Assembly (NCBI GenBank): GCA_002269645.1
Contig: NIVC01000247.1
Coordinates: forward strand, 1 to 64,000
Direction: 5' to 3'
Source of the DNA: Macrostomum lignano
Lineage: Eukaryota
Length of the DNA stretch: 64,000 nucleotides
Positions 1 to 64,000 of this stretch are shown here, piece after piece. The notes under the pieces were generated by a model. It had not been told where the DNA came from. It worked only from the letters and a program-made list of their open reading frames with translations, and made no database searches. Every line of letters starts with the position of its first letter. Positions within the stretch are counted from its first letter, which is position 1. The position numbers were made by a program, and so were the translations under genes.

Positions 1-3000
1 TTTACATGACGCTTCTATGATTGTTTACATGACGCTTCTATGACTTTTTTACATGACGCTTCTATGATTTTTTACATGACGCTTCTATGATTGTTTTCAT
101 GACGCTTCTATGATTTTTACATGACGCTTCTATGATTTTTTACATGACGCTTCTATGATTTTTTACATGACGCTTCTATGATTGTTTACATGACGCTTCT
201 ATGATTTTTACATGACGCTTCTATGATTTTTTTACATGAACGCTTCTATGATTGTTTACATGACGCTTCTATGATTGTTTAACATGACGCTTCTATGATT
301 TTTACATGACGCTTCTATGATTTTTTACATGACGCTTTATGATTGTTTACATGACGCTTCTATGATTTTTATATGACGCTTCTATGATTTTTACATGACG
401 CTTCTATGATTTTTAACATGACGCTTCTATGATTGTTTACATGACGCTTCTATGATTTACATGACGCTTGTATGATTGTTTACATGACGCTTCTATGATT
501 TTTACATGACGCTTCTATGATTTTTACATGACGCTTCTATGATTGTTTACATGACGCTTCTATGATTTTTTACATGACGCTTCTATGATTTTTTCATGAC
601 GCTTCTATGATTGTTTACATGACGCTTCTATGATTTTTAGCATGACGCTTCTATGATTTTTACATGACGCTTCTATGATTTTTACATGACGCTTCTATGA
701 TTTTTATATGACGCTTCTATGATTTTTCATGACGCTTCTATGATTGTTTACATGACGCTTCTATGATTGTTTACATGACGCTTCTATGATTGTTTACATG
801 ACGCTTCTATGATTTTTTTACATGACGCTTCTATGATTTTTACATGACGCTTCTATGATTTTTCATGACGCTTCTATGATTGTTTACATGACGCTTCTAT
901 GATTGTTTTACATGACGCTTCTATGATTTTTTACATGACGTTCTATGATTGTTTTACATGACGCCTTCTATGATTGTTTACATGACGCTTCTATGATTGT
1001 TTACATGACGCTTCTATGATTTTTTACATGACGCTTCTATGATTTTTACATGACGCTTCTATGATTTTTTACATGACGCTTCTACGATTTTTTACATGAC
1101 GCTTCTATGATTGTTTACATGACGCTTCTATGATTGTTTACATGACGCTTCTATGATTTTTATATGACGCTTCTATGATTTTTTACATGACGCTTATGAT
1201 TGTTTACATGACGCTTCTATGATTTTTTAATGACGCTTCTATGATTGTTTACATGACGCTTCTATGATTTTTTACATGACGCTTCTATGATTGTTTTACA
1301 TGACGCTTCTATGATTTTTACATGACGCTTCTATGATTTTTAATGACGCTTCTATGATTTTTTACATGACGCTTCTATGATTTTTACATGACGCTTCTAT
1401 GATTGTTTCATGACGCTTCTATGATTGTTTACATGACGCTTCTATGATTGTTTATGACGCTTCTATGATTTTTTACATGACGCTTCTATGATTTTTACAT
1501 GACGCTTTTATGATTGTTTACATGACGCTTCTATGATTTTTTACATGACGCTTCTATGATTTTTTACATGACGCTTCTATGATTTTTTACATGACGCTTC
1601 TATGATTTTTTACATGACGCTTCTATGATTGTTTACATGACGCTTCTATGATTTTTACATGACGCTTCTATGATTTTTTACATGACGCTTCTATGATTTT
1701 TACATGACGCTTCTAGATTTTTATATGACGCTTCTATGATTTTTTACATGACGCTTCTATGATTGTTTACATGACGCTTCTATGATTGTTTACATGACGC
1801 TTCTATGATTTTTTACATGACGCTTCTATGATTTTTCATGACGCTTCTATGATTTTTATATGACGCTTCTATGATTTTTAGATGACGCTTCTATGATTTT
1901 TACATGACGCTTCTATGATTGTTTACATGACGCTTCTATGATTTTTTACATGACGCTTCTATGATTGTTTCATGACGCTTCTATGATTTTTACATGACGC
2001 TTCTATGATTTGTTTACATGACGCTTCTAGATTTTTTACATGACGCTTCTATGATTGTTTACATGACGCTTCTATGATTTTTTACATGACGCTTCTATGA
2101 TTTTTACATGACGCTTCTATGATTTTTACATGACGCTTCTATGATTGTTTACATGACGCTTCTATGATTGTTTACATGACGCTTCTATGATTTTTACATG
2201 ACGCTTCTATGATTTTTTACATGATGACGCTTCTATGATTGTTTACATGACGCTTCTATGATTGTTTACATGACGCTTCTATGATTTTTTACATGACGCT
2301 TCTATGATTGTTTACATGACGCTTCTATGATTTTTTACATGACGCTTCTATGATTGTTTTTACATGACGCTTCTATGATTGTTTGCATGACGCTTCTATG
2401 ATTGTTTACATGACGCTTCTATGATTTTTTACATGACGCTTCTATGATTTTTACATGACGCTTCTTATGATTGTTTACATGACGCTTCTATGATTTTTTA
2501 CATGACGCTTCTATGATTTTTACATGACGCTTCTATGATTTTTACATGACGCTTCTATGATTTTTACATGACGCTTCTATGATTTTTACATGACGCTTCT
2601 ACGATTTTTTACATGACGCTTCTATGATTTTTACATGACGCTTCTACGATTTTTATATGACGCTTCTATGATTTTTTACATGACGCTTCTATGATTTTTT
2701 ACATGACGCTTCTATGATTGTTACATGACGCTTCTATGATTTTTTACATGACGCTTTATGATTGTTTACATGACGCTTCTATGATTGTTTACATGACGCT
2801 TCTATGATTGTTTACATGACGCTTCTATGATTTTTACATGACGCTTCTATGATTTTTTACATGACGCTTCTATGATTGTTTTCATGACGCTTCTATGATT
2901 TTTACATGACGCTTCTATGATTTTTTACATGACGCTTCTATGATTTTTTACATGACGCTTCTATGATTGTTTACATGACGCTTCTATGATTTTTTATGAC

Positions 3001-6000
3001 GCTTCTATGATTGTTTACATGACGCTTCTATGATTTTTTACATGACGCTTCTATGATTTTTACATGACGCTTCTATGATTTTTACATGACGCTTCTATGA
3101 TTTTTTACATGACGCTTCTATGATTTTTACATGACGCTTCTATGATTTTTACATGACGCTTCTATGATTTTTACATGACGCTTCTATGATTTTTACATGA
3201 CGCTTCTATGATTGTTTACATGACGCTTCTATGATTGTTTACATGACGCTTCTATGATTTTTTACATGACGCTTCTATGATTTTTTACATGACGCTTCTA
3301 TGATTGTTTGCATGACGCTTCTATGATTTTTACATGACGCTTCTATGATTTTTACATGACGCTTCTATGATTTTTACATGACGCTTCTATGATTGTTTAC
3401 ATGACGCTTCTATGATTGTTTACATGACGCTTCTATGATTTTTACATGACGCTTCTATGATTTTTTACATGACGCTTCTATGATTTTTTACATGACGCTT
3501 CTATGATTTTTACATGACGCTTCTATGATTGTTTACATGACGCTTCTATGATTTTTTACATGACGCTTCTATGATTTTTACATGACGCTTCTATGATTGT
3601 TTACATGACGCTTCTATGATTGTTTACATGACGCTTCTAGATTTTTTACATGACGCTTCTATCGATTTTTTACATGACGCTTTATGATTGTTTACATGAC
3701 GCTTCTACGATTTTTTATGACGCTTCTATGATTGTTTACATGACGCTTCTATGATTTTTTACATGACGCTTCTATGATTGCTTTACATGACGCTTCTATG
3801 ATTTTTACATGGCGCTTGTATGATTGTTTACATGACGCTTCTATGATTGTTTACATGACGCTTCTATGATTGTTTACATGACGCTTCTATGATTTTTTAC
3901 ATGACGCTTCTATGATTTTTATATGACGCTTCTATGATTGTTTTCATGACGCTTCTATGATTGTTTACATGACGCTTCTAAGATTTTTACATGACGCTTC
4001 TACGATTTTTTACATGACGCTTCTATGATTGTTTACATGACGCTTCTACGATTTTTATATGACGCTTCTATGATTTTTACATGACGCTTCTATGATTGTT
4101 TACATGACGCTTCTATGATTGTTTACATGACGCTTCTATGATTTTTACATGACGCTTCTATGATTTTTTACATGACGCTTCTATGATTTTTTACGCTTCT
4201 ATGATTGTTTGACGCTTCTATGATTGTTTACATGACGCTTCTATGATTGTTTACATGACGCCTTCTACGATTTTTTACATGACGCTTCTATGATTGTTTA
4301 CATGACGCTTCTATGATTGTTTACATGACGCTTCTATGATTGTTTACATGACGCTTCTAAGATTTTTTACATGACGCTTCTACGATTTTTTACATGACGC
4401 TTCTATGATTTTTTACATGACGCTTCTATGATTTTTACATGACGCTTCTATGATTGTTTACATGACTCTTCTATGATTGTTTACATGACGCTTCTATGAT
4501 TTTTATATGACGTTTCTATGATTGTTTACATGACGCTTATATGATTGTTTACATGACGCTTCTATGATTTTTATATGACGTTTCTATGATTGTTACATGA
4601 CGCTTCTATGATTGTTTACATGACGCTTCTATGATTGTTTACAGTACGCTTCTATGATTTTTTACATGACGCTTCTATGATTGTTTACATGACGCTTCTA
4701 TGATTTTTTACATGACGCTTCTATGATTTTTTACATGACGCTTCTATGATTGTTTGCATGACGCTTCTATGATTGTTTACATGACGCTTCTATGATTGTT
4801 TACATGACGCTTCTATGATTTTTTACATGACGCTTCTATGATTGTTTACATGACGCTTCTATGATTGTTTACATGACGCTTCTATGATTTTTACATGACG
4901 CTTCTATGATTTTTACATGACGCTTCTACGATTTTTTACATGACGCTTCTATGATTGTTTACATGACGCTTCTATGATTGTTTACATGACGCTTCTAAGA
5001 TTTTTTACATGACGCTTCTACGATTTTTTACATGACGCTTTTATGATTGTTTACATGACGCTTCTACGATTTTTATATGACGCTTCTATGATTTTTTACA
5101 TGACGCTTCTATGATTGTTTACATGACGCTTCTATGATTGCTTACATGACGCTTCTATGATTTTTTACATGGCGCTTGTATGATTGTTTACATGACGCTT
5201 CTATGATTTTTATATGACGTTTCTATGATTGTTTACATGACGCTTCTATGATTGTTTACATGACGCTTCTATGATTGTTTACATGACGCTTCTATGATTT
5301 TTTACATGACGCTTCTATGATTGTTTGCATGACGCTTCTATGATTTTTTACATGACGCTTCTATGATTGTTTACATGACGCCTCTACGATTTTTTACATG
5401 ACGCTTCTATGATTGTTTACATGACGCTTCTATGATTTTTTACATGACGCTTCTATGATTGTTTACATGACGCTTCTATGATTTTTTACATGACGCTTCT
5501 ATGATTGTTTACATGACGCTTCTATGATTGTTTACATGACGCTTCTATGATTGTTTACATGACGCTTCTATGATTTTTTACATGACGCTTCTATGATTGT
5601 TTACATGACGCTTCTAAGATTTTTTACATGACGCTTCTATGATTTTTACATGACGCTTTTATGATTTTTTTACATGACGCTTCTATGATTTTTTACATGA
5701 CGCTTCTATGATTTTTTACATGACGCTTCTATGATTGTTTACATGACGCTTCTATGATTGTTTACATGACGCTTCTATGATTGTTTACATGACGCTTCTA
5801 AGATTTTTACATGACGCTTTTACGATTTTTTACATGACGCTTCTATGATTGTTTACATGACGCTTCTATGATTGTTTACATGACGCTTCTAAGATTTTTT
5901 ACATGACGCTTCTACGATTTTTTACATGACGCTTCTATGATTGTTTACATGACGCTTCTATGATTGTTTACATGACGCTTCTAAGATTTTTTTACATGAC

Positions 6001-7101
6001 GCTTCTATGATTGTTTTACAGTACGCTTCTATGATTGTTTACATGACGCTTCTATGATTGTTTACATGACGCTTCTATGATTTTTTACATGACGCTTCTA
6101 TGATTTTTTACATGACGCTTCTATGATTGTTTGCATGACGCTTCTATGATTGTTTACATGACGCTTCTATGATTTTTTACATGACTCTTCTATGATTTTT
6201 ACATGACGCTTCTATGATTGTTTACATGACGCTTCTATGATTGTTTACATGACGCTTTATGATTGTTTACATGACGCTTCTTGATTTTTTACATGACGCT
6301 TCTACGATTTTTTACATGACGCTTCTATGATTGTTTACATGACGCTTCTATGATTGTTTACATGACGCTTCTATGATTTTTACATGACGCTTCTACGATT
6401 TTTTACATGACGCTTTTATGATTGTTTACATGACGCTTCTACGATTTTTATATGACGCTTCTACGATTTTTTACATGACGCTTCTATGATTGTTTACATG
6501 ACGCTTCTACGATTTTTTACATGACGCTTTTATGATTGTTTACATGACGCTTCTATGATTGTTTACATGACGCTTCTAAGATTTTTTACATGACGCTTCT
6601 ACGATTTTTTACATGACGCTTTTATGATTGTTTACATGACGCTTCTACGATTTTTATATGACGCTTCTATGATTTTTTACATGACCTTTCTATGATTTTT
6701 TACATGACGCTTCTATGATTGTTTACATGACGCTTCTATGATTTTTTACATGACGCTTCTATGATTGTTTACATGACGCTTCTATGATTGTTTACATGAC
6801 GCTTCTATGATTGTTTACATGACGCTTCTAAGATTTTTTACATGACGCTTCTACGATTTTTTACATGACGCTTTTTTGATTGTTTACATGACGCTTCTAC
6901 GATTTTTATATGACGCTTCTTAGATTTTTTACATGACGCTTCTATGATTGTTTACATGACGCTTCTATGATTGTTTACATGACGCTTCTATGATTGTTAA
7001 CATGACGCTTCTATGATTGTTTACATGACGCTTCTATGATTGTTTACATGACGCTTCTATGATTGTTTACATGACGCTTCTACGATTTTTATGACGCTTC
7101 T
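1..7101. repeat. Satellite A, ~23-bp monomer ACATGACGCTTCTATGATT(G/T)TTT, about 300 copies, runs off the window start
   Basis: Continuous tandem array. ACATG recurs at 4 and 27 (period 23), and the T-run varies to give 22-24 bp. Confidence 0.98.
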
Positions 7102-8109
7102 TTTTAAAAAGTCTTTTAGTTTTCCTGACGTTGAAAAGCTTTAATTAAAAAAATTATACTGAAATTCAAACCATCGAAAATTCAAACCATCGTCACTGCA
7201 TTTAGCAGTTCAGTTTGTTCACCTTTAGGCTAGCTCTCATCGTTTTGATAACATCAACTTTTGCACTTATATAACTCAACACTTTAAAATCCAAGCATAG
7301 AGTAAATCACACGAAGCAGTTATGACATAATCAGTTTCTCAGTCAGTCAGTATCAGTTAACAATACGGTTACGCAATTTAAATCAAGTCTGGTGCTACGC
7401 TTCCACACTGCATTTTCAATTCAAGTCGGAGTTACAATTCAGTTATGATGCAATCTATTTCAGAGTCAGAATTCAACCAGTCAGTTTTTTCTCTAGCATT
7501 CTTACAATGCATTTCAAGTCAAAAAGTTTGCTTGACCTTTGCAAAAAAGCATGTTTTTCGAATATTTAATGCCTTTAGCATCGAGCAATTTCTTAGCCAC
7601 GATGCATGTACCGTCACGGGAAAATTTCTGATCGAACAGTGCAAGTTCGAACAAAATCGGTCCAGCCATTTTTTCTCTAATCTATCACATATATATATAT
7701 AGACATCACATTTTTAGTATATAGGAAGTTTTTTCTCTAGCATTCTTACAATGAATTTTAGGTCGAAAGAGCTGCTTGACCTTTGCAAAAAAGCATGTTT
7801 TTCGAATATTTAATCCCTTTAACATTGAGAAATTTCTTAGCCAGGATGCATGTACCGTCCCAGGAAAATTTCCGATCGAATGGTGCAAGTTTGAAGAAAA
7901 TCGGTTGAGCCGTTTTTTCTGGAATCTATCTCACACATACACACAGACATTTCATTTTTAGTATATACGAGTGGAACTCCTCCTTCGGAGGAGAAAGGGG
8001 AAGAACTCCCATCACCGGAATTCCATTCCCTGAATTATCCATCAACTGAAATTCCATGTCTTGAACCCCATCTTCCAAATCGTCTCCAAATTCTTTACAA
8101 ACCTTTCAA

Positions 8110-9135
8110 AGACCATAGCTCAAAGACTCTTACGTCTCTCATATCTACTCTCTCCTCTCTTCGCTATTATCGTGACTCGCTTCTCTCTCCTCTCTCTCAT
8201 CTCATCTCTACCCCTACTCTCTTATTTATCTCTACTCCCTTATTTATCTCCTCTCCCTCGTCTTTCTTCTGTACCCTCTCCTGTCTACTCTCCTATCTTC
8301 TATCTTATCTCTCCCCTTTTCTCTCCTCTCTCATATCTCATCTCTAATCACTTATCTATCGTCTCCGCTCTACTTTCTCTCTTCCCTTTTCTCTCTTCTC
8401 TCTACTCTCATTTCTCGTATCTCTTATACGCTCTCAACCTCTCCTTTCTTATCTCCCATTTTTCTTCCCTCCTTTCTACTGCATCACCTGTCTCCTCTCC
8501 TCTCCATTCTCTCTTCTCTCCTCTCTCTCCTCTCATCTGTACTATCTTATTTATCTCTTCTCCCAGGTCTTTCAAATTTACTCTCTCCTGTCTCCTCTCT
8601 CCCCTCGTCTTTCCTCTCTCATATCTCTTCTCTACTCACTTATCTATTCTCTCTCCTCTGCTCCCCTTTTACACTTTCGTATATGCTCTCACTCTCACCC
8701 TCTCCTTTCTTATCTCCTGTTTTTTACACTCCTTTCTACCACCTGTCTCCTCTCGTTTCTCTCCTCTCTGCACTCTCATCTTTACCCTCTTCTTTCTCCT
8801 CACTACTTTCTTCTCTTAAATCTCTGATCTCTGATCTTTCATCTCTCTCCTCTCACCTCTCACCTCTCTCCTCTCTTTCCTCTCTTCTATTGCCTCTGTA
8901 CACTCTTATCCCTTCTTTCTTCTCTCTCCTGTCTCCTCTCTGCTATCTCATATCTCCTCTCTCATATCCTCTCCCTTCATCTCCTCTCTCCTCTTCTCTT
9001 CTCTCTCCTTCGTTCCCGCCTTACTCCCCTCTTCTCTCCCATCTGTCATGTCTAATCTCTCCACTCATTTCTACTCTGTTTTCTATCATTTCATCTCTCT
9101 TCTCTTTTCATTCTTCTCTTTACTCTCTTCTCTGA
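8110..9135. repeat. CT-rich low-complexity tract
   Basis: Degenerate (CT/CTCT)n. It generates the spurious Leu/Ser/Pro ORFs 8061-8819 and 8683-9135. Confidence 0.9.
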
Positions 9136-9149
9136 CTGATTGAAGATGC

Positions 9150-9545
9150 CAAATCCATCAAGATCCTCTCCGCGAAGCAGAAAAATCCTGTCCGTGCAAC
9201 TGAAAACCATCGAAATCCTCTCCGTGAAACTGGACTCCTTCGAAATCCTCTCCTTGAAACTTAAATCCATCAAAATGGTCTCCATAAAACAGAAATCAAT
9301 CATAAATTATCTCCGCGAAACAGAAATCCTCTCCATGAAGCTGAACATCATCGAAATCCTTTCCACGAAACTGAACACCATCGAAATCCTCTCCACGAAA
9401 CTGAACACCATCGAAATCCTCTCCACGAAACAGAAATCCTCTCCACGAAACTGAACACCATCGAAATCCTCTCGACGAAACAGAAATCCTCTCCGTCAAA
9501 ATTAAAACGTTGAAATCGTCTCCGCTAAACTGGACTCAATTGAAT
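9150..9545. repeat. 30-bp minisatellite GAAATCCTCTCCACGAAACTGAACACCATC
   Basis: About 12 degenerate copies. A shorter homologous array lies at ~16270-16420. Confidence 0.9.
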
Positions 9546-9583
9546 TTTTTTCCGTCAAACAACTCAGCTCTCCGGATTCATTG

Positions 9584-9611
9584 GTTAGGGTTAGGGTTAG
9601 GGTTAGGGTTA
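9584..9611 (+). repeat. Interstitial (TTAGGG)n-type run
   Basis: GGTTAGGGTTAGGGTTAGGGTTAGGGTTAG. A degenerate copy sits at 16444-16467 in the homologous block. Confidence 0.85.
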
Positions 9612-10898
9612 GAACTACGCACAGCTTCATGTTAAAAGGCACTGATAAAAATATTGAACTAATTGAATCAATTCATTGCGCAACCGATTTCACAGTCAGT
9701 CAGTATCAGTCTCAGTTAAAGTTAACAAAAACATTGCGCAATCTAAATCAACACTCCAATACACAGCAGCAGTGAGAAGTTGAACCCTTCCCCCAACTTT
9801 AACTATTACGTCTCGAAAAACTGAGTACAATTTTTGCAGAAAGTTAAAAGTATGGAAATAGTTTTTTCAATGCTGTGCTTTTTCTTTTCATATTTAAAGC
9901 AAACAATTTATATCTCTGAAATCAGCTTTGCAAGTTCTTTCCAGCAATATTAATTTTTTCTCTCAAAGTTAAAAACTCGAGCAACAGTTTGCGTTTGAAA
10001 CTTTCTGATTTAAAGCATTGAAATATCAATTGTACGTTCACTGCCTGCTAAAGAGGCCCGCAAGTTTATGCATTGAATTTCAAGGTTCAACAAAACACAG
10101 GGCTGCCTATTGAAAATTAGAACACAAATCTTTGCGCAATTGTCTATAAAGTCAGCCGGTGAGCCAGGGTCCGATTGTACACATGCAGCCATTTAGAACG
10201 CCCCATCCCCCCACTGGAGAGAAAATACACTGCAGAGATAGGGAAAAGTTGTGGCGCAATCACTTGAAATTCATGCAAATTTTCAGCTCCAAGCAGAAAG
10301 AGGGGACAATTAAGATTATCAAAGGTCAAGACCGCCGTTTTCTGCTTTTTTGAGGATCTTAGAAATTAAAATTTCAGAATTAAAATAGCCTATAGCCGAC
10401 CTCGGATAATTTCCAATCTTCCCATATAAGTTTCAACGCTGAGTTGGCACTATTCAAGGAGGAGTTGTCGAAATGACAGACAGACAGACAAACAACGCGT
10501 CAACTTTAGTATATATAGAGGATGCCAGCATCCAGAATTTTTATTATACCCCCCCCCCTTAATTGGTTACGCAAGTTAAATAGAGTAATTATCTGGGCAG
10601 TGGGGCAAAGTGAATTTTCTTATCAGTTGGCTCTGGCGCAATCATTAAAATTGGCTGTGAAGTTTCTCGCTGCGCGCAGGCTGATAAAAAAATACACTAA
10701 AAAGGCCATTTAAAACAGTTTTTCGAATATTTAATCCCCTTAGCATTGAGTTAGAGCTTAATAAAATTACATGTACCGTCCCGGGCACATTTGACATGTT
10801 TTGGCGAAGAAACGGAGAAAATCGATTGAGCCGTTCGGGAGATAATCGATTGCATACAAGCAAGCAAGATTTTCATTTTTAGTAGGGGCCTATATTAG

Positions 10899-13800
10899 AC
10901 TAGCAATCTTCGCCCCCCGTTGGGGGACATCTGGATAGAATCTCTGTTCTCTACAAGTAACAAAAAGACAGCCAAATAAAGCCTTCACAAAGACGACAGA
11001 CAAACTGCTCTAATAAAGTGTAATGCAAAAAGAAATCATCCCAAGACAGCAAGCATCCCCCAGATTGCAAGCATCCCCCAGATAGCAAGCATCCCGAAAA
11101 AGTAAGCATCCACCATAAAATAAGTAGCTAGTGCTACAATTTCCTTAGCTCTATAGTGGCTCCTTTAAAATTGGCATGACGCTTAATTTTACGTTTGAAA
11201 TTGTGTAAATTTTATGTTTGACTTGGTGGCTCTTTAATGTTTGACATGGTGGCTCTTTTATGTTCTACATGGTGGCTCTCTTATGTTTGATTCGGGGTTT
11301 TCTTAATGTCTGACATGGTGTCTCTTTATTGTTTGACATAGTGGCTCTTTTATGTTTGACATGGTGGCTCTTTTATGTTTGACATGGTGGCTCTTTATTG
11401 TTCGACGTGGTGGCTCTTTAATGTTTGACATTATGGCTCTTTAATGTTTGACATGGTGTCTCTTTAATGTTTGACATGTTGTCTCTTTAATGTTTGACAT
11501 GGAGTCATGTATATGTTTGCCATGGTGGCTCTTTAATGTTAGACATGGTGTCTCTTCAATGTTTGACATGGAGTCATGTATATGTTTGACATGGTGGCTC
11601 TTTAATGTTTGACATGGTGGCTCTTTAATGTTTGACATGGTGGCTCTTTAATGTTTGACATAGTGGCTCTTTAATTTTCGAAATGGTGGTTGTTTTATGT
11701 TCTACATGGTGGCTCTTTAATGTTCGACATGGTGGCTCTTTAATGTTCTTAACGGTGTCTGTTTAATGTTTGACATGGTGGCTCTCTAATGTTCGACATG
11801 GTGGCTCTTTAATGTTTGACATGGTGGCTCTTTAATTTTCGAAATGTTGGCTGTTTTATGTTTGACATGGTGGCTCTTTAATGTTAGACATGGTGGCTCT
11901 TTAATGTTTGACATGGTGGCTCTTTAATGTTCGACATGGTGGCTCTTTAATGTTAGACATGGTGTCTCTTTAATGTTTGACATGGAGTCATGTATATGTT
12001 TGACATGGTGGCTCTTGTATTTTTAACATGTTAGCTCTTTAATGTTCGACATGGTGGCTCTTTAATGTCCAACATGGAGTCACGTATATGTTTGACATGG
12101 AGTAATGTATATGTCTGATATGGTAGCTCTTTAATGTTTTACATGGAGTCACGCATATGTTTCACATGGTGGCTATTTTATGTTTGACATGGTGGTTCTT
12201 AAATGTTCGACATGGTGGCTCTTTAATGCTTTACATGGTGGCACTTTCATGTTTGACCTGGTGGCTCTTTAATGTTTGACATGGTGGCTCTTTAATATTT
12301 GACATGGTGGCACTTTCCTGTTTGACCTGGTGGCTCTTTAATGTTTGACATGGTGGCTCTTTAATGTTTTACATGGTAGCACTTTCATGTTTGTAATGGT
12401 GACTATTTTATGTTCTACATGGTGGCTCTTTTATGTTCGACATGGTGGCTCTTTTATGTTCGACATGGTGGCTCTTTAATGTTTGATAAGGTGGCTATTT
12501 AATGTTCGACATGGTGGCTCTTTAATTTTTGACAAGGTGGCTCTTTAATGTTTGAAATAGTGGCTCTTTAATTTTCGAAATGGTGGCTGGTTTATGTTTG
12601 ACATGGTGGCTCTTTAATGTTCGACATGGTGGCTCTTTACTGTTTTTAATGGTGTCTGTTTTATGTTTGACATGGTGGCTCTTTAATGTTTGACATGGTG
12701 GCTCTTTAATGTTTGACATAGTGGCTCTTTAATTTTCGAAATGGTGGCTGTTTTATGTTCTACATGGTGGCTTTTTAATGTTCGACATGGTGGCTCTTTA
12801 ATGTTCTTAATGGTGTCTGTTTTATGTTTGACATGGTGGCTCTCTAATGTTCGACATGGTGGCTCTTTGATGTTTGACATGGTGGCCCTTTAATGTTTGA
12901 CATGGTGGCTCTTTTATGTTAGACATGGTGGCTCTTTTATGTTAGACATGGTGGCTCTTCAATGTTTGACATGGAGTCATGTATATGTTTGACCTGGTGA
13001 CTCTTTAATATTTGACATGGTGGCTCTTTAATGTTTGACATGGGGTCTCTTCAATGTTTGACATGGTGGCTCTTTTATCTTTGACATGGTGGCTCTTTAA
13101 TGTTCGACATGGTGGCTCTTTAATTTTTGACATGGTGGCTCTTTAATTTTCGAAATGGTGGCTCTGTTTTATGTCTGACATGGTTGCTCTTTAATGTTCG
13201 ACATAGTGGCTGTTTTATGTTTGACATGGTGGCTCTTTAATGTTCGAAATAGTGGCTGTTTTATGTTTGACACGGTGGCTCTTTAATGTTCGACATGGTG
13301 GCTCTTTAATGTTTTACATGGTGGCACTTTCATGTTTGACCTGGTGGCTCTTTAATGTTTGACATGGTGGCTCTATAATATTTGACATGGTGGCTCTTTT
13401 ATGTTTGACATGGTGGCTCTTTTATCTTTGACATGGTGGCTCTTTCATGTTCGACATGGCGGCTCTTTAATTTTCGAAATGGTGGCTCTGTTTTATGTTT
13501 GACATGGTGGCTCTTTAATGTTCGACATAGTGGCTGTTTTATGTTTGACATAGTGGCTCTTTAATGTTCGACATAGTGGTTCTTTAATGTTTTTAACGGT
13601 ATCTGTTTTATGTTTGACATGGTAGCTCTTTAATGTTCGACATGGTGGCTCTTTAATGTTTGACATAGTGGCTCTTTAATTTTCGAAATGTTGGCTGCTT
13701 CATGTTTGACATGGTGGCTCTTTAATGTTCGACATGGTGGCTCTTTAATGTTCTTAATGGTGTCTGTTTTATGTTCTTAATGGTGTCTGTTTTATGTTTG

Positions 13801-16185
13801 ACATGGTGGCTCTCTAATGTTCGACATGGTGGCTCTCTAATGTTCGACATGGTGGCTCTTTAATGTTTGACATGGTAGTTCTTTTATGTTTGATATGGTG
13901 GCTCTTTTATGTTCGACATGGTGGCTCTTTAATGTTTGACATGGTGGCTCTTTTAGGTTTGAAATGGTGGCTCTTTAATGTTTGACATTGTGGCTTTTTA
14001 ATGTTCGATATGGTGGCTCTTTAATGTTCGACATGGTGGCTCTCTAATGTTCGACATGGTGGCTCTTTAATGTTCTTAATGGTGTCTGTTTTATGTTTGA
14101 CATGGTGGCTCTTTAATGTTCGACATGGTGGCTCTTTAATGTTTGACATGGTAGTTCTCTTATGTTTGATATGGTGGCTTTTTCATGTTTGACATGGTGG
14201 CTCTTTAATGTTCGACATGGTGGCTCTTTTAGGTTTGAAATGGTGGCTCTTTAATGTTTGACATTGTGGCTCTTTAATGTTTGACATTGTGGCTCTTTAA
14301 TGTTCGACATGGTGGCTCTTTAATGTTTTTAACGGTGTCTGTTTTATGTTTGACATGGTGGCTCTTTAATGTTCGACATGGTGGCTCTTTAATGTTTGGC
14401 ATGGTGGCTCTTTAATTTTCGAAATGTGGCTCTGTTTTATGTTTTACATGGTGGCTCTTTAATGTTCGACATAGTGGCTGTTTTATGTTTGACATGGTGG
14501 CTCTTTAATGTTCGACATGGTGGCTCTTTAATGTTTTTAACGGTGTCTGTTTTATGTTTGACATGGTGGCTCTTTAATGTTCGACATGGTGGCTCTTTAA
14601 TGTTTGACATAGTGGCTCTTTAATTTCCGAAATGTTGGCTGTTTTATGTTTGACATGGTGGCTCTTTTATGTTTGACATGGTGGCTCTTTTATCTTTGAC
14701 ATGGTGGCTCTTTAATGTTCGACATGGTGGCTCTTTAATGTTTGACATGGTGGCTCTTTAATTTTCGAAATGGTGGCTCTGTTTTATGTTTGACATGGTG
14801 GCTCTTTAATGTTCGACATGGTGGCTCTTTAATGTTTGACATGGTAGTTCTTTTATGTTTGATATGGTGGCTGTTTTATGTTTGACATGGTGGCTCTTTA
14901 ATGTTCGACATGGTGGCTCTTTTAGGTTTGAAATGGTGGCTCTTTAATTTTTTACATGGTGGCTCTTTGATGTTCGACAGGGTGGCTCTTTAATGTTCGA
15001 CATGGTGGCTCTTTTAGGTTTGAAATGGTGGCTCTTAAATGTTTGACATTGTGGCTCTTTAATGTTTGACATGGTGGCTTTTTAATGTTCGACATGGTGG
15101 CTCTTTTAGGTTTGAAATGTTGGCTCTTTAATGTTGGACATGGTGGCTCTTTAATGTTTGACATAGTGGCTCTTTAATTTTCGAAATGTTGGCTGTTTTA
15201 TGTTTGACATGGTGGCTCTTTAATGTTCGACATGGTGGCTCTTTAATGTTCTTAATGGTGTCTGTTTTATGTTTGACATGGTGGCTCTTTAATGTTCGAC
15301 ATGGTGGCTCTTTAATGTTTGACATGGTAGTTCTCTTATGTTTGATATGGTGGCTTTTTCATGTTTGACATGGTGGCTCTTTAATGTTCGACATGGTGGC
15401 TCTTTTAGGTTTGAAATGGTGGCTCTTTAATGTTTGACATTGTGGCTCTTTAATGTTTGACATTGTGGCTCTTTAATGTTCGACATGGTGGCTCTTTAAT
15501 GTTCGACATGGTGGCTCTTTTAGGTTTGAAATGGTGGCTCTTTAATGTTTGACATTGTGGCTCTTGTATGTTTGACATAGCGCTTCTTTTATGTTTAGCA
15601 GTTTTTTGTTTTTAAGGTGTTTTAATAAAAAAATCATTTTGCGCTACCAAGATTCGAACCCAGTTCGCTACATTAGCAGTCCAGTCTGTTCGCATCTAGG
15701 CTATCTTTTTTTAATTGGAGCACATGAATTGTGGCCCTTATAATTCAATTCGGTTAGAAAGTCGCAAGTCGGTTAGAGTAAAAATTTATGACATAATCAA
15801 TTTCTCAGTCAGCCAGTATCAGTCTTAATTGAAGTTAGCAATATGGTTACACAATTTTAATCAAGTCGTGTGTGCATTTCTTCGACACTGTTTTCAAATT
15901 GTTGTGATGCAATCTTTATTACAATCGGAATTCAGCCAGTCAGTTTTTTCTCTAGCATTCTTACAATGCATTCCAGGTCGAAAGAGCTGCTTGACCTTTG
16001 CAAAAAAGCATGTTTTTCGAATATTTAATCCCTTTAAAATTGAGCAATTTCTTAGCCAGGATGCATGTACCGTCCCAGGAAAATTTCTGATCGAATGGTG
16101 CAAGTTTGAAGAAAATCGGTTGAGCCATTTTTTCTGAAATCTATCGCATAGCTAGTTACAGACATTTCATTTTTAGTATATACGA
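10899..16185 (-). mobile_element. Helitron-like element enclosing satellite B
   Basis: Minus strand reads CCCCCAACGGGGGG (hairpin, 10913-10926), 9 nt, then CTAG|T at 10903-10899, the canonical Helitron 3' end. A 5'-like terminus CTCGTATATACTAAAAATG lies at ~16185. Confidence 0.6.
11205..15595. repeat. Satellite B, 23-bp monomer ACATGGTGGCTCTTTAATGTTTG, ~190 copies with higher-order variants
   Basis: Continuous tandem array. It produces the MSNIKEPPC... ORF artefacts. Confidence 0.97.
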
Positions 16186-17820
16186 GGCCAACTCCTCCTT
16201 CGGAGAAGAAAGGGGAAGAACTCCAATCAGCGGAATTCCATTCCCTGAACTCCATCAGCGGAATCCCATTTTCCAACACCTCTCCGCGCAACAGAAATCG
16301 TCTCCGTGAAACTGAACACTATCGAAATCCTCTCCGTGAAACTGAACACCATCGAAATATTCTCCGCGAAATAGAAATCCTCTCCGTGAAACTGGACTAA
16401 ATCGAAATTTCTACGTCAAACAGCCCAGCTCTCAGAATTCATTGGTTAAGGTTAGGGTTAGGGTTAGAGCTACACACAGCTGCGTGTTGACAGACGCCGT
16501 AAAAACATTGAACCAATTAAATTGCGCAACTTATTTCTCAGGCAGTCAGTATCAGCCTCAGTTAAAGTTAACAAAAAGATTGCGCAATCTAAATCAACCC
16601 TCAAATACACAGCAACCGACCCCCCTTCCAATACGCAGTGCATCTAGAAATTGAACATCCCCCCTCACCAACTATTGGGGGTCGGTCGAACCCCCATTGA
16701 ACTCCAAAATGAGAACAATCTTTGCAGAAAGCTAAAAGTATGAAAATCTTTTCTTGAATGCTGTGAATTTAATTTTCATATTTAAAGCAAAAAACTTATA
16801 TCCCCGAACTCATCGCAGCAAGATCTTTCCAGCAATATAAGTCTCTCCTCTCTAAGTTCAAAACTCGAGCAACAGTTAGTGTTTGAAACTTTCTGATTTT
16901 AAGCATTGAAATATCGAGTGTACGTTCACTGGCTGCAACAGTGAATTGCAATTGTCTATACAGTCAGCCCGTGCGCCAAGGTCCAAGTGCACACGAAATG
17001 ATTGCGCAATCTAAATCAACCCTCCAATACACAGCGACTGACCCCCTTCCGCAGTGGCAATTAAAAGTTGAACCGCCCCCCCTCCCACCAACTGTTGGGG
17101 GGTTGGTCGAACTTCATTGAACCCCCAAATGAGTACAATCTTTCCAGAAAGTAAAAAGTATGGAAGTTGTTTTCGATCGCTGTGTTTTTTCTTTTCACAT
17201 TTAAAACAAACAACTTATATCCCCGAACTCAGTGTTGCAAGATCTTTCCAGCAATATAAGTATATTCTTTTAAAGTTTAGAACTCGAGGAACAGTTAGCG
17301 TTTGAAATGTCCCGATTTAAAGCATTGAAGTATCGAGTGTACGTTCACCTGCCTGCTAAAAAGGCTCGCATGTTGATGCATTGAATTTCAGTGTGCAAAA
17401 AATACACCGGGCTGCCTAATTGAAAATCAGAGCACGTATCGTTGCGCAATTGTCTATACAGTCAGCCCGTGCGCCAAGGTCCAAGTGCACACACGCCGCC
17501 ACTGAGAACGCGAGCACCCCCACTGGAGAGAAAATACACTGCAGAGATAGGAGAAAGTTATGGCGCAATCGCTCAAAATTCATGCAAATTTTTAGCTCCA
17601 AGCAGAAAGAGGGGACAAATAAGATTATCAAAGGTCAAGATTGCAGTTTTTTGCTTTTTTCGGGATCTTAAAATGTAAAAATAAAAAATTGAAATAGCCC
17701 ACTGCCATCCTCGGAAAATTTGCAGTTTTCCCAAATAAGTTTCGACGCTGACTTGCAAGTCGTCTAGGAGGAGATATGTATCACACAGACAAACAACGCA
17801 CCAGTTTTAGTATTAAGAGG
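15600..17820 (-). mobile_element. Second copy of the Helitron-like block (homologous to 7110-10520), with an internal ~420-bp duplication
   Basis: Shares a tRNA-like fragment, TATGACATAATCA.TTTCTCAGTCAG, CTCTAGCATTCTTACAATG, the 30-bp minisatellite, the TTAGGG run and GGAGAGAAAATACACTGCAGAGATAGG with copy 1. 16578-16990 is repeated at 16999-17470. Confidence 0.75.
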
Positions 17821-18149
17821 ATGTCTTCTTTCCAGAAAATTTTGAATGTTTTGGCGAAAACGCGATCAAAATCGGTGAAGAATTGCAGTCTCTAGAGCGT
17901 TATGGACATTCAAGCATACAAACAAACAAACAAATATTAGAGATTTAGTATATTTAGATTTAATTTTTTTCGGAAGATTAGCACCCTGCGCTGATGATTT
18001 AAAGTCTTAGGGATTTGGTTTCGCGTTGCAAATTGAATGTGGGGAGAAGAATGCAGATTCTTTTCTGATTGCTTCCAAGATGTTATGGGTGGATGTTAGT
18101 GGATGATGTCAGTTTCAGTGAGCATAACAGGTGTCAGTGGACACCTGTT

Positions 18150-18365
18150 ATGCTCTGATTCTGTCAGGGATAATATGGGTGGATTTAATACGATTATGTT
18201 CGAAGTTTTCGGAGCAAGTGCGACCCCCTTTTTTCTGATTCTGTCGGGAATAATATGGATGGATTTAATGGGATTATGTTCGAAGTTTTCGGAGCGAGGG
18301 CGACCCCCCCCCTTTTTTCTGATTCTGTCGGGGATAATATGGATGGATTTAATGGGATTATGGAG
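18150..18365. repeat. ~80-bp tandem repeat, about 2.6 copies
   Basis: TCTGATTCTGTC recurs at 18154, 18234 and 18318. Confidence 0.85.
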
Positions 18366-19244
18366 GACGTGAAAAATTTTGTCCCAGAAGCCCCATCATG
18401 CATTCTACTGACTGCGAATGTTGGGCTTGGGTGCTGAAACTAGTGAATAAAGACGCTGCCGTCTTCAAGGTGGGACGATGCGTATTGTGTTCTTATTGCT
18501 TATGTATTAAGCCTAAACCCTATACTAAGAACTAAGAAGCTATTGGGCTATATTAACTTTAGTTGTTGGGTAGGGAATGTCACGTGCGGTGGGCTCGCCG
18601 CCCCCACACTTTACCCTCATCCCACACCCCCGCCTTCCATCCTATTTACTTTGCCCGCCTGTACCTGTATAGTATACACCATTTTTGTAGTATGTTGAGC
18701 CTTGAGGCGACAAGACGCGACATACTTGCTGATATGTATCGAAAAATATTTCCTTCTCACTAACGATAATTTCTGCCGCACTTTGAGATTCAGTGATGCT
18801 CCTACTGATAAACTAATGCCAACTTTTAAGTTTATGCAAAAGGGCTATTCACGCACTTTATATCGATTGGTTGATTGATTTTAGCAGTTATTTCTATGAT
18901 TTCAGCAGCTTTTTCATAAATTTCTGCTTACCGCGTGGCAACGCCTCAACCTACGAACTCGAGTCGCATGTCGTTTCAGAGATATTATCAAGGCGCATTC
19001 ATGTAATGCATTTTCAAGCTATATTTACAATTTTTGCAGCTGCTGAGCGCCAAATAATAATTTTTACCGACAGCTAAACGAACAGGTATTGAGACATGTT
19101 AACCTAAGAATCAGTATTCAAAACTGATTTAGTTGCATAGTGCGTCTGTAAGGATCGGAATTCTGTGGAGTCTCATCAAGCAGTTTGGGCGGGGTGCCAA
19201 AAATTCATTGAATAAAATTGGAGGGATGAAAAACAGGCATGACA

Positions 19245-19475
19245 TAAGCGCGCATGTTTATATTTGGCAGCATGTAAATAAGCGCATGTTTATATTTGGC
19301 AGCATGTAAATGAGCGCATGTTTATTTTTGGCAGCATGTAAATAAGCGCATGTTTATATTTGGCTAGTGTGTAAATAAGCGCATGTGGCTAGTGTGTAAA
19401 TAAGCGCATGTTTATATTTGGCAGCATGTAAATAAGCGCATGTGAACCTTTTGCAGGTGTGTAAATAAGCGCCCA
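19245..19475. repeat. 32-bp minisatellite GCGCATGTTTATATTTGGCAGCATGTAAATAA, about 7 copies
   Basis: Direct tandem copies are visible. Confidence 0.9.
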
Positions 19476-20145
19476 CAGAAAAAAGTGCACAGAGACCTCA
19501 GTCAGTTTTTACCAGGAGGACCAAGTCAAGTATGTTGTGGACAAGCTCAGGTATTTGTTTATGCTTTGTGTAGCTACGCTTGTATATGCAGCTGAGAAGC
19601 TGTCTATGGTGCTGACGGCCCTTTCTTGGGTACAGGCCCTCCGAAGGGATGTGAGGCAAAAAAGCCCATGGGTAACACAGAACTGATGGGTAATAAAGTA
19701 ATAAAGGAGAATAGTCAGAGTTGAGGCTACGAGCAGACCAAAGTCGGCTGCATCTTTTCCACTAAACCTCCGCCTTTTATTTGATGGCTAAAAACACAAC
19801 GAAGTACACTTAAACTTGTCGATAAATTTGAGCCCGGTGTCAGACTCGCATCGCTCTTTCCTTTCTCCTACTTGCACCTCCCCGACTTTTCAACAATTTA
19901 TACATGTAAAAGCTCTGGATATCATTAGGGCTAGTCTGTGAAGTGGGTGATGATGAAAGCCTTTTTCCGGCCTTTAACTTACATGAAAGTTAAGTGAAAA
20001 ATCTACCTGTTGTATGAAAGCATTTCATTGGACAGTCAAATACTCAAAACTTTCAAAATCAAGAGCTCAATAAAATCTGCAGTTTCAAATAAACCTATCG
20101 TTTTCACTCGCCACAAAGCGACTCTCCGCTCACTGCGCTCTGCAG

Positions 20146-21758
20146 GAAGCCAACCTGCAGTGACAGCCACGGCGTGTGGTGTGCGGCCTGCACAGGACAC
20201 GTGCCATGCGATCGAGTGCTGCAGCAGTTTCTGTGACGACAGATATAAAAAACTGATTCCAATCATTTTCCTTTCCGGTAGTGTTCACCTCGTTCAGGCA
20301 ACCAGACCGAGCTCGATCAACGAGCTCAGAGTGAGCTTCAGCTTCAAAGAGAAACACATCATCAGACGGCTGAGCACAGTCCAGGGCCAGCTGTTCACAC
20401 TCATCAAGTTCATCTTCAAGAGACACTTGCCGCTCACTCTGGACACACCTGGACTCAAGACCTACCATGCAAAGACTCTGCTATTCTTCATGCGTGAAAA
20501 GCATGGCACATATCCTGAAACTGAGGCTTGGAAGCCCCACAATCTGATCGCTCTGCTCAAGGAATCTCTCGACATGATGCTGAGCTTCATCGACTCGAGC
20601 AGCTCGCCCGATGAGTGCATGCCGCACTTCTTCATGCCCGACGCTCCGCTCTACTTCAAGAACGCTGGAATCGGCGGCGACTTCGACAACACGAAAGCGA
20701 GGGTTCGAGACCGACTTTGTGAACTGAGAAGCGACATCGGCGGAGTGGTCGAGCAGCTGAGGATACTCGTGAGACCTCTGCAGTCAGAGAAGTTCTACTT
20801 TCACCCGTTCACTCTGCTGCCTCTGAAAGTGCCGCCTGCTGTCACCGAGATCAGGGAAGGAAGTGATTGCTATCCAGAAATGTACTACAAGTTCGCAGAC
20901 GTGTACAGTCTGTTGCACCAGTGTGTGGGCGAGCTGCAGTCTGAATCGAGCGACAGAGACACTCTGATGAGGCAGCTCAGTCTCCTGTATGAGCTGCAGT
21001 GGTGCAAGTGCACCGCCCTGTGCATGACCGCCATGGCGCATTTGAAGTTCGGAGAATCTGAGGAGGCTGAGAGACTCGCGATGGAGCTGCAGAGACATCA
21101 GGTTGAGTCAGGGTTGAAGCCACAGGATATTCGAGACGAGACTGGCAGGGACGGAAGAAAAAAGATAAAACTGCCAGAAGACTCAGACTGGGCGTGGAGG
21201 TTCTGCCTCCCCTGCGACTCTCCGCCTCGCTTCCTATTCCTTCCCGAGTTCACGCAGACTCTGTTCACAGCCAGACTGTCGCAGCCTCTCTCCTCCCACC
21301 TGTACGTGAACTTCCGCTGCTTGAGCTGGAGTCTCCAAGCTGAGCTGCTCCGCAATCGCGCATCAGCAATCGCATTCGATCATTGGATTGAACAGCTGCT
21401 TGGAGACCCGGACTTGGAGGAGCTGCTCACTCTGGCTCACTACAGCGACTGCCGCGAGCACGTGGAGCTCAGCCTGCAGCAGATGGAGATGATCGAGAAA
21501 GAGAGACGCGTCGCCATGGAGACGCAGGACGAGGAGAAGATCGGCTGGGTCATGCAGAAGCGGTGGCGAGTTTCGAACCGCAGCGGCAGCGACAGCGGCG
21601 CTCACCGCAGCAGGGAAGATGAGGAGCGGAGGCTGTGGGCGAGGGCGAGGCTGCGGCGAGACGGGGCCGACTTGGGTCGCCTGGTTGCCATGGAAACTGC
21701 AGCGGAGCAGAGAGACAGCTGGACTCACGCCAAGCTCAGTCGGATGAGACTGCAGTGA
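20146..21758 (+). CDS. Mab-21/cGAS-like receptor (cGLR) family protein: large terminal exon, with N-terminal exon(s) not identified
   Basis: Ordered Mab-21 motifs: PAVT...QDTCHAIEC (cf. GPAVT...DxVPAI), GSVHLV, ELRVSFSFKE (cf. EWRxSFSxxE), LIKFIFK, LKTYHAKTLLFF (cf. SYHxKT), WKPHNLIALL, CMPHFFMP. A candidate acceptor CTCTGCAG|G ends at 20145, and the ORF before it has no family motif. Stop at 21758. Confidence 0.8.
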
Positions 21759-22332
21759 CCTGAGGACTTCGTTGCTCAGATTTTCAAGTTTTGCTTGACT
21801 GGAATTTCGAACCCCATAACTGTGTACTTTTACCATCGAGTGCGAGCAGCCCTCCTGCTATGAACTGCAGTTTGTACATTTGTGCTGCAATTCAATTCAC
21901 ACTGCATGCTGAATTGCTTTTTCTCTTCAAACTGTGTGTCTGCTTTGATGCGGGCTTTTCTCTGGGATTTTGTTCTGCGGACTTCAATACCCGATTGCCA
22001 CTGCTTTTTAATGAAATATTCAAGCCAAATGCACAGGTAGCAGCTTTCTGCTTGAACCTGGAAAATTCAAAGGTCGGCTGGGTCAGGGAGAAGCTGGAGA
22101 GACTTGATGCAGCAGCTTGAATTTAACTCGGAATTTTGTAAGCTTCTCTGGCTTCTGTGAAAGCTGTTTGAGAAATTTTACTGTACTTGATTCTGATAAA
22201 TAATTTAAATGTATTTTTATTATTCAAAATATTGTGTGTACTTGAATATTTAAGCACCTGCTGCAGATTGATTTCATCATGTACTTTCAACATTTACTCA
22301 TGTACCCTGCAGTGACTGACAGCCTGACAGCT

Positions 22333-22612
22333 CCCAGTGTCTCCCTCTCCTCCCCAGTGTCTCCCTCTCCTCCCCCGTCTCCCTCTCCTCCCCCACTGTC
22401 TCCCTCTCCTCCCCCAGTGTCTCCCTCTCCCCCCCAGTGTCTCCCTCTCCTCCCCCAGTGTCTCCCTCTCCTCCCCAGTGTCTCCCTCTCCTCCCCCAGT
22501 GTCTCCCTCTCCTCCCCCAGTGTCTCCCTCTCCTCCCCAGTGTCTCCCTCTCCTCCCCCAGTGTCTCCCTCTCCTCCCCCAGTGTCTCCCTCTCCTCCCC
22601 CAGTTGTCTCCT
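22333..22612. repeat. 21-bp minisatellite CCCAGTGTCTCCCTCTCCTCC
   Basis: About 13 tandem copies. Confidence 0.93.
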
Positions 22613-23529
22613 GAAATTTCCCACTGCCATTTAAATCTCATTTAAATCTCATGGCTCAGAAGTTTTGCATTGTACTGGTCATATCTCAGCTCATCCTTCT
22701 TATGTATATTAATATTAAACTTCAACTCGCTACTGTTAGTAGTTTTGCCTACAAATATACTCAGCCAAAATAAAAAAACAAGGATAAAAACAGTTTTCGC
22801 AGTCTGCTACTGTCAGTAGAGTCGAAGAAATTCGCAGCCTGAAACAAACGCCAGTGCAGTCTCATCCGGCATGCAGTTTCTGAATCAACAATCCAGTGCG
22901 AACTTCAGCCGGCCATCCGGGATGCCAGGAAGCTCCTGCAGATCCCCCAAGTTATTGCAATTTGCCTTTCTCGACTCCCCCTCAGGCAGCAGAGATGCCG
23001 CGCACTGATAAGCTGAAGCCGATCATCAGCCAAGGGCCACCACGGGAGCGGGACACGAAGCCCCTTCCCCTCTCCCTTCCTTTTGCCCCATCCGATTTCG
23101 TCACAAATCCTCTCCATCATTAGGAGGCTGTTAGGACGGAATTACGAGCAGAAGAAGCCACGATCTTCTGCCTGCATTGGTTCGGCTTTCTTAGGGCGAA
23201 CGGCTGATTAGGCTGTCCAGTCACCGGGAGTGGGGGCTGCCGCAGTTGTGAGCACAGGGGGTTGACTGGCCACCCCCGTGTGTTTGCTTGAGCTGAGCTG
23301 TGCAGCCCGTGCGGTATTTAGCTGAGGGTCAGTGCTGCCTGTCTGCCTTGGCTGTTTTGGGACTCGCTTTGCTGCTGAGCTGAGTGCTGATGCTGGCTCT
23401 GATTGCTGCTGAGCTGAGTGCTGATGCTGGCTCTGATCCCCAACTGTAGTTTGTCTGTTCTCACCTTGATAACGCTTTTCTGTGCCTCTGGTATTCTATT
23501 GCCCTTGTGTTTTCCTCCTTTCCCCTCAT

Positions 23530-23765
23530 CTCCTCTCCTCTCCTCTCCTCTCCCTTCATCTACTCTCTAATCCGCTCTGCTCTCCTCTCCTCTCCTCTCC
23601 TCTCCTCTCCTCTCCTCTCCTCTCCTCTCCTCTCCTCTCCTCTCCTCTCCTCTCCTCTCCTCTCCTCTCCTCTCCTCTCCTCTCCTCTCCTCTCCTCTCC
23701 TCTCCTCTCCTCTCTCCTCTCCTCTCCTCTCCTCTCCTCTCCTCTCCACTCCTCTCCTCTCTCCT
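23530..23765. repeat. (CTCTC)n pentanucleotide microsatellite
   Basis: Near-perfect run 23585-23745. Confidence 0.95.
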
Positions 23766-24289
23766 TCTTTACTCTCTTCTATTTTTTTCTCCTCTTGTTT
23801 TCTCTTTTCTCCCTCGTCTCCTCTGGCCACAAAAATTTTATGATTAGATTCTAATAAGCAATTGGAATGCCTCTAATTTATTTATTTAAAAAAGTTTTCC
23901 GTTTGAACTGCCCTCGGACATCTTTCTCTTGATCTTTTTACAAATATAAAGCTACCCGATTGTTTAATTATTTATGTGAACATCCTGCGAGCTGCAATAA
24001 AAATGTGTGTAAGTGTTTACTGATGCCTTCTATAATTGGTCATGTTAACGGAAATAATTTTCAGTAAAATTGTAAGAGTATTATTGTATAACATGTTTTT
24101 GCGAGCACAAATAAATGAAGAACATATTTCTAAGAATCGCTCAACGCCTTCTTGCCGGAGTTTGGACTCTGGCAAGTTATCCAGTAATTTCCTTAGATTA
24201 CCAGTTGTTGCCCAAAGATTCAGTATGAAATCTCAAAGTCACTCAATCACGATCGTTGGAGCATCCCTCGCAGCTGCCATCATGAGCGC

Positions 24290-27200
24290 TCATTGGCAGT
24301 GTGGCCTGCAGTCAGCTGGTGCCGCAGTCCTCACTGACATGGCCGGAGACGCTGTGAATCTCAACTGACAAGCTGATGTCGTAGCAGCCCCAGCAGGTGC
24401 ACCAGCACCACCAGCTGCTGCAGCAGTCGATGTCGAAGAAGACGCTCCGTGCAGAAATGTCGGCGAATACGGCGGCGGCGGCATCAGGAAGATTGGCGAC
24501 GTCACTTCGCTGCCAGGTGACAGAGTGCTGGAGCAGACGGTCGGGCTGAACCTCTGCCAGCGTGGCGAGTCGCACAGGTGGCAGGGCCGCGACTCCTGCT
24601 GCTGCTGCAGGTGGCTTCGACTGCTCAGGCCTCCTCCAGTGAAGGCTGCGGCGAGGCACCTGGAGTTGAAAAGATAAAATCTGAAGGCTACGTACGGCGG
24701 CTGTTCAGTCCAAGGACTGGGGGGTCACCTCACACACCCTCAATTAGCCAAGCTAATGCTGGCACCCATTTTACAGCTGAGTGAACTGAAGCAATGCAGA
24801 GTTAAAGTGTGTCCTGCTCAAGGACACAAATTGTTCGGAGTTGGGTTGGGAATCGAACCCCCGATCTTCAAATCGGAAGTCTGACGCTCTAAACGTTAGG
24901 CTAAAACCCCATCTCCATAGTACTCGTAGACTCAATAGATACTTAAAAGTTTCGTTCCAGAATTAACTCTGAACAAATTTATGAATAGATTACGAGTATT
25001 TTTAGATTACGAGACAATTTATTCCACTAGAAGTGTCACCGAGATATGAAAAATTCACTCCTATTGTGGTGTCTGATATTTCTAAAGATTTCCCTCAAAA
25101 TTCCGCTTGATATTCCTCGAGAATTCCCTGAATATAATTCCCAGAATTCCCCTTAAGATTGCCCCTCTGATATTTCCCCAGAATTCACCTCCCCCCTAAG
25201 ATTCCTTCTCTGATATTTCTCGAGAATTCCCTTATGATTCTGTGTTGAATTCCTCCAGCATTCCCCATCAAAGCCGCACGCAGCTCACTCTGCACTGCTC
25301 ACCCGGGCGCCTGCTGCTGCAGCAGAGGTGTACTCGGGTACGACCTGCCCTGCTCCTGCGGCAGGTAGCAGCCACCGGCCGAAGCCGCAGTGAACGCAGC
25401 CGAAGCCGCCGCTAGCTGCTCCTCGTTATTCCGTCCACCGGTGCAGCTCCCCGACTTTGACGCCGAAGCCGCTGACGAACTTCGCCGAGAGCCGCCGTTG
25501 GCGTAGCGCCGTTTCAGACGCAGCGCGTAGCAGGCGGCGCAGAGCAGCAGCCCGAAGGAGGCGAAGCAGGCGACGCAGACGCCCAGGACGAGGCGACGCC
25601 ATGCCGGTCGGAGAAACTCGGCGAAGCTCATCTCGTTGTCGTCGGCAGATGGTTTCCGTGTCGTCTTAGGCGGCTCTGCTAGCTGCGGTGGCGGTGGCAG
25701 CCAGTTGAAGTTGTCGTCGCCTTCATTGTTGCGCTTTCTCAGCTGCGGGCGGTCCGCTTCCGAGCTGCCGTCAAACTTGACGCGCTCTCGAATCGGCAGC
25801 GGACGGACCTTCAACCTGACGCTTGCAGTCACCACTCCGGAGGCGTTCGCAGAGGAGAACCGGGAGCTGGGGCCTCGATGACTTCGCAGCAGGTCCGCAG
25901 AGCAGGTGTACAAGCCAGCCATCTCCTGGCGCACATCAGCCAGCTTCAGGCTGACCACATGGTAACTGTTGCGCTCGAAGAAATCCCTGAGAGACAGCTG
26001 GCGCCGATGCTGACGCCCGCCCGTCTCTGAGAAGCCGTCCAGACGGTCTTCGCTGCGGAGATGAAGGATGGATTTTGATGAATGAGCAGCTGAGGCAGAA
26101 CTTCCACTTTGACAATTTGAGGGCGCTTAAAAGGTAGATACTTTCAAAAAAGCACCGTTGTGGCGCCAAAAAGGGACTATTGGGGGGGGGCAAAAAGACA
26201 CTATGATGTGGCGCCAAAACGACACTATGATGTGGCGGCAAAAAGACACTATGATGTGGCGCCAAAACGACACTATGATGTGGCGCCAAAACGACACTAT
26301 GATGTGGCGCCAAAAAGACACTATGATGTCGCGCCAAAACGACACTGATGTGGCGCCAAAACGACACTATGATGTGGCGCCAAAACGACACTATGATGTG
26401 GCGCCAAAACGACACTATGATGTGGCGCCAAAACGACACTATGATGTGGCGCCAAAAAGACACTATGATGTGCCGCCAAAAAGATACTATAATGTGGTGC
26501 CAAAAAGACACTATGATGTGCCGCCAAAAAGATACTATAATGTGGTGCCAAAAAGACACTTTGATGTAGCGCCAAAAAGACACTATACTGTGGTGCCAAA
26601 AAGACTACGAGCGTATGATGTAGCGCCAAAAAGACACTATGATGTGGCGCCAAAGAAACTATATGATGTGGCGCCAAAAGATACTATTAAGCTATTATTA
26701 CTACTTTACAATGGCCAATCCGTTATCCACGCCAAGCGGTGACTCAGCGACAAAAATTTCTCTGCCAATTCAATCGTCATGTTTTTTCAAGTTATTCCGC
26801 AGCTGGCGTGATTGACGATGAAGGGGGGGGGTTGCTTTCGGCCAATCATTCACTGCCTAAGCTGCAGTCTGCAGTTGCTTTTTGCTTCAGCCGCTTTGAC
26901 ACAAAATCAATGATGCGCGCTTTTCTACAGAAAGAAGAAAAACCAACAACTTCTGATTGGAAATTGATGGGCTGAAAGAGCCGCGGCAAATTACTGATTT
27001 CCGACCGCGCTCTCCGCTTCGGGCTCTGCTTTAAAGGACTTTTTTTGTACGATTTTGGTTCTCCGCTGTCTCATATTAATTACACCTCATCTCACCTCTC
27101 TCCCTCTCTCTCCCTCTCTTCTTTTCCCACCCTCTAACCCTCCCTTCCATCCTCTCTCGCTCTCTCTCTCTCCATCCGTACCCTCTTTCATCCTCCCTGC

Positions 27201-30200
27201 CGTCTCACCCTCTTTCCCCCAGTCTCCCCTTCTCTTCTCTATGTTCCCTTCTCCCACCCTCTCTCCCCCTCTCTCCGTATTTCTTCTCTCGTTTCGTCTC
27301 ATATTCCCTCATATTTCCAGTTCAATCTCCATGCAAGTACAAGCGTGTATGTATTTTTATCAAGATTTAGCGATGCTACTGAACGTTGATTTTCTCAACA
27401 TATCGGTATACATTTTTGTACATCAGTTTCAAGCATAAAGGTGTACGCAAGCGACTAGGGTTCTATGTAGTTTTAAGTGTACTTTTAAAGTAGAAGCTCG
27501 TGAAGTCCTCGTTTTAAAACAGTCTAAAAGCCCAAAACGGGGTCAGCGGAAAGTTTCTTAAAGTCCATTGCTTTCGGACCGAAGCACAGCCGACTAAGGA
27601 ATTCGGCAAACATTCAGCTAGCAACAACCAAAGCTTTAGTTATACAAGCGTAACATTGTTAAATCCACTGTGGCTCCCAGACCAATAAATGACTGTCGGA
27701 ATAGCTGATCCTTGCATGTTTGCATTGGAAAGTTTTTGCTTTTTTAGTTTTTTGAAGGAGAAATTCCCCCATAGAAAAATTGGGACTGATTTTTATCGTA
27801 AACGAAACAATTATATAGTTTAGACTGGGGAGAGACGGGAGACAGGCAGGAGACAGACCGGAGACATACATGAGACAGACAGGAGACAGACAGGAGACAG
27901 ACAGGAGACAGACAGGAGACAGACAGGAGACAGACAGGAGACAGACAGGAGACAGACAGAAGACAGACAGGAGACAGACAGAAGACAGACAGGAGACAGG
28001 CAGAAAGCAGACAGGAGACAGAAAGGAGACAGACAGGAGACAGACAGGAGACAGACAGGAGACAGACAGGAGACAGACAGGAGACAGACAGGAGACAGAC
28101 AGGAGATAGACAGGAGACAGAGAGGAGACAGACAGAAGACAGACAGGAGACAGAAAGGAGACAGACAGGAGACAGACAGGAGATAGACAGGAGACAGAGA
28201 GGAGACAGACAGAAGACAGACAGGAGACAGAAAGGAGACAGACAGGAGACAGACAGGAGACAGACAGGAGACAGACAGGAGATAGACAGGAGACAGAGAG
28301 GAGACAGACAGAAGACAGACAGGAGACAGAAAGGAGACAGACAGAAGACAGACAGGAGACAGGCAGAAAGCAGACAGGAGACAGAAAGGAGACAGACAGG
28401 AGACAGACAGGAGACAGACAGGAGAGAGACAGGAGACAGACAGGAGACAGACAGGAGACAGACAGGAGATAGACAGGAGATAGACAGGAGACAGAGAGGA
28501 GACAGACAGAAGACAGACAGGAGACAGAAAGGAGACAGACAGGAGACAGACAGGAGACAGAAAGGAGACAGACAGGAGACAGACAGGAGACAGACAGGAG
28601 ACAGACAGGAGACAGACAGGAGACAGACAGGAGACAGACAGGAGACAGACAGGAGATAGACAGGAGACAGAGAGGAGACAGACAGAAGACAGACAGGAGA
28701 CAGAAAGGAGACAGACAGGAGACAGACAGGAGACAGACAGGAGACAGACAGGAGACAGACAGGAGACAGACAGGAGACAGACAGGAGACAGACAGGAGAC
28801 AGACAGACAGACAGACACGAGACAGACAGGAGACAGAGAGGAGACAGACAGGAGACAGGCAGGAGACAGACATGAGCCAGGCAGATAAAACACGCAGTGA
28901 TATTTCATAGGATCCATGCTATGTCTAATTCTAGGCAATTCAAAAGCAGTGCTGGCTCGCCACACCAGCTAAGACGCACTGGGAAGGCTCTGCCCAGATT
29001 TCATCCAGCAATGTAAGACGGCGATTATATTCCTAATTTCCTTTTTAAACCCGCGACCCCGTCTTAGGGCGCAGTTCCTGCAGTAGCTGATCCCCGCCAG
29101 AGTCAATATCCGATACTTGGCCTCGCAGCGAGAGTCACGTGACCCGCAAGGCCCCCCAGCTTTGCCCACTTATAGCCCCTGCCCTCCAGCCAGAAAGGCA
29201 CTGCATCAGCAGCAGCTAGGAATTGGGATTTTCTCCGCTTTCACCACAGTTCGGTTTCGAGTGCGCGTTTTTTCTTGGGGGGGGGGGGGGGGAACGGATC
29301 CCCGCGGCAGCTACGATGAAGAAAGTCGTCCCTGCAGACTCCAGATGGGGTATCTCCAGTCTGAACTTAAAGGGATATTGCTGCTTTGGATTTTAGGGAG
29401 CTTCGCAGTGAGTGGGGGGTTTTGGATGTTGTAAAGATTTTACCGAATGATCTGCATTGTTTGTTTATGCAGCGGTGCCCGCAGATTTTTGCTGTATTTT
29501 TCTTTCTTGGAAATTAGAAGGTTGGCAATTTCTGCAGGTTCAGCGTACTGCGTTGAATTTTGACTGTTTTTTATAGTCTAGGCCGTAAAAATGGGCAGCA
29601 ATGCACTGGCATCCCAAATTGGCGACAATTTTACAGGTTTACAATCATATTTATTAGGGGCAGAGCAGACTCCCCTGAGCAGTCACACAAGCGCGCGCAA
29701 GCGACCCGAACTATATTTATCGTTAGCCTGCATGTACACTTTACTGTGCCTTGGGGGTTGGGCCCTCAAGGGCGTTAATTGCACGAGCCGAGATTCAAAT
29801 CTAGCTCCAAATTAATGTGACTGCATTTTAAATCGAGCTGGGGCCGCTGGCACATCAGATCGCCGCGCCAGACCACTCCAGGGGTAGAACACTCTCACAC
29901 TACGACCCCTGGTTCGATTCCGTGCAAGGTCACATTCATTTGGGGCTTCTGTCCACGAAACTTCTGTGCACGCAATTCACATCCATGAGGGCCAACCCCA
30001 AGGCCCAGAAAGTGTACATGCCAGACGATTGTATTTTCTCAGGAATCAGCGAAATCGCCTCAGCGTTGACAGTGAGACGATGTCGCCGATGGCTTTTTAG
30101 TGTCTGTGGAGGATTTTTTTACCTGACGTTCAACCTACTTTCTCCACGGCGAAGCCATCAGATAAGGCCAGCGGAATCTGAGCCATGGAATGATCGGAAA

Positions 30201-32639
30201 TGTACCCAGAGACATGAAAACTGCCACTCCAAATACACAGTCGGAAAGCCTAACGTCGTTTGAGCTAAAGTCAATCGTACTGGTAGCGGTTTTCGACGTT
30301 GCAAGATTTGAGATGCCTCGAAGTTGAGGATTGAGGTGGAGACGTGCATTTTCTGTACCGCGACGAAGCTTCTGCATCCTCGCCGAAACTTCCAGGGCTG
30401 TGGGCCAGATAGACCTTGGTCCCGGCTACACATCGGCTACGTCGGATCAGTAGCTGGCGAGATGCTGCTGGTGGTGGTCGACGCCAATTCCAAACAACTA
30501 GACGTGTCGGATAACAGGCCCAATTTAATGAGCAAACAGATTTCGGAATTCCTGCGTAACAATGGTATCCAGCAGTTTAGGGTGGCACCTTATCACCCAG
30601 CCGAGTTGTTCAGACGGACGCTAAAGCGGCCCTTGGAAAAGCAGCGCAATGGATCTTTCAAGGAAAAAGGAGAAAGTGCAGCATGGATTTTTTCTGAGCT
30701 ATCGCGTCACGCCGCATGCAACATCCGGCCGGTATGCTTCCTGCTAGCTTCTCATTGGACGCAAGGAGCGACAAGGCAGTAAGGTCCGATTCTTGATGTT
30801 CGAGCATGGTGACAAGGTCCTGGCCAGAGACTTTAGTGTTAGTCAATGGAAGATAGCTATGAGTAGTCAGTGTTGCTGACACTGAATGCAATACCTCTTC
30901 AGATTCAATAATGACGATCCAGTAGTTCGACGAAATGTTGGACGACGTCCTCAGAGGTCCTCAGCGACAGCCTGATAGACTCCAAGGCTGAGAATAGTGC
31001 TGAGTTCTCGAACCGGTGATTCGCTTGAGTCCAACCGCGCCAGAAGGTCCTGAGGTGCAGGTGATTCGCTGCACAGGTCATTGAGGATGCGCCGACAGAC
31101 TGACCGATTGACCGTAACGTTGACTGTGACAAAACTGATTGCTTTTGAGACGAAATGGACTGTATTTTACTTAGTTCCCTTACACTCAACCGTATTTTTG
31201 CGTTAATGGTGTTTTGAAGCCCCAGTTTTTGTGGTTTAATTTCTTTTTTTGTTCGATTTTTGTCGAGAAATTCAACACACGAAAGTCTTTCGATTTTCGT
31301 ACCTGAAGTCGTTTTGCTTGTTTTTCTTTCTTTGAAGTGTTTCGTTACAATATTATTTGTCACTATAGTTGTACCAGCTACTAAAATACCTCCAAAATGG
31401 AGCTGATACGTTTAATATTGTTACTAATACAGACCCCTATTATTATTACCTATATTATTATAATTGCATTTATTTTTAGCTTCTGATCATATTTCATTGT
31501 GTCCAGTCATGTCCTATATCCTATTGTATGATACTTCAACGAAACCACAAAAAATAATTTATTCTTAGAAGCATTTCTCAATATATCGACAGCAATTCGA
31601 TCAACGTAAGAATCGCATTTTGTGAAGTGCGCATGCGCTTGAAGTGCCACTGGCAGCCGCGCAAAGGGACACGCAAGAAAGCAATTTTGCAGCTGGGCTG
31701 AATTGATCCGCAGTGTCTGGTTATCAGAACACAGGACGACTGAGCCTGCCTTTGATTGAATCTGGGATATCATAACTGTAATTAATTGAATCTCCTTTAT
31801 ACACACTGCTGGAGCGTCAGCTTCATCCAGAGAAGCTGGGATAACGAAACTAGCCCAGTTTATAGAAATTCGGGTAGAATGGATGTGCTTTTTCGCGATT
31901 TCCCCTATTCCATTACACTACACAACTCTACTCTACTCTAATCAGATCTAGTCTACCCTACTCTACTCTATTCCACCCTAATTTACCCTAATCTACTCTA
32001 CCCTACCCTACCCAACATTACGCTAGCCTAATCTACTCTACCCTACTCTACCCAATCTTACCCTACCCTAATCTACTCTACCCTACCTTATTCTACTCCA
32101 CCCTATGAGCGTATTCGATTCTACACAATTCTACACTACTGCACCCTACTGTATTCTATTCTACTTTACTATAATCTACTCCACTCTACTCTACTTTACT
32201 TTAATCTACTCTACTCTACTCTACTCTACTATACTCTAATCTAATCTACTCTACTCTACTCTACTCTACTCTACTCTACTCTACTCTACTCTACTCTACT
32301 CTACTCTACTCTACTCCTCACAAACCATTCCAGATTTTAAAGCCACAACTTATCTTGACTAGATGGTATCTCCTGTTTTGTATCATTAAACCAGTGTCTG
32401 ATTCAACGCCAGATTGCCAGAATCAATTCCATTCGAATCAAATTTCAATTTCAATTCAGCCGTGCAAATTAATTCCCTCACCTGACGAAGCTCCACCTGA
32501 GCGAATCCGGCTGTGCCAGGCTGATGTTGAGCAGGATGCAGAACAGGTGCACTAGGCTGCCCAGCTCCGCTGTCTGAGTTGCATTTGGTCGGAGCTCGAG
32601 AATTCCAGCTGCTGATGATGCTGCCAACGGCTGCTCCAT
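24290..32639 (-). CDS. Single Ig-domain type I membrane protein with a PPPY cytoplasmic motif (5' end uncertain)
   Basis: Exons 32639(?)-32482, 26052-25303 and 24659-24290 join in phase through GT-AG sites (158+750+370 nt). Ig B/C strands GSLVHLFC...DSLRWSF and E/F strands LKLADVRQEMAGLYTCSA. TM segment LVLGVCVACFASFGLLLCAACYAL, tail FLMPPPPYSP. No clear signal peptide was found. Confidence 0.72.
24681..24905 (-). mobile_element. tRNA-derived SINE with a CORE-like domain
   Basis: Minus strand: TAGCCTAACG (A-box-like), GGTTCGATTCCC (B box), then GTGTCCTTGAGCAGGACACACTTTAACTC...CTGTAAAATGGG, resembling the MIR/CORE motif. A related copy lies at ~40973-41150. Confidence 0.7.
26195..26690. repeat. 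24-bp minisatellite CTATGATGTGGCGCCAAAA(C/A)GACA
   Basis: About 20 copies at the 3' end of the Ig-gene intron. Confidence 0.93.
27080..27300. repeat. CT-rich low-complexity tract
   Basis: Pyrimidine-only degenerate run. Confidence 0.8.
27835..28875. repeat. 11-bp minisatellite GACAGACAGGA
   Basis: About 90 copies with period 11. It creates the 381/404-aa Leu-Ser-Val-Cys ORF artefacts. Confidence 0.95.
30300..31000 (+). mobile_element. Degenerate Ty3/Gypsy integrase remnant inside the Ig-gene intron
   Basis: VETCIFC (HHCC tail), PWSRLHIGY.G...LLVVVDANSK, SDN.P...FLRNNGI...APYHPA, GDKVLARDF and an RRPQR..QPDRL-type C-terminus. The first catalytic Asp is replaced by Gly, and there are internal deletions. 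Confidence 0.8.
31920..32318. repeat. (CTACT)n pentanucleotide microsatellite
   Basis: Degenerate run becoming perfect from ~32245. Confidence 0.92.
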
Positions 32640-32854
32640 TGGATTTGCGCTGTGCTGTCTCTGACGTGTTGCAACTCGGTGCTTCTTCGATGTTGGCTTG
32701 AGTGACAGGCCAGTTTGTGAGATTATTTTGCGGTATTAGCTATCTGCTTCCGGCTGCCGCAGCTGGTGCGACTGGCATTGAATAAAACTCCACTGGCCAA
32801 TCAGAGGCGAAGCCAGTTTAAATTATTGCGAATGCCCCTGTTAATCGCCATGGC

Positions 32855-33290
32855 CTCTCCTCCCGTTCCCTCTCCAGATCTCTCTCCTCTCTCCTCTCTT
32901 TTCTTCCACTCCTATCTCCTCTCCTATCTCCTCTCTTCTATTCCTCTCCTATCTCCTCTCCTATCTCCTCTCCTATCCCCTCTTCTCTCTGCTCTCCTCT
33001 CTCCTCTCCTCTCTCCTCTCTTCTCTTCCTCTCCTATCCCCTCTCCTATCCCCTCTCCTCTCTCCTCTCCTCTCTCCTCTCCTATCTCCTCTCCTATCTC
33101 CTCTCCTACCTCCTCTCCTCTTCTCTCCTATCTCCTATCTCCTCTCTTATCTACTGTCTCATCTCTACTTTCCTCTTTCTCTCCTCTCTCCTCTCCTCTT
33201 TTCTCTCCTTTCCTTCGTCTATTCTCCTTTTCTCCTCTCTCCTCTTCGCTCCTATCTTCTCCCTTCTCCTCTTTCCTATCTGGTCTTCAT
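32855..33290. repeat. CT-rich low-complexity tract
   Basis: Degenerate CTCTCCT repeats. Confidence 0.85.
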
Positions 33291-33869
33291 TGAATGGCTT
33301 TAATTAATAGAAAATATATCTATACATAGATGGATAGACTTCCTGATTTCACGACTGCAACCTCAGTCAGCCCCATGTCAAATACTCGTAATTCTCTCCC
33401 TATCCCGGCTTCCAAAATCCCCAATATTTTTTCGATCAATTTTACCCTCACAATGAGGTCATTCGGATCACTCAGTTCCGCTTTCTAGTCGCCAGTCAGT
33501 CGAGGTCAATGGGGTTTCGGAACGGCTGCTGCCGCCAACGTTAGAGTGGCTTGGAAGCCGCCAGAACTCGAAGGGTTTCAGCGGTCAGCGCTGCTGGATT
33601 GCGTGTCACATCATGATTCACTTGATTGCTTGGCAGGCTTTCAAAAATGGCATTTTGTATATAATCGTAATTGCATTTAATTGGCTTGGGGAAATGCATG
33701 GTTTAAAGAAGTATACTACTACTATCAAATAAGTAGTAAAGCATCGACATTCCTGCAAAACCAATTTTTGTAAGAAAAGTAATAATTAAGAGCGTCCTTA
33801 ATATGTTCATCTCATGACAATTCATGTAAGACTTTCCAATCATGCACGGCCTAATAGTTTCTCAAAAAC

Positions 33870-34520
33870 CATCCCACAAACTTCCCAATCTACAAACTTC
33901 CCAATTCACAAACTTCCCAATCTACAAACTTCCCAATTCACAAGCTTCCCAACCCACAAGCTTTATAATCTACAAACCTTCCAATCCACAAATTTCCCAA
34001 TCTACAAACTTCCCAATTCACAAGCTTCCCAACCCACAAGCTTTATAATCTACAAACCTTCCAATCCACAAATTTCCCAATCCACAAACTTCACAATCCA
34101 CAAACTTCACAATCCATAAACTTCCCAATCCACAAATTTCCCAATCCACAAACTTCCCAATCCACAAACTTCCCAATCCACAAACTTCCCAATCCCCAAA
34201 ATTCCCAATCCATAAACTTCCCAATCCACAAACTTCACAATCCACAAACTTCCCAATCCACAAACTTCCCAATCCCCAAAAAACTTCTCAATCCAAAAAT
34301 TTCACAATCCACAAACTTCCCAATCCATAAACTTCCCAATCCACAAACTTCCCAATTCACAAACTTCCCAATCCACAAACTTCCCAATCCCCAAAATTCC
34401 CTATCCATAAACTTCCCAATCCACAAACTTCTTAATCTATAAACTTCCCAATCCACAAACTTCCCAATCCACAAACTTCCCAATCCACAAACTTCCCTAT
34501 CTACAAACTTCCCCAACTCA
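33870..34520. repeat. 16-bp minisatellite ATCCACAAACTTCCCA
   Basis: About 40 copies. Confidence 0.93.
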
Positions 34521-34766
34521 AAGCTTATTTATCCCTAAACTTCCACATGAGCAGTATTTTCAAATAAGCCAATCTCAAATTTTCGCAGAGGACAAAATTA
34601 AATGACTTTGCTAAATATTTCTGAGAGCAGCCATGCCATAGACAAAGGATGAGGATTGTTGCAATATCTGAACTGATAAAATTCTGAGCACTCAATTAGC
34701 GTTCAATCTGTCTGGCACACAGCTGGGATCAATTGTAAAACATCTTACATTCTCTGCTATCTCGCA

Positions 34767-37700
34767 ATGGCTGATGAAAACCAATCGTTAAACACGCTGG
34801 ATTCAGCAATTCAGGTGACTTCGCTGCACAAAGGTTACGGCAGGCAGGCCGTAATTAGCGACCTGTCGCTTCAGGTGCCCTTGGGAAAAATGTAAGTAAA
34901 ATACCTTGGCTTAATTTCTGAGTTAAATGTTTAGGAATACCTCAACCAGTGTTGACGGTAAAAATGAATGTGGCCGCTTTTGGATTCGAACCCAGGCGCC
35001 GTAGGCGAGAGCCAGGCGCATTTTACCGCTGAGCTGCCCTGCCCCAAGTCGCAGACTCACAAATTGCTCTTCATCATTCGAATCTGTTTCAAAACCGCAT
35101 TATTAAATTGAGAAAGCCTTAGTGGAGTTTCATATTATAATCGTTCCAGCTACGGCCTGCTGGGTCCCAGCGGCTGCGGCAAGACCACGCTTCTCAAGTG
35201 CATCGTGGGCCGTCTGAGACCGGACTCGGGCCTCATCCGGGTCATGGGTCAGCGGCCAGGGAAGCTGGGCCACAAGGTGCCGGGCAGCCTCATCGGCTAC
35301 ATGCCGCAGGACCTGGCGCTGTACCAGGAGTTCACCATCTCCGAGACGCTGTTCTACTTTGGCAGAATCTTCGGCATGGACTCGGCCGAGATCAAAGCGA
35401 GGGTTGACTTTCTGGTAAATCTGCTCAAGCTGCCGTGCAAGGACAAGCTGATTTACCGACTCAGGTGAGGAATTGGGGAAGCAGTGATGCAACTCAGAAT
35501 CCGTGTCCAGCATTGAACTTCACGAGATTCACGTGGCGCAGCAACTCCATTTCAGCGGCGGTCAGCAGCGCAGAGTTTCGTTTGCTTGCGCCCTGCTGCA
35601 CGAGCCGCCTCTGCTGATCCTGGATGAGCCAACTGTGGGAGTGGACCCTCTGCTCAGGCAGTGGTGAGTGCCGGTCTGTGAGCATGGGTGAGGAGCCTCT
35701 GCTCAGGCAGTGGTGAGTGCCGGTCTGTGAGCATGGGTGAGGAGCCTCTGCTCAGGCAGTGGTGAGTGCCGGTCTGTGAGCATGGGTGAGGAGCCTCTGC
35801 TCAGGCAGTGGTGAGTGCCGGTGTGTGAGCATGGGTGAGGACCCTCTGCTCAGGCAGTGGTGAGTGCCGGTGTGTGAGCATGGGTGAGGACCCTCTGCTC
35901 AGGTAGTGGTGAGTGCCGGTTGTGAGCATGGGTGAGGAGCCTCTGCTCAGGCAGTGGTGAGTGTCGGTCTGTGAGCATGGGTGAGGAGCCTCTGCTCAGG
36001 CAGTGGTGAGTGCCGGTCTGTGAGCATGGGTGAGGAGCCTCTGGTCAGGCAGTGGTGAGTGCCGGTCCGTGAGTGGCTAGACCTTGCAAATCTTTAGTGG
36101 ATAGAATGCCTTCCATAAATTCAGTGCCTAAAAAATACCTACTTGTCTCTTCCTTAAAAATCGCCTTGCAGCATTTGGCATCATTTAAAAACTATGGTCA
36201 GCAATGCCCAGAAGCCCACATCAGTGGTCATCACAACGCACTACATTGAAGAGGCTCGCGAAGGCCACATGGTGGCGCTGATGCGAGATGGAAAACTTCT
36301 GGCAGAGTCGAGTCCAGAGAGTTTGCTCAGCTTCTACAATGAGACGGTAAGGTTCAATTACTTTTCAAAGTTTTCGGAAGCATCATGTTTCTGAAGCTGC
36401 ATCTACCTATCGCTGATACGCAGAGTCTCGAAGCCGTTTTCTTGAAGCTTTGCCATCGAGACAAATCGAAAGTGGCCGACGACAGCAGCCTTCCGAGCCT
36501 GGCAAATGTGGATGATGCGAAGCAGCCAATCGAAGCTGAAACTGAAGATGACAATGCGAAGAAGGAAACGCCAGATCCGGGATCTCAGTACTCACTGGAC
36601 TCAGTCAATTCACAGAAACAGAGCCAGCAGGCGCAGGAAGGTCAACCGGACGCGGTGAAATACGTCGAGCCCGTCTCGTTCTCTGAGTCACTGCGAGCTT
36701 TTGTGCAACCGCCGAGTGCTCGTAGAATTGGTGCTGTGGTGATCAAGGATGTCACCAACATGCGCAGACGCATCGGGTTCCTGCTGTTCGAGTTCAGCCT
36801 CCCAGTAGTGCAGATCGTGCTGTTCTGCCTGTGCATCGGGCGCGACCCTAACGGACTGCGACTGGCGATCGTCAACCAGGATGCCACTGGAGACCTCGGC
36901 AAGGATCTGGTGGCCTCACTCGATACTTACACAGTAAAAAAGGTCTGTAGGACTCCTTGTGAAAGTCAGAACATTTGCCGTATTTAAATTACCTGTTTTC
37001 TAACAGAAATCGTTTCTTTTGATTTACTGAACTTTCGAGCTCAAGAAGTTTCGAACTTGTAAAGTTGTCTTTGACGAAGTTTGAAAGGGCCTGCCAACTT
37101 AAGCTCGTAAAGTGGAGCCCGAGTAACCGATGTACAAAAAATGATACGTCATTCTGCTTACAAAGGCACTAGAAAGCTGGGTTTGGCAAAGTGACGAAAA
37201 TTGGGCTTGGGATAGGGGAAAACAAGCAAGGGGATTTAGAGACTCTACTTTTTGAGCTTAGGTTGACAATCCTTTTGAGCCTGTCAGCTCATAACTCATT
37301 TAATATTTTCAAAAATTTCTGAAACTTGAAACCTAATAAAAACTGCCTCAAGTAGTTTGAACTAAGCAGTAGGGGTTAGGTACTTCTAAAACAGTAAAAA
37401 TCACTCCATCAAGTAACAACTTCTCTGCAAATTTGCGCTCTCAACCTCCTCCCTCAGCTGCCGCATACTGACTTGGAGCAGGCGAAAGCTTTGGTGCAGC
37501 GAGCCGGAGCCTGGGGAGTGCTTTTCCTGGAGCCCAACTTTACTCAAAGCCTGACTAAACGGTTCACCAAGGCTGGCACTCTCAGCAACAGAAGCATCCG
37601 TCAGGGCAGCGTGCACATGTTTATGGACGATAGCAGCTACCAGGTTAGCGCGGTGCTCAAACAGTGCATACTAAGCGCCTTCGAGAAAGTCCTTGGCGAC

Positions 37701-39551
37701 GTTATGGAGAAGATGCAGCTGCACAGGAAGATGGCGCGAATCCCGATTGAGTATCATCCGCCACTGCTCGGATACGAGGATCCAACATTCACCGAGTTCA
37801 TGGCACCGGGCATCATCATCACCATTCTGTTCTTCTTGTCCACCGGACTCACAGCTGTCACCTTTGTTGTACAACGTAAAGAGGGCCTCCTCGATCGAAG
37901 TCTCGTGGCCGGAGTTACCTTCTTGGAGCTGATGCTGGGTCACGTGCTCACGGAGTTGATCATCATGTCTGGTACGAATTTCGCGCTATTCTACCGTATG
38001 CAAATCCAGCTGAAATGAAGTGGCTTTGTATTTCTAACTCAGCTCTACTCAATAGGCGCATCAAGTTTTACTATCTAGCCAAGCTTGCTTGTTAGAATTG
38101 CAAGGACCACAAACCCGTTTGCAGGTCAAACCGCACTGTTGCTGGTGCTGTCTCTTCTGGCATTCTCCATCAGGTGCAACGGCTCTGTGGCCTTGGTGAT
38201 CCTGCTGTCTCTGTGCTGCGGCTTCAGTGGCATGTCGCTGGGCCTCCTCATCTCCGTGCTGTGCACCGATGAGAACTCGGCGATGCAGGCCGCTCTGGGC
38301 ACCATGTACCCCTGCCTGTTGCTCAGCGGCATCATGTGGCCGACTGAGGCCATGCCCGTGGCGCTCTGGTACATGAGCAGGGCCTTGCCAACCACCCTGT
38401 TGGCTGAGTCTATGCGTTCGGTGATCAGCCGAGGTGAGTGAGACTACAGTGGGAGCAGAATACATTCTCACAATAATTTAGAGCTCTCTGTGCACCAAAA
38501 TTAGTCTGTGACTTGTCATTTTGTATCGTATATTTTCGTATCGTATTGTGTCGTGTCGTATCGTGTTGTGTCGTGTCGTTTCGTGTAGTGTCGTATCGTA
38601 TCGTGTTGTGTCGTGTCGTTTCGTGGTGTTTCGTGTCATGTTTTTTTCGTTTCGTGTCGTATCGTGTCGTGTCTTGTATTGTGTCGTGTCGTATCGTGTC
38701 GTGTCGTATCGTGTCGTGTCGTATCGTGTCGTGTCGTGTCGAATCGTGTTGTGTCGTATCATATCGTGACGTGTCATGTATTGTGTCGTGTTGTTTTGTG
38801 GTGTTTCGTGTCATGGTTTTTTGTGTCGTGTCGTATCGTGTCATGTATTGTGTCGTGTCGTATCGTATCGTGCCGTGTCGTTTCATTTGTATCGTGTCGT
38901 GTCGTATCGTGTTGTGTCGTGTCGTATCGTGTTGTGTCGTGTCGTTTCGTGGTGTTTCGTGTCATGGTTTTTTTCGTGTCGTGTCGTATCGTATCGTGTC
39001 ATGTATTGTGTCTTGTCGTATCGTGTCGTACCGTGTCGTTTCATTTGTATCGTGTCGTGCCGTGTCGTTTCATTTGTATCGTGTCGTACCGTGTCGTTTC
39101 ATTTGTATCGTGTCGTGCCGTGTCGTTTCATTTGTATCGTGTCGTGTCGGATCCTGTTGGGTCGTGTCGTATTCTGTTGTGTCGTGTCGTTTCGTGGTGT
39201 CTCGTGTCGTGGTTTTTTCGTGTCATGTCGTATTGTGTGGATTTCCGCGCTCAGGGGTCAGCGAAATTGACTGCTTAACCGTTTTTCTGGCTGCGCTGCG
39301 GTTGTCGACTGTCGCCAAATTGATTTGCGGGGAAGTCCAAACCACCGGTTAAAAATCTAAATGAAGAATGAGACTGATACCTGACACACCAAGCTTTATT
39401 TTTTGAGAATCGCGTCAAAAAACTTAAAAACTCGCACGCAGGCTTCGGCATGTCGGCAACATCCGTGTGGCTCGGGTTCGTGTCGGCTTCTGGCTGGTCC
39501 GTGTTCCTGCTGCTGGCGGCACTGCTGCTCATCAAGCTCAGAGGCATCTAG
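34767..39551 (+). CDS. ABCH: ABC half-transporter, ABCH-type (NBD-TMD), 724 aa, 8 exons
   Basis: Exons 34767-34891, 35150-35464, 35556-35663, 36172-36346, 36424-36942, 37458-37971, 38125-38433, 39442-39551 (2175 nt, in frame, all GT-AG). Walker [10 protein letters not shown]-loop [28 protein letters not shown], and a membrane domain with FTEFMAPG and [12 protein letters not shown]. Confidence 0.9.
34975..35043 (-). mobile_element. tRNA(Glu-CTC)-like pseudogene or SINE head in ABCH intron 1
   Basis: Minus strand GGCAGCTCAGCGGTAAAATG...CTCTCGC...GGGTTCGAATCC gives A/B boxes, but there is no paired acceptor stem. Confidence 0.5.
35647..36075 (+). repeat. 49-bp tandem repeat containing the exon 3 end and its 5' splice site (9 donor copies)
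   Basis: Unit CCTCTGCTCAGGCAGTG|GTGAGTGCCGGTCTGTGAGCATGGGTGAGGA(G/C). The first copy is the functional donor at 35663/35664. Confidence 0.93.
38520..39240. repeat. (TCGTG)n-type pentanucleotide array in the last ABCH intron
   Basis: GTGTC/GTATC units with higher-order blocks. The CRIV/VSYR ORFs are artefacts. Confidence 0.92.
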
Positions 39552-39819
39552 GTTGTGGCGACAAGATTGAAAAAATGATGGATTTATTTGATGAACCAAT
39601 TTTTGCTTTCCCTGAACGCTGATGGTTTGGCTATACTAAATGTATGTTCGCAAAATATCATATGCTAAATGTACAACGAACAATTACGGTACCTGTAGAT
39701 GCTCATGGTGAATGACAATTGTATGCCCTGGTTTCTTGGTACCTCTGTCAGCTCTACAACTTTGCAGAGACACCACTCAGCGAACCCCCTGTTTTTAGCT
39801 TGCCAACTGCTCTCTGCTA

Positions 39820-40000
39820 CTCACCACACTTTATCACTTAACCCACCACCCCACTCTCTGCCCCTCGCCACACTTTATCACTTAACCCACCACCCCACTC
39901 TCTGCCCCTCGCCACAGTTTATCACTTAACCCACCACCCCACTCTCTGCCCCTCGCCACAGTTTATCACTTAACCCACCACGCTACTCTCATCCCCTCAC
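39820..40000. repeat. ~44-bp tandem repeat between the two ABCH 3' ends
   Basis: TTTATCACTTAACCCACCACCCCACTCTCTGCCCCTCGCCACA, about 3.5 copies. Confidence 0.85.
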
Positions 40001-40747
40001 TACTTTATAGCTTTACAAATTTTCTAACTGGACATAACGAGCGGATAAGATAAATTCAAAATACCACCAGCTGCATCGCTATAAACCGCACCTGTACTCG
40101 TATGCATAATTTGGACGTTTTTTCTAAAATTTCAATGATTTTTGTAGAAAATTTTTGATAATTAAATTGATAAAAATTTAGCCAAGGAACAACCTAACTA
40201 ATGAACGAATAAAATTGAAATACGAACTTAATACCGCTATCAGTTATTCATATAAATGACTCGATTAAGGCTTAGTAGCAGGTAGAAACACTGCGCTATA
40301 ATTACGAGCTATTCGGAGCTTAATTAAGTTTAAACTCAGATCAATACGAGCTATTGTTGGTTGCTTTACTAGGTAGCTCGTAATCCATAGTCAGGAGTGT
40401 TTTTTAATTTTAAGTTTAACCACAGTTATAGTTTTCCAGAAGTAGGTAGCTATTATATGTACATAATAGTACATCCATACAGTCGCTTGTTACCATCGCA
40501 TTTAAAATTTATAAAGATAAGTACGAGTAGTTACGAATGTACAAGATAATGGATAAAAATCGTTTGAATACGCGCCAAAATAGCGTGACAAAAGCTGGAA
40601 TAACAAACGCCGGGTTCTGAAAAGGACACACCCCGTACATTGTGCGCTAAAAATACAGCAAATATTAACAATTGGTACAAGTGGTACAAGTTCTTCTCCA
40701 AGATCGGCTCAACAAGTCAGTCAGTCTGATTAGGATGGGACACTGCA

Positions 40748-43173
40748 TCAGACACCTCGAAGCTTGATGAGCAACAGCGACAACATCAGCAGCAGGACGG
40801 ACCAACCAGACGAGGACACGACTCCAGCCCACACGGATGTGGCTGTCATATCGAAGCCTTAAATATAGGGAATTAAAAAACGGAGAGATGGAAGTCAATT
40901 TCATAAATTCGCTTTGCCAAATAAAGCTAACGAGCTTAGTGAAAATGGTTTTTTTGCTATTGCGCGGCACATCTGAAGGCTGCGTACGGCTGTTCAGTCC
41001 AAGGACTGGGGGGTCGCCACACACCCTCAATTACCCCAGCTAATGCTGGTATATCTATTTAAGTGTCTTGCTTAGGGACACACAAATGATTCCGGGTGGG
41101 CTGAGACCTTTCAGTTGTAAGACCATCTAACCATGCTCTAACCACTTTGCTTAGACTTGGTGTAAAACAGCCCTGACTTTCCATTGTACAGCGCTGGGGT
41201 CTGTTTCTGTGATTCTGTGCTTCACAGCTAGCTCAGAATCAAACTCAGACAAGTGGAGCTATTTGAGGCGAGGGGACCCCTAGCTACACCCTTGAGCTCA
41301 GGTAATGTGGGTCGAGAGTGTACCGTAGTCAGTGCGTAAGTTTTGCCAGCGGTAATCAGCTATGATTATACAGGTATCGCTCAGTTTTTTTGTAAAGAGT
41401 TCCCGATGACGACTCACCTCGACTGATCACCGAGCGCATGGCCTCAGCAGACAGGGCAGTCGGCATCGCCCTGCTGATGTACCAGAGCGCGGTGGGCATG
41501 GCTTCGATTGGCCACATGATGCCGCTGAGCAGCAGGCATGGGTACATGGTGCCCAGAGCCGCCTGCATCGCTGCATTCTCATCAGTACACAGCACGGAGA
41601 TGAACAGGCCCAACGACATGCCGCAGAAGCCGGTGCTCATGGTCAGCAGGACCACCACTGCTGGTGAGCCATGGCAGGGAATCGCGAAGACGGCCAGACA
41701 GACAACCAGGAGAAGGCCGGCTTGAACTGCGGTTGAAGGATGACATTAAGATTCAGAACTTTCTTTCGATTCCCTCATCTTGTCAAAGGTTTTAAAAGTT
41801 TGTCAGTCTAATTAATACAGGGGCTGAAAGTTGATCTTTTTCAGTATCAACGCGACTTCTTGATCTGCCAAGAGGGATCTGTTGACTCAAAATGACTCAA
41901 AATTTTCTACAAGAACGAATGCTCGAATGGACGAACGCTGGCTAAGAATAATACGAATCGTAATAAAAAATTACCGAAGAGTTGCGGAATGTCAGATTTA
42001 TCCACATAAATTGACAATAACTATCATTTCTTACTAATTTATCCCTGTAATTTGCGTTTTGTGACCCCTAATTGGGCCGTTTAGTTCGAGTGATTTGTAC
42101 AGTATAATAGTTTCACGATCGATAATTTAGGCCACGCGCACAAAGAGATCCAGTTATTATGACCTTTAAATATAACCTGCCTCGCCTCGATTTAATAACT
42201 TTCTCTCACCTTTCTCTCTCTCTCTCTTACCGGCGACTTTTACAACCGCATGCTTTTAAATTTAGCTTTCCGTCTTCGGTATTTGTCCTACTAAGCAATT
42301 GGACACGGTCACCCTGCAGCAACGACTTCAACGACATCGCCCAACAATCACTTGTGACGGCAATTCTGCCCATTCCCCTGACTCCTGAGCAACATACAAG
42401 CTCGCCAATACTGTACACAGGCACAGCACTCGTACACACGCTCACACAGGTGTACATTATAGCCCTGACTCTGTGCTTTTGTAGGTTGGTTTTGAGAAAC
42501 ACGGGATAGCAAGTACTTTTGAAGGGCAAAAAATCTCGCTATTATGAAGAGCTAAGCGTCATCCCTTACCAGACATTACGACCAGCTGCGTGAGAATATG
42601 GCCCAGCATCAGCTCCGCGATAGTGACTCCAGCCACCAGACTCCGGTCAAGGAGGCCGTGCCGGCGCTCCGAAACAAAGGTGACAGCTGTGAGTCCGGTG
42701 GACAGGAAGAACAGGATGGTGATGATCATGCCCGGTGCCATGAACTCGGTGAATGTCGGGTCCTTGCTGCCCAGAAGAGGCGGTTTGTACTCGACGGGCA
42801 GACTGGCCAGAACACGCGGCTGACCTTGCTTCTCTAGCAGGTCGCCAATGAAGTCCTGCAGGTGCTTGGCGATGGTCTTTTGCAACACGGCGCTGACTTG
42901 ATAGTTGGTGTCGTCCATCTCCAGGTGCAGGCTGCCCTGGCGCAGGGTCTCGTTGCTGAGCCCCACCGGATTGATGAGGCGCTGGGTGAGGCTGCTTGAA
43001 AAATTCTTTCTAAAGTGCAGCACCGACCAGGCATTGGCGCTAAGAACCTCGGCTCTGGCCTGCTGCAGATCCGGGAAGATCACCTGGTGGAGGGAAGAGA
43101 TGACCGACATTAACCAACTAACAAACTAACAAGATAACTAACTGACTAACTAATTAACTAACTAACTAACTTG

Positions 43174-43223
<50 letters not shown>

Positions 43224-43254
43224 TGCTAACTAACTAACTAACTAACTAACTAAC

Positions 43255-43315
<61 letters not shown>

Positions 43316-43338
43316 GACTAACTAACTAACTAACTTGA

Positions 43339-43426
<88 letters not shown>

Positions 43427-43606
43427 CAACTAACTAACTAACGAACTAACTAAATAAATAACTAACTAACTAACTACCAAACTAACTAACTAACTAAATA
43501 ACTAACTTGCTAACTTACTAACTACCTAATTAATTAACTAACTAACTAGCTAACTAACTAACTAACTAACTGACTAACTAACTAACTAATTAACTAACTA
43601 ACTAAT

Positions 43607-43640
<34 letters not shown>

Positions 43641-43765
43641 CCTAGCTAACTAACTAACTAACTTACTAACTACCTAATTAATTAACTAACTAACTAGCTA
43701 ACTAACTAACTAACTAACTGACTAACTAACTAACTAATTAACTAACTAACTAACTAACTACCTAG

Positions 43766-43851
<86 letters not shown>

Positions 43852-43874
43852 GACTAACTAACTAACTAACTTGA

Positions 43875-43958
<84 letters not shown>

Positions 43959-44138
43959 CAACTAACTAACTAACGAACTAACTAAATAAATAACTAACTA
44001 ACTAACTACCAAACTAACTAACTAACTAAATAACTAACTTGCTAACTTACTAACTACCTAATTAATTAACTAACTAACTAGCTAACTAACTAACTAACTA
44101 ACTGACTAACTAACTAACTAATTAACTAACTAACTAAT

Positions 44139-44172
<34 letters not shown>

Positions 44173-44297
44173 CCTAGCTAACTAACTAACTAACTTACTA
44201 ACTACCTAATTAATTAACTAACTAACTAGCTAACTAACTAACTAACTAACTGACTAACTAACTAACTAATTAACTAACTAACTAACTAACTACCTAG

Positions 44298-44372
<75 letters not shown>

Positions 44373-44377
44373 CCTAG

Positions 44378-44438
<61 letters not shown>

Positions 44439-44458
44439 CAACTAACCAACTAACTAAA

Positions 44459-44508
<50 letters not shown>

Positions 44509-44884
44509 CCAAACTAACTAACTAAATAACTAACTTGCTAACTTACTAACTACCTAATTAATTAACTAACTAACTAGCTAACTAACTAACTAACTAACTG
44601 ACTAACTAACTAACTAACTAACTTATCAGCGGCTAAAAGTGGGGATCGAACCATGCGGGGCAGACTGAGACCGGTTTCGGGCTTTTTTGCCCTCGTCAGT
44701 CAGTCATAGCCACACGAGGTCGGCTCCACCTCTAGCCAGCTGAGTGGAACTGCTATTTATGCGCCCTTGCACATGGCGACATTTTCTAGTCCACCATGTG
44801 AGGAATTCGCGCCATGCTCGAATAGCTTTACTATCAGTAAGCTATCGCTTACATAACTAACTAACTAACTAACTAACTACCTAG

Positions 44885-44941
<57 letters not shown>

Positions 44942-46955
44942 CAACTAACTAACTAACTAACTAACCAACTAACTAAATAACTAACTAACTAACTAACTAA
45001 CTACCTAACTAACTAACTAACTAACTAACTAACTTGCTAACTTACTAACTAACTAACTAACTTGCTAACTTACCAACTACCTAATTAACTAACTAACTAT
45101 CCAATTAGCTACCTTTCCCAGTTTTTTTCCGTCCAGTGATTCGATGAACTCCCTGCTGTAGTTTCCGCTAACATCGTCATTAACGATGGCCAGCCGCAGG
45201 TCCCTGGGCTCCGGACCAACGCATAAGCAGAACAGGACGATCTGCAGCACCGGCAAGCTGAACTGGAACAGCAGAAAGCCAATCCGCCTGATCATGTTGG
45301 TGAAATCCTTCAGGACCACCGCGCCGATACGTCGAGGTTTCGGTAGAGACCGAAACGACTCCAGTGACGATGCAGAATCTCTTATAAGCTCGGGCGTGCG
45401 ATTGGAGCTTTTTATCTCAACTGCAGACGTCATTTCAATGCTTATCGAAGCCAAATCCACATCGTTCCCATTGGCATCTGTGTTCAGCTTCACAACACAA
45501 TTGTCTGCAGGTTCAAGCTGCTGTTCCCTGCCGCTGCGACTGGCTTGACAGCAGAGCTTCAGAAACACGGACTCAAGACTCTGGAAAGTTCATGCAACTC
45601 TGATTAGTCAAATGGATTATTTCAATAATCTTTCGGTAAAATCAATCACACGTACTGTCTCTCCAAATTCGTTGAGCAGAGTTTGGGGACTCGACTCTGC
45701 CAGAAGCTTGCCGTCTCGCATCAGCGCCACCATATGGCCTTCGCGAGCCTCCTCAATGTAGTGCGTTGTGATGACCACTGATGTGGGCTTCTGGGCGTTG
45801 CTCACCAGGGAGTTTAAGTGATTCCAGATGCTGAAGTAGTTAATTTTAAAAAGGCTTCTTATTGCGTTGAGTTGATTTTGAGGTCGAATAAGCAACGCAC
45901 TCACACACCGGTACTCACCACTGCCTGAGCAGAGGCTCCTCACCCATGCTCACACACCGGCACTCACCACTGCCTGAGCAGAGGCTCCTCACCCATGCTC
46001 ACACACCGGCACTCACCACTGCCTGAGCAGAGGCTCCTCACCCATGCTCACACACCGGCACTCACCACTGCCTGAGCAGAGGCTCCTCACCCATGCTCAC
46101 ACACCGGCACTCACCACTGCCTTCACTGCCTTCACTGAGGGTCTTCACCCATGCTCACAGACCGGCACTCACCACTGCCTGAGCAGAGGGTCCACTCCCA
46201 CAGTTGGCTCATCTAGGATCAGCAGAGGCGGCTCGTGCAGCAGGGCGCAAGCGAACGAAACTCTGCGCTGCTGACCGCCGCTGAAATGGAGTTGCTGCGC
46301 CACGTGAATCTCGTGAAGGTTCAATGCTGGACACGGATTCTGAGCTGCATCACTGCTTCCCCAATTCCTCACCTGAGTCGGTAAATCAGCTTGTCCTTGC
46401 ACGGCAGCTTGAGCAGATTTACCAGAAAGTCAACCCTCGCTTTGATCTCAGCCGAGTCCATGCCGAAGATTCTGCCAAAGTAGAACAGCGTCTCGGAGAT
46501 GGTGAACTCCTGGTACAGCGCCAGGTCCTGCGGCATGTAGCCGATGAGGCTGCCCGGCACCTTGTGGCCCAGCTTCCCTGGCCGCTGACCCATGACCCGG
46601 ATGAGGCCCGAGTCCGGTCTCAGACGGCCCACGATGCACTTGAGAAGCGTGGTCTTGCCGCAGCCGCTGGGACCCAGCAGGCCGTAGCTGGACATGAGGG
46701 TTCATGGAGGTGTGCAACGAATAATCTCTTTTCTGCTCTTACCAAATATGTGCACTGACGAAGACCACCAAGGACCAGCGCAAGTCGCTAAAACCTTCAT
46801 GTAACTATTAGCACTTGGAATAGCACTTACATGTGTCCTTTCTGCACTTGGAGTGTCAGGTCCCGGATAACCGATCCACGAGCTTGGCTATAGCCTTTCC
46901 ATAGCGAGCGAACCTCGATAGAATAATCGCTGCCGTTAGCTGCATCAGTAGCCAT
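40748..46955 (-). CDS. ABCH: ABC half-transporter, ABCH-type paralogue, 707 aa, 8 exons
   Basis: Exons 46955-46831, 46687-46373, 46280-46173, 45830-45656, 45580-45113, 43083-42570, 41726-41418, 40857-40748 (2124 nt, in frame). Seven of eight exon lengths equal those of the plus copy. Starts [15 protein letters not shown], ends LLIKLRGV*. Confidence 0.9.
40973..41150 (-). mobile_element. Second, internally deleted copy of the CORE-like SINE
   Basis: CTGAAGGCTGCGTACGGCTGTTCAGTCCAAGGACTGGGGGG...CACACCCTCAATTA...GCTAATGCTGG matches 24681-24770. Confidence 0.75.
44623..44853 (-). mobile_element. ~230-bp SINE/retrozyme-like insert with Pol III-like boxes flanking a hammerhead ribozyme
   Basis: Unique sequence flanked on both sides by (GTTA)n. 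Minus strand: CCACTCAGCTGGCTAGAG (degenerate A box/D arm), then the ribozyme, then GGTTCGATCCCC (B box). Confidence 0.6.
44663..44705 (-). ncRNA. Minimal type I hammerhead ribozyme
   Basis: Minus strand GACUGA-CUGACGA-GGGC-AAAAAA-GCCC-GAAA-CCGG-UC^UCAGUC. It has a perfect 6-bp stem I, the full CUGANGA/GAAA/UH core, a 4-bp stem II and a palindromic ACCGGU stem III. Predicted cleavage is between 44669 and 44668. Confidence 0.88.
45897..46190 (-). repeat. 49-bp splice-donor tandem repeat in the minus ABCH gene (about 6 donor copies, one unit rearranged)
   Basis: Reverse complement of the 35647-36075 unit. The functional donor is at 46173/46172. Confidence 0.92.
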
Positions 46956-49900
46956 GGTGTTGACTGACATCGGCTGTTGTGTCTGTCTTTAGTCACCTAA
47001 TTAATTGCTTCAAGAACGGCAGTGTCCGATTGGTAAGACCTGATCAATCGAGCTGCACGAATTATTCAAATTTGTTTCCTTTAAATAGCCGCAAATTGAC
47101 GGCAGATGCGTCACAAAATGAGTTCGGGTGGAGGCTACCAAAACTATTTGCAGCATTGAGAAGTGGTTCGTGCGCAGATCGATTTGAAAGCGCATGCATA
47201 ATCAGTAGGTGCAAATAGAAGACACGGAAAGGCTCGCGGTTTCGAGTTGCAGTACGAATTGCGCAGTAAACTTAATTTCTATCGACTAGCTATTCATACA
47301 GGTGCAAAACCAGGTGCATTGACCAGGTGCAAAAGTAGAGATTATATAATTGTAAGAAAGAATCAAGCTATAACTCATTAATTTAGAATTTGGCATTTTG
47401 CTTTACGAGATCTAATTATCCTGCTCTTATGACGCTTCTTATGACGCAACTTGGACTCACCTGCGAGACCAGTATGAAGTTCAAGCGCAGAGCCACATCA
47501 ACTGAAACTTTCTGTAAAAACTGCACCAAAGTGTCTGCGCACCTGACTAAATTTAGATAATTTAGTTACTCCTGTAGAAAATCTACCACAAATTAGTAGC
47601 ATAGAATCCTATAGGAAATATGCTAAAAATTAGGACTTGTATTGTTCTAAATTTTATAAACTGTAGAGCTCACTACTGTAGACCTAATTTTATTTAGAAA
47701 ATATTTGCACAAATATTTCACCCATGAATGACTGGGGAAATGACCCAGGATATTTAAACATCAATTGCGATCACAAACTAAATATCAAAAACATATTCGT
47801 GTGAAGATTATAAAATCCAAATGTAGTTTCATTGCCAAAATTATACTTTACGAGCTAATAAGGAAAGCAGAAGTTTTCGTTATATTCAAGGGGAAAACTA
47901 GCAACAACTGGAAGGAATTTGTTTTTAAAGTTACAAAATATACATGGGGAAATGGGGAAATAAAATGACCCCTATCATCACCAAATATGTACATGATTGT
48001 GACAGGTGTTTGATCAAATACTTCGTGCTTGCATTGAGAAAGTCGATTTTCAATCTATATTAATGCTCATGTATGAATTAAATAAGGATTAAGGAGGCAT
48101 AAATTCTCTAAAAAACATGTGGAACACCCGAGCGAGTGAGAGCTGAAAAAAATACTAATTTGCGCTGTTTGTGAGATGAAATCAGCTGCTTTTCTTTGTG
48201 ACCCTGCAAGGTACAAATGTAGCGGTTTTGACGTTTCCTAATGTATTGGGTTTTTCCTACATTTTTAAGGTCTAAGCGTTCATAGCTGATATGCGTAAAC
48301 ATGTAAACAGGTGTGTAACGGATTCCGATCTATTATCAAGGACTACTAAAGTAGAAGGACGCAACACTCGAAATCTATATACTCGTAAAATGTTTTGAAG
48401 GCCACTTTTCCAAACATCACTTTTGAATGGATGCACTTGGAAATGTCTTCTTCGATGGGACCTTCGAAGTTTATTCCGCTTTAAGATAAAATAGCATCCG
48501 GGGCTTTGGCTTAACTTAAGTTCCTTTTATTTTCCATTTCTTAAGGCAACCCATTTTTTCGACAAGGTATGCATGCCTTACTATCTCAAATTAGTTACGT
48601 GCCTTCAACTTTATTCCTAACTCTTCGAAGGGTTCGATTTAGCCGTGTTGAATCTGTAAACAGTATAAAAAAATTTTAATTGCAAAGCGTTAGTATCCAG
48701 CAAAGTATTTATTTAAAGTGGCCTTCAAAACTTTTTCCTTTGAAACTTGAGTGTCGCATACTGTATATAACGTTGATTTAGTTGACTGACTAAGCAAGGA
48801 AATAAACAAGTTCACATGGGTCCTGTGTTGAGGAGCAGAGGAGTGTTCGGCGGTGAACTTGTCTGACTCTCTGAACCCCGGTTTGATTCCTTCCTAGCAG
48901 GAAACTTGACCCTGGGGTTGTCGTGCGGTTGACATGGCGATGAGGGTCTATACCAACCTAGCCCCGGAGCCCGGACGGACTTCATCAGAAATGTACACAC
49001 GTATACACTCTCTGCGCCTACGGTAGAGACAAACCTAATTGAGCTACTGGTGAGATATTCTGCACCCCCATATACTACTGACAAAGTACTCCTCACTATC
49101 GAATATGTTCTTTTCTCCCATCAGACTCAAATAACTCGTAAATAAATACTTTCAACAGTATAGGAATACTAAACCATTTTTCCGCCCGTCGGGTTACCAA
49201 GGGAGATGAAGTAAGGAATGAAGTGGGGGGAGCGGTGTGCGAGGGTTGGACGGATTAAAGCTACCCCGATCAGTTCTCTCGTATCTTTTACTTCATAATA
49301 GTCCATGAGGAACTGCTCACTGGCGCATAGAGTGGCGACTTTTCAGTGTTTCTGAGTATATTTGCGCGGCGCCAAACACGAAGAAACGCAGGCACACGTA
49401 ATGTGTTGCGCACCTTCTCGAACAAGAATCAAGTCGCCTGGCCACCGGAAAGTCGAAATATTCAACGATTTTGCAAGGCTTTTTTGCCGACCAAGGCGCT
49501 AGTGTACACAATACACCCCTGTGCGTCAATCAGCACTGCGTCTCAGTGCAGCTTTGCCACGCCTCCAAATTTCATCATGACTTCATTGGTCACTGGCCAT
49601 CACCCAGGCGGAGCTTCTGGACCTTCAACAGGTGGCACCAGGTGACTATGAACACCCTGTTGCGCATTTCTCCAGTTTCGCTACCAAACTTCAACAGTGG
49701 GCAAACCTACGCTCGAAACTGATGGACATCCACAGCCAGTCTCTCAAGCATTCCGTCATCACCCCGACGCCATCGACACCTTCAACAGGTGGCACCAGGT
49801 GACTATGAACACCCTGTTGGGAATTTCGAGGTGATGAGTGATGACGAAAAATCTCACTAATAGTCTACTGTTTATATACTTAAAACAAAAAAGCAATAAA

Positions 49901-50109
49901 AATAACGAAACCACAAAAGTAAATGATCATATTATTATTTTATTCCAATTTGCAGCGCACAGAGTCGACTAAAATTTGAGCAGTGCCAGCGAAGTGTGTT
50001 TCATTTATTCATTTTGACTAATCAAATTGCAGCTCTTGACAGCTCCAACAAAGCCTCAGCAAAGTCTCATTAATCAACACGATGACTGACTAACTGGCTC
50101 AACAGGCCT

Positions 50110-50844
50110 TCACTTAGCAGCGCTGGTGCTCTCGCGCATAGAGTGGGAGCGGGACCGCTTCCTCTCCGCCTTTCGCTCCCTAGCCTCCTTGGCCCGCTGG
50201 CCAATCAGCTTGGCGTACTCGGCCGCCTCTTCGCGCTTCTTTGTGGCGCGCCGGCGCTTCAGAGCCACGCGATGGCGCTTGCGCTGCAGCACAATCGGCG
50301 TCACCAGGCGCTGGATCTTCGGCGCCTTGGTGCGCTCCGGCTTGCCCTCCTTGGTCTTCTTCTTCTGCCGGATCACGTAGGCCCTGACGTCGTCTTTCTT
50401 AGTCAGCTGGAACATCCGCCGGATGTTGGAGGCCCGCTTCGGGCCCAGACGGCGCGGCACGGTGGTGTCAGTGAGGCCGGGGATCTCGCCGGGGCCTTTG
50501 TGCACAATCACCAGGCTGAGCACGGACAGGTTCGAGTCCACGATGCAGCCGCGCACGGATTTGCGCTTTCGCTCGCCTGTCCGGCGCGGCTTGTAGCAAG
50601 AGTGTCCGGCGGACAGCAGCAGGCGGACGCGGCCATTGGTGAGCACGCCCTGCTTCATGGGGAAGCCCTGTTTGTCGTTGCCGCCGCTGATGCGGACAAC
50701 GTAGCCCTTCCACTCCTCGCCAAGGCTGTCAGCTGGCACCTCGGCCGACATGCGCTTCTCAAAGAACGGCGTCAGCTTTTTGATGTCGTCAACTTCGAAG
50801 CATTTCTGCGATCCGGCAGTCGGGAAACTGACGTTGATCTTCAT
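50110..50844 (-). CDS. RPS6: 40S ribosomal protein S6 (eS6), intronless, 244 aa
   Basis: [14 protein letters not shown]...[24 protein letters not shown]...[16 protein letters not shown]...[10 protein letters not shown], with C-terminal serine cluster [18 protein letters not shown] on the minus strand at 50004-50009. Confidence 0.98.
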
Positions 50845-50861
50845 GGTCGGGCAGCATGAGG

Positions 50862-50915
50862 GTTTAAGAAAGAGAGTAGCAATGTGAGGGTAAGAGAGAG
50901 AAGATATCTTGGAAC
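50862..50915 (-). promoter_or_regulatory. Pyrimidine tracts upstream of RPS6 (candidate 5'TOP start)
   Basis: Minus strand TCTTCTCTCTCTTACCC and CTCTCTTTCTT, 20-65 nt before the ATG. Ribosomal-protein mRNAs typically begin with a TOP tract. Confidence 0.4.
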
Positions 50916-53619
50916 CACTCTTTTCTTGGAAGTTTTTTTTACAGTTTTTTGACCCGTTTTACTCAGTTTTGTATTGGAGACAACTTGGATCTTGAAAAAT
51001 TCTCACTTAGGCATATGTAATTATTTACTTTTTAGTTACTTCTTAAGTGGTAGAAGCAGAATTTTCCAATTGACTTCTTCATCAATCGTTCACACAGACC
51101 CCTATTCACTCCAACAGACCAAAACAATATATAAAAAAAATAATTATAGTCGTGTAAATAGCATCATTTTCGCTCTCGCGTGCGCGTGAACTTATGTGTT
51201 TTATGCTCAGTGTACAATCGCTAGTGTACATTGCAAAATCAAATATAAAATATCTTGCTTGGCTTTAGCCACTTCGTGTTTTCTCGGACTAGCTCAAACC
51301 TGCCCTTTGCTTATTTTACAGTCGATTATTGTTAAAGTCTAAAACCTTAAATCCTTAACAGTATAACTAAGGCCTGTCTGTTGAGTTCAGCTTAACTAAT
51401 AATGAAACTCAACTAAACTAAAATTTACTGGAATGCGGGGTGAAGACTCGCGCTTTGTCAGGTGGCAACCCAGATATAAATCCAATCACCACTCGGCAAC
51501 TGTATTGATCCAGCCTATCTTAGAGAAGTCTCCCAGTATTGATGGACCAGAGATGACCTACAATGATGCTTTTGAGTCTGTAGAAATCTCACTATGAGCC
51601 ACAGAAGGTTGAATGGGAAAATTTCTTATTGCCTCCGACACAAAAAGTGCACTTCCTACCCATGACATACCTTGCTTGCAAGACAAGCATAGCTCAGCTT
51701 TGTTGAAGTGTGAGTACTTCTGTATTCAATATATGGTTCTATGACAATTGAATTAGGTTCTAGATTAGGCTCAGGTACTTAATTACCTAAGTGACTCCAC
51801 CATTCACCCCCTACAAAGACTACATACTTATTTCTACTTATGGAGGTAAGATTTATACCCATATGAATTACACTTGTACAAGGCCAGGCCTCAGCCTCAA
51901 TATATTAATGCTCAGTGCCCATGAAATAGGAGATACGGAATAGCAAATGCTATTATAGTATAAAATAATATACATAATTTTGATTTTGATAAATGTGCTT
52001 CTTGAAATTTTGTTGTTGAAGTTTATATTGGCTGCTAACAAAAGTTTTGTTTTTCCTCATTTAACAAGCATGAGTATGTGTTTATGCAATTACAATAAAG
52101 CTTTAATCTTAATATATTGCAATAAATCATATTTTAGCTGAGATTTTAACTAAATTCATTTCTTGCAGCCTCTGCTCCCTGTCAAATTGAACGTTAACAC
52201 TTGGTTGCTATCAATTAACTCGACCCAGTCCATTTTGTGTCAATCTGGCTACTTAACTTGCTAGATTTGTTTATGTATGAAGGTTGTATGTCCTTATGAA
52301 AAGTGGTGCTATCAGTTCTTTGCAGCAAGGATAATAGTAGGCATGTTGAAAATTTATTTTAAAAGACCTTGTAGTAAATAAAATGCATTTTATAATGAGT
52401 AGCTCTAGATTGCTTTTAAAGATAGTGATAGTTTAATAATCTGAATAGTAAAAACTTGAACTTTTAATAAAGTATTAATAATAAGGTCATTATCCTAATA
52501 GTTTCTGCAATATTATGAGTTATTAGGGCATTAAAAATTGTAGCATTCTCAAATTTTAAGTACATGATATATGATTGAATCTTGAATATGTAGTAAATTT
52601 TATTGTGCACCTACTAAAAAATTGCATTGCTTCAATAAAAGTAAAATTTAATTAGTAACTATTACTTATACATTAGTTATTAGTCAATTGGTGCCCATGT
52701 TTATCCAATGCGACCTGCACTTCTACGTCTGATATTTAGCCTTAGGCTTGATGGAAAAAGCCAGCACCTACGTGACAATTATTTAACCGCATGCAACTCA
52801 TCATTCATTTGCTCAATTGTGTGTCATTAACTTTGTGAGATCCTTTTACTGTAAATCTTGCAGTCCTGATTATGGCTGAAGGTATCTTTAAATTCTGCAA
52901 GCCGTTTTGCTCTGATGCCCCAGTCGTTTGCCCTGCTCAGGTCTAGCCACTTTGGCTCTAGGCCTTGTCTTCAGCAGAGGGCATCTGAGGTGAACCGTCC
53001 CCATTTTTGTTCTGACCAAGCCCCCAAGCCTGGGAAAATTTGTGAGGGCACCTGTCCAGCCTTTTCCCAGTGCCATTTGTCTTGTGCAACTCCCCATAGA
53101 GATCTTAGTTTAACTAGGTCACTATGCCTGTATCTATCTGCTATCCTAGCTTTAGTAAAAGGAGCTACATATGTCCTTTACTATTATTCTTAATTTTCTA
53201 AACTACTGTTTATGCGATTGTTCAGTCCCCTCTCTCTCTCTAACCGCCAACCTATTTATGTGAGCCGTGTAAGGTGCCCCATTCATTCATTTTGATTTTG
53301 GACCCCTGCCGCGTGGTTATCTATTTTATGACTCCTTGATTCATGCGCCCACCCCAACTTCGTATGCCACCTTAGAGTGCACAAGGGGTGATGGCTCAAT
53401 TCCAGTGGTTGAATTTTTTTTCCTCTGGTTGGTTTGAAATTCCACTAGTTGGAATATCTTGTGCCCTATTTAAAGGAGCCTTTTCTAATTTTTCAATATT
53501 GCTGATCCGACCTACTAACTGAAGTTTTGGACAACTGCATTATGCTCCGCCACATGGACAAGCTTGTGCTATGAGTTCCAACAACCTGAATGATTCTACC
53601 AAGCTGCCGACCACCCGGA

Positions 53620-54110
53620 CACATTGGCTACCAACGAGCGAAATTGACACCCTGCGGGCCTACGCCGTCGCAAGCGGCATGGCACCAGCGCGAGACCGAC
53701 TGTGTCAGGCTTTAAACGTGGCCTTGCCTTTCTGCAGGCAGTCGATAAGGGCCGGGTTCAGGTGGATGCGCCATGGCAAGCCCTGTGCCGCCAAATGCCT
53801 CCGCCTGTCACTTGGGATCTGTTAGATGAAACCCTGTAGCACGCAGAAGAATGCTTGTGGCAAGGAGGACCCCGGCCAACCCTTGCCCTACTGCTGACCA
53901 TTGCGTATTGGGAGGCTGGCCACCTCCAGCAAGGATGGCTCCTGCGCCTGCAGCAATTTTGGGACGCTGCCATTGAACGCCACCTTGAGCGCCTGCATTA
54001 CGACGGTCAGCGGCTGCAGCTGCTCAGCGCGCTGCCCCAGCCAAGGCCTGTCCAGCCTGACCCTAGTGCCCCTGCTTGCCGAGGCTGGCTGGTGACGCGG
54101 GGCTAGCGGA
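53620..54110 (+). pseudogene. Disrupted GC-rich coding relic, possibly tyrosine-recombinase-like (DIRS/Crypton type)
   Basis: A frameshift and a stop interrupt TLRAYAVASG...QAVDKG...PPVTWDLL...TLALLLTIAYWEAGHLQ. The resemblance to YR pre-box I/box I is weak and judged by eye. Confidence 0.25.
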
Positions 54111-56340
54111 CCTGAATGACGACTGGAGGCGTTTGTCGACTGTTGCCTGCTCCCCCGGCCCCCCGCGCCTGTGGTAGGCCAGTCTACCACTGGGGTTCAG
54201 GCAGTGGTTGGCAACAGTGCAACGTCTCCCTCCGGAGGAGTGACAGTTGACATCACTGATGGCTCCCCTGAAGGATTATTAACTTTCCCTTGGTTGTTCC
54301 CACCTTTGTTCACCCTGCTGTTCTTTCCCTTGGTCCCACCTTTGTTTTAATGTGTTTTCCCGGGTTTTGCCCCCCTTTTTCCAGCTTGTGCCCCACCTGG
54401 TGTTTCCTTTTTTGTTCTCCTCCTTGATATATGCGAATTTTTTAATATATAAAACTGTTTGCCTATTGCTCTTTTTTTTCCTTCTTTAAGCCCTCCTCCA
54501 CCTCTGCCTTCTTCCCTCCTTCCCTGTGTATCATCTTTTGTGGAGTTAACACTCAATTACTTATTGGAATTTGCGTAGCATTCTAGCTTTTAGTTCCTCA
54601 ATCAACTCTCGGCACGCCGAGTCACTCTGTTCTAGGAGGACTTTATTAATTAATATTACGACTAATAACTCCTAATAAGCTTGCTTCTATTACTTATTTA
54701 CCTTGCACGAAAATAATAACAACAAGCTATTTGGGCAATAATTATTCATTTATTCAGTTGCTCTTAATTGAAGCATTTTAGTCTCTATTAAATCATTTGC
54801 CCGCAGGACATGAAATAACCAATTAGTCTCAACTCAAAGAAAGCTCTGAGACTCCTATTGTTCCATAACACGAAATTACGGTAGTGACAGTGCTACTTTA
54901 CTACTGAAAGTAACAAATCGAGCATATTGACAGATCACAAATTTTACGGTGTCTGAGGACCAAATTTGAACGACTGTGCTGCTAAAAGACTGCTTGACTG
55001 TGATTTACAACTACCCTCCCCCCGGAATTGAGGACCTTGGCAGACGGAATAACCAAGGATAAGAAACAGTGCATCAACTTGAGAAATTTGCTGGCTTTAC
55101 GAGTGCTGAGACAATGCAGGTGGCAATTCAAGCATAAGAAACCCAAACATTTCCCTTTTCTTCTCTACCCCACCTCACTATTATTGTCATTTGTGTGTCA
55201 ACTTTTGTAATACATTTTTCACTGAAGCATTCATAATCATTTAATTTTTTGCATGCCTTACTAAATTACTAATACCTGTTTTAATAGTTTATATAGTGCT
55301 GAAATAAATCCTTTCTGCTTTTTATATTTATATCCTTTCTGATATAAATCATGTATTCTATTCATTTTATTTTTCTTATTATTGCTATTAACAAGACAAT
55401 TAATTTATGAAACAAACCAATTAATTATTATTTGTCTATATGTATACATTTGCCTTAATTTGAAATATATTTTTAGTTAAAAATTTATCTGGCATATTTG
55501 CTAAAACCATATATATATACAAGTAAAAATATACAAAATAAAACCAACTTGGAACTTGTTTTTGTACCATGCTTTTTGGCCTCTATTGAAGGCTAATTCC
55601 AATTCTAATATAAGTTAGCCTTGTTCATTTAAAGGTATGCTGTCCTTCTCTCCTTTTCCCAGGGATGCTCCAATTCCATTAGCAATATGCAGTTTTCTCT
55701 CCTATCCCCAAGAACATATAGCTCCTTTTCTTGGTAATTTGGCCATCTTTTCCCTTTCTAAATTGAATAAGCATGCTGCATTTCCCCTTTCTTTATTAAC
55801 CTCAGACTTTTTGTCTAACTTGGTGCTCTGCCAACTGCTTTATCCAGACTCATTGTCTGCCTAAGCATTTGCCTATCCTTAAACCTTCTTTGGCTTCTCA
55901 TAATTAGGCAAACTGCCTCCTTGCCCTACTAAACTTTGTACTCTATACCCCATTTCCTTATTTAAGCGCCCTACTATCTATGCTAGCATTCTAGGCCTAT
56001 TAGATACTATAATTCCCTACTATCCCATTTGGTATCTAGTCAATCTGGCAACAAGACAATATGGCAACAGTCAATCTGGCAACAAATGACCTGGCGACAG
56101 ATATTAAATCAAACGTATAACAGCATATATATGGATTAGTTGAGCTAGGGCCTATTATTTTTAGCTCTTTATTATTACCTATTAATACTTAAAAAATTAA
56201 ATAAAAATTACATAAACTATAATTGTTGCAGTTATATTTTTACAGCTGTAAGTAGCTCTTGATTTTCAATATGTTTTTTTCAAAGACAATCAATCAATTT
56301 AATCTGCTTGGAAAGCAAGTTTCTATGACTATGATCAATA

Positions 56341-56960
56341 TCTCTACATATAAAAATCAAAACTCTGTCTGTGTGTCTGTCTGTCTGTCTGTCTGTGTGT
56401 CTGTGGACAATTTTGATCGCTATGGACTCCCAAACCGCTCAACCAAATGACACCAAATTTTACACCCACCCTAAACTCACTACGGAGAATGTCTTAGGCT
56501 ACCTTTAAATTTCCTAAATTTGAGTCTTCCTACCTAAAAGTACAAAAAACTGCTCAAAATGCGCGATTTTTTCACTAAATCCTCCATAGCGCCGTTCCAC
56601 TTTTACCAATTCTCTTCAAATTTGACACAGATAATCTTCAACTATTTTGGAACAATCATGTAAAATTTCAAGTTTCAAAGTTAATCCTGAACGGCGCTGT
56701 GCACTTTTAAAGTTAGGCTGCTTTTTTCAGTGTAGCAACCACCCCAACCTCCGCCCACCTGCCTCTCTTTCTTGATCCCGATCTGGGCCCAGATGTGTAA
56801 AAGGGTTTCAAAATTGACTAACTTTCAGCTACCATAAGTTTGCTCCAAATAAAGCAATTGACTTCAAACTTGACACAATTCTTCATTGACTCATTCTCTA
56901 TCTAAATGTAAAGTTTCAACTCTGTAACTCAACCGAAAAAGAAACTGTAAGCATGTGAAG
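56341..56960 (+). mobile_element. Non-autonomous Helitron-like (Lep1/DINE-1 style) 5' segment
   Basis: A|TCTCTACATATAAAAATC followed by (GTCT)n and CGCTATGGACTCCCAAACCGCTCAACC...AAATTTT. The 3' end was not identified. Confidence 0.55.
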
Positions 56961-57579
56961 TTTGTCTGCTTTTTCTGTTGTTTGTGCCACTCACTCACTC
57001 CACTCATTCCCCCCAGAGCCAGACGAAGGGTCAGGCGATAGGACTGAGTGTACATAGCAAATGTACAGTGTTTTGGAATAACTTTATTTATAGCCTTCTC
57101 TGCACCCCGAGAGTGGAGAGGCTACGTTTAGCCATAACAGTTTAGTGAGAAAAGAAAAGAAATTCTAACCACTTGCCCTCTGTATTGGCAAACTCTGCAG
57201 CACAGCAGTTTAACAGTGGATGGCAATTGGCAAATCGAGGGAATCCAGCATGGTGCAATCGCAAGGCGCTGCGATGCAATGCAATACAACCCTACTTAAT
57301 TAGGCACATCATGGAAATTTTAGGTTTCTCTTAAAGGTACTGTGTAAATTTTAAATGGCCTCCTAAGAAATGCGTATTTCCTTGGTTGTTGTTAGACTGA
57401 TGCAGACTGCAGTGGAGCTGAAGATACACAAATTCCTTTCCGGGCTGCAAATTGGCAAGAAAAATGACGTGATCAAAGCATGAGAACAACCATGAGAGTA
57501 CTACGTCCTACAAACTGGCTTTCCAAGCAGGGATGGGCAGACTTTTACCTCAAAGGCCAGATAAAGAATCCAGCTCATA

Positions 57580-58098
57580 GCTGAGGGGCAGATGAAAGTG
57601 GAAAGAAGAAGGAATAGATGATTCGAAGAGAGGAGAGGCGACAGAGGGGATAAAAGTAAAGATAAAAGATAATAGGAGAGATGAGGGGGTGAGGACGATG
57701 AGAGAGAGGGGGAGAAGAGGGGAGAGAGGAAAAGAGAGGAGAAATGAGAAATGAGAGATGAGAGATAAAGGAGAGTGGAGAGTGGAGAGAGAGAAGAGAG
57801 GGAGAGAGAGTATAGAAAAGGGAAGAAGACAAAAGAAAAAATGAGAAAGGAAAGTGAGGAGTCAAAAGAGGGGAAAGAAAAGAGTACAGAGGAGAGAGGT
57901 GAGAGAACATATAAGACAGAGATGCCAGATTAAAGAGGGGGATGAGAGAGCAGAGACGAGAGTGAACAGATGTAAGATGGGAGAGTAGAGAGAACAGAGG
58001 AGAGATAAGAGACGAGATTACAGAGACGAGAGGAGAGACAGAGGGAGAGGAGTGAGTGAGGAGAGAGGAGAGAAAAGAGGAAAATGGAGAGGGGAGAG

Positions 58099-58179
<81 letters not shown>

Positions 58180-58670
58180 GGGAGCAGAGAGAAATGAGAA
58201 GAGATAATAGGGAACAGATAAAAGAAGAGAAAGGAAAGATGAGAGAGCAAAGACGAGAGAGAAAAGAGGTGAGGGAAGAGACGAGAGAAGAGGGGGGAGA
58301 GGAGAGAGGAGAGAGGAAAGAAGAGATAAGAGGAGAGAGAGAGAGAAAAGAGTAGAGAGGAAAGATGAGGGAAGTAGAGGAGAGACTTAAGAGAAGAGAG
58401 AAAAGAATAGAGAGGAGAATGAAGAGATGAGAGAAGAGGGGGAGAGGAGAGAGGAGAGGAGAGAGAAAACGAAAAAGTAGAGAGGAGAGAGGAGAGGAGA
58501 GAGAAAAGAATAGACAAGAGATGAGATAAGAGAGATGAAAGAGAAGAGAGAGGGAAGATACGAGAGAGGAGAGACGAGAGACGAGGGACGAGAGAGAAGA
58601 GAGGAAACAGAAGAGACGATAGAAATTTTAAAGGATCCAAGGGATGTAGGGATGGGAGAGTCAAGGAGAG
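57580..58670. repeat. GA-rich low-complexity tract with a perfect (GA)n core
   Basis: (GA)n at ~58102-58176 within degenerate purine-rich sequence. Confidence 0.92.
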
Positions 58671-61029
58671 GCCAGAGTTTGCCAATACATGTTTTAGAGT
58701 CAGACAGACATTGTCTGACATTCTGCGCAGTACCCCAGCCAACAATATCTAATGTTTGCCTCAAATTCTAATTTTACACGAATGTGTCCATTTTATGTCT
58801 ACCTCTATCCTACTAACTATTAACAAGTTTTTGTTTGTATATGGCCTTAGATTTCAGCATACATGCAAAATTAGTTCCGGGGATTGGAATTCCCCCGGGT
58901 TCAAAATCTGCGGGTTTCAACAGCTTGTTGTTGTATATATTATATTTGCAACAATATTCGAGAGTCAAAGAACCAAAAAATTGCTATTTGCATAGCAACT
59001 TGTACATGTTATTTTTAACACGTACACGTAACCTGCATTTAACATAACAAATACTGCATGGATAATAGTAGTATATATAATAATAACATAATAATAATAG
59101 TATTAATATAAAAAATAATAAAAAGCTATAAATAATAGCTTAACTAATCCACATATATCATGATATACATTGATTTAATATCTGTCACCAGATCATTTGT
59201 CGCCAGATTGACTATCGCTAGATTGTCTGGAAGCCTCCTATTTCCCATTTCTAAGGTAAAAAGTTATATGTTTTTATATATAATTGTTTGTTTTGTATAT
59301 TTGCCCTATAGGAAAAAGTTATAAAAACAAGCTAAAGCCAAAGATGGCATCCAGTGCACTTTCAAAATTTTTCTAAAACACAGTGCACCTGCATCATGCG
59401 CCTTGCCCTGCCCTTTCTTACAATCTTACTGGCTGCTGCTCTAACAAATAAATATACATGGAAGAGGGTCTAATAGGCCTACTTTTGTGGAAGGGGCCTA
59501 TACACTAGTAAATTCTTGTAGGGCCTATAATGCTTAGAGATGTTCCAAAGTTTCAATTTTGATTTACCAAAAATTTGGAATTTTTAGAATTTAGCTTTAG
59601 GAGTGATTTTTTATTTAAATTAAGTAAGTAAAAATTTTGGAAGTGTGTAAGAGAGTAACTAAAAATAAACTAATATCTTATTTTTTGGTTCTTAGACAAA
59701 CCAGCACAAACATTTGCTAACTGCTGCTGTTATATGTAGACTCTACCAGTCTCTAACTTAAACTTAGGTAGGCCCTAGTCTAAGAGTAAGACTAAGTCTA
59801 GGAAATAATAAATACCTATTATCTTTTTCTAACTCATAGCTAGTTTTTGTACCTGCAGGAATGTCAATATGCATAGTACAGATATGAAGAAGCAAAATAA
59901 AAGAGTAAACGGCAAACACAGAATTTAATACGGCAGTCTGATATATTTAATGCGCTGTTATTTGCGTCGCCGCCGCCAGTATCTTAAACTTTAAATTTTT
60001 TTCTTCGGATCAAGCCAATTAAACAAATCTAAATTACGTCGTTTAATCCTAATACAATTTATTTTAATTAAGTACTTTATGATTTGAAACTTATTAATTT
60101 TTTTGTAGTTTAAATTATCTGTCTGGATCATTAGCCATAATCCGTTGTTCTACATGACGGTACCAAGCGAATAGCCACTTCCGACTGCATGCGTATTATG
60201 TTCTAAGCAAGAAATCCGTAGAAGTCCTAATAATGAGTGACATGAGATGCTCTCACATGCATGAGCCAGAGTTCACTTAAGTGCATGTACTCTTGTATAT
60301 TATATTTATCCGTGTTGGTAATTCCACAGCAAAAAAGTGCATTTTTACATTTGATACATACAAGCTGGACCCGAGGCCAGTGTAGTACATGTAACAACAG
60401 TAACTTCTAATTCGTCCTTGTATATTACATATGCATTGTAAGTGTACATGTACAGGTACATTCAGTATTGCGAATCAGCGGTATTTATACTCTAGCGTGG
60501 GTAGTAGTACATGTGAACGATAGAGTAGCATAAAATATATGCATGCAGTACATTACATCATAATGCTATGGGGTGATTATAAAAGGCAAGGTCGCGTAGA
60601 ATGCGAACACTCGCGTCTCTAAAGCAAAAGAATAATTATCAGCAAAAAGCATGCATTATATGTTATTTGTATGCGTGTTATGTGGACCTATTTGTAATTT
60701 TTTTGTATTTTATATTTTCTGGAAATCAATTGAGCTTGAAACATAATTACAGTAAATAGACATTTTTACTTCTGAATTTTTTGAGAAAAATTTAAAAACA
60801 AAACAAAATTTTGGAGAGTACATGTTGTTTTTAGCATGGTAAACATATACGAGTTTTAAATGTTTTTAACAACACTTTTAATATGTTTATGGTACATGGT
60901 TCTACACGAGAACCACCAAACATTTAAATTTTAATTTAGATTGAAATGAGGTACAACTCTTCGGCAATAACACATCGAGCGCACACTAAACCGTAACAAC
61001 TCCCTTTTCGTTTGACAAGTTTCCTGTGC

Positions 61030-61917
61030 TCAACCTCTACGCCGACAATTTTTCCGCTTGCACGACTTGTTGTGTGGGTTGTACGCGCAGCCGTAGGCGC
61101 ACAGGTACTTGCCGGCGCAGTTGCCACCGTTTCTGCCGTACCTGTTGGCCACCTGGTCCGCTGCTGAGGATCTTTTCTTTTCACTCTGGCACAACTCGCG
61201 ACAGTCGCTGCAAATTAGGGAAAGAGAAATTTGGGGATAATTTATCTGGACAACTTAATCAAGCTTCCACGAATAAAAGCAACCGGATTTCCCTCTCATT
61301 GCTTGGATCAAAGTGCACAGTTGGTTCAAACCTATTTCAAAACTGATTTGAACAATTCTTGAATGACTAATTGCTAAAGCTACGAGTACTAAGCGGTGAT
61401 ATAGACCCGATCTTAAAAGATCGGCCACTACGCTATAAACCATTACATTGATCAAGCTGACATTTTGTCAGCTGAGCGTACGCTCACACAGAGTGTACAC
61501 AGCGGCCCTGACTTTTTAATCGTCAAACATGTCCACTCTCTGTGCTATGGTGTTGGATTAAATTGAATTCGACAGCTCACAGAATCGAATCAGAGATCGT
61601 TAAAACGCTGCGCATTACCTGATAGCCTTAGCAATCAATCGATTTTTCAGCACATTGGCACCGCAGTGGTGCACCGCATTGTAGTTGCCCATGCAGTGAA
61701 AATATTTATCGCACTTCTTGCAGTTGGCTGAGACCATGTCTCTGTAGGCCTGAATCATTTTCCAGGCGGGGCAGCTGCTGGCAATCAAGCTGGGTCCGAT
61801 TGATCGCGCCAAACGCACTGGGCATCTGAAAATGCATCCGTAAAAGTCAAAGGCCGAGGACTGACCACACGAGACGGTCAAAAGAAGAACCACGGATGCT
61901 GCAAAGGCCAGCTTCAT
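61030..61917 (-). CDS. SAA: Secreted serum amyloid A-like protein, cysteine-rich, 158 aa, 2 coding exons
   Basis: Exons 61917-61619 and 61207-61030 (299+178 nt, phase 2, GT-AG). Signal peptide MKLAFAASVVLLLTVSCGQSSA. SAA motifs MIQAYRDMVSAN..DKYFHCMGNYNA, AKAISDCRE and SAADQVANRYGRNGG. Confidence 0.88.
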
Positions 61918-62024
61918 ATCTCTGCAAGATTAGCTAATAAGTTTGATTGAGTAGCAACGTAGGTCCTACAACACCAGCACTTTATGATACAAGACGACGG
62001 CTTTTAACCACATCTAGCAGGAGC

Positions 62025-62032
62025 TATTTATA
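62025..62032 (-). promoter_or_regulatory. Candidate TATA box for the SAA-like gene
   Basis: TATAAATA on the minus strand ~110 nt upstream of the ATG. Confidence 0.4.
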
Positions 62033-62409
62033 CTCAATTTTTAAGCCAACGAAAAGCTGAATATTGTAGAATAGCTACTGACATATCTCGGAGATGTAGC
62101 TCTCTTTTAATACATTCTCTCCCGGATTTGTCAAAGAGATGCTGCATTCAAAGAGATATGCGTTCGAATGAAGGATATGAAAACCGCTGCTTATAGATCT
62201 ATATAGCTCTATAGCTCTATAGCTACCACACAAGCCTGCTGTTTACTTCATTGTCTGAAGCAATTCTATTTATGAGAGCAGTTCTATTTTATGAAAACTT
62301 GCGCTGCAATTATACTGTGTAGGGTGAAACTCAAATGTAGAGTTGAGCGGTCAGGTCACAGTCTAAAATAAAAGCTCTCATTTCTAGCATAATGCATTGC
62401 AGTCCGTCT

Positions 62410-62995
<586 letters not shown>

Positions 62996-63295
62996 CTGAA
63001 GCCGACTGTAAAGACCTAGCTGCTTTGATGTGCGCTTTTTATCGTTCGCATTGCTTTAGCCTCACATGTACAAGCGTGTACAAATAGTTTTATTGAGTTG
63101 CCGAGCTGACTTCCTGTTAGCCAAGGTCTAAAAAGTAACTGCGAGCTATTGGCATTCAACTCAAAGGCAAATGCAGTACAAACGCTTTGCTTGGCTGAAG
63201 CATGCGGGCAGAAAGTAAGGATACAGCGTTTCGTGGATACGTTAGACTTACTCCGCAGTGATAATGAATTCAGAAGCAATTATTATCAACCGTCG

Positions 63296-64000
63296 TTGTA
63301 AATGTGTTTGATTGCAACTGAGACCTGCTGTAAATGTGTTTGATTGCAACTGAGACCTGCTGTAAATGTGTTTGATTGCAACTGAGACCTGCTGTAAATG
63401 TGTTTAATTGCAACTGAGACCTGCTGTAAATGTGTTTAATTGCAACTGAGACCTGCTGTAAATGTGTTTAATTGCAACTGAGACCTGCTGTAAATGTGTT
63501 TAATTGCAACTGAGACCTGCTGTAAATGTGTTTAATTGCAACTAAAACTCAGTTGTAAATGTGTGTTTGATTGCAACTGAGACCTGCTGTAAATGTGTTT
63601 AATTGCAACTGAGACCTGCTGTAAATGTGTGTTTAATTGCAACTGAGACCTGCTGTAAATGAGTGTTTAATTGCAACTGAGACCTGCTGTAAATGTGTGT
63701 TTGATTGCAACTGAGACCTGCTGTAAATGTGTTTAATTGCAACTAAAACTCAGTTGTAAATGTGTGTTTGATTGCAACTGAGACCTGCTGTAAATGTGTT
63801 TAATTGCAACTGAGACCTGCTGTAAATGTGTGTTTAATTGCAACTGAGACCTGCTGTAAATGTGTGTTTAATTGCAACTGAGACCTGCTGTAAATGTGTT
63901 TAATTGCAACTGAGACCTGCTGTAAATGTGTGTTTAATTGCAACTGAGACCTGCTGTAAATGTGTGTTTGATTGCAACTGAGACCTGCTGTAAATGTGTG
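63296..64000. repeat. 32-34-bp minisatellite TGTAAATGTG(TG)TTTAATTGCAACTGAGACCTGC, runs off the window end
   Basis: About 21 tandem copies. Confidence 0.96.

Follow-up and report, generated by a model that had tools for sequence, protein, structure and literature searches.

How two genes that are strongly diverged over most of their length come to share one almost identical block is the question raised by a pair of ABC transporter paralogues of the flatworm Macrostomum lignano. The window analysed here, a stretch of 64,000 nucleotides of contig NIVC01000247.1 of the M. lignano assembly Mlig_3_7, contains two convergent 8-exon genes for ABCH-type half transporters, A and B:

34767..39551, forward strand: gene A, ABCH-type half transporter of 724 aa, annotated
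34767-34891, 35150-35464, 35556-35663, 36172-36346, 36424-36942, 37458-37971, 38125-38433, 39442-39551, forward strand: exons of gene A, hand-built model
40748..46970, reverse strand: gene B, convergent paralogue of A, 712 aa, unannotated and intact
46831-46970, 46373-46687, 46173-46280, 45656-45830, 45113-45580, 42570-43083, 41418-41726, 40748-40857, reverse strand: exons of gene B, hand-built model

The exon models were built by hand and then verified by translation, with both spliced genes giving stop-free translations, every intron running from GT to AG, and the model of A being 100% identical to P0001 and PAA87118.1 (P0191). The genes lie tail to tail, with their stop codons ~1.2 kb apart. 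By sequence comparison the whole proteins are 67% identical, with dS ~1.1, and A and B are old tandem duplicates. Pfam places ABC_tran at residues 31-173 of A, followed by ABC2_membrane_3 at 359-717, with an identical domain order in B. Gene B is absent from public annotation, which has no gene call there at any of the three assembled loci described below, and a protein database search with B returned gene A as the nearest match (67%), with neither an annotated B nor any orthologue from other Macrostomum species among the matches. B is intact in all three copies, with pN/pS between them of 0.11-0.22. Introns that looked tRNA-like by eye gave no calls with ARAGORN and Rfam.

A repeat search of the window recovers inverted arms at 35145-35518 and 46319-46692 (374 nt, 99%) and a second pair at 35518-35712 and 46124-46318 (96%), with additional arms traversing a 49-bp tandem array to reach 36075 and 45898. 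The core of the shared tract is composed as follows:

35145..35663, forward strand: tract core in A, from the final 5 nt of intron 1 through exon 2 and the 91-nt intron 2 to the end of exon 3
46173..46692, reverse strand: tract core in B, from the final 5 nt of intron 1 through exon 2 and the 92-nt intron 2 to the end of exon 3

Across 515 aligned columns, 5 substitutions and 1 indel separate the two cores (99% identical). Exon 2 carries a single difference in 315 nt, C/T at 35387 (TCGGCCGAG/TCGGCTGAG), and exon 3 carries two in 108 nt, G/A at 35622 (ATCCTGGAT/ATCCTAGAT) and T/C at 35583, with intron 2 differing by a substitution at 35492 and by the 1-nt indel that separates its 91 and 92 nt forms. 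Identity begins at TCCAG (35145), 5 nt ahead of exon 2, and ends with the 49-bp minisatellite of intron 3, with blastn-short detecting no similarity between A and B in intron 1 or in the tail of intron 3 past the array. Aligned identity outside the tract is ~75–80% for exons 1 and 5-8 and ~88% for exon 4; global-alignment identities of the long diverged introns were disregarded as gap-inflated. The tract corresponds to residues 42-183 of A, from Walker A to the D-loop and thus most of the ABC_tran domain, with exon 1 and the H-loop exon lying outside it. It is a segment of DNA rather than a set of exons, with intron 2 and 20 nt from the start of intron 3 inside it.

The first-pass annotation of this stretch had placed the near-identity at 35146-36075 and 45897-46691, within 1 nt of the limits found here, and had noted both an abrupt onset at the exon 2 acceptor TCCAG, borne out by the dissimilarity of intron 1 in blastn-short, and strong divergence of exon 1, exons 5-8 and the other introns, which is seen here as 75–80% identity in those exons and as introns 1 and 3 that are unalignable beyond the tract. 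Its description of the block as almost identical is accurate for the core and fails for the repeat part, in which the donor-bearing units number 9 in A and 6 in B, a 58-nt variant being among those of B. Likewise, the few differences it listed (35387, 35622, one intronic substitution and one indel) are all recovered, with 35583 having been omitted, and its heading, which confines the block to the ATPase exons, is refined in that the tract also takes in intron 2 and the start of intron 3, both of which lie in the interval it gave.

The contrast between tract and remainder is most pronounced at silent sites, with a dS of 0.028 and a dN of 0 between A and B in exons 2 and 3, against a dS of ~1.1 and a dN of 0.34–0.36 in exons 1 and 5-8; the uniform dS across exons that would speak against a conversion tract is therefore not what is found. 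A further paralogue, C, for which a manual splice model exactly matches P0002, served as control. In exons 2 and 3, dS to C is 1.27 from A and from B alike, with C differing at 66/108 synonymous sites, and silent sites in these exons are thus free to change. Synonymous constraint does not explain the tract, given this dS to C and the homogenisation of intron 2 as well, and protein-level selection is insufficient since silent sites and introns are homogenised too. Uninterrupted identity in the coding alignment extends for up to 239 nt, compared with a maximum of 50 in 10,000 shuffles (P < 1e-4), and the run of identical third codon positions is 79 compared with a permutation maximum of 28; chance is excluded as its cause. 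Neighbour-joining trees of the three subgenome copies of A and B together with C recover A and B as each monophyletic with bootstraps of 100% for exon 4 and 100% for exons 1 and 5-8, but 0% for exons 2 and 3, such that the tract and the remaining exons give completely discordant trees. The first-pass proposal of ectopic conversion between inverted copies is well supported by the dS contrast, the homogenised intron 2, the C control and the discordant trees, and we regard non-allelic gene conversion between A and B as highly probable.

The base composition of the tract is compatible with GC-biased conversion, and the fit may be read in that way, with GC3 of 0.81–0.82 in A and B versus 0.68 in C (Fisher P = 0.013), and 0.69–0.70 versus 0.67 outside the tract. 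The excess is modest, exon 7 being just as GC-rich.

All DNA compared here derives from a single assembly of a single inbred line, in which the locus is present in three assembled copies: the window itself (L003), a copy ~97% identical to it (L004) and one ~93–95% identical (L002). This number agrees with the three subgenomes described for the Mlig_3_7 assembly (PMC10733133). Both genes are present in unchanged orientation at all three loci, and in each the tract runs from the same acceptor to the end of the array. Within loci, A and B differ by 5, 10 and 14 substitutions in the 515-column core, and between loci the distances are 14–17 for A-A and 5–6 for B-B. The A-B divergence of the tract in the other two loci, 1.9–2.8%, is no greater than that between subgenomes, for which pS across the A and B genes is 2.8–5.5%. 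Independent protein models based on the ML2 assembly reproduce A of the window (P0001) and an L004-type variant of A (P0194, R to Q).

Finer variation within the tract points to more than one exchange between A and B, which is probable given the variants common to A and B inside one locus. Two synonymous transversions, at 35186 (L004) and 35435 (L003), are common only to A and B of a single locus, where 0.04 such coincidences are expected (P ~8e-4). The four-gamete test is failed by 8/15 pairs of informative sites, and private substitutions are distributed unequally, with 2, 7 and 9 in the A copies versus 1, 1 and 1 in the B copies (P = 0.003). In the tract, A of L003 lies 5–6 substitutions from the B copies and 14–15 from the other A copies, and at the intron 2 sites 35501 and 35517 it has the B state where the other A copies differ; at 35387 the states of A and B in L003 are swapped relative to the other loci. 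This placement of A among B sequences suggests a possible transfer from B to A at the window locus. Support for particular pairings in the tract is poor, with bootstraps of 48% for A of L003 with B of L002, 39% for A of L003 with B of L003, and 28% for A of L004 with B of L004. An exon-only tree paired A with B locus by locus, a grouping that is not adopted here, having lost useful support once intron 2 was added. Tracts with identical boundaries in all three loci, together with variants shared within loci, do not sit with one recent event; the tract had first been described as recent.

The 3′ part of the tract is formed by the minisatellite:

35636..36075, forward strand: 49-bp minisatellite in A, 3′ part of the tract (TRF: period 49, 9.0 copies, 96% matches)
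45898..46200, reverse strand: 49-bp minisatellite in B, with 6 donor copies and one unit a 58-nt variant

Each unit joins the 3′ end of exon 3 to the opening 20 nt of intron 3, giving 9 GGTGAGT donors in A, and the similarity of A and B stops ~22 nt into the final partial unit. The array is present in 6/6 gene copies, the functional exon 3 donor splice site being repeated 4–9 times, with donor-unit numbers for A/B of 9/6, 6/4 and 4/5 per locus. Unit types are shared by A and B within loci, all units of A and B in L004 being G-type, and A and B in L003 both having a C-type first unit. It is possible that this unstable repeat is where conversion initiates or ends. The fuller proposal, to which we give little credence, is that it may be a break-prone element at which tracts start or end, or alternatively a set of decoy donors regulating productive splicing, the latter suggested because each downstream donor adds an in-frame TGA directly behind exon 3. 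If the break-prone version were true, exons 2 and 3 would be a self-renewing conversion island.

A second, less similar block lies in exon 4, which is conserved between A and B in its middle and diverged at its edges:

36205..36318, forward strand: middle of exon 4 in A, H-loop region, intermediate similarity to B
45684..45797, reverse strand: middle of exon 4 in B, counterpart of A 36205..36318

Here A and B differ at 7/38 third positions, compared with 252/508 in exons 1 and 5-8 (binomial P = 2e-4, before correction for windows), whilst A and C differ at 20/38. The intermediate state of this region, already remarked upon from the sequence, is thus reproduced both in the ~88% identity of exon 4 and in its third positions. 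The A-B differences are almost unchanged across the three loci, and the block is probably an older, separate conversion tract.

A single conversion shortly before the subgenomes split, followed by mutation at unequal rates, with the variants shared by A and B attributed to recurrent mutation or polishing noise, would account for much of the pattern in the main tract: its boundaries are identical in 3/3 loci, A-B distances of 5–14 in the tract are comparable to the 5–17 seen between subgenomes, and bootstrap support for locus-wise pairing is weak. We nonetheless consider this history unlikely, with the two transversions restricted to A and B of the same locus, the unit types shared within L004 and L003, the four-gamete incompatibilities and the unequal branch lengths all pointing away from it. 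Polishing bears on the same evidence: mapping to multiple loci is reported for 93% of read pairs (PMC10733133), and any short-read polishing of the assembly could have moved single variants among the six near-identical tracts. Such transfer would weaken the fine-scale evidence of recurrence, namely the distances and shared variants, and would leave the existence of the tract unaffected. The stronger form of this concern, in which reads of paralogues or subgenomes were mixed during assembly or polishing and the near-identity of exons 2 and 3 is a consensus error, draws on the neopolyploid genome, whose three copies are ~98% alike, and on the same multi-mapping of read pairs (PMC10733133). It appears very unlikely, with a tract of less than 1 kb lying between unique flanks on contigs of 0.2–1.1 Mb, recurring in three separately assembled loci, and retaining private differences and distinct repeat numbers in each A/B pair. 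Moreover, cross-mapping requires high identity to begin with, the adjacent exons being just 75–80% identical, and the ML2-based proteins match two variants of A. The worry of assembly collapse is in our reading weakened, yet not removed. A palindrome from a missed PacBio adapter was ruled out, the arms being strongly diverged outside the tract.

Two further explanations dispense with exchange between A and B. Both genes might have been overwritten by a third, unseen paralogue, and with B itself unannotated, more unannotated ABCH copies are conceivable. However, C was the one further M. lignano relative found, and it is distant from the tract sequence and shows no 49-bp array, with no paralogue lying within 10 kb of it; A and B are the only copies inside the window, and the variants shared within loci favour local exchange, leaving this explanation highly improbable. 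Selection on the nucleotide sequence itself, whether from extreme codon bias or because exons 2 and 3 contain a functional RNA or DNA element, could be invoked for a region of high GC3 in which the best-conserved ATPase motifs are encoded. It is scarcely credible in view of the synonymous divergence of C in the same exons and the homogenisation of both intron 2 and the intronic array, and the region has no match to an Rfam family.

Ectopic conversion between A and B involved copying of a 0.8–0.95 kb segment, from the exon 2 acceptor to the end of the minisatellite, with a break in one copy presumably repaired by homologous recombination without crossover, using the inverted paralogue ~10 kb away as the presumed template. 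The tract would have been laid down before or around the separation of the three subgenome copies and exchanged again thereafter, with A at the window locus being the copy homogenised last and hence placed among the B sequences. The outcome is an identical catalytic core in the two proteins, comprising Walker A, the Q-loop, the signature motif, Walker B and the D-loop, joined to an N-terminus, linker, extracellular loop and membrane helices that remain far apart.

On this account the locus offers a clean, datable case, from a neopolyploid animal, of ectopic gene conversion. Around the time of the genome duplication or later, the short block encoding the ATPase core became homogenised between two old paralogues, and the substrate-facing parts stayed apart. 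Trees or orthology calls for A and B based on the NBD will be wrong, short reads and RNA-seq from exons 2 and 3 are unassignable to A or B, and the tract is best avoided in the design of RNAi, in situ probes and CRISPR guides for either gene. The conceptual gain over existing knowledge of conversion between inverted duplicates is little.

Amongst described transporters, A and B resemble ABCH proteins (Drosophila CG9990 and snustorr, fish Abch1) in being half transporters in which the NBD precedes an ABC-2 type membrane domain, and by Pfam both have this reverse topology of one NBD, then one membrane domain. ABCH has been described from arthropods and teleost fish (PMC3724490), whereas the host here is a flatworm. 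CG9990, snustorr, Tigriopus ABCH and fish ABCH1 are among the database matches at 42–47% identity over 97–100% of length, and many of these matches carry the automatic name ‘ABC transporter G family member 20/23’. Conversion in ABCH genes, or between M. lignano paralogues, was not reported in the literature searched; the conversion of A and B is a new example of a known, ordinary process. In Drosophila hsp70Aa/Ab and in Y-chromosome palindromes, conversion between inverted repeats keeps the copies near-identical and the spacer uninverted, with the whole unit homogenised. A and B share with these systems intrachromosomal conversion between inverted copies, and differ in that a short internal block is homogenised in genes otherwise strongly diverged. 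A parallel in gene structure is provided by human RHD and RHCE, multi-exon paralogues for membrane proteins that lie with facing 3′ ends ~30 kb apart, and for which segmental gene conversions have been inferred that blur the distinction between orthology and paralogy (PMC4824203). A and B are likewise multi-exon membrane-protein paralogues with facing 3′ ends and segmental conversion, but their 3′ ends are 1.2 kb apart, they are much older (dS ~1.1), they carry one tract of 0.8–0.95 kb and a probable older tract in exon 4, and their three subgenome copies permit relative dating.

The convergent ABCH-type paralogues A and B have ~1.2 kb separating their two stop codons, with no internal stops in either spliced model and GT..AG at every intron, and are the sole copies in the 64-kb window by tblastn. 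The window is 100% identical to NIVC01000247.1 (GCA_002269645.1, Mlig_3_7). In window coordinates, unless a locus is named, the features are:

34767-39551, + strand: gene A, 8 exons, 724 aa
40748-46970, - strand: gene B, 8 exons, 712 aa, exon plan as in A
35636-36075 (A) and 45898-46200 (B): 49-bp minisatellite, the 3' part of the near-identical A/B tract
36205-36318, + strand: middle of exon 4 of A, H-loop
20010-21758, + strand: 582-aa ORF, weakly matching the Mab-21 C-terminal domain
24842-24910, - strand: weak tRNA match, 32 bits
50110-50844, - strand: intronless ribosomal protein S6e ORF
L002 15753-22178 and L004 16090-20662: unannotated gene B in the two other subgenome copies of the locus

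Pfam places ABC_tran at residues 31-173 of A, N-terminal to ABC2_membrane_3 at 359-717, the predicted order being that of a reverse-topology half transporter. The ABCH label of the first-pass annotation appears reasonable, as the closest named full-length relatives (42–47% identity) include ABCH members, among them Drosophila CG9990, snustorr, Tigriopus ABCH, and fish ABCH1. ABCH has been described from arthropods and teleost fish (PMC3724490); protein searches also returned relatives with 43–48% full-length identity from molluscs, annelids, nemerteans, echinoderms, and hemichordates, and a partial rotifer relative (40–41% identity across ~87% of the query). Gene A is 100% identical to Macrostomum lignano proteins (UniRef A0A1I8JBE7; PAA87118.1, BOX15_Mlig025227g1). 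For gene B the protein database holds no counterpart closer than gene A (67%), and a gene call at its position is absent from all three copies of the locus; B, intact in all three (pN/pS 0.11–0.22), is probably a gene missed by public annotation.

The inverted repeat reported in the first-pass annotation is real, with limits within 1 nt of those proposed. Identity does start abruptly at TCCAG, 5 bases 5' of exon 2, and segment alignment likewise bears out the small number of differences, with 1 in 315 nt of exon 2, 2 in 108 nt of exon 3, and one substitution and one indel in intron 2 (91 vs 92 nt). Outside the tract the divergence is as described, with exons 1 and 5-8 at 75–80% identity and no detectable A-B similarity in intron 1 or the intron 3 tail. 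Synonymous divergence is far from uniform: by Nei-Gojobori, exons 2+3 have dS = 0.028 and dN = 0, and exons 1 and 5-8 have dS of ~1.1–1.2 and dN of 0.34–0.36. The longest identical run is 239 nt, whereas shuffling the differences 10,000 times never gave a run above 50 nt; at third positions the longest run is 79, compared with a maximum of 28 after shuffling.

As a control, the locus of C, a third M. lignano paralogue 57% identical to both A and B, was fetched, with our exon model reproducing its protein (P0002) exactly. Silent sites in exons 2+3 are free to change, since dS to C is 1.27 for A and B alike, and constraint on protein or codons as the cause of the A/B identity is excluded because intron 2 is homogenised too. 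Gene C (L001 10001-28074) has the A/B exon plan, except that exons 6 and 7 are fused, with an intron 1 of 11.6 kb and a different, 14-bp minisatellite starting ~45 nt 3' of the exon 3 donor, near the site of the A/B array.

Two further copies of the locus, L004 (~97% identity with the window) and L002 (~93–95%), were reached via gene A cluster members on contigs of the same assembly, each holding A and B in the same convergent layout as the window's locus, L003. This matches a published analysis in which ~85% of Mlig_3_7 lies in three paralogous 'subgenome' copies, their SNP divergence being 2.2% overall but 1.1% within coding sequence (PMC10733133). Each of the six gene copies is intact, with pS of 2.8–5.5% and pN/pS of 0.07–0.22 between subgenomes indicating purifying selection on both A and B. 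The tract has the same limits in all three loci, from the exon 2 acceptor to the end of the 49-bp array, and therefore predates, or roughly coincides with, the separation of the copies. Simple assembly collapse is an unlikely source of such a tract, which is shorter than long reads, has unique flanks on large contigs, and is present in three separately assembled loci, each copy carrying its own private differences and repeat number; furthermore, proteins of an independent ML2-based annotation match the window's A and an L004-type variant. Divergence of the arms outside the tract rules out a PacBio palindrome artefact. Elsewhere the subgenome copies are mosaic, with B exon 6 almost equal in L004 and L002, B exons 7-8 equal in L003 and L004, A exon 4 equal in L003 and L002, and A exon 6 almost equal in L003 and L004, suggesting recombination or conversion between subgenomes too.

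The history of exchange within the tract was followed in a 515-column core of exon 2, intron 2, and exon 3.

Substitution counts, 515-column core
A vs B, same locus: L003 (window) 5; L004 10; L002 14
A vs A, different loci: 14–17
B vs B, different loci: 5–6

Each A copy resembles the B copies more closely than it does the remaining A copies, and the window's A resembles them most. In NJ trees of the six copies rooted with C, exon 4 recovers A and B each as monophyletic in 100% of bootstraps, as do exons 1 and 5-8, compared with 0% for exons 2+3. Two synonymous transversions, at 35186 (L004) and 35435 (L003), are each exclusive to A and B of one locus (~0.04 such coincidences expected, P ~8e-4), and minisatellite unit types are likewise common to A and B within loci. 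Additionally, 8 of 15 informative-site pairs fail the four-gamete test, private substitutions number 2, 7, and 9 in the A copies and 1, 1, and 1 in the B copies (P = 0.003), and at the two intron 2 sites where A of L004 and L002 is unlike all B, the window's A carries the B state. One conversion shortly before the copies split, with unequal rates thereafter, accounts for much of this pattern; bootstrap values for particular A/B pairings within the tract are weak (28–48%), and, as short reads map ambiguously, single variants might have been shuffled among copies if the assembly was short-read polished. Taken together, the distances, trees, shared variants and units, four-gamete failures, unequal private counts, and intron 2 states favour more than one exchange, the most recent in the window's locus and probably from B to A, a reading that we consider rather likely. 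The tract is probably not the outcome of one recent event.

Ectopic conversion between the inverted copies, as originally proposed, accounts for the contrasts in dS and monophyly and for the homogenised intron. On the reading with most support, a break in one gene would have been repaired by homologous recombination using the inverted paralogue ~10 kb away as template, with resolution without crossover. Had a crossover taken place within the tract, the 10 kb in between would be inverted, with promoter and exon 1 swapped between gene bodies; no such product is seen in the three loci, A-type exon 1 staying with A-type exons 4-8 in each. Once set up, a perfectly matching block between unalignable introns would be expected to undergo further conversion within the same limits. 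GC3 in the tract is 0.81–0.82 in A/B, whereas the corresponding codons of C give 0.68 (Fisher P = 0.013); outside it the values are 0.69–0.70 and 0.67 (P = 0.48). Introns 2 and 3 are also the most GC-rich introns, a pattern consistent with, though only suggestive of, GC-biased gene conversion.

The 49-bp unit joins ~29 nt from the end of exon 3 to the opening 20 nt of intron 3, and thus reiterates the functional donor GGTGAGT, 4–9 times across the six genes (A 9, 6, 4; B 6, 4, 5; in the window, 9 in A and 6 in B). A/B similarity ends ~22 nt into the final partial unit, where gene-specific intron starts. This unstable array may plausibly have been an initiation or termination site of conversion. 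Read-through from exon 3 gives TGG TGA, so that any downstream donor would add an in-frame stop.

Mid-exon 4, described previously as intermediate, is so: exon 4 is ~88% identical overall, and at 36205-36318 A and B differ at 7/38 third positions, compared with 252/508 in the background (binomial P = 2e-4, uncorrected for ~20 windows) and 20/38 between A and C. This segment is set apart from the main tract by the unalignable intron 3 tail and by 30 diverged nt at the exon 4 start. The A-B differences here are almost the same in the three loci, indicating a probable older event, since decayed. In P0194, the ML2-based L004-type protein model, exon 3 is spliced to another acceptor, 30 nt into exon 4, so that 10 residues at the start of exon 4 (window 36172-36201) are skipped, and this acceptor coincides with the change from the diverged exon 4 start to the A/B-similar middle.

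Intron 5 of B (window 43111-45099) is 2029 nt long, against 487 nt in L004, and is longer in L002 (2298 nt). It contains two (TAAC)n blocks, together ~1.75 kb, that flank a 230-bp unique insert, which ends in a tRNA-like GGTTCGATCCCC motif. Part of A intron 1 (34960-35045) resembles a reversed tRNA-derived fragment (GGATTCGAACCC...), possibly a SINE remnant, with ARAGORN and Rfam making no call on it. A 16-bp satellite of 40 copies (33874-34513) stops ~250 bp 5' of the A start codon, and a (TCGTG)n array of ~700 bp (38536-39231) occupies much of A intron 7.

In this model flatworm the case is of practical use when genes are annotated, reads mapped, and reagents designed. We found no literature report of conversion in ABCH genes or between M. 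lignano paralogues, and the tract is a new, well-documented example of an already known process. Its closest analogue is the human RHD/RHCE pair, membrane-protein paralogues whose 3' ends face each other, as in A and B, and between which segments are inferred to have been exchanged by gene conversion (PMC4824203).

Follow-up and report, generated by a model that had tools for sequence, protein, structure and literature searches.

A hammerhead ribozyme motif in a small insertion within an intronic (GTTA)n microsatellite of Macrostomum lignano, probably a solo copy of a non-autonomous retroelement

The window, i.e., the whole 64-kb stretch of Macrostomum lignano DNA analysed here, contains a small insertion in a (GTTA)n microsatellite that fills most of an intron of an ABCH-like ABC transporter gene. 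Near the middle of this insertion lies a type I hammerhead ribozyme motif, which is almost certainly genuine. The island is probably a solo monomer of a small non-autonomous retroelement similar to the schistosome Sm-alpha repeats and the non-LTR retrozymes, inactive alone and carried as a passenger in the ABCH intron. The coordinates of all features are given in Table 1.

Table 1. Features of the insertion, its microsatellite and its host intron (window positions).
Feature	Position	Strand	Basis or remark
Host intron, ABCH-like ABC transporter gene	43084..45112	(-)	GT donor 45112-45111, AG acceptor 43085-43084; splice sites read from sequence
(GTTA)n array upstream of insert (minus-strand sense)	44854..45099	(-)	TRF: period 4, 61.5 copies, 88% matches
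(GTTA)n array downstream of insert	43111..44626	(-)	TRF, unit-run notation, MAFFT of five units
Inserted element, ~227 nt, 52% GC	44627..44853	(-)	Occupies 1/5 paralogous array units
5' domain: hairpin GUAAGC-GAUA-GCUUAC (44852-44837) and branched domain closed by GCUAUU/AAUAGC (44826-44752)	44752..44852	(-)	Predicted, MFE and centroid
tRNA D-arm-like / A-box-like segment CCACTCAGCTGGCTAGAG	44730..44747	(-)	Exact match to D-arm pattern CTCAGYTGGYTAGAG, sole match in window
Closing helix, 5' arm (CAGC-U-GGCUAGAGGUGG), overlapping the D-arm-like segment	44726..44743	(-)	Predicted to pair with 44642-44626, MFE and centroid
Extended hammerhead: distal helix I UGUGG/CCGCA, internal loop CUAU/UGCC, core	44654..44714	(-)	Rfam HH9 alignment, 34.7 bits
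Core type I hammerhead	44663..44705	(-)	Descriptor scan; covariation with other hammerheads
B-box / T-loop-like GGTTCGATCCC	44642..44652	(-)	Exact match to GGTTCGANNCC
Closing helix, 3' arm (CCACUUUUAGCC-GCUG)	44626..44642	(-)	Predicted, MFE and centroid, duplex energy
TTTT, possible Pol III terminator	44635..44638	(-)	Paired inside CCACUUUUAGCC of the closing helix in the full-length fold

Read on the minus strand, the hammerhead consists of GACUGA (44705-44700), CUGACGA (44699-44693), GGGC-AAAAAA-GCCC (44692-44679), GAAA (44678-44675), CCGG (44674-44671), U (44670), C17 (44669) and UCAGUC (44668-44663). The catalytic core (CUGACGA, GAAA, U16.1-C17) is complete. Helix I (GACUGA/UCAGUC, 6 bp) and helix II (GGGC/GCCC, 4 bp, with the loop AAAAAA) are both perfectly paired, and helix III comprises one or two pairs (A-U and C-G) around the palindromic ACCGGU. 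The predicted cleavage site lies between C17 (44669) and U (44668). The hammerhead sequence, its full set of core nucleotides, the two perfect stems, the cleavage position and a stem III limited to the palindrome were all exactly as quoted in the original prediction. The extension of stem I by GGC/GCC that was drawn there is possible, and so is an alternative drawing with UGUGG/CCGCA.

The best-scoring Rfam model was Hammerhead_HH9 (RF02275), with 34.7 bits and an E-value of 3e-7 for the local stretch, or 5.5e-5 over the whole window, both strands and 4227 families. In the Rfam scan that had been proposed as a check, this match thus stays below the HH9 gathering score (52), and at curated thresholds the scan reported no hammerhead family in the window. 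In the HH9 alignment, the helix III loop positions of the model are deleted, while the layout of loop 2 and the helix I internal loop, together with several bases (UAU bulge, A-rich loop 2), aligns with the family consensus. A structural descriptor demanding the core, a helix I of at least 5 bp and a helix II of at least 3 bp matched once in the 64-kb window and not at all in 100 shuffles.

Further support came from metagenome contigs, which were scanned with a relaxed sequence pattern that constrained neither helix. The scan yielded three unrelated bona fide type I hammerheads with perfect 6-bp helices I, scoring 41.9, 39.3 and 33.7 bits as Rfam Hammerhead_1, the last slightly below the gathering score of 34. 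When these three and the hammerhead of the window were aligned, 100% of base-pair cells of helices I and II were paired and five of the six helix I pairs were compensatory; this covariation is measured among unrelated hammerheads of this subtype. tRNA-like boxes were absent from the three metagenome hammerheads, and viral contigs gave no match to the hammerhead pattern, either exact or relaxed. Taken together, the Rfam E-value, the descriptor with its shuffled controls and the helix covariation establish that the hammerhead observation is real.

In architecture, the motif agrees with canonical metazoan type I hammerheads as they have been described in print, in which a helix I of 6 bp, a helix II of 4 bp and a helix III of 1–2 bp with a small palindromic loop are combined with activity as a dimer (PMC4209133). 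It does not correspond to the minimal variant of Penelope-like elements, to which the original prediction had likened it; a 4-bp helix II and the canonical layout are present instead.

Analysis of the repeat units provided direct evidence of an insertion into the array. In the plus-strand view, TRF reported (TAAC)n at 43111-44623 (378 copies) and at 44854-45099 (61.5 copies), and the island between the two arrays is the single 230-bp non-repeat interruption. The downstream array has a higher-order repeat structure of ~532 bp, and the variant units of the upstream array follow the same higher-order pattern. According to the MAFFT alignment, five higher-order units carry the common landmarks GCTAGGTA ... 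GTCA(GTTA)5GCTA(GTTA)3ATTAATTAGGTA. Among these paralogous units, the ~227-bp insert is present in the one at 44885-44551, and the other four (starts 44298, 44178, 43766 and 43646) are empty at the insert site. Since four sister units of the array lack the island, it must have entered a (GTTA)n microsatellite that already existed. The possibility that island and array together form a larger repeat unit was ruled out, since the higher-order units recur free of the island.

These data refine two claims made from the sequence at the outset. The unique island of 230 bp is indeed non-repetitive, but the ATAA at its end possibly belongs to the array as a variant unit of 4 nt, which leaves an insert proper of ~227 bp (44627-44853). 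As for whether the element targets microsatellites or carries one as its tail, the empty sister units favour targeting of, or landing in, the array over a tail of the element's own. Since both flanks are made of the identical 4-nt repeat, target-site duplication and tail are unreadable. The insert was also searched for terminal direct repeats, as expected if a copy exceeds one unit in length, and no convincing ones were found.

The (GTTA)n repeats and the island make up nearly all of the ABCH-like intron, and a polypyrimidine tract precedes its AG acceptor. The exon ORFs on its two sides (45089-45568 and 42559-43110) share 97.5% identity with the Macrostomum lignano UniProt entry A0A1I8GJ08, a protein that spans the same exon junction (...LGK on one side, VIFPDLQQ on the other). 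The host gene lies on the minus strand, and the ribozyme is therefore in sense orientation. A second ABCH gene, an inverted paralogue, is located at ~35.1-38.5 kb of the window; blastn, Rfam and descriptor searches revealed no comparable element in it. Neighbouring ORFs of the window include an integrase-like and an SAA-like ORF, and an intronless RPS6 ORF is located at 50110-50844.

The predicted fold of the insert comprises a structured 5' domain and a 3' hairpin of ~120 nt bearing the hammerhead. The full 231-nt RNA had a folding energy of −91.8 kcal/mol (z = −4.9), and none of 200 shuffles was equally stable. The closing helix of 12+4 bp joins the D-arm-like segment to the segment directly after the B box, TTTT included. 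Its duplex energy was −32.2 kcal/mol versus −16.2 ± 3.3 kcal/mol for shuffled partners, of which 1 in 2000 was as good. It is this pairing that turns the 3' half of the insert into a hairpin with the hammerhead at its tip; the computed folds thus show an RNA that is predicted to be unusually self-paired and to present the ribozyme at the end of a ~120-nt stem. The 5' domain (44752-44852) belongs to no recognisable family, with no Rfam match at E ≤ 10 and no blastn match in the rest of the window or in M. lignano DNA from other loci.

Folding predictions for one and two copies gave different outcomes. The minimum free energy structure of the monomer (ViennaRNA) contains a slipped, inactive pairing of GACUGACUG with CGGUC..AGUC, and within the 123-nt domain the active monomer fold is 8.6 kcal/mol worse than this minimum. 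For the homodimer (RNAcofold), the minimum was −53.1 kcal/mol versus 2 × −25.0 kcal/mol, and the corresponding structure is a double hammerhead held by a 6-bp intermolecular ACCGGU helix. A lone copy is predicted to be inactive and a homodimer to be active. The earlier suggestion that the palindromic stem III implies action as a dimer agrees with this predicted double hammerhead and with the published link between the short palindrome and dimers (PMC4209133). A short palindromic helix III is tied to dimer activity in further reports (PMC4209133, PMC7229834), among them studies of newt satellite 2. Some activity of the monomer may be permitted where helix I is extended across an internal loop (PMC6155905).

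Sequences resembling the internal promoter of tRNA genes lie on both sides of the hammerhead. The segment CTCAGCTGGCTAGAG (44744-44730) is an exact canonical tRNA D-arm; when the A box is placed on tRNA positions 8-19, six of nine specified bases match and positions 8-10 do not. The B-box motif occurs six times in the window versus 0.13 expected occurrences, and at least three of the other matches (24849, 29911, 34982) fall in tRNA-like, SINE-like sequences. A TTTT follows 3 nt past the B box; between 44560 and 44900, the minus strand has no other stretch of at least four T. The insert extends 8 nt beyond this TTTT. On the other side, the insert has ~105 nt of structured but unrelated sequence ahead of its A-like box. 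No tRNA was detected in the insert: the Rfam tRNA model was silent at E ≤ 10, and ARAGORN at default settings found none with introns allowed or not, returning poor models only at strongly relaxed thresholds. A tRNA carrying the hammerhead as an intron was considered and rejected, ARAGORN -i being negative at default settings. By sequence, the T stem is merely 2 bp long and the acceptor stem is missing.

The exact B box and the D-arm-like segment bear out the claim that the ribozyme sits between Pol III-like boxes, with the reservation that the A box matches at six of nine bases and that a tRNA is not detectable. Judged from these signals, Pol III transcription of the element is plausible. The description of the element as SINE-like in the strict sense did not stand: the boxes occupy the 3' half behind ~105 nt, there is no cloverleaf, and the D-arm-like segment is predicted to pair with the 3' tail. 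With the boxes in that position, a transcript from the internal promoter would miss part of the insert, so this copy is not simply a retro-copy of such a transcript. A more specific idea is that Macrostomum harbours a family in which a hammerhead replaced the anticodon arm of a tRNA-type Pol III unit, a natural ribozyme cassette driven by a tRNA promoter, with the D-arm-like and post-B-box segments reshaped into a long hairpin that clamps the ribozyme, and with homing to (GTTA)n; the present element would be its first known member. This proposal is unlikely.

Searches for further copies were performed in the window and in additional DNA of the species. In the 64-kb window, blastn with a word size of 7 gave only chance matches of at most 25 nt, and no tandem partner was found, so that the insert is solo at its locus. 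The two best blastn matches (35207 and 46630) proved to be Walker-A exons of the two ABCH paralogues and were discarded as copies. The RPS6 ORF matched two contigs of GCA_002269645.1 (M. lignano assembly Mlig_3_7) with identical protein and 97% identical DNA. Similarity ends at the ends of the ORF and the flanks differ; the two contigs therefore represent different loci, and the element is absent from both. Altogether, 41 kb of DNA from other M. lignano loci, in which a mariner ORF was noted, contained no copy and no hammerhead. A protein search with the integrase-like ORF for more host DNA gave one unrelated match. An approach through spurious ORFs of the island was equally negative, as an exact look-up of a 38-aa ORF and searches with nine open peptide stretches matched nothing. 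Inspection by eye of the window ORFs of at least 70 aa revealed no reverse transcriptase, endonuclease or GIY-YIG ORF. A full-text literature search returned no paper on Macrostomum hammerhead ribozymes. The element is thus likely to be undescribed for Macrostomum, as had been suggested, but elements of this kind are well described.

Among the closest published counterparts are Sm-alpha as well as Sj-alpha repeats of schistosomes, which are SINE-like, tRNA-derived, carry a canonical hammerhead and are present in thousands of copies (PMC2770079, PMC5993326). The analogy with Sm-alpha drawn in the original prediction is apt, since Sm-alpha repeats derive from tRNA, resemble SINEs and contain a hammerhead (PMC2770079, PMC5993326), and their host is likewise a flatworm. 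Beyond the host, the shared features are an element of a few hundred nucleotides with tRNA-type A-like and B box signals (PMC2770079, PMC5993326, PMC4209133) and a type I hammerhead of canonical form, which contains CUGAYGAG, has a loop 2 rich in A and possesses a helix III that is short and palindromic at its centre; the comparison is made from published descriptions. The differences are also clear. The tRNA-like part of Sm-alpha is called as tRNA-Gln by tRNAscan (PMC2770079), whereas none is detectable in the Macrostomum insert, whose two boxes enclose the ribozyme and whose 3' half holds the tRNA-like part. Sm-alpha forms thousands of copies as well as tandem arrays, in contrast to the one solo copy known from Macrostomum.

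Most classical animal type I hammerheads are now assigned to non-LTR retrozymes (PMC7229834), which consist of tandem units of 150–450 nt, give rise to highly self-paired circRNAs and include platyhelminths among their hosts (PMC7229834). Cnidarian retrozyme units measure 220–245 nt (PMC7229834). The Macrostomum insert shares with non-LTR retrozymes the canonical type I hammerhead, a length of ~227 nt within the range of 150–450 nt, an RNA predicted to be self-paired (z = −4.9), the absence of LTR, PBS and PPT, and a platyhelminth host (PMC7229834, Cervera and de la Pena 2020). It differs in being non-tandem at its locus, whereas non-LTR retrozymes are tandem by definition, in a GC content of 52% versus the reported <45–50%, and in having tRNA-type promoter signals, which are not described in PMC7229834. 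Monomeric retrozyme copies have been reported in vertebrate genomes (bioRxiv 10.64898/2026.07.22.740005), so the missing tandem partner lowers the case for retrozyme membership without excluding it.

Two further systems share part of the architecture. With HH9 (RF02275), an amniote intronic family, the motif has in common the internal loop of helix I, which reads UAY on its 5' side, the A-rich loop 2, the intronic location and the sense orientation; HH9 differs by a 3-bp helix III with a 5-nt loop in place of ACCGGU, and the score of 34.7 bits is below 52. Penelope-like hammerheads (PMC4209133) share the type I topology, a very short palindromic helix III, the association with microsatellites and dimer-dependent activity, the last being a prediction in the case of the Macrostomum motif. 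They are, however, minimal, in that their helix II is larger and a loop-loop design is missing, and stand beside an RT/GIY-YIG ORF, of which none was seen in the window.

Several alternative explanations were weighed against this background. The island could be a tRNA-derived SINE in the strict sense, in which the hammerhead took the place of the anticodon arm, Pol III starts just 5' of the A box and stops at TTTT, and the resulting ~120-nt ribozyme RNA was retroposed by a LINE with a (GTTA)n-like 3' tail. The exact B box and the exact D-arm-like segment, in the right order and on the right strand ~93 nt apart, are what such an element should contain, as is a lone TTTT 3 nt past the B box with no internal T4. 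Other tRNA-derived SINE-like sequences in the window indicate that promoters of this type are used in this genome, and Sm-alpha sequences, called tRNA-Gln pseudogenes by tRNAscan, do bear hammerheads (PMC2770079). Nevertheless, we regard this reading as unlikely. An insert that starts ~105 nt before the A-like box and ends 8 nt past TTTT is not the copy of a Pol III transcript. Neither Rfam (E ≤ 10) nor ARAGORN at defaults, introns included, recognises a tRNA, the T stem has 2 bp, the acceptor stem is missing, and A-box positions 8-10 mismatch. Moreover, the D-arm-like segment and the 3' tail with its TTTT are predicted to form a helix of 12+4 bp, unlike in any tRNA. A different origin, in which abortive target-primed reverse transcription of an autonomous Penelope-like element left its 3' end, truncated on the 5' side, in the microsatellite as a pseudo-LTR fragment, is improbable. 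Such elements bear hammerheads in pseudo-LTRs near their 3' end and are often truncated, and their microsatellite bias is strong and their target-site duplication often unreadable (PMC4209133, PMC8557442, PMC11167929). However, the hammerheads of metazoan Penelope-like elements are described as atypical and minimal, helix II being larger and a loop-loop design absent (PMC4209133, PMC7229834), whereas the present motif is canonical: its helix II measures 4 bp, its loop 2 is rich in A and its helix I contains an internal loop. An RT or GIY-YIG-like ORF is not apparent in the window, and the microsatellites reported as targets are of the types (TA)n, (CA)n and (C)n rather than (GTTA)n.

The intronic position raises the question of a role in the host. 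The HH9 and HH10 hammerheads reside in introns of the amniote RECK, CTCL and DTNB genes, and a domesticated ribozyme regulating ABCH pre-mRNA in the same manner would account for the sense orientation within a spliced intron and for HH9, an amniote intronic family, being the top Rfam match. This explanation is very improbable, since the host microsatellite is fast-evolving with sister units devoid of the island, the inverted ABCH paralogue in the window has no element, helix III is too short for efficient cleavage in cis with the monomer predicted to be inactive, and nothing indicates conservation or host function. That the motif resembles a hammerhead by chance and is no ribozyme can be practically dismissed. 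An Rfam score below the gathering thresholds and a single known copy would be in keeping with chance; against it are the E-value of 5.5e-5 for the whole window, the descriptor result (0/100 shuffles), the agreement of the core, both helices, loop 2 and the helix I internal-loop layout with the family consensus, and the independent tRNA-like motifs on both sides of the hammerhead.

The preferred reading, a solo monomer of a small non-autonomous retroelement, draws on the motif, the architecture, the dimer fold, the insertion, the size and self-pairing, the flatworm host, the tRNA-type signals and the microsatellite bias. Counting against it are the single known copy, its non-tandem state, the GC content of 52%, the ribozyme lying intact mid-insert and the lack of a visible RT/endonuclease ORF. 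Under the proposed mechanism, the RNA of the element would be transcribed from an internal promoter of tRNA type, marked by the A-like box, the B box and TTTT, or else, at this locus, arise within the host pre-mRNA. A single copy would adopt the slipped, inactive fold. Where two copies are available, from a tandem master locus or as two transcripts, the ACCGGU palindromes would form a 6-bp helix III and both ribozymes would cut after C17. The resulting 5'-OH and 2',3'-cyclic phosphate ends could then be joined into a small circle by tRNA ligase. An autonomous partner, which could be a Penelope-like element or a LINE, would supply the RT that converts the RNA to DNA and is prone to nick simple repeats. 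Penelope-like elements have a strong bias for insertion into microsatellites (PMC8557442), and retrozymes have been argued to be their non-autonomous derivatives (bioRxiv 10.64898/2026.07.22.740005). As the ribozyme is intact mid-insert, the template was not a self-cleaved linear monomer. As regards the ABCH-like host gene, the present copy most likely plays no role and is carried along as a dead-end passenger.

Were the insert a lone relic, it would merely be another genomic hammerhead. As a member of a retroelement family, it would carry hammerhead retroelements beyond the parasitic schistosomes to a free-living, early-branching flatworm. The empty sister units within one array provide an unusually clean picture of insertion into a microsatellite. 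A ribozyme placed between tRNA-type boxes, if recurrent in other copies, would inform how such repeats are transcribed, a point left vague in the literature cited here. Since M. lignano is a tractable host with transgenesis, transcription, dimer-dependent cleavage, circularisation and mobilisation of the element would be testable in vivo.

The window contains two large 23-bp satellites, whose consensus units differ, together with many more mini- and microsatellites, two of which are listed in the table; tandem repeats are thus exceptionally abundant in this region. A gene for an ABCH-like ABC transporter is duplicated, the two copies lying in inverted orientation. Both encode an identical protein sequence in the Walker-A exon and carry a common 49-bp minisatellite in equivalent introns, whereas the (GTTA)n intron with the ribozyme island was found only in the minus-strand copy.

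Besides the island, three further tRNA-derived, SINE-like sequences were observed in the window. The one at 24842-24910 matched the Rfam tRNA model and was not called as a tRNA by ARAGORN; downstream of it lies a core that looks conserved (…GTGTCCTTGAGCAGGACACACTTTAAC…TCAGCTGTAAAATGGGTGCC). The remaining two look like members of one family, since both carry CACATTCATTT just past the B box.

A type I hammerhead was also identified in the metagenome contig Ga0208500_1002938 (L005). It resembles the window motif in having the same CUGACGAG…CGAAACCGGUC core and an ACCGGU helix III, and it additionally carries an 11-bp helix I extension (CAUAGUUUAGA/UCUAGACUAUG). A repeat-rich ORF of 586 aa, which gave no match in Pfam, lies ~270 nt upstream of this hammerhead, and a Hint-domain ORF adjoins the hammerhead.

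Features of the window and of loci L002 and L005
Feature	Location	Strand	Details
23-bp satellite	1-7101		313 copies, 93% matches
23-bp satellite	11210-15596		190 copies, 82% matches
Mab-21 C-terminal (HhH/H2TH-like) domain frame	19998-21755	+	586 codons; PF20266, 26.4 bits (cut-off 24.1)
SINE-like, tRNA-derived	24842-24910	-	Rfam tRNA, 32.3 bits
Minisatellite	27822-28884		11-bp unit
SINE-like, tRNA-derived	29835-29960	+	
Integrase-like frame	30312-30779	+	degraded
SINE-like, tRNA-derived	34960-35045	-	
ABCH-like gene	35100-38500	+	
49-bp minisatellite	35636-36073		ABCH intron
ABCH-like gene	46750-41360	-	
49-bp minisatellite	45900-46200		ABCH intron
RPS6 ORF	50110-50844	-	244 aa, intact, intronless
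Serum amyloid A domain ORF	61615-61917	-	100 aa; PF00277, 39.4 bits (cut-off 30.8)
Microsatellite	62419-62998		(TCTG)n
Mariner/Tc1-like transposase ORF	L002, 12660-13751	-	364 aa
Type I hammerhead	L005, 34-76	-	Rfam Hammerhead_1, 39.3 bits

Among the other open frames, the one with the Mab-21 domain is long and possibly an exon of a cGAS/Mab21-like gene. The serum amyloid A ORF has a signal-peptide-like N-terminus; cysteines presumably replace several residues that are conserved in vertebrate serum amyloid A. The integrase-like frame is of retroelement type, and its sole database relative (35% identity) contains the Pfam rve domain (PF00665).

The ribosomal protein S6 (RPS6) ORF, which neighbours the ABCH gene, encodes a protein identical to that of two M. 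lignano loci, L001 and L002, and the similarity to both stops exactly at the ORF borders. It is thus a dispersed intronless copy, either a retrogene or a gene duplicate. L001 and L002 are themselves duplicated, homeologous RPS6/CEP104 loci and differ by an insertion: a mariner/Tc1-like transposase ORF, identified by eye, is present in L002 and absent from L001.
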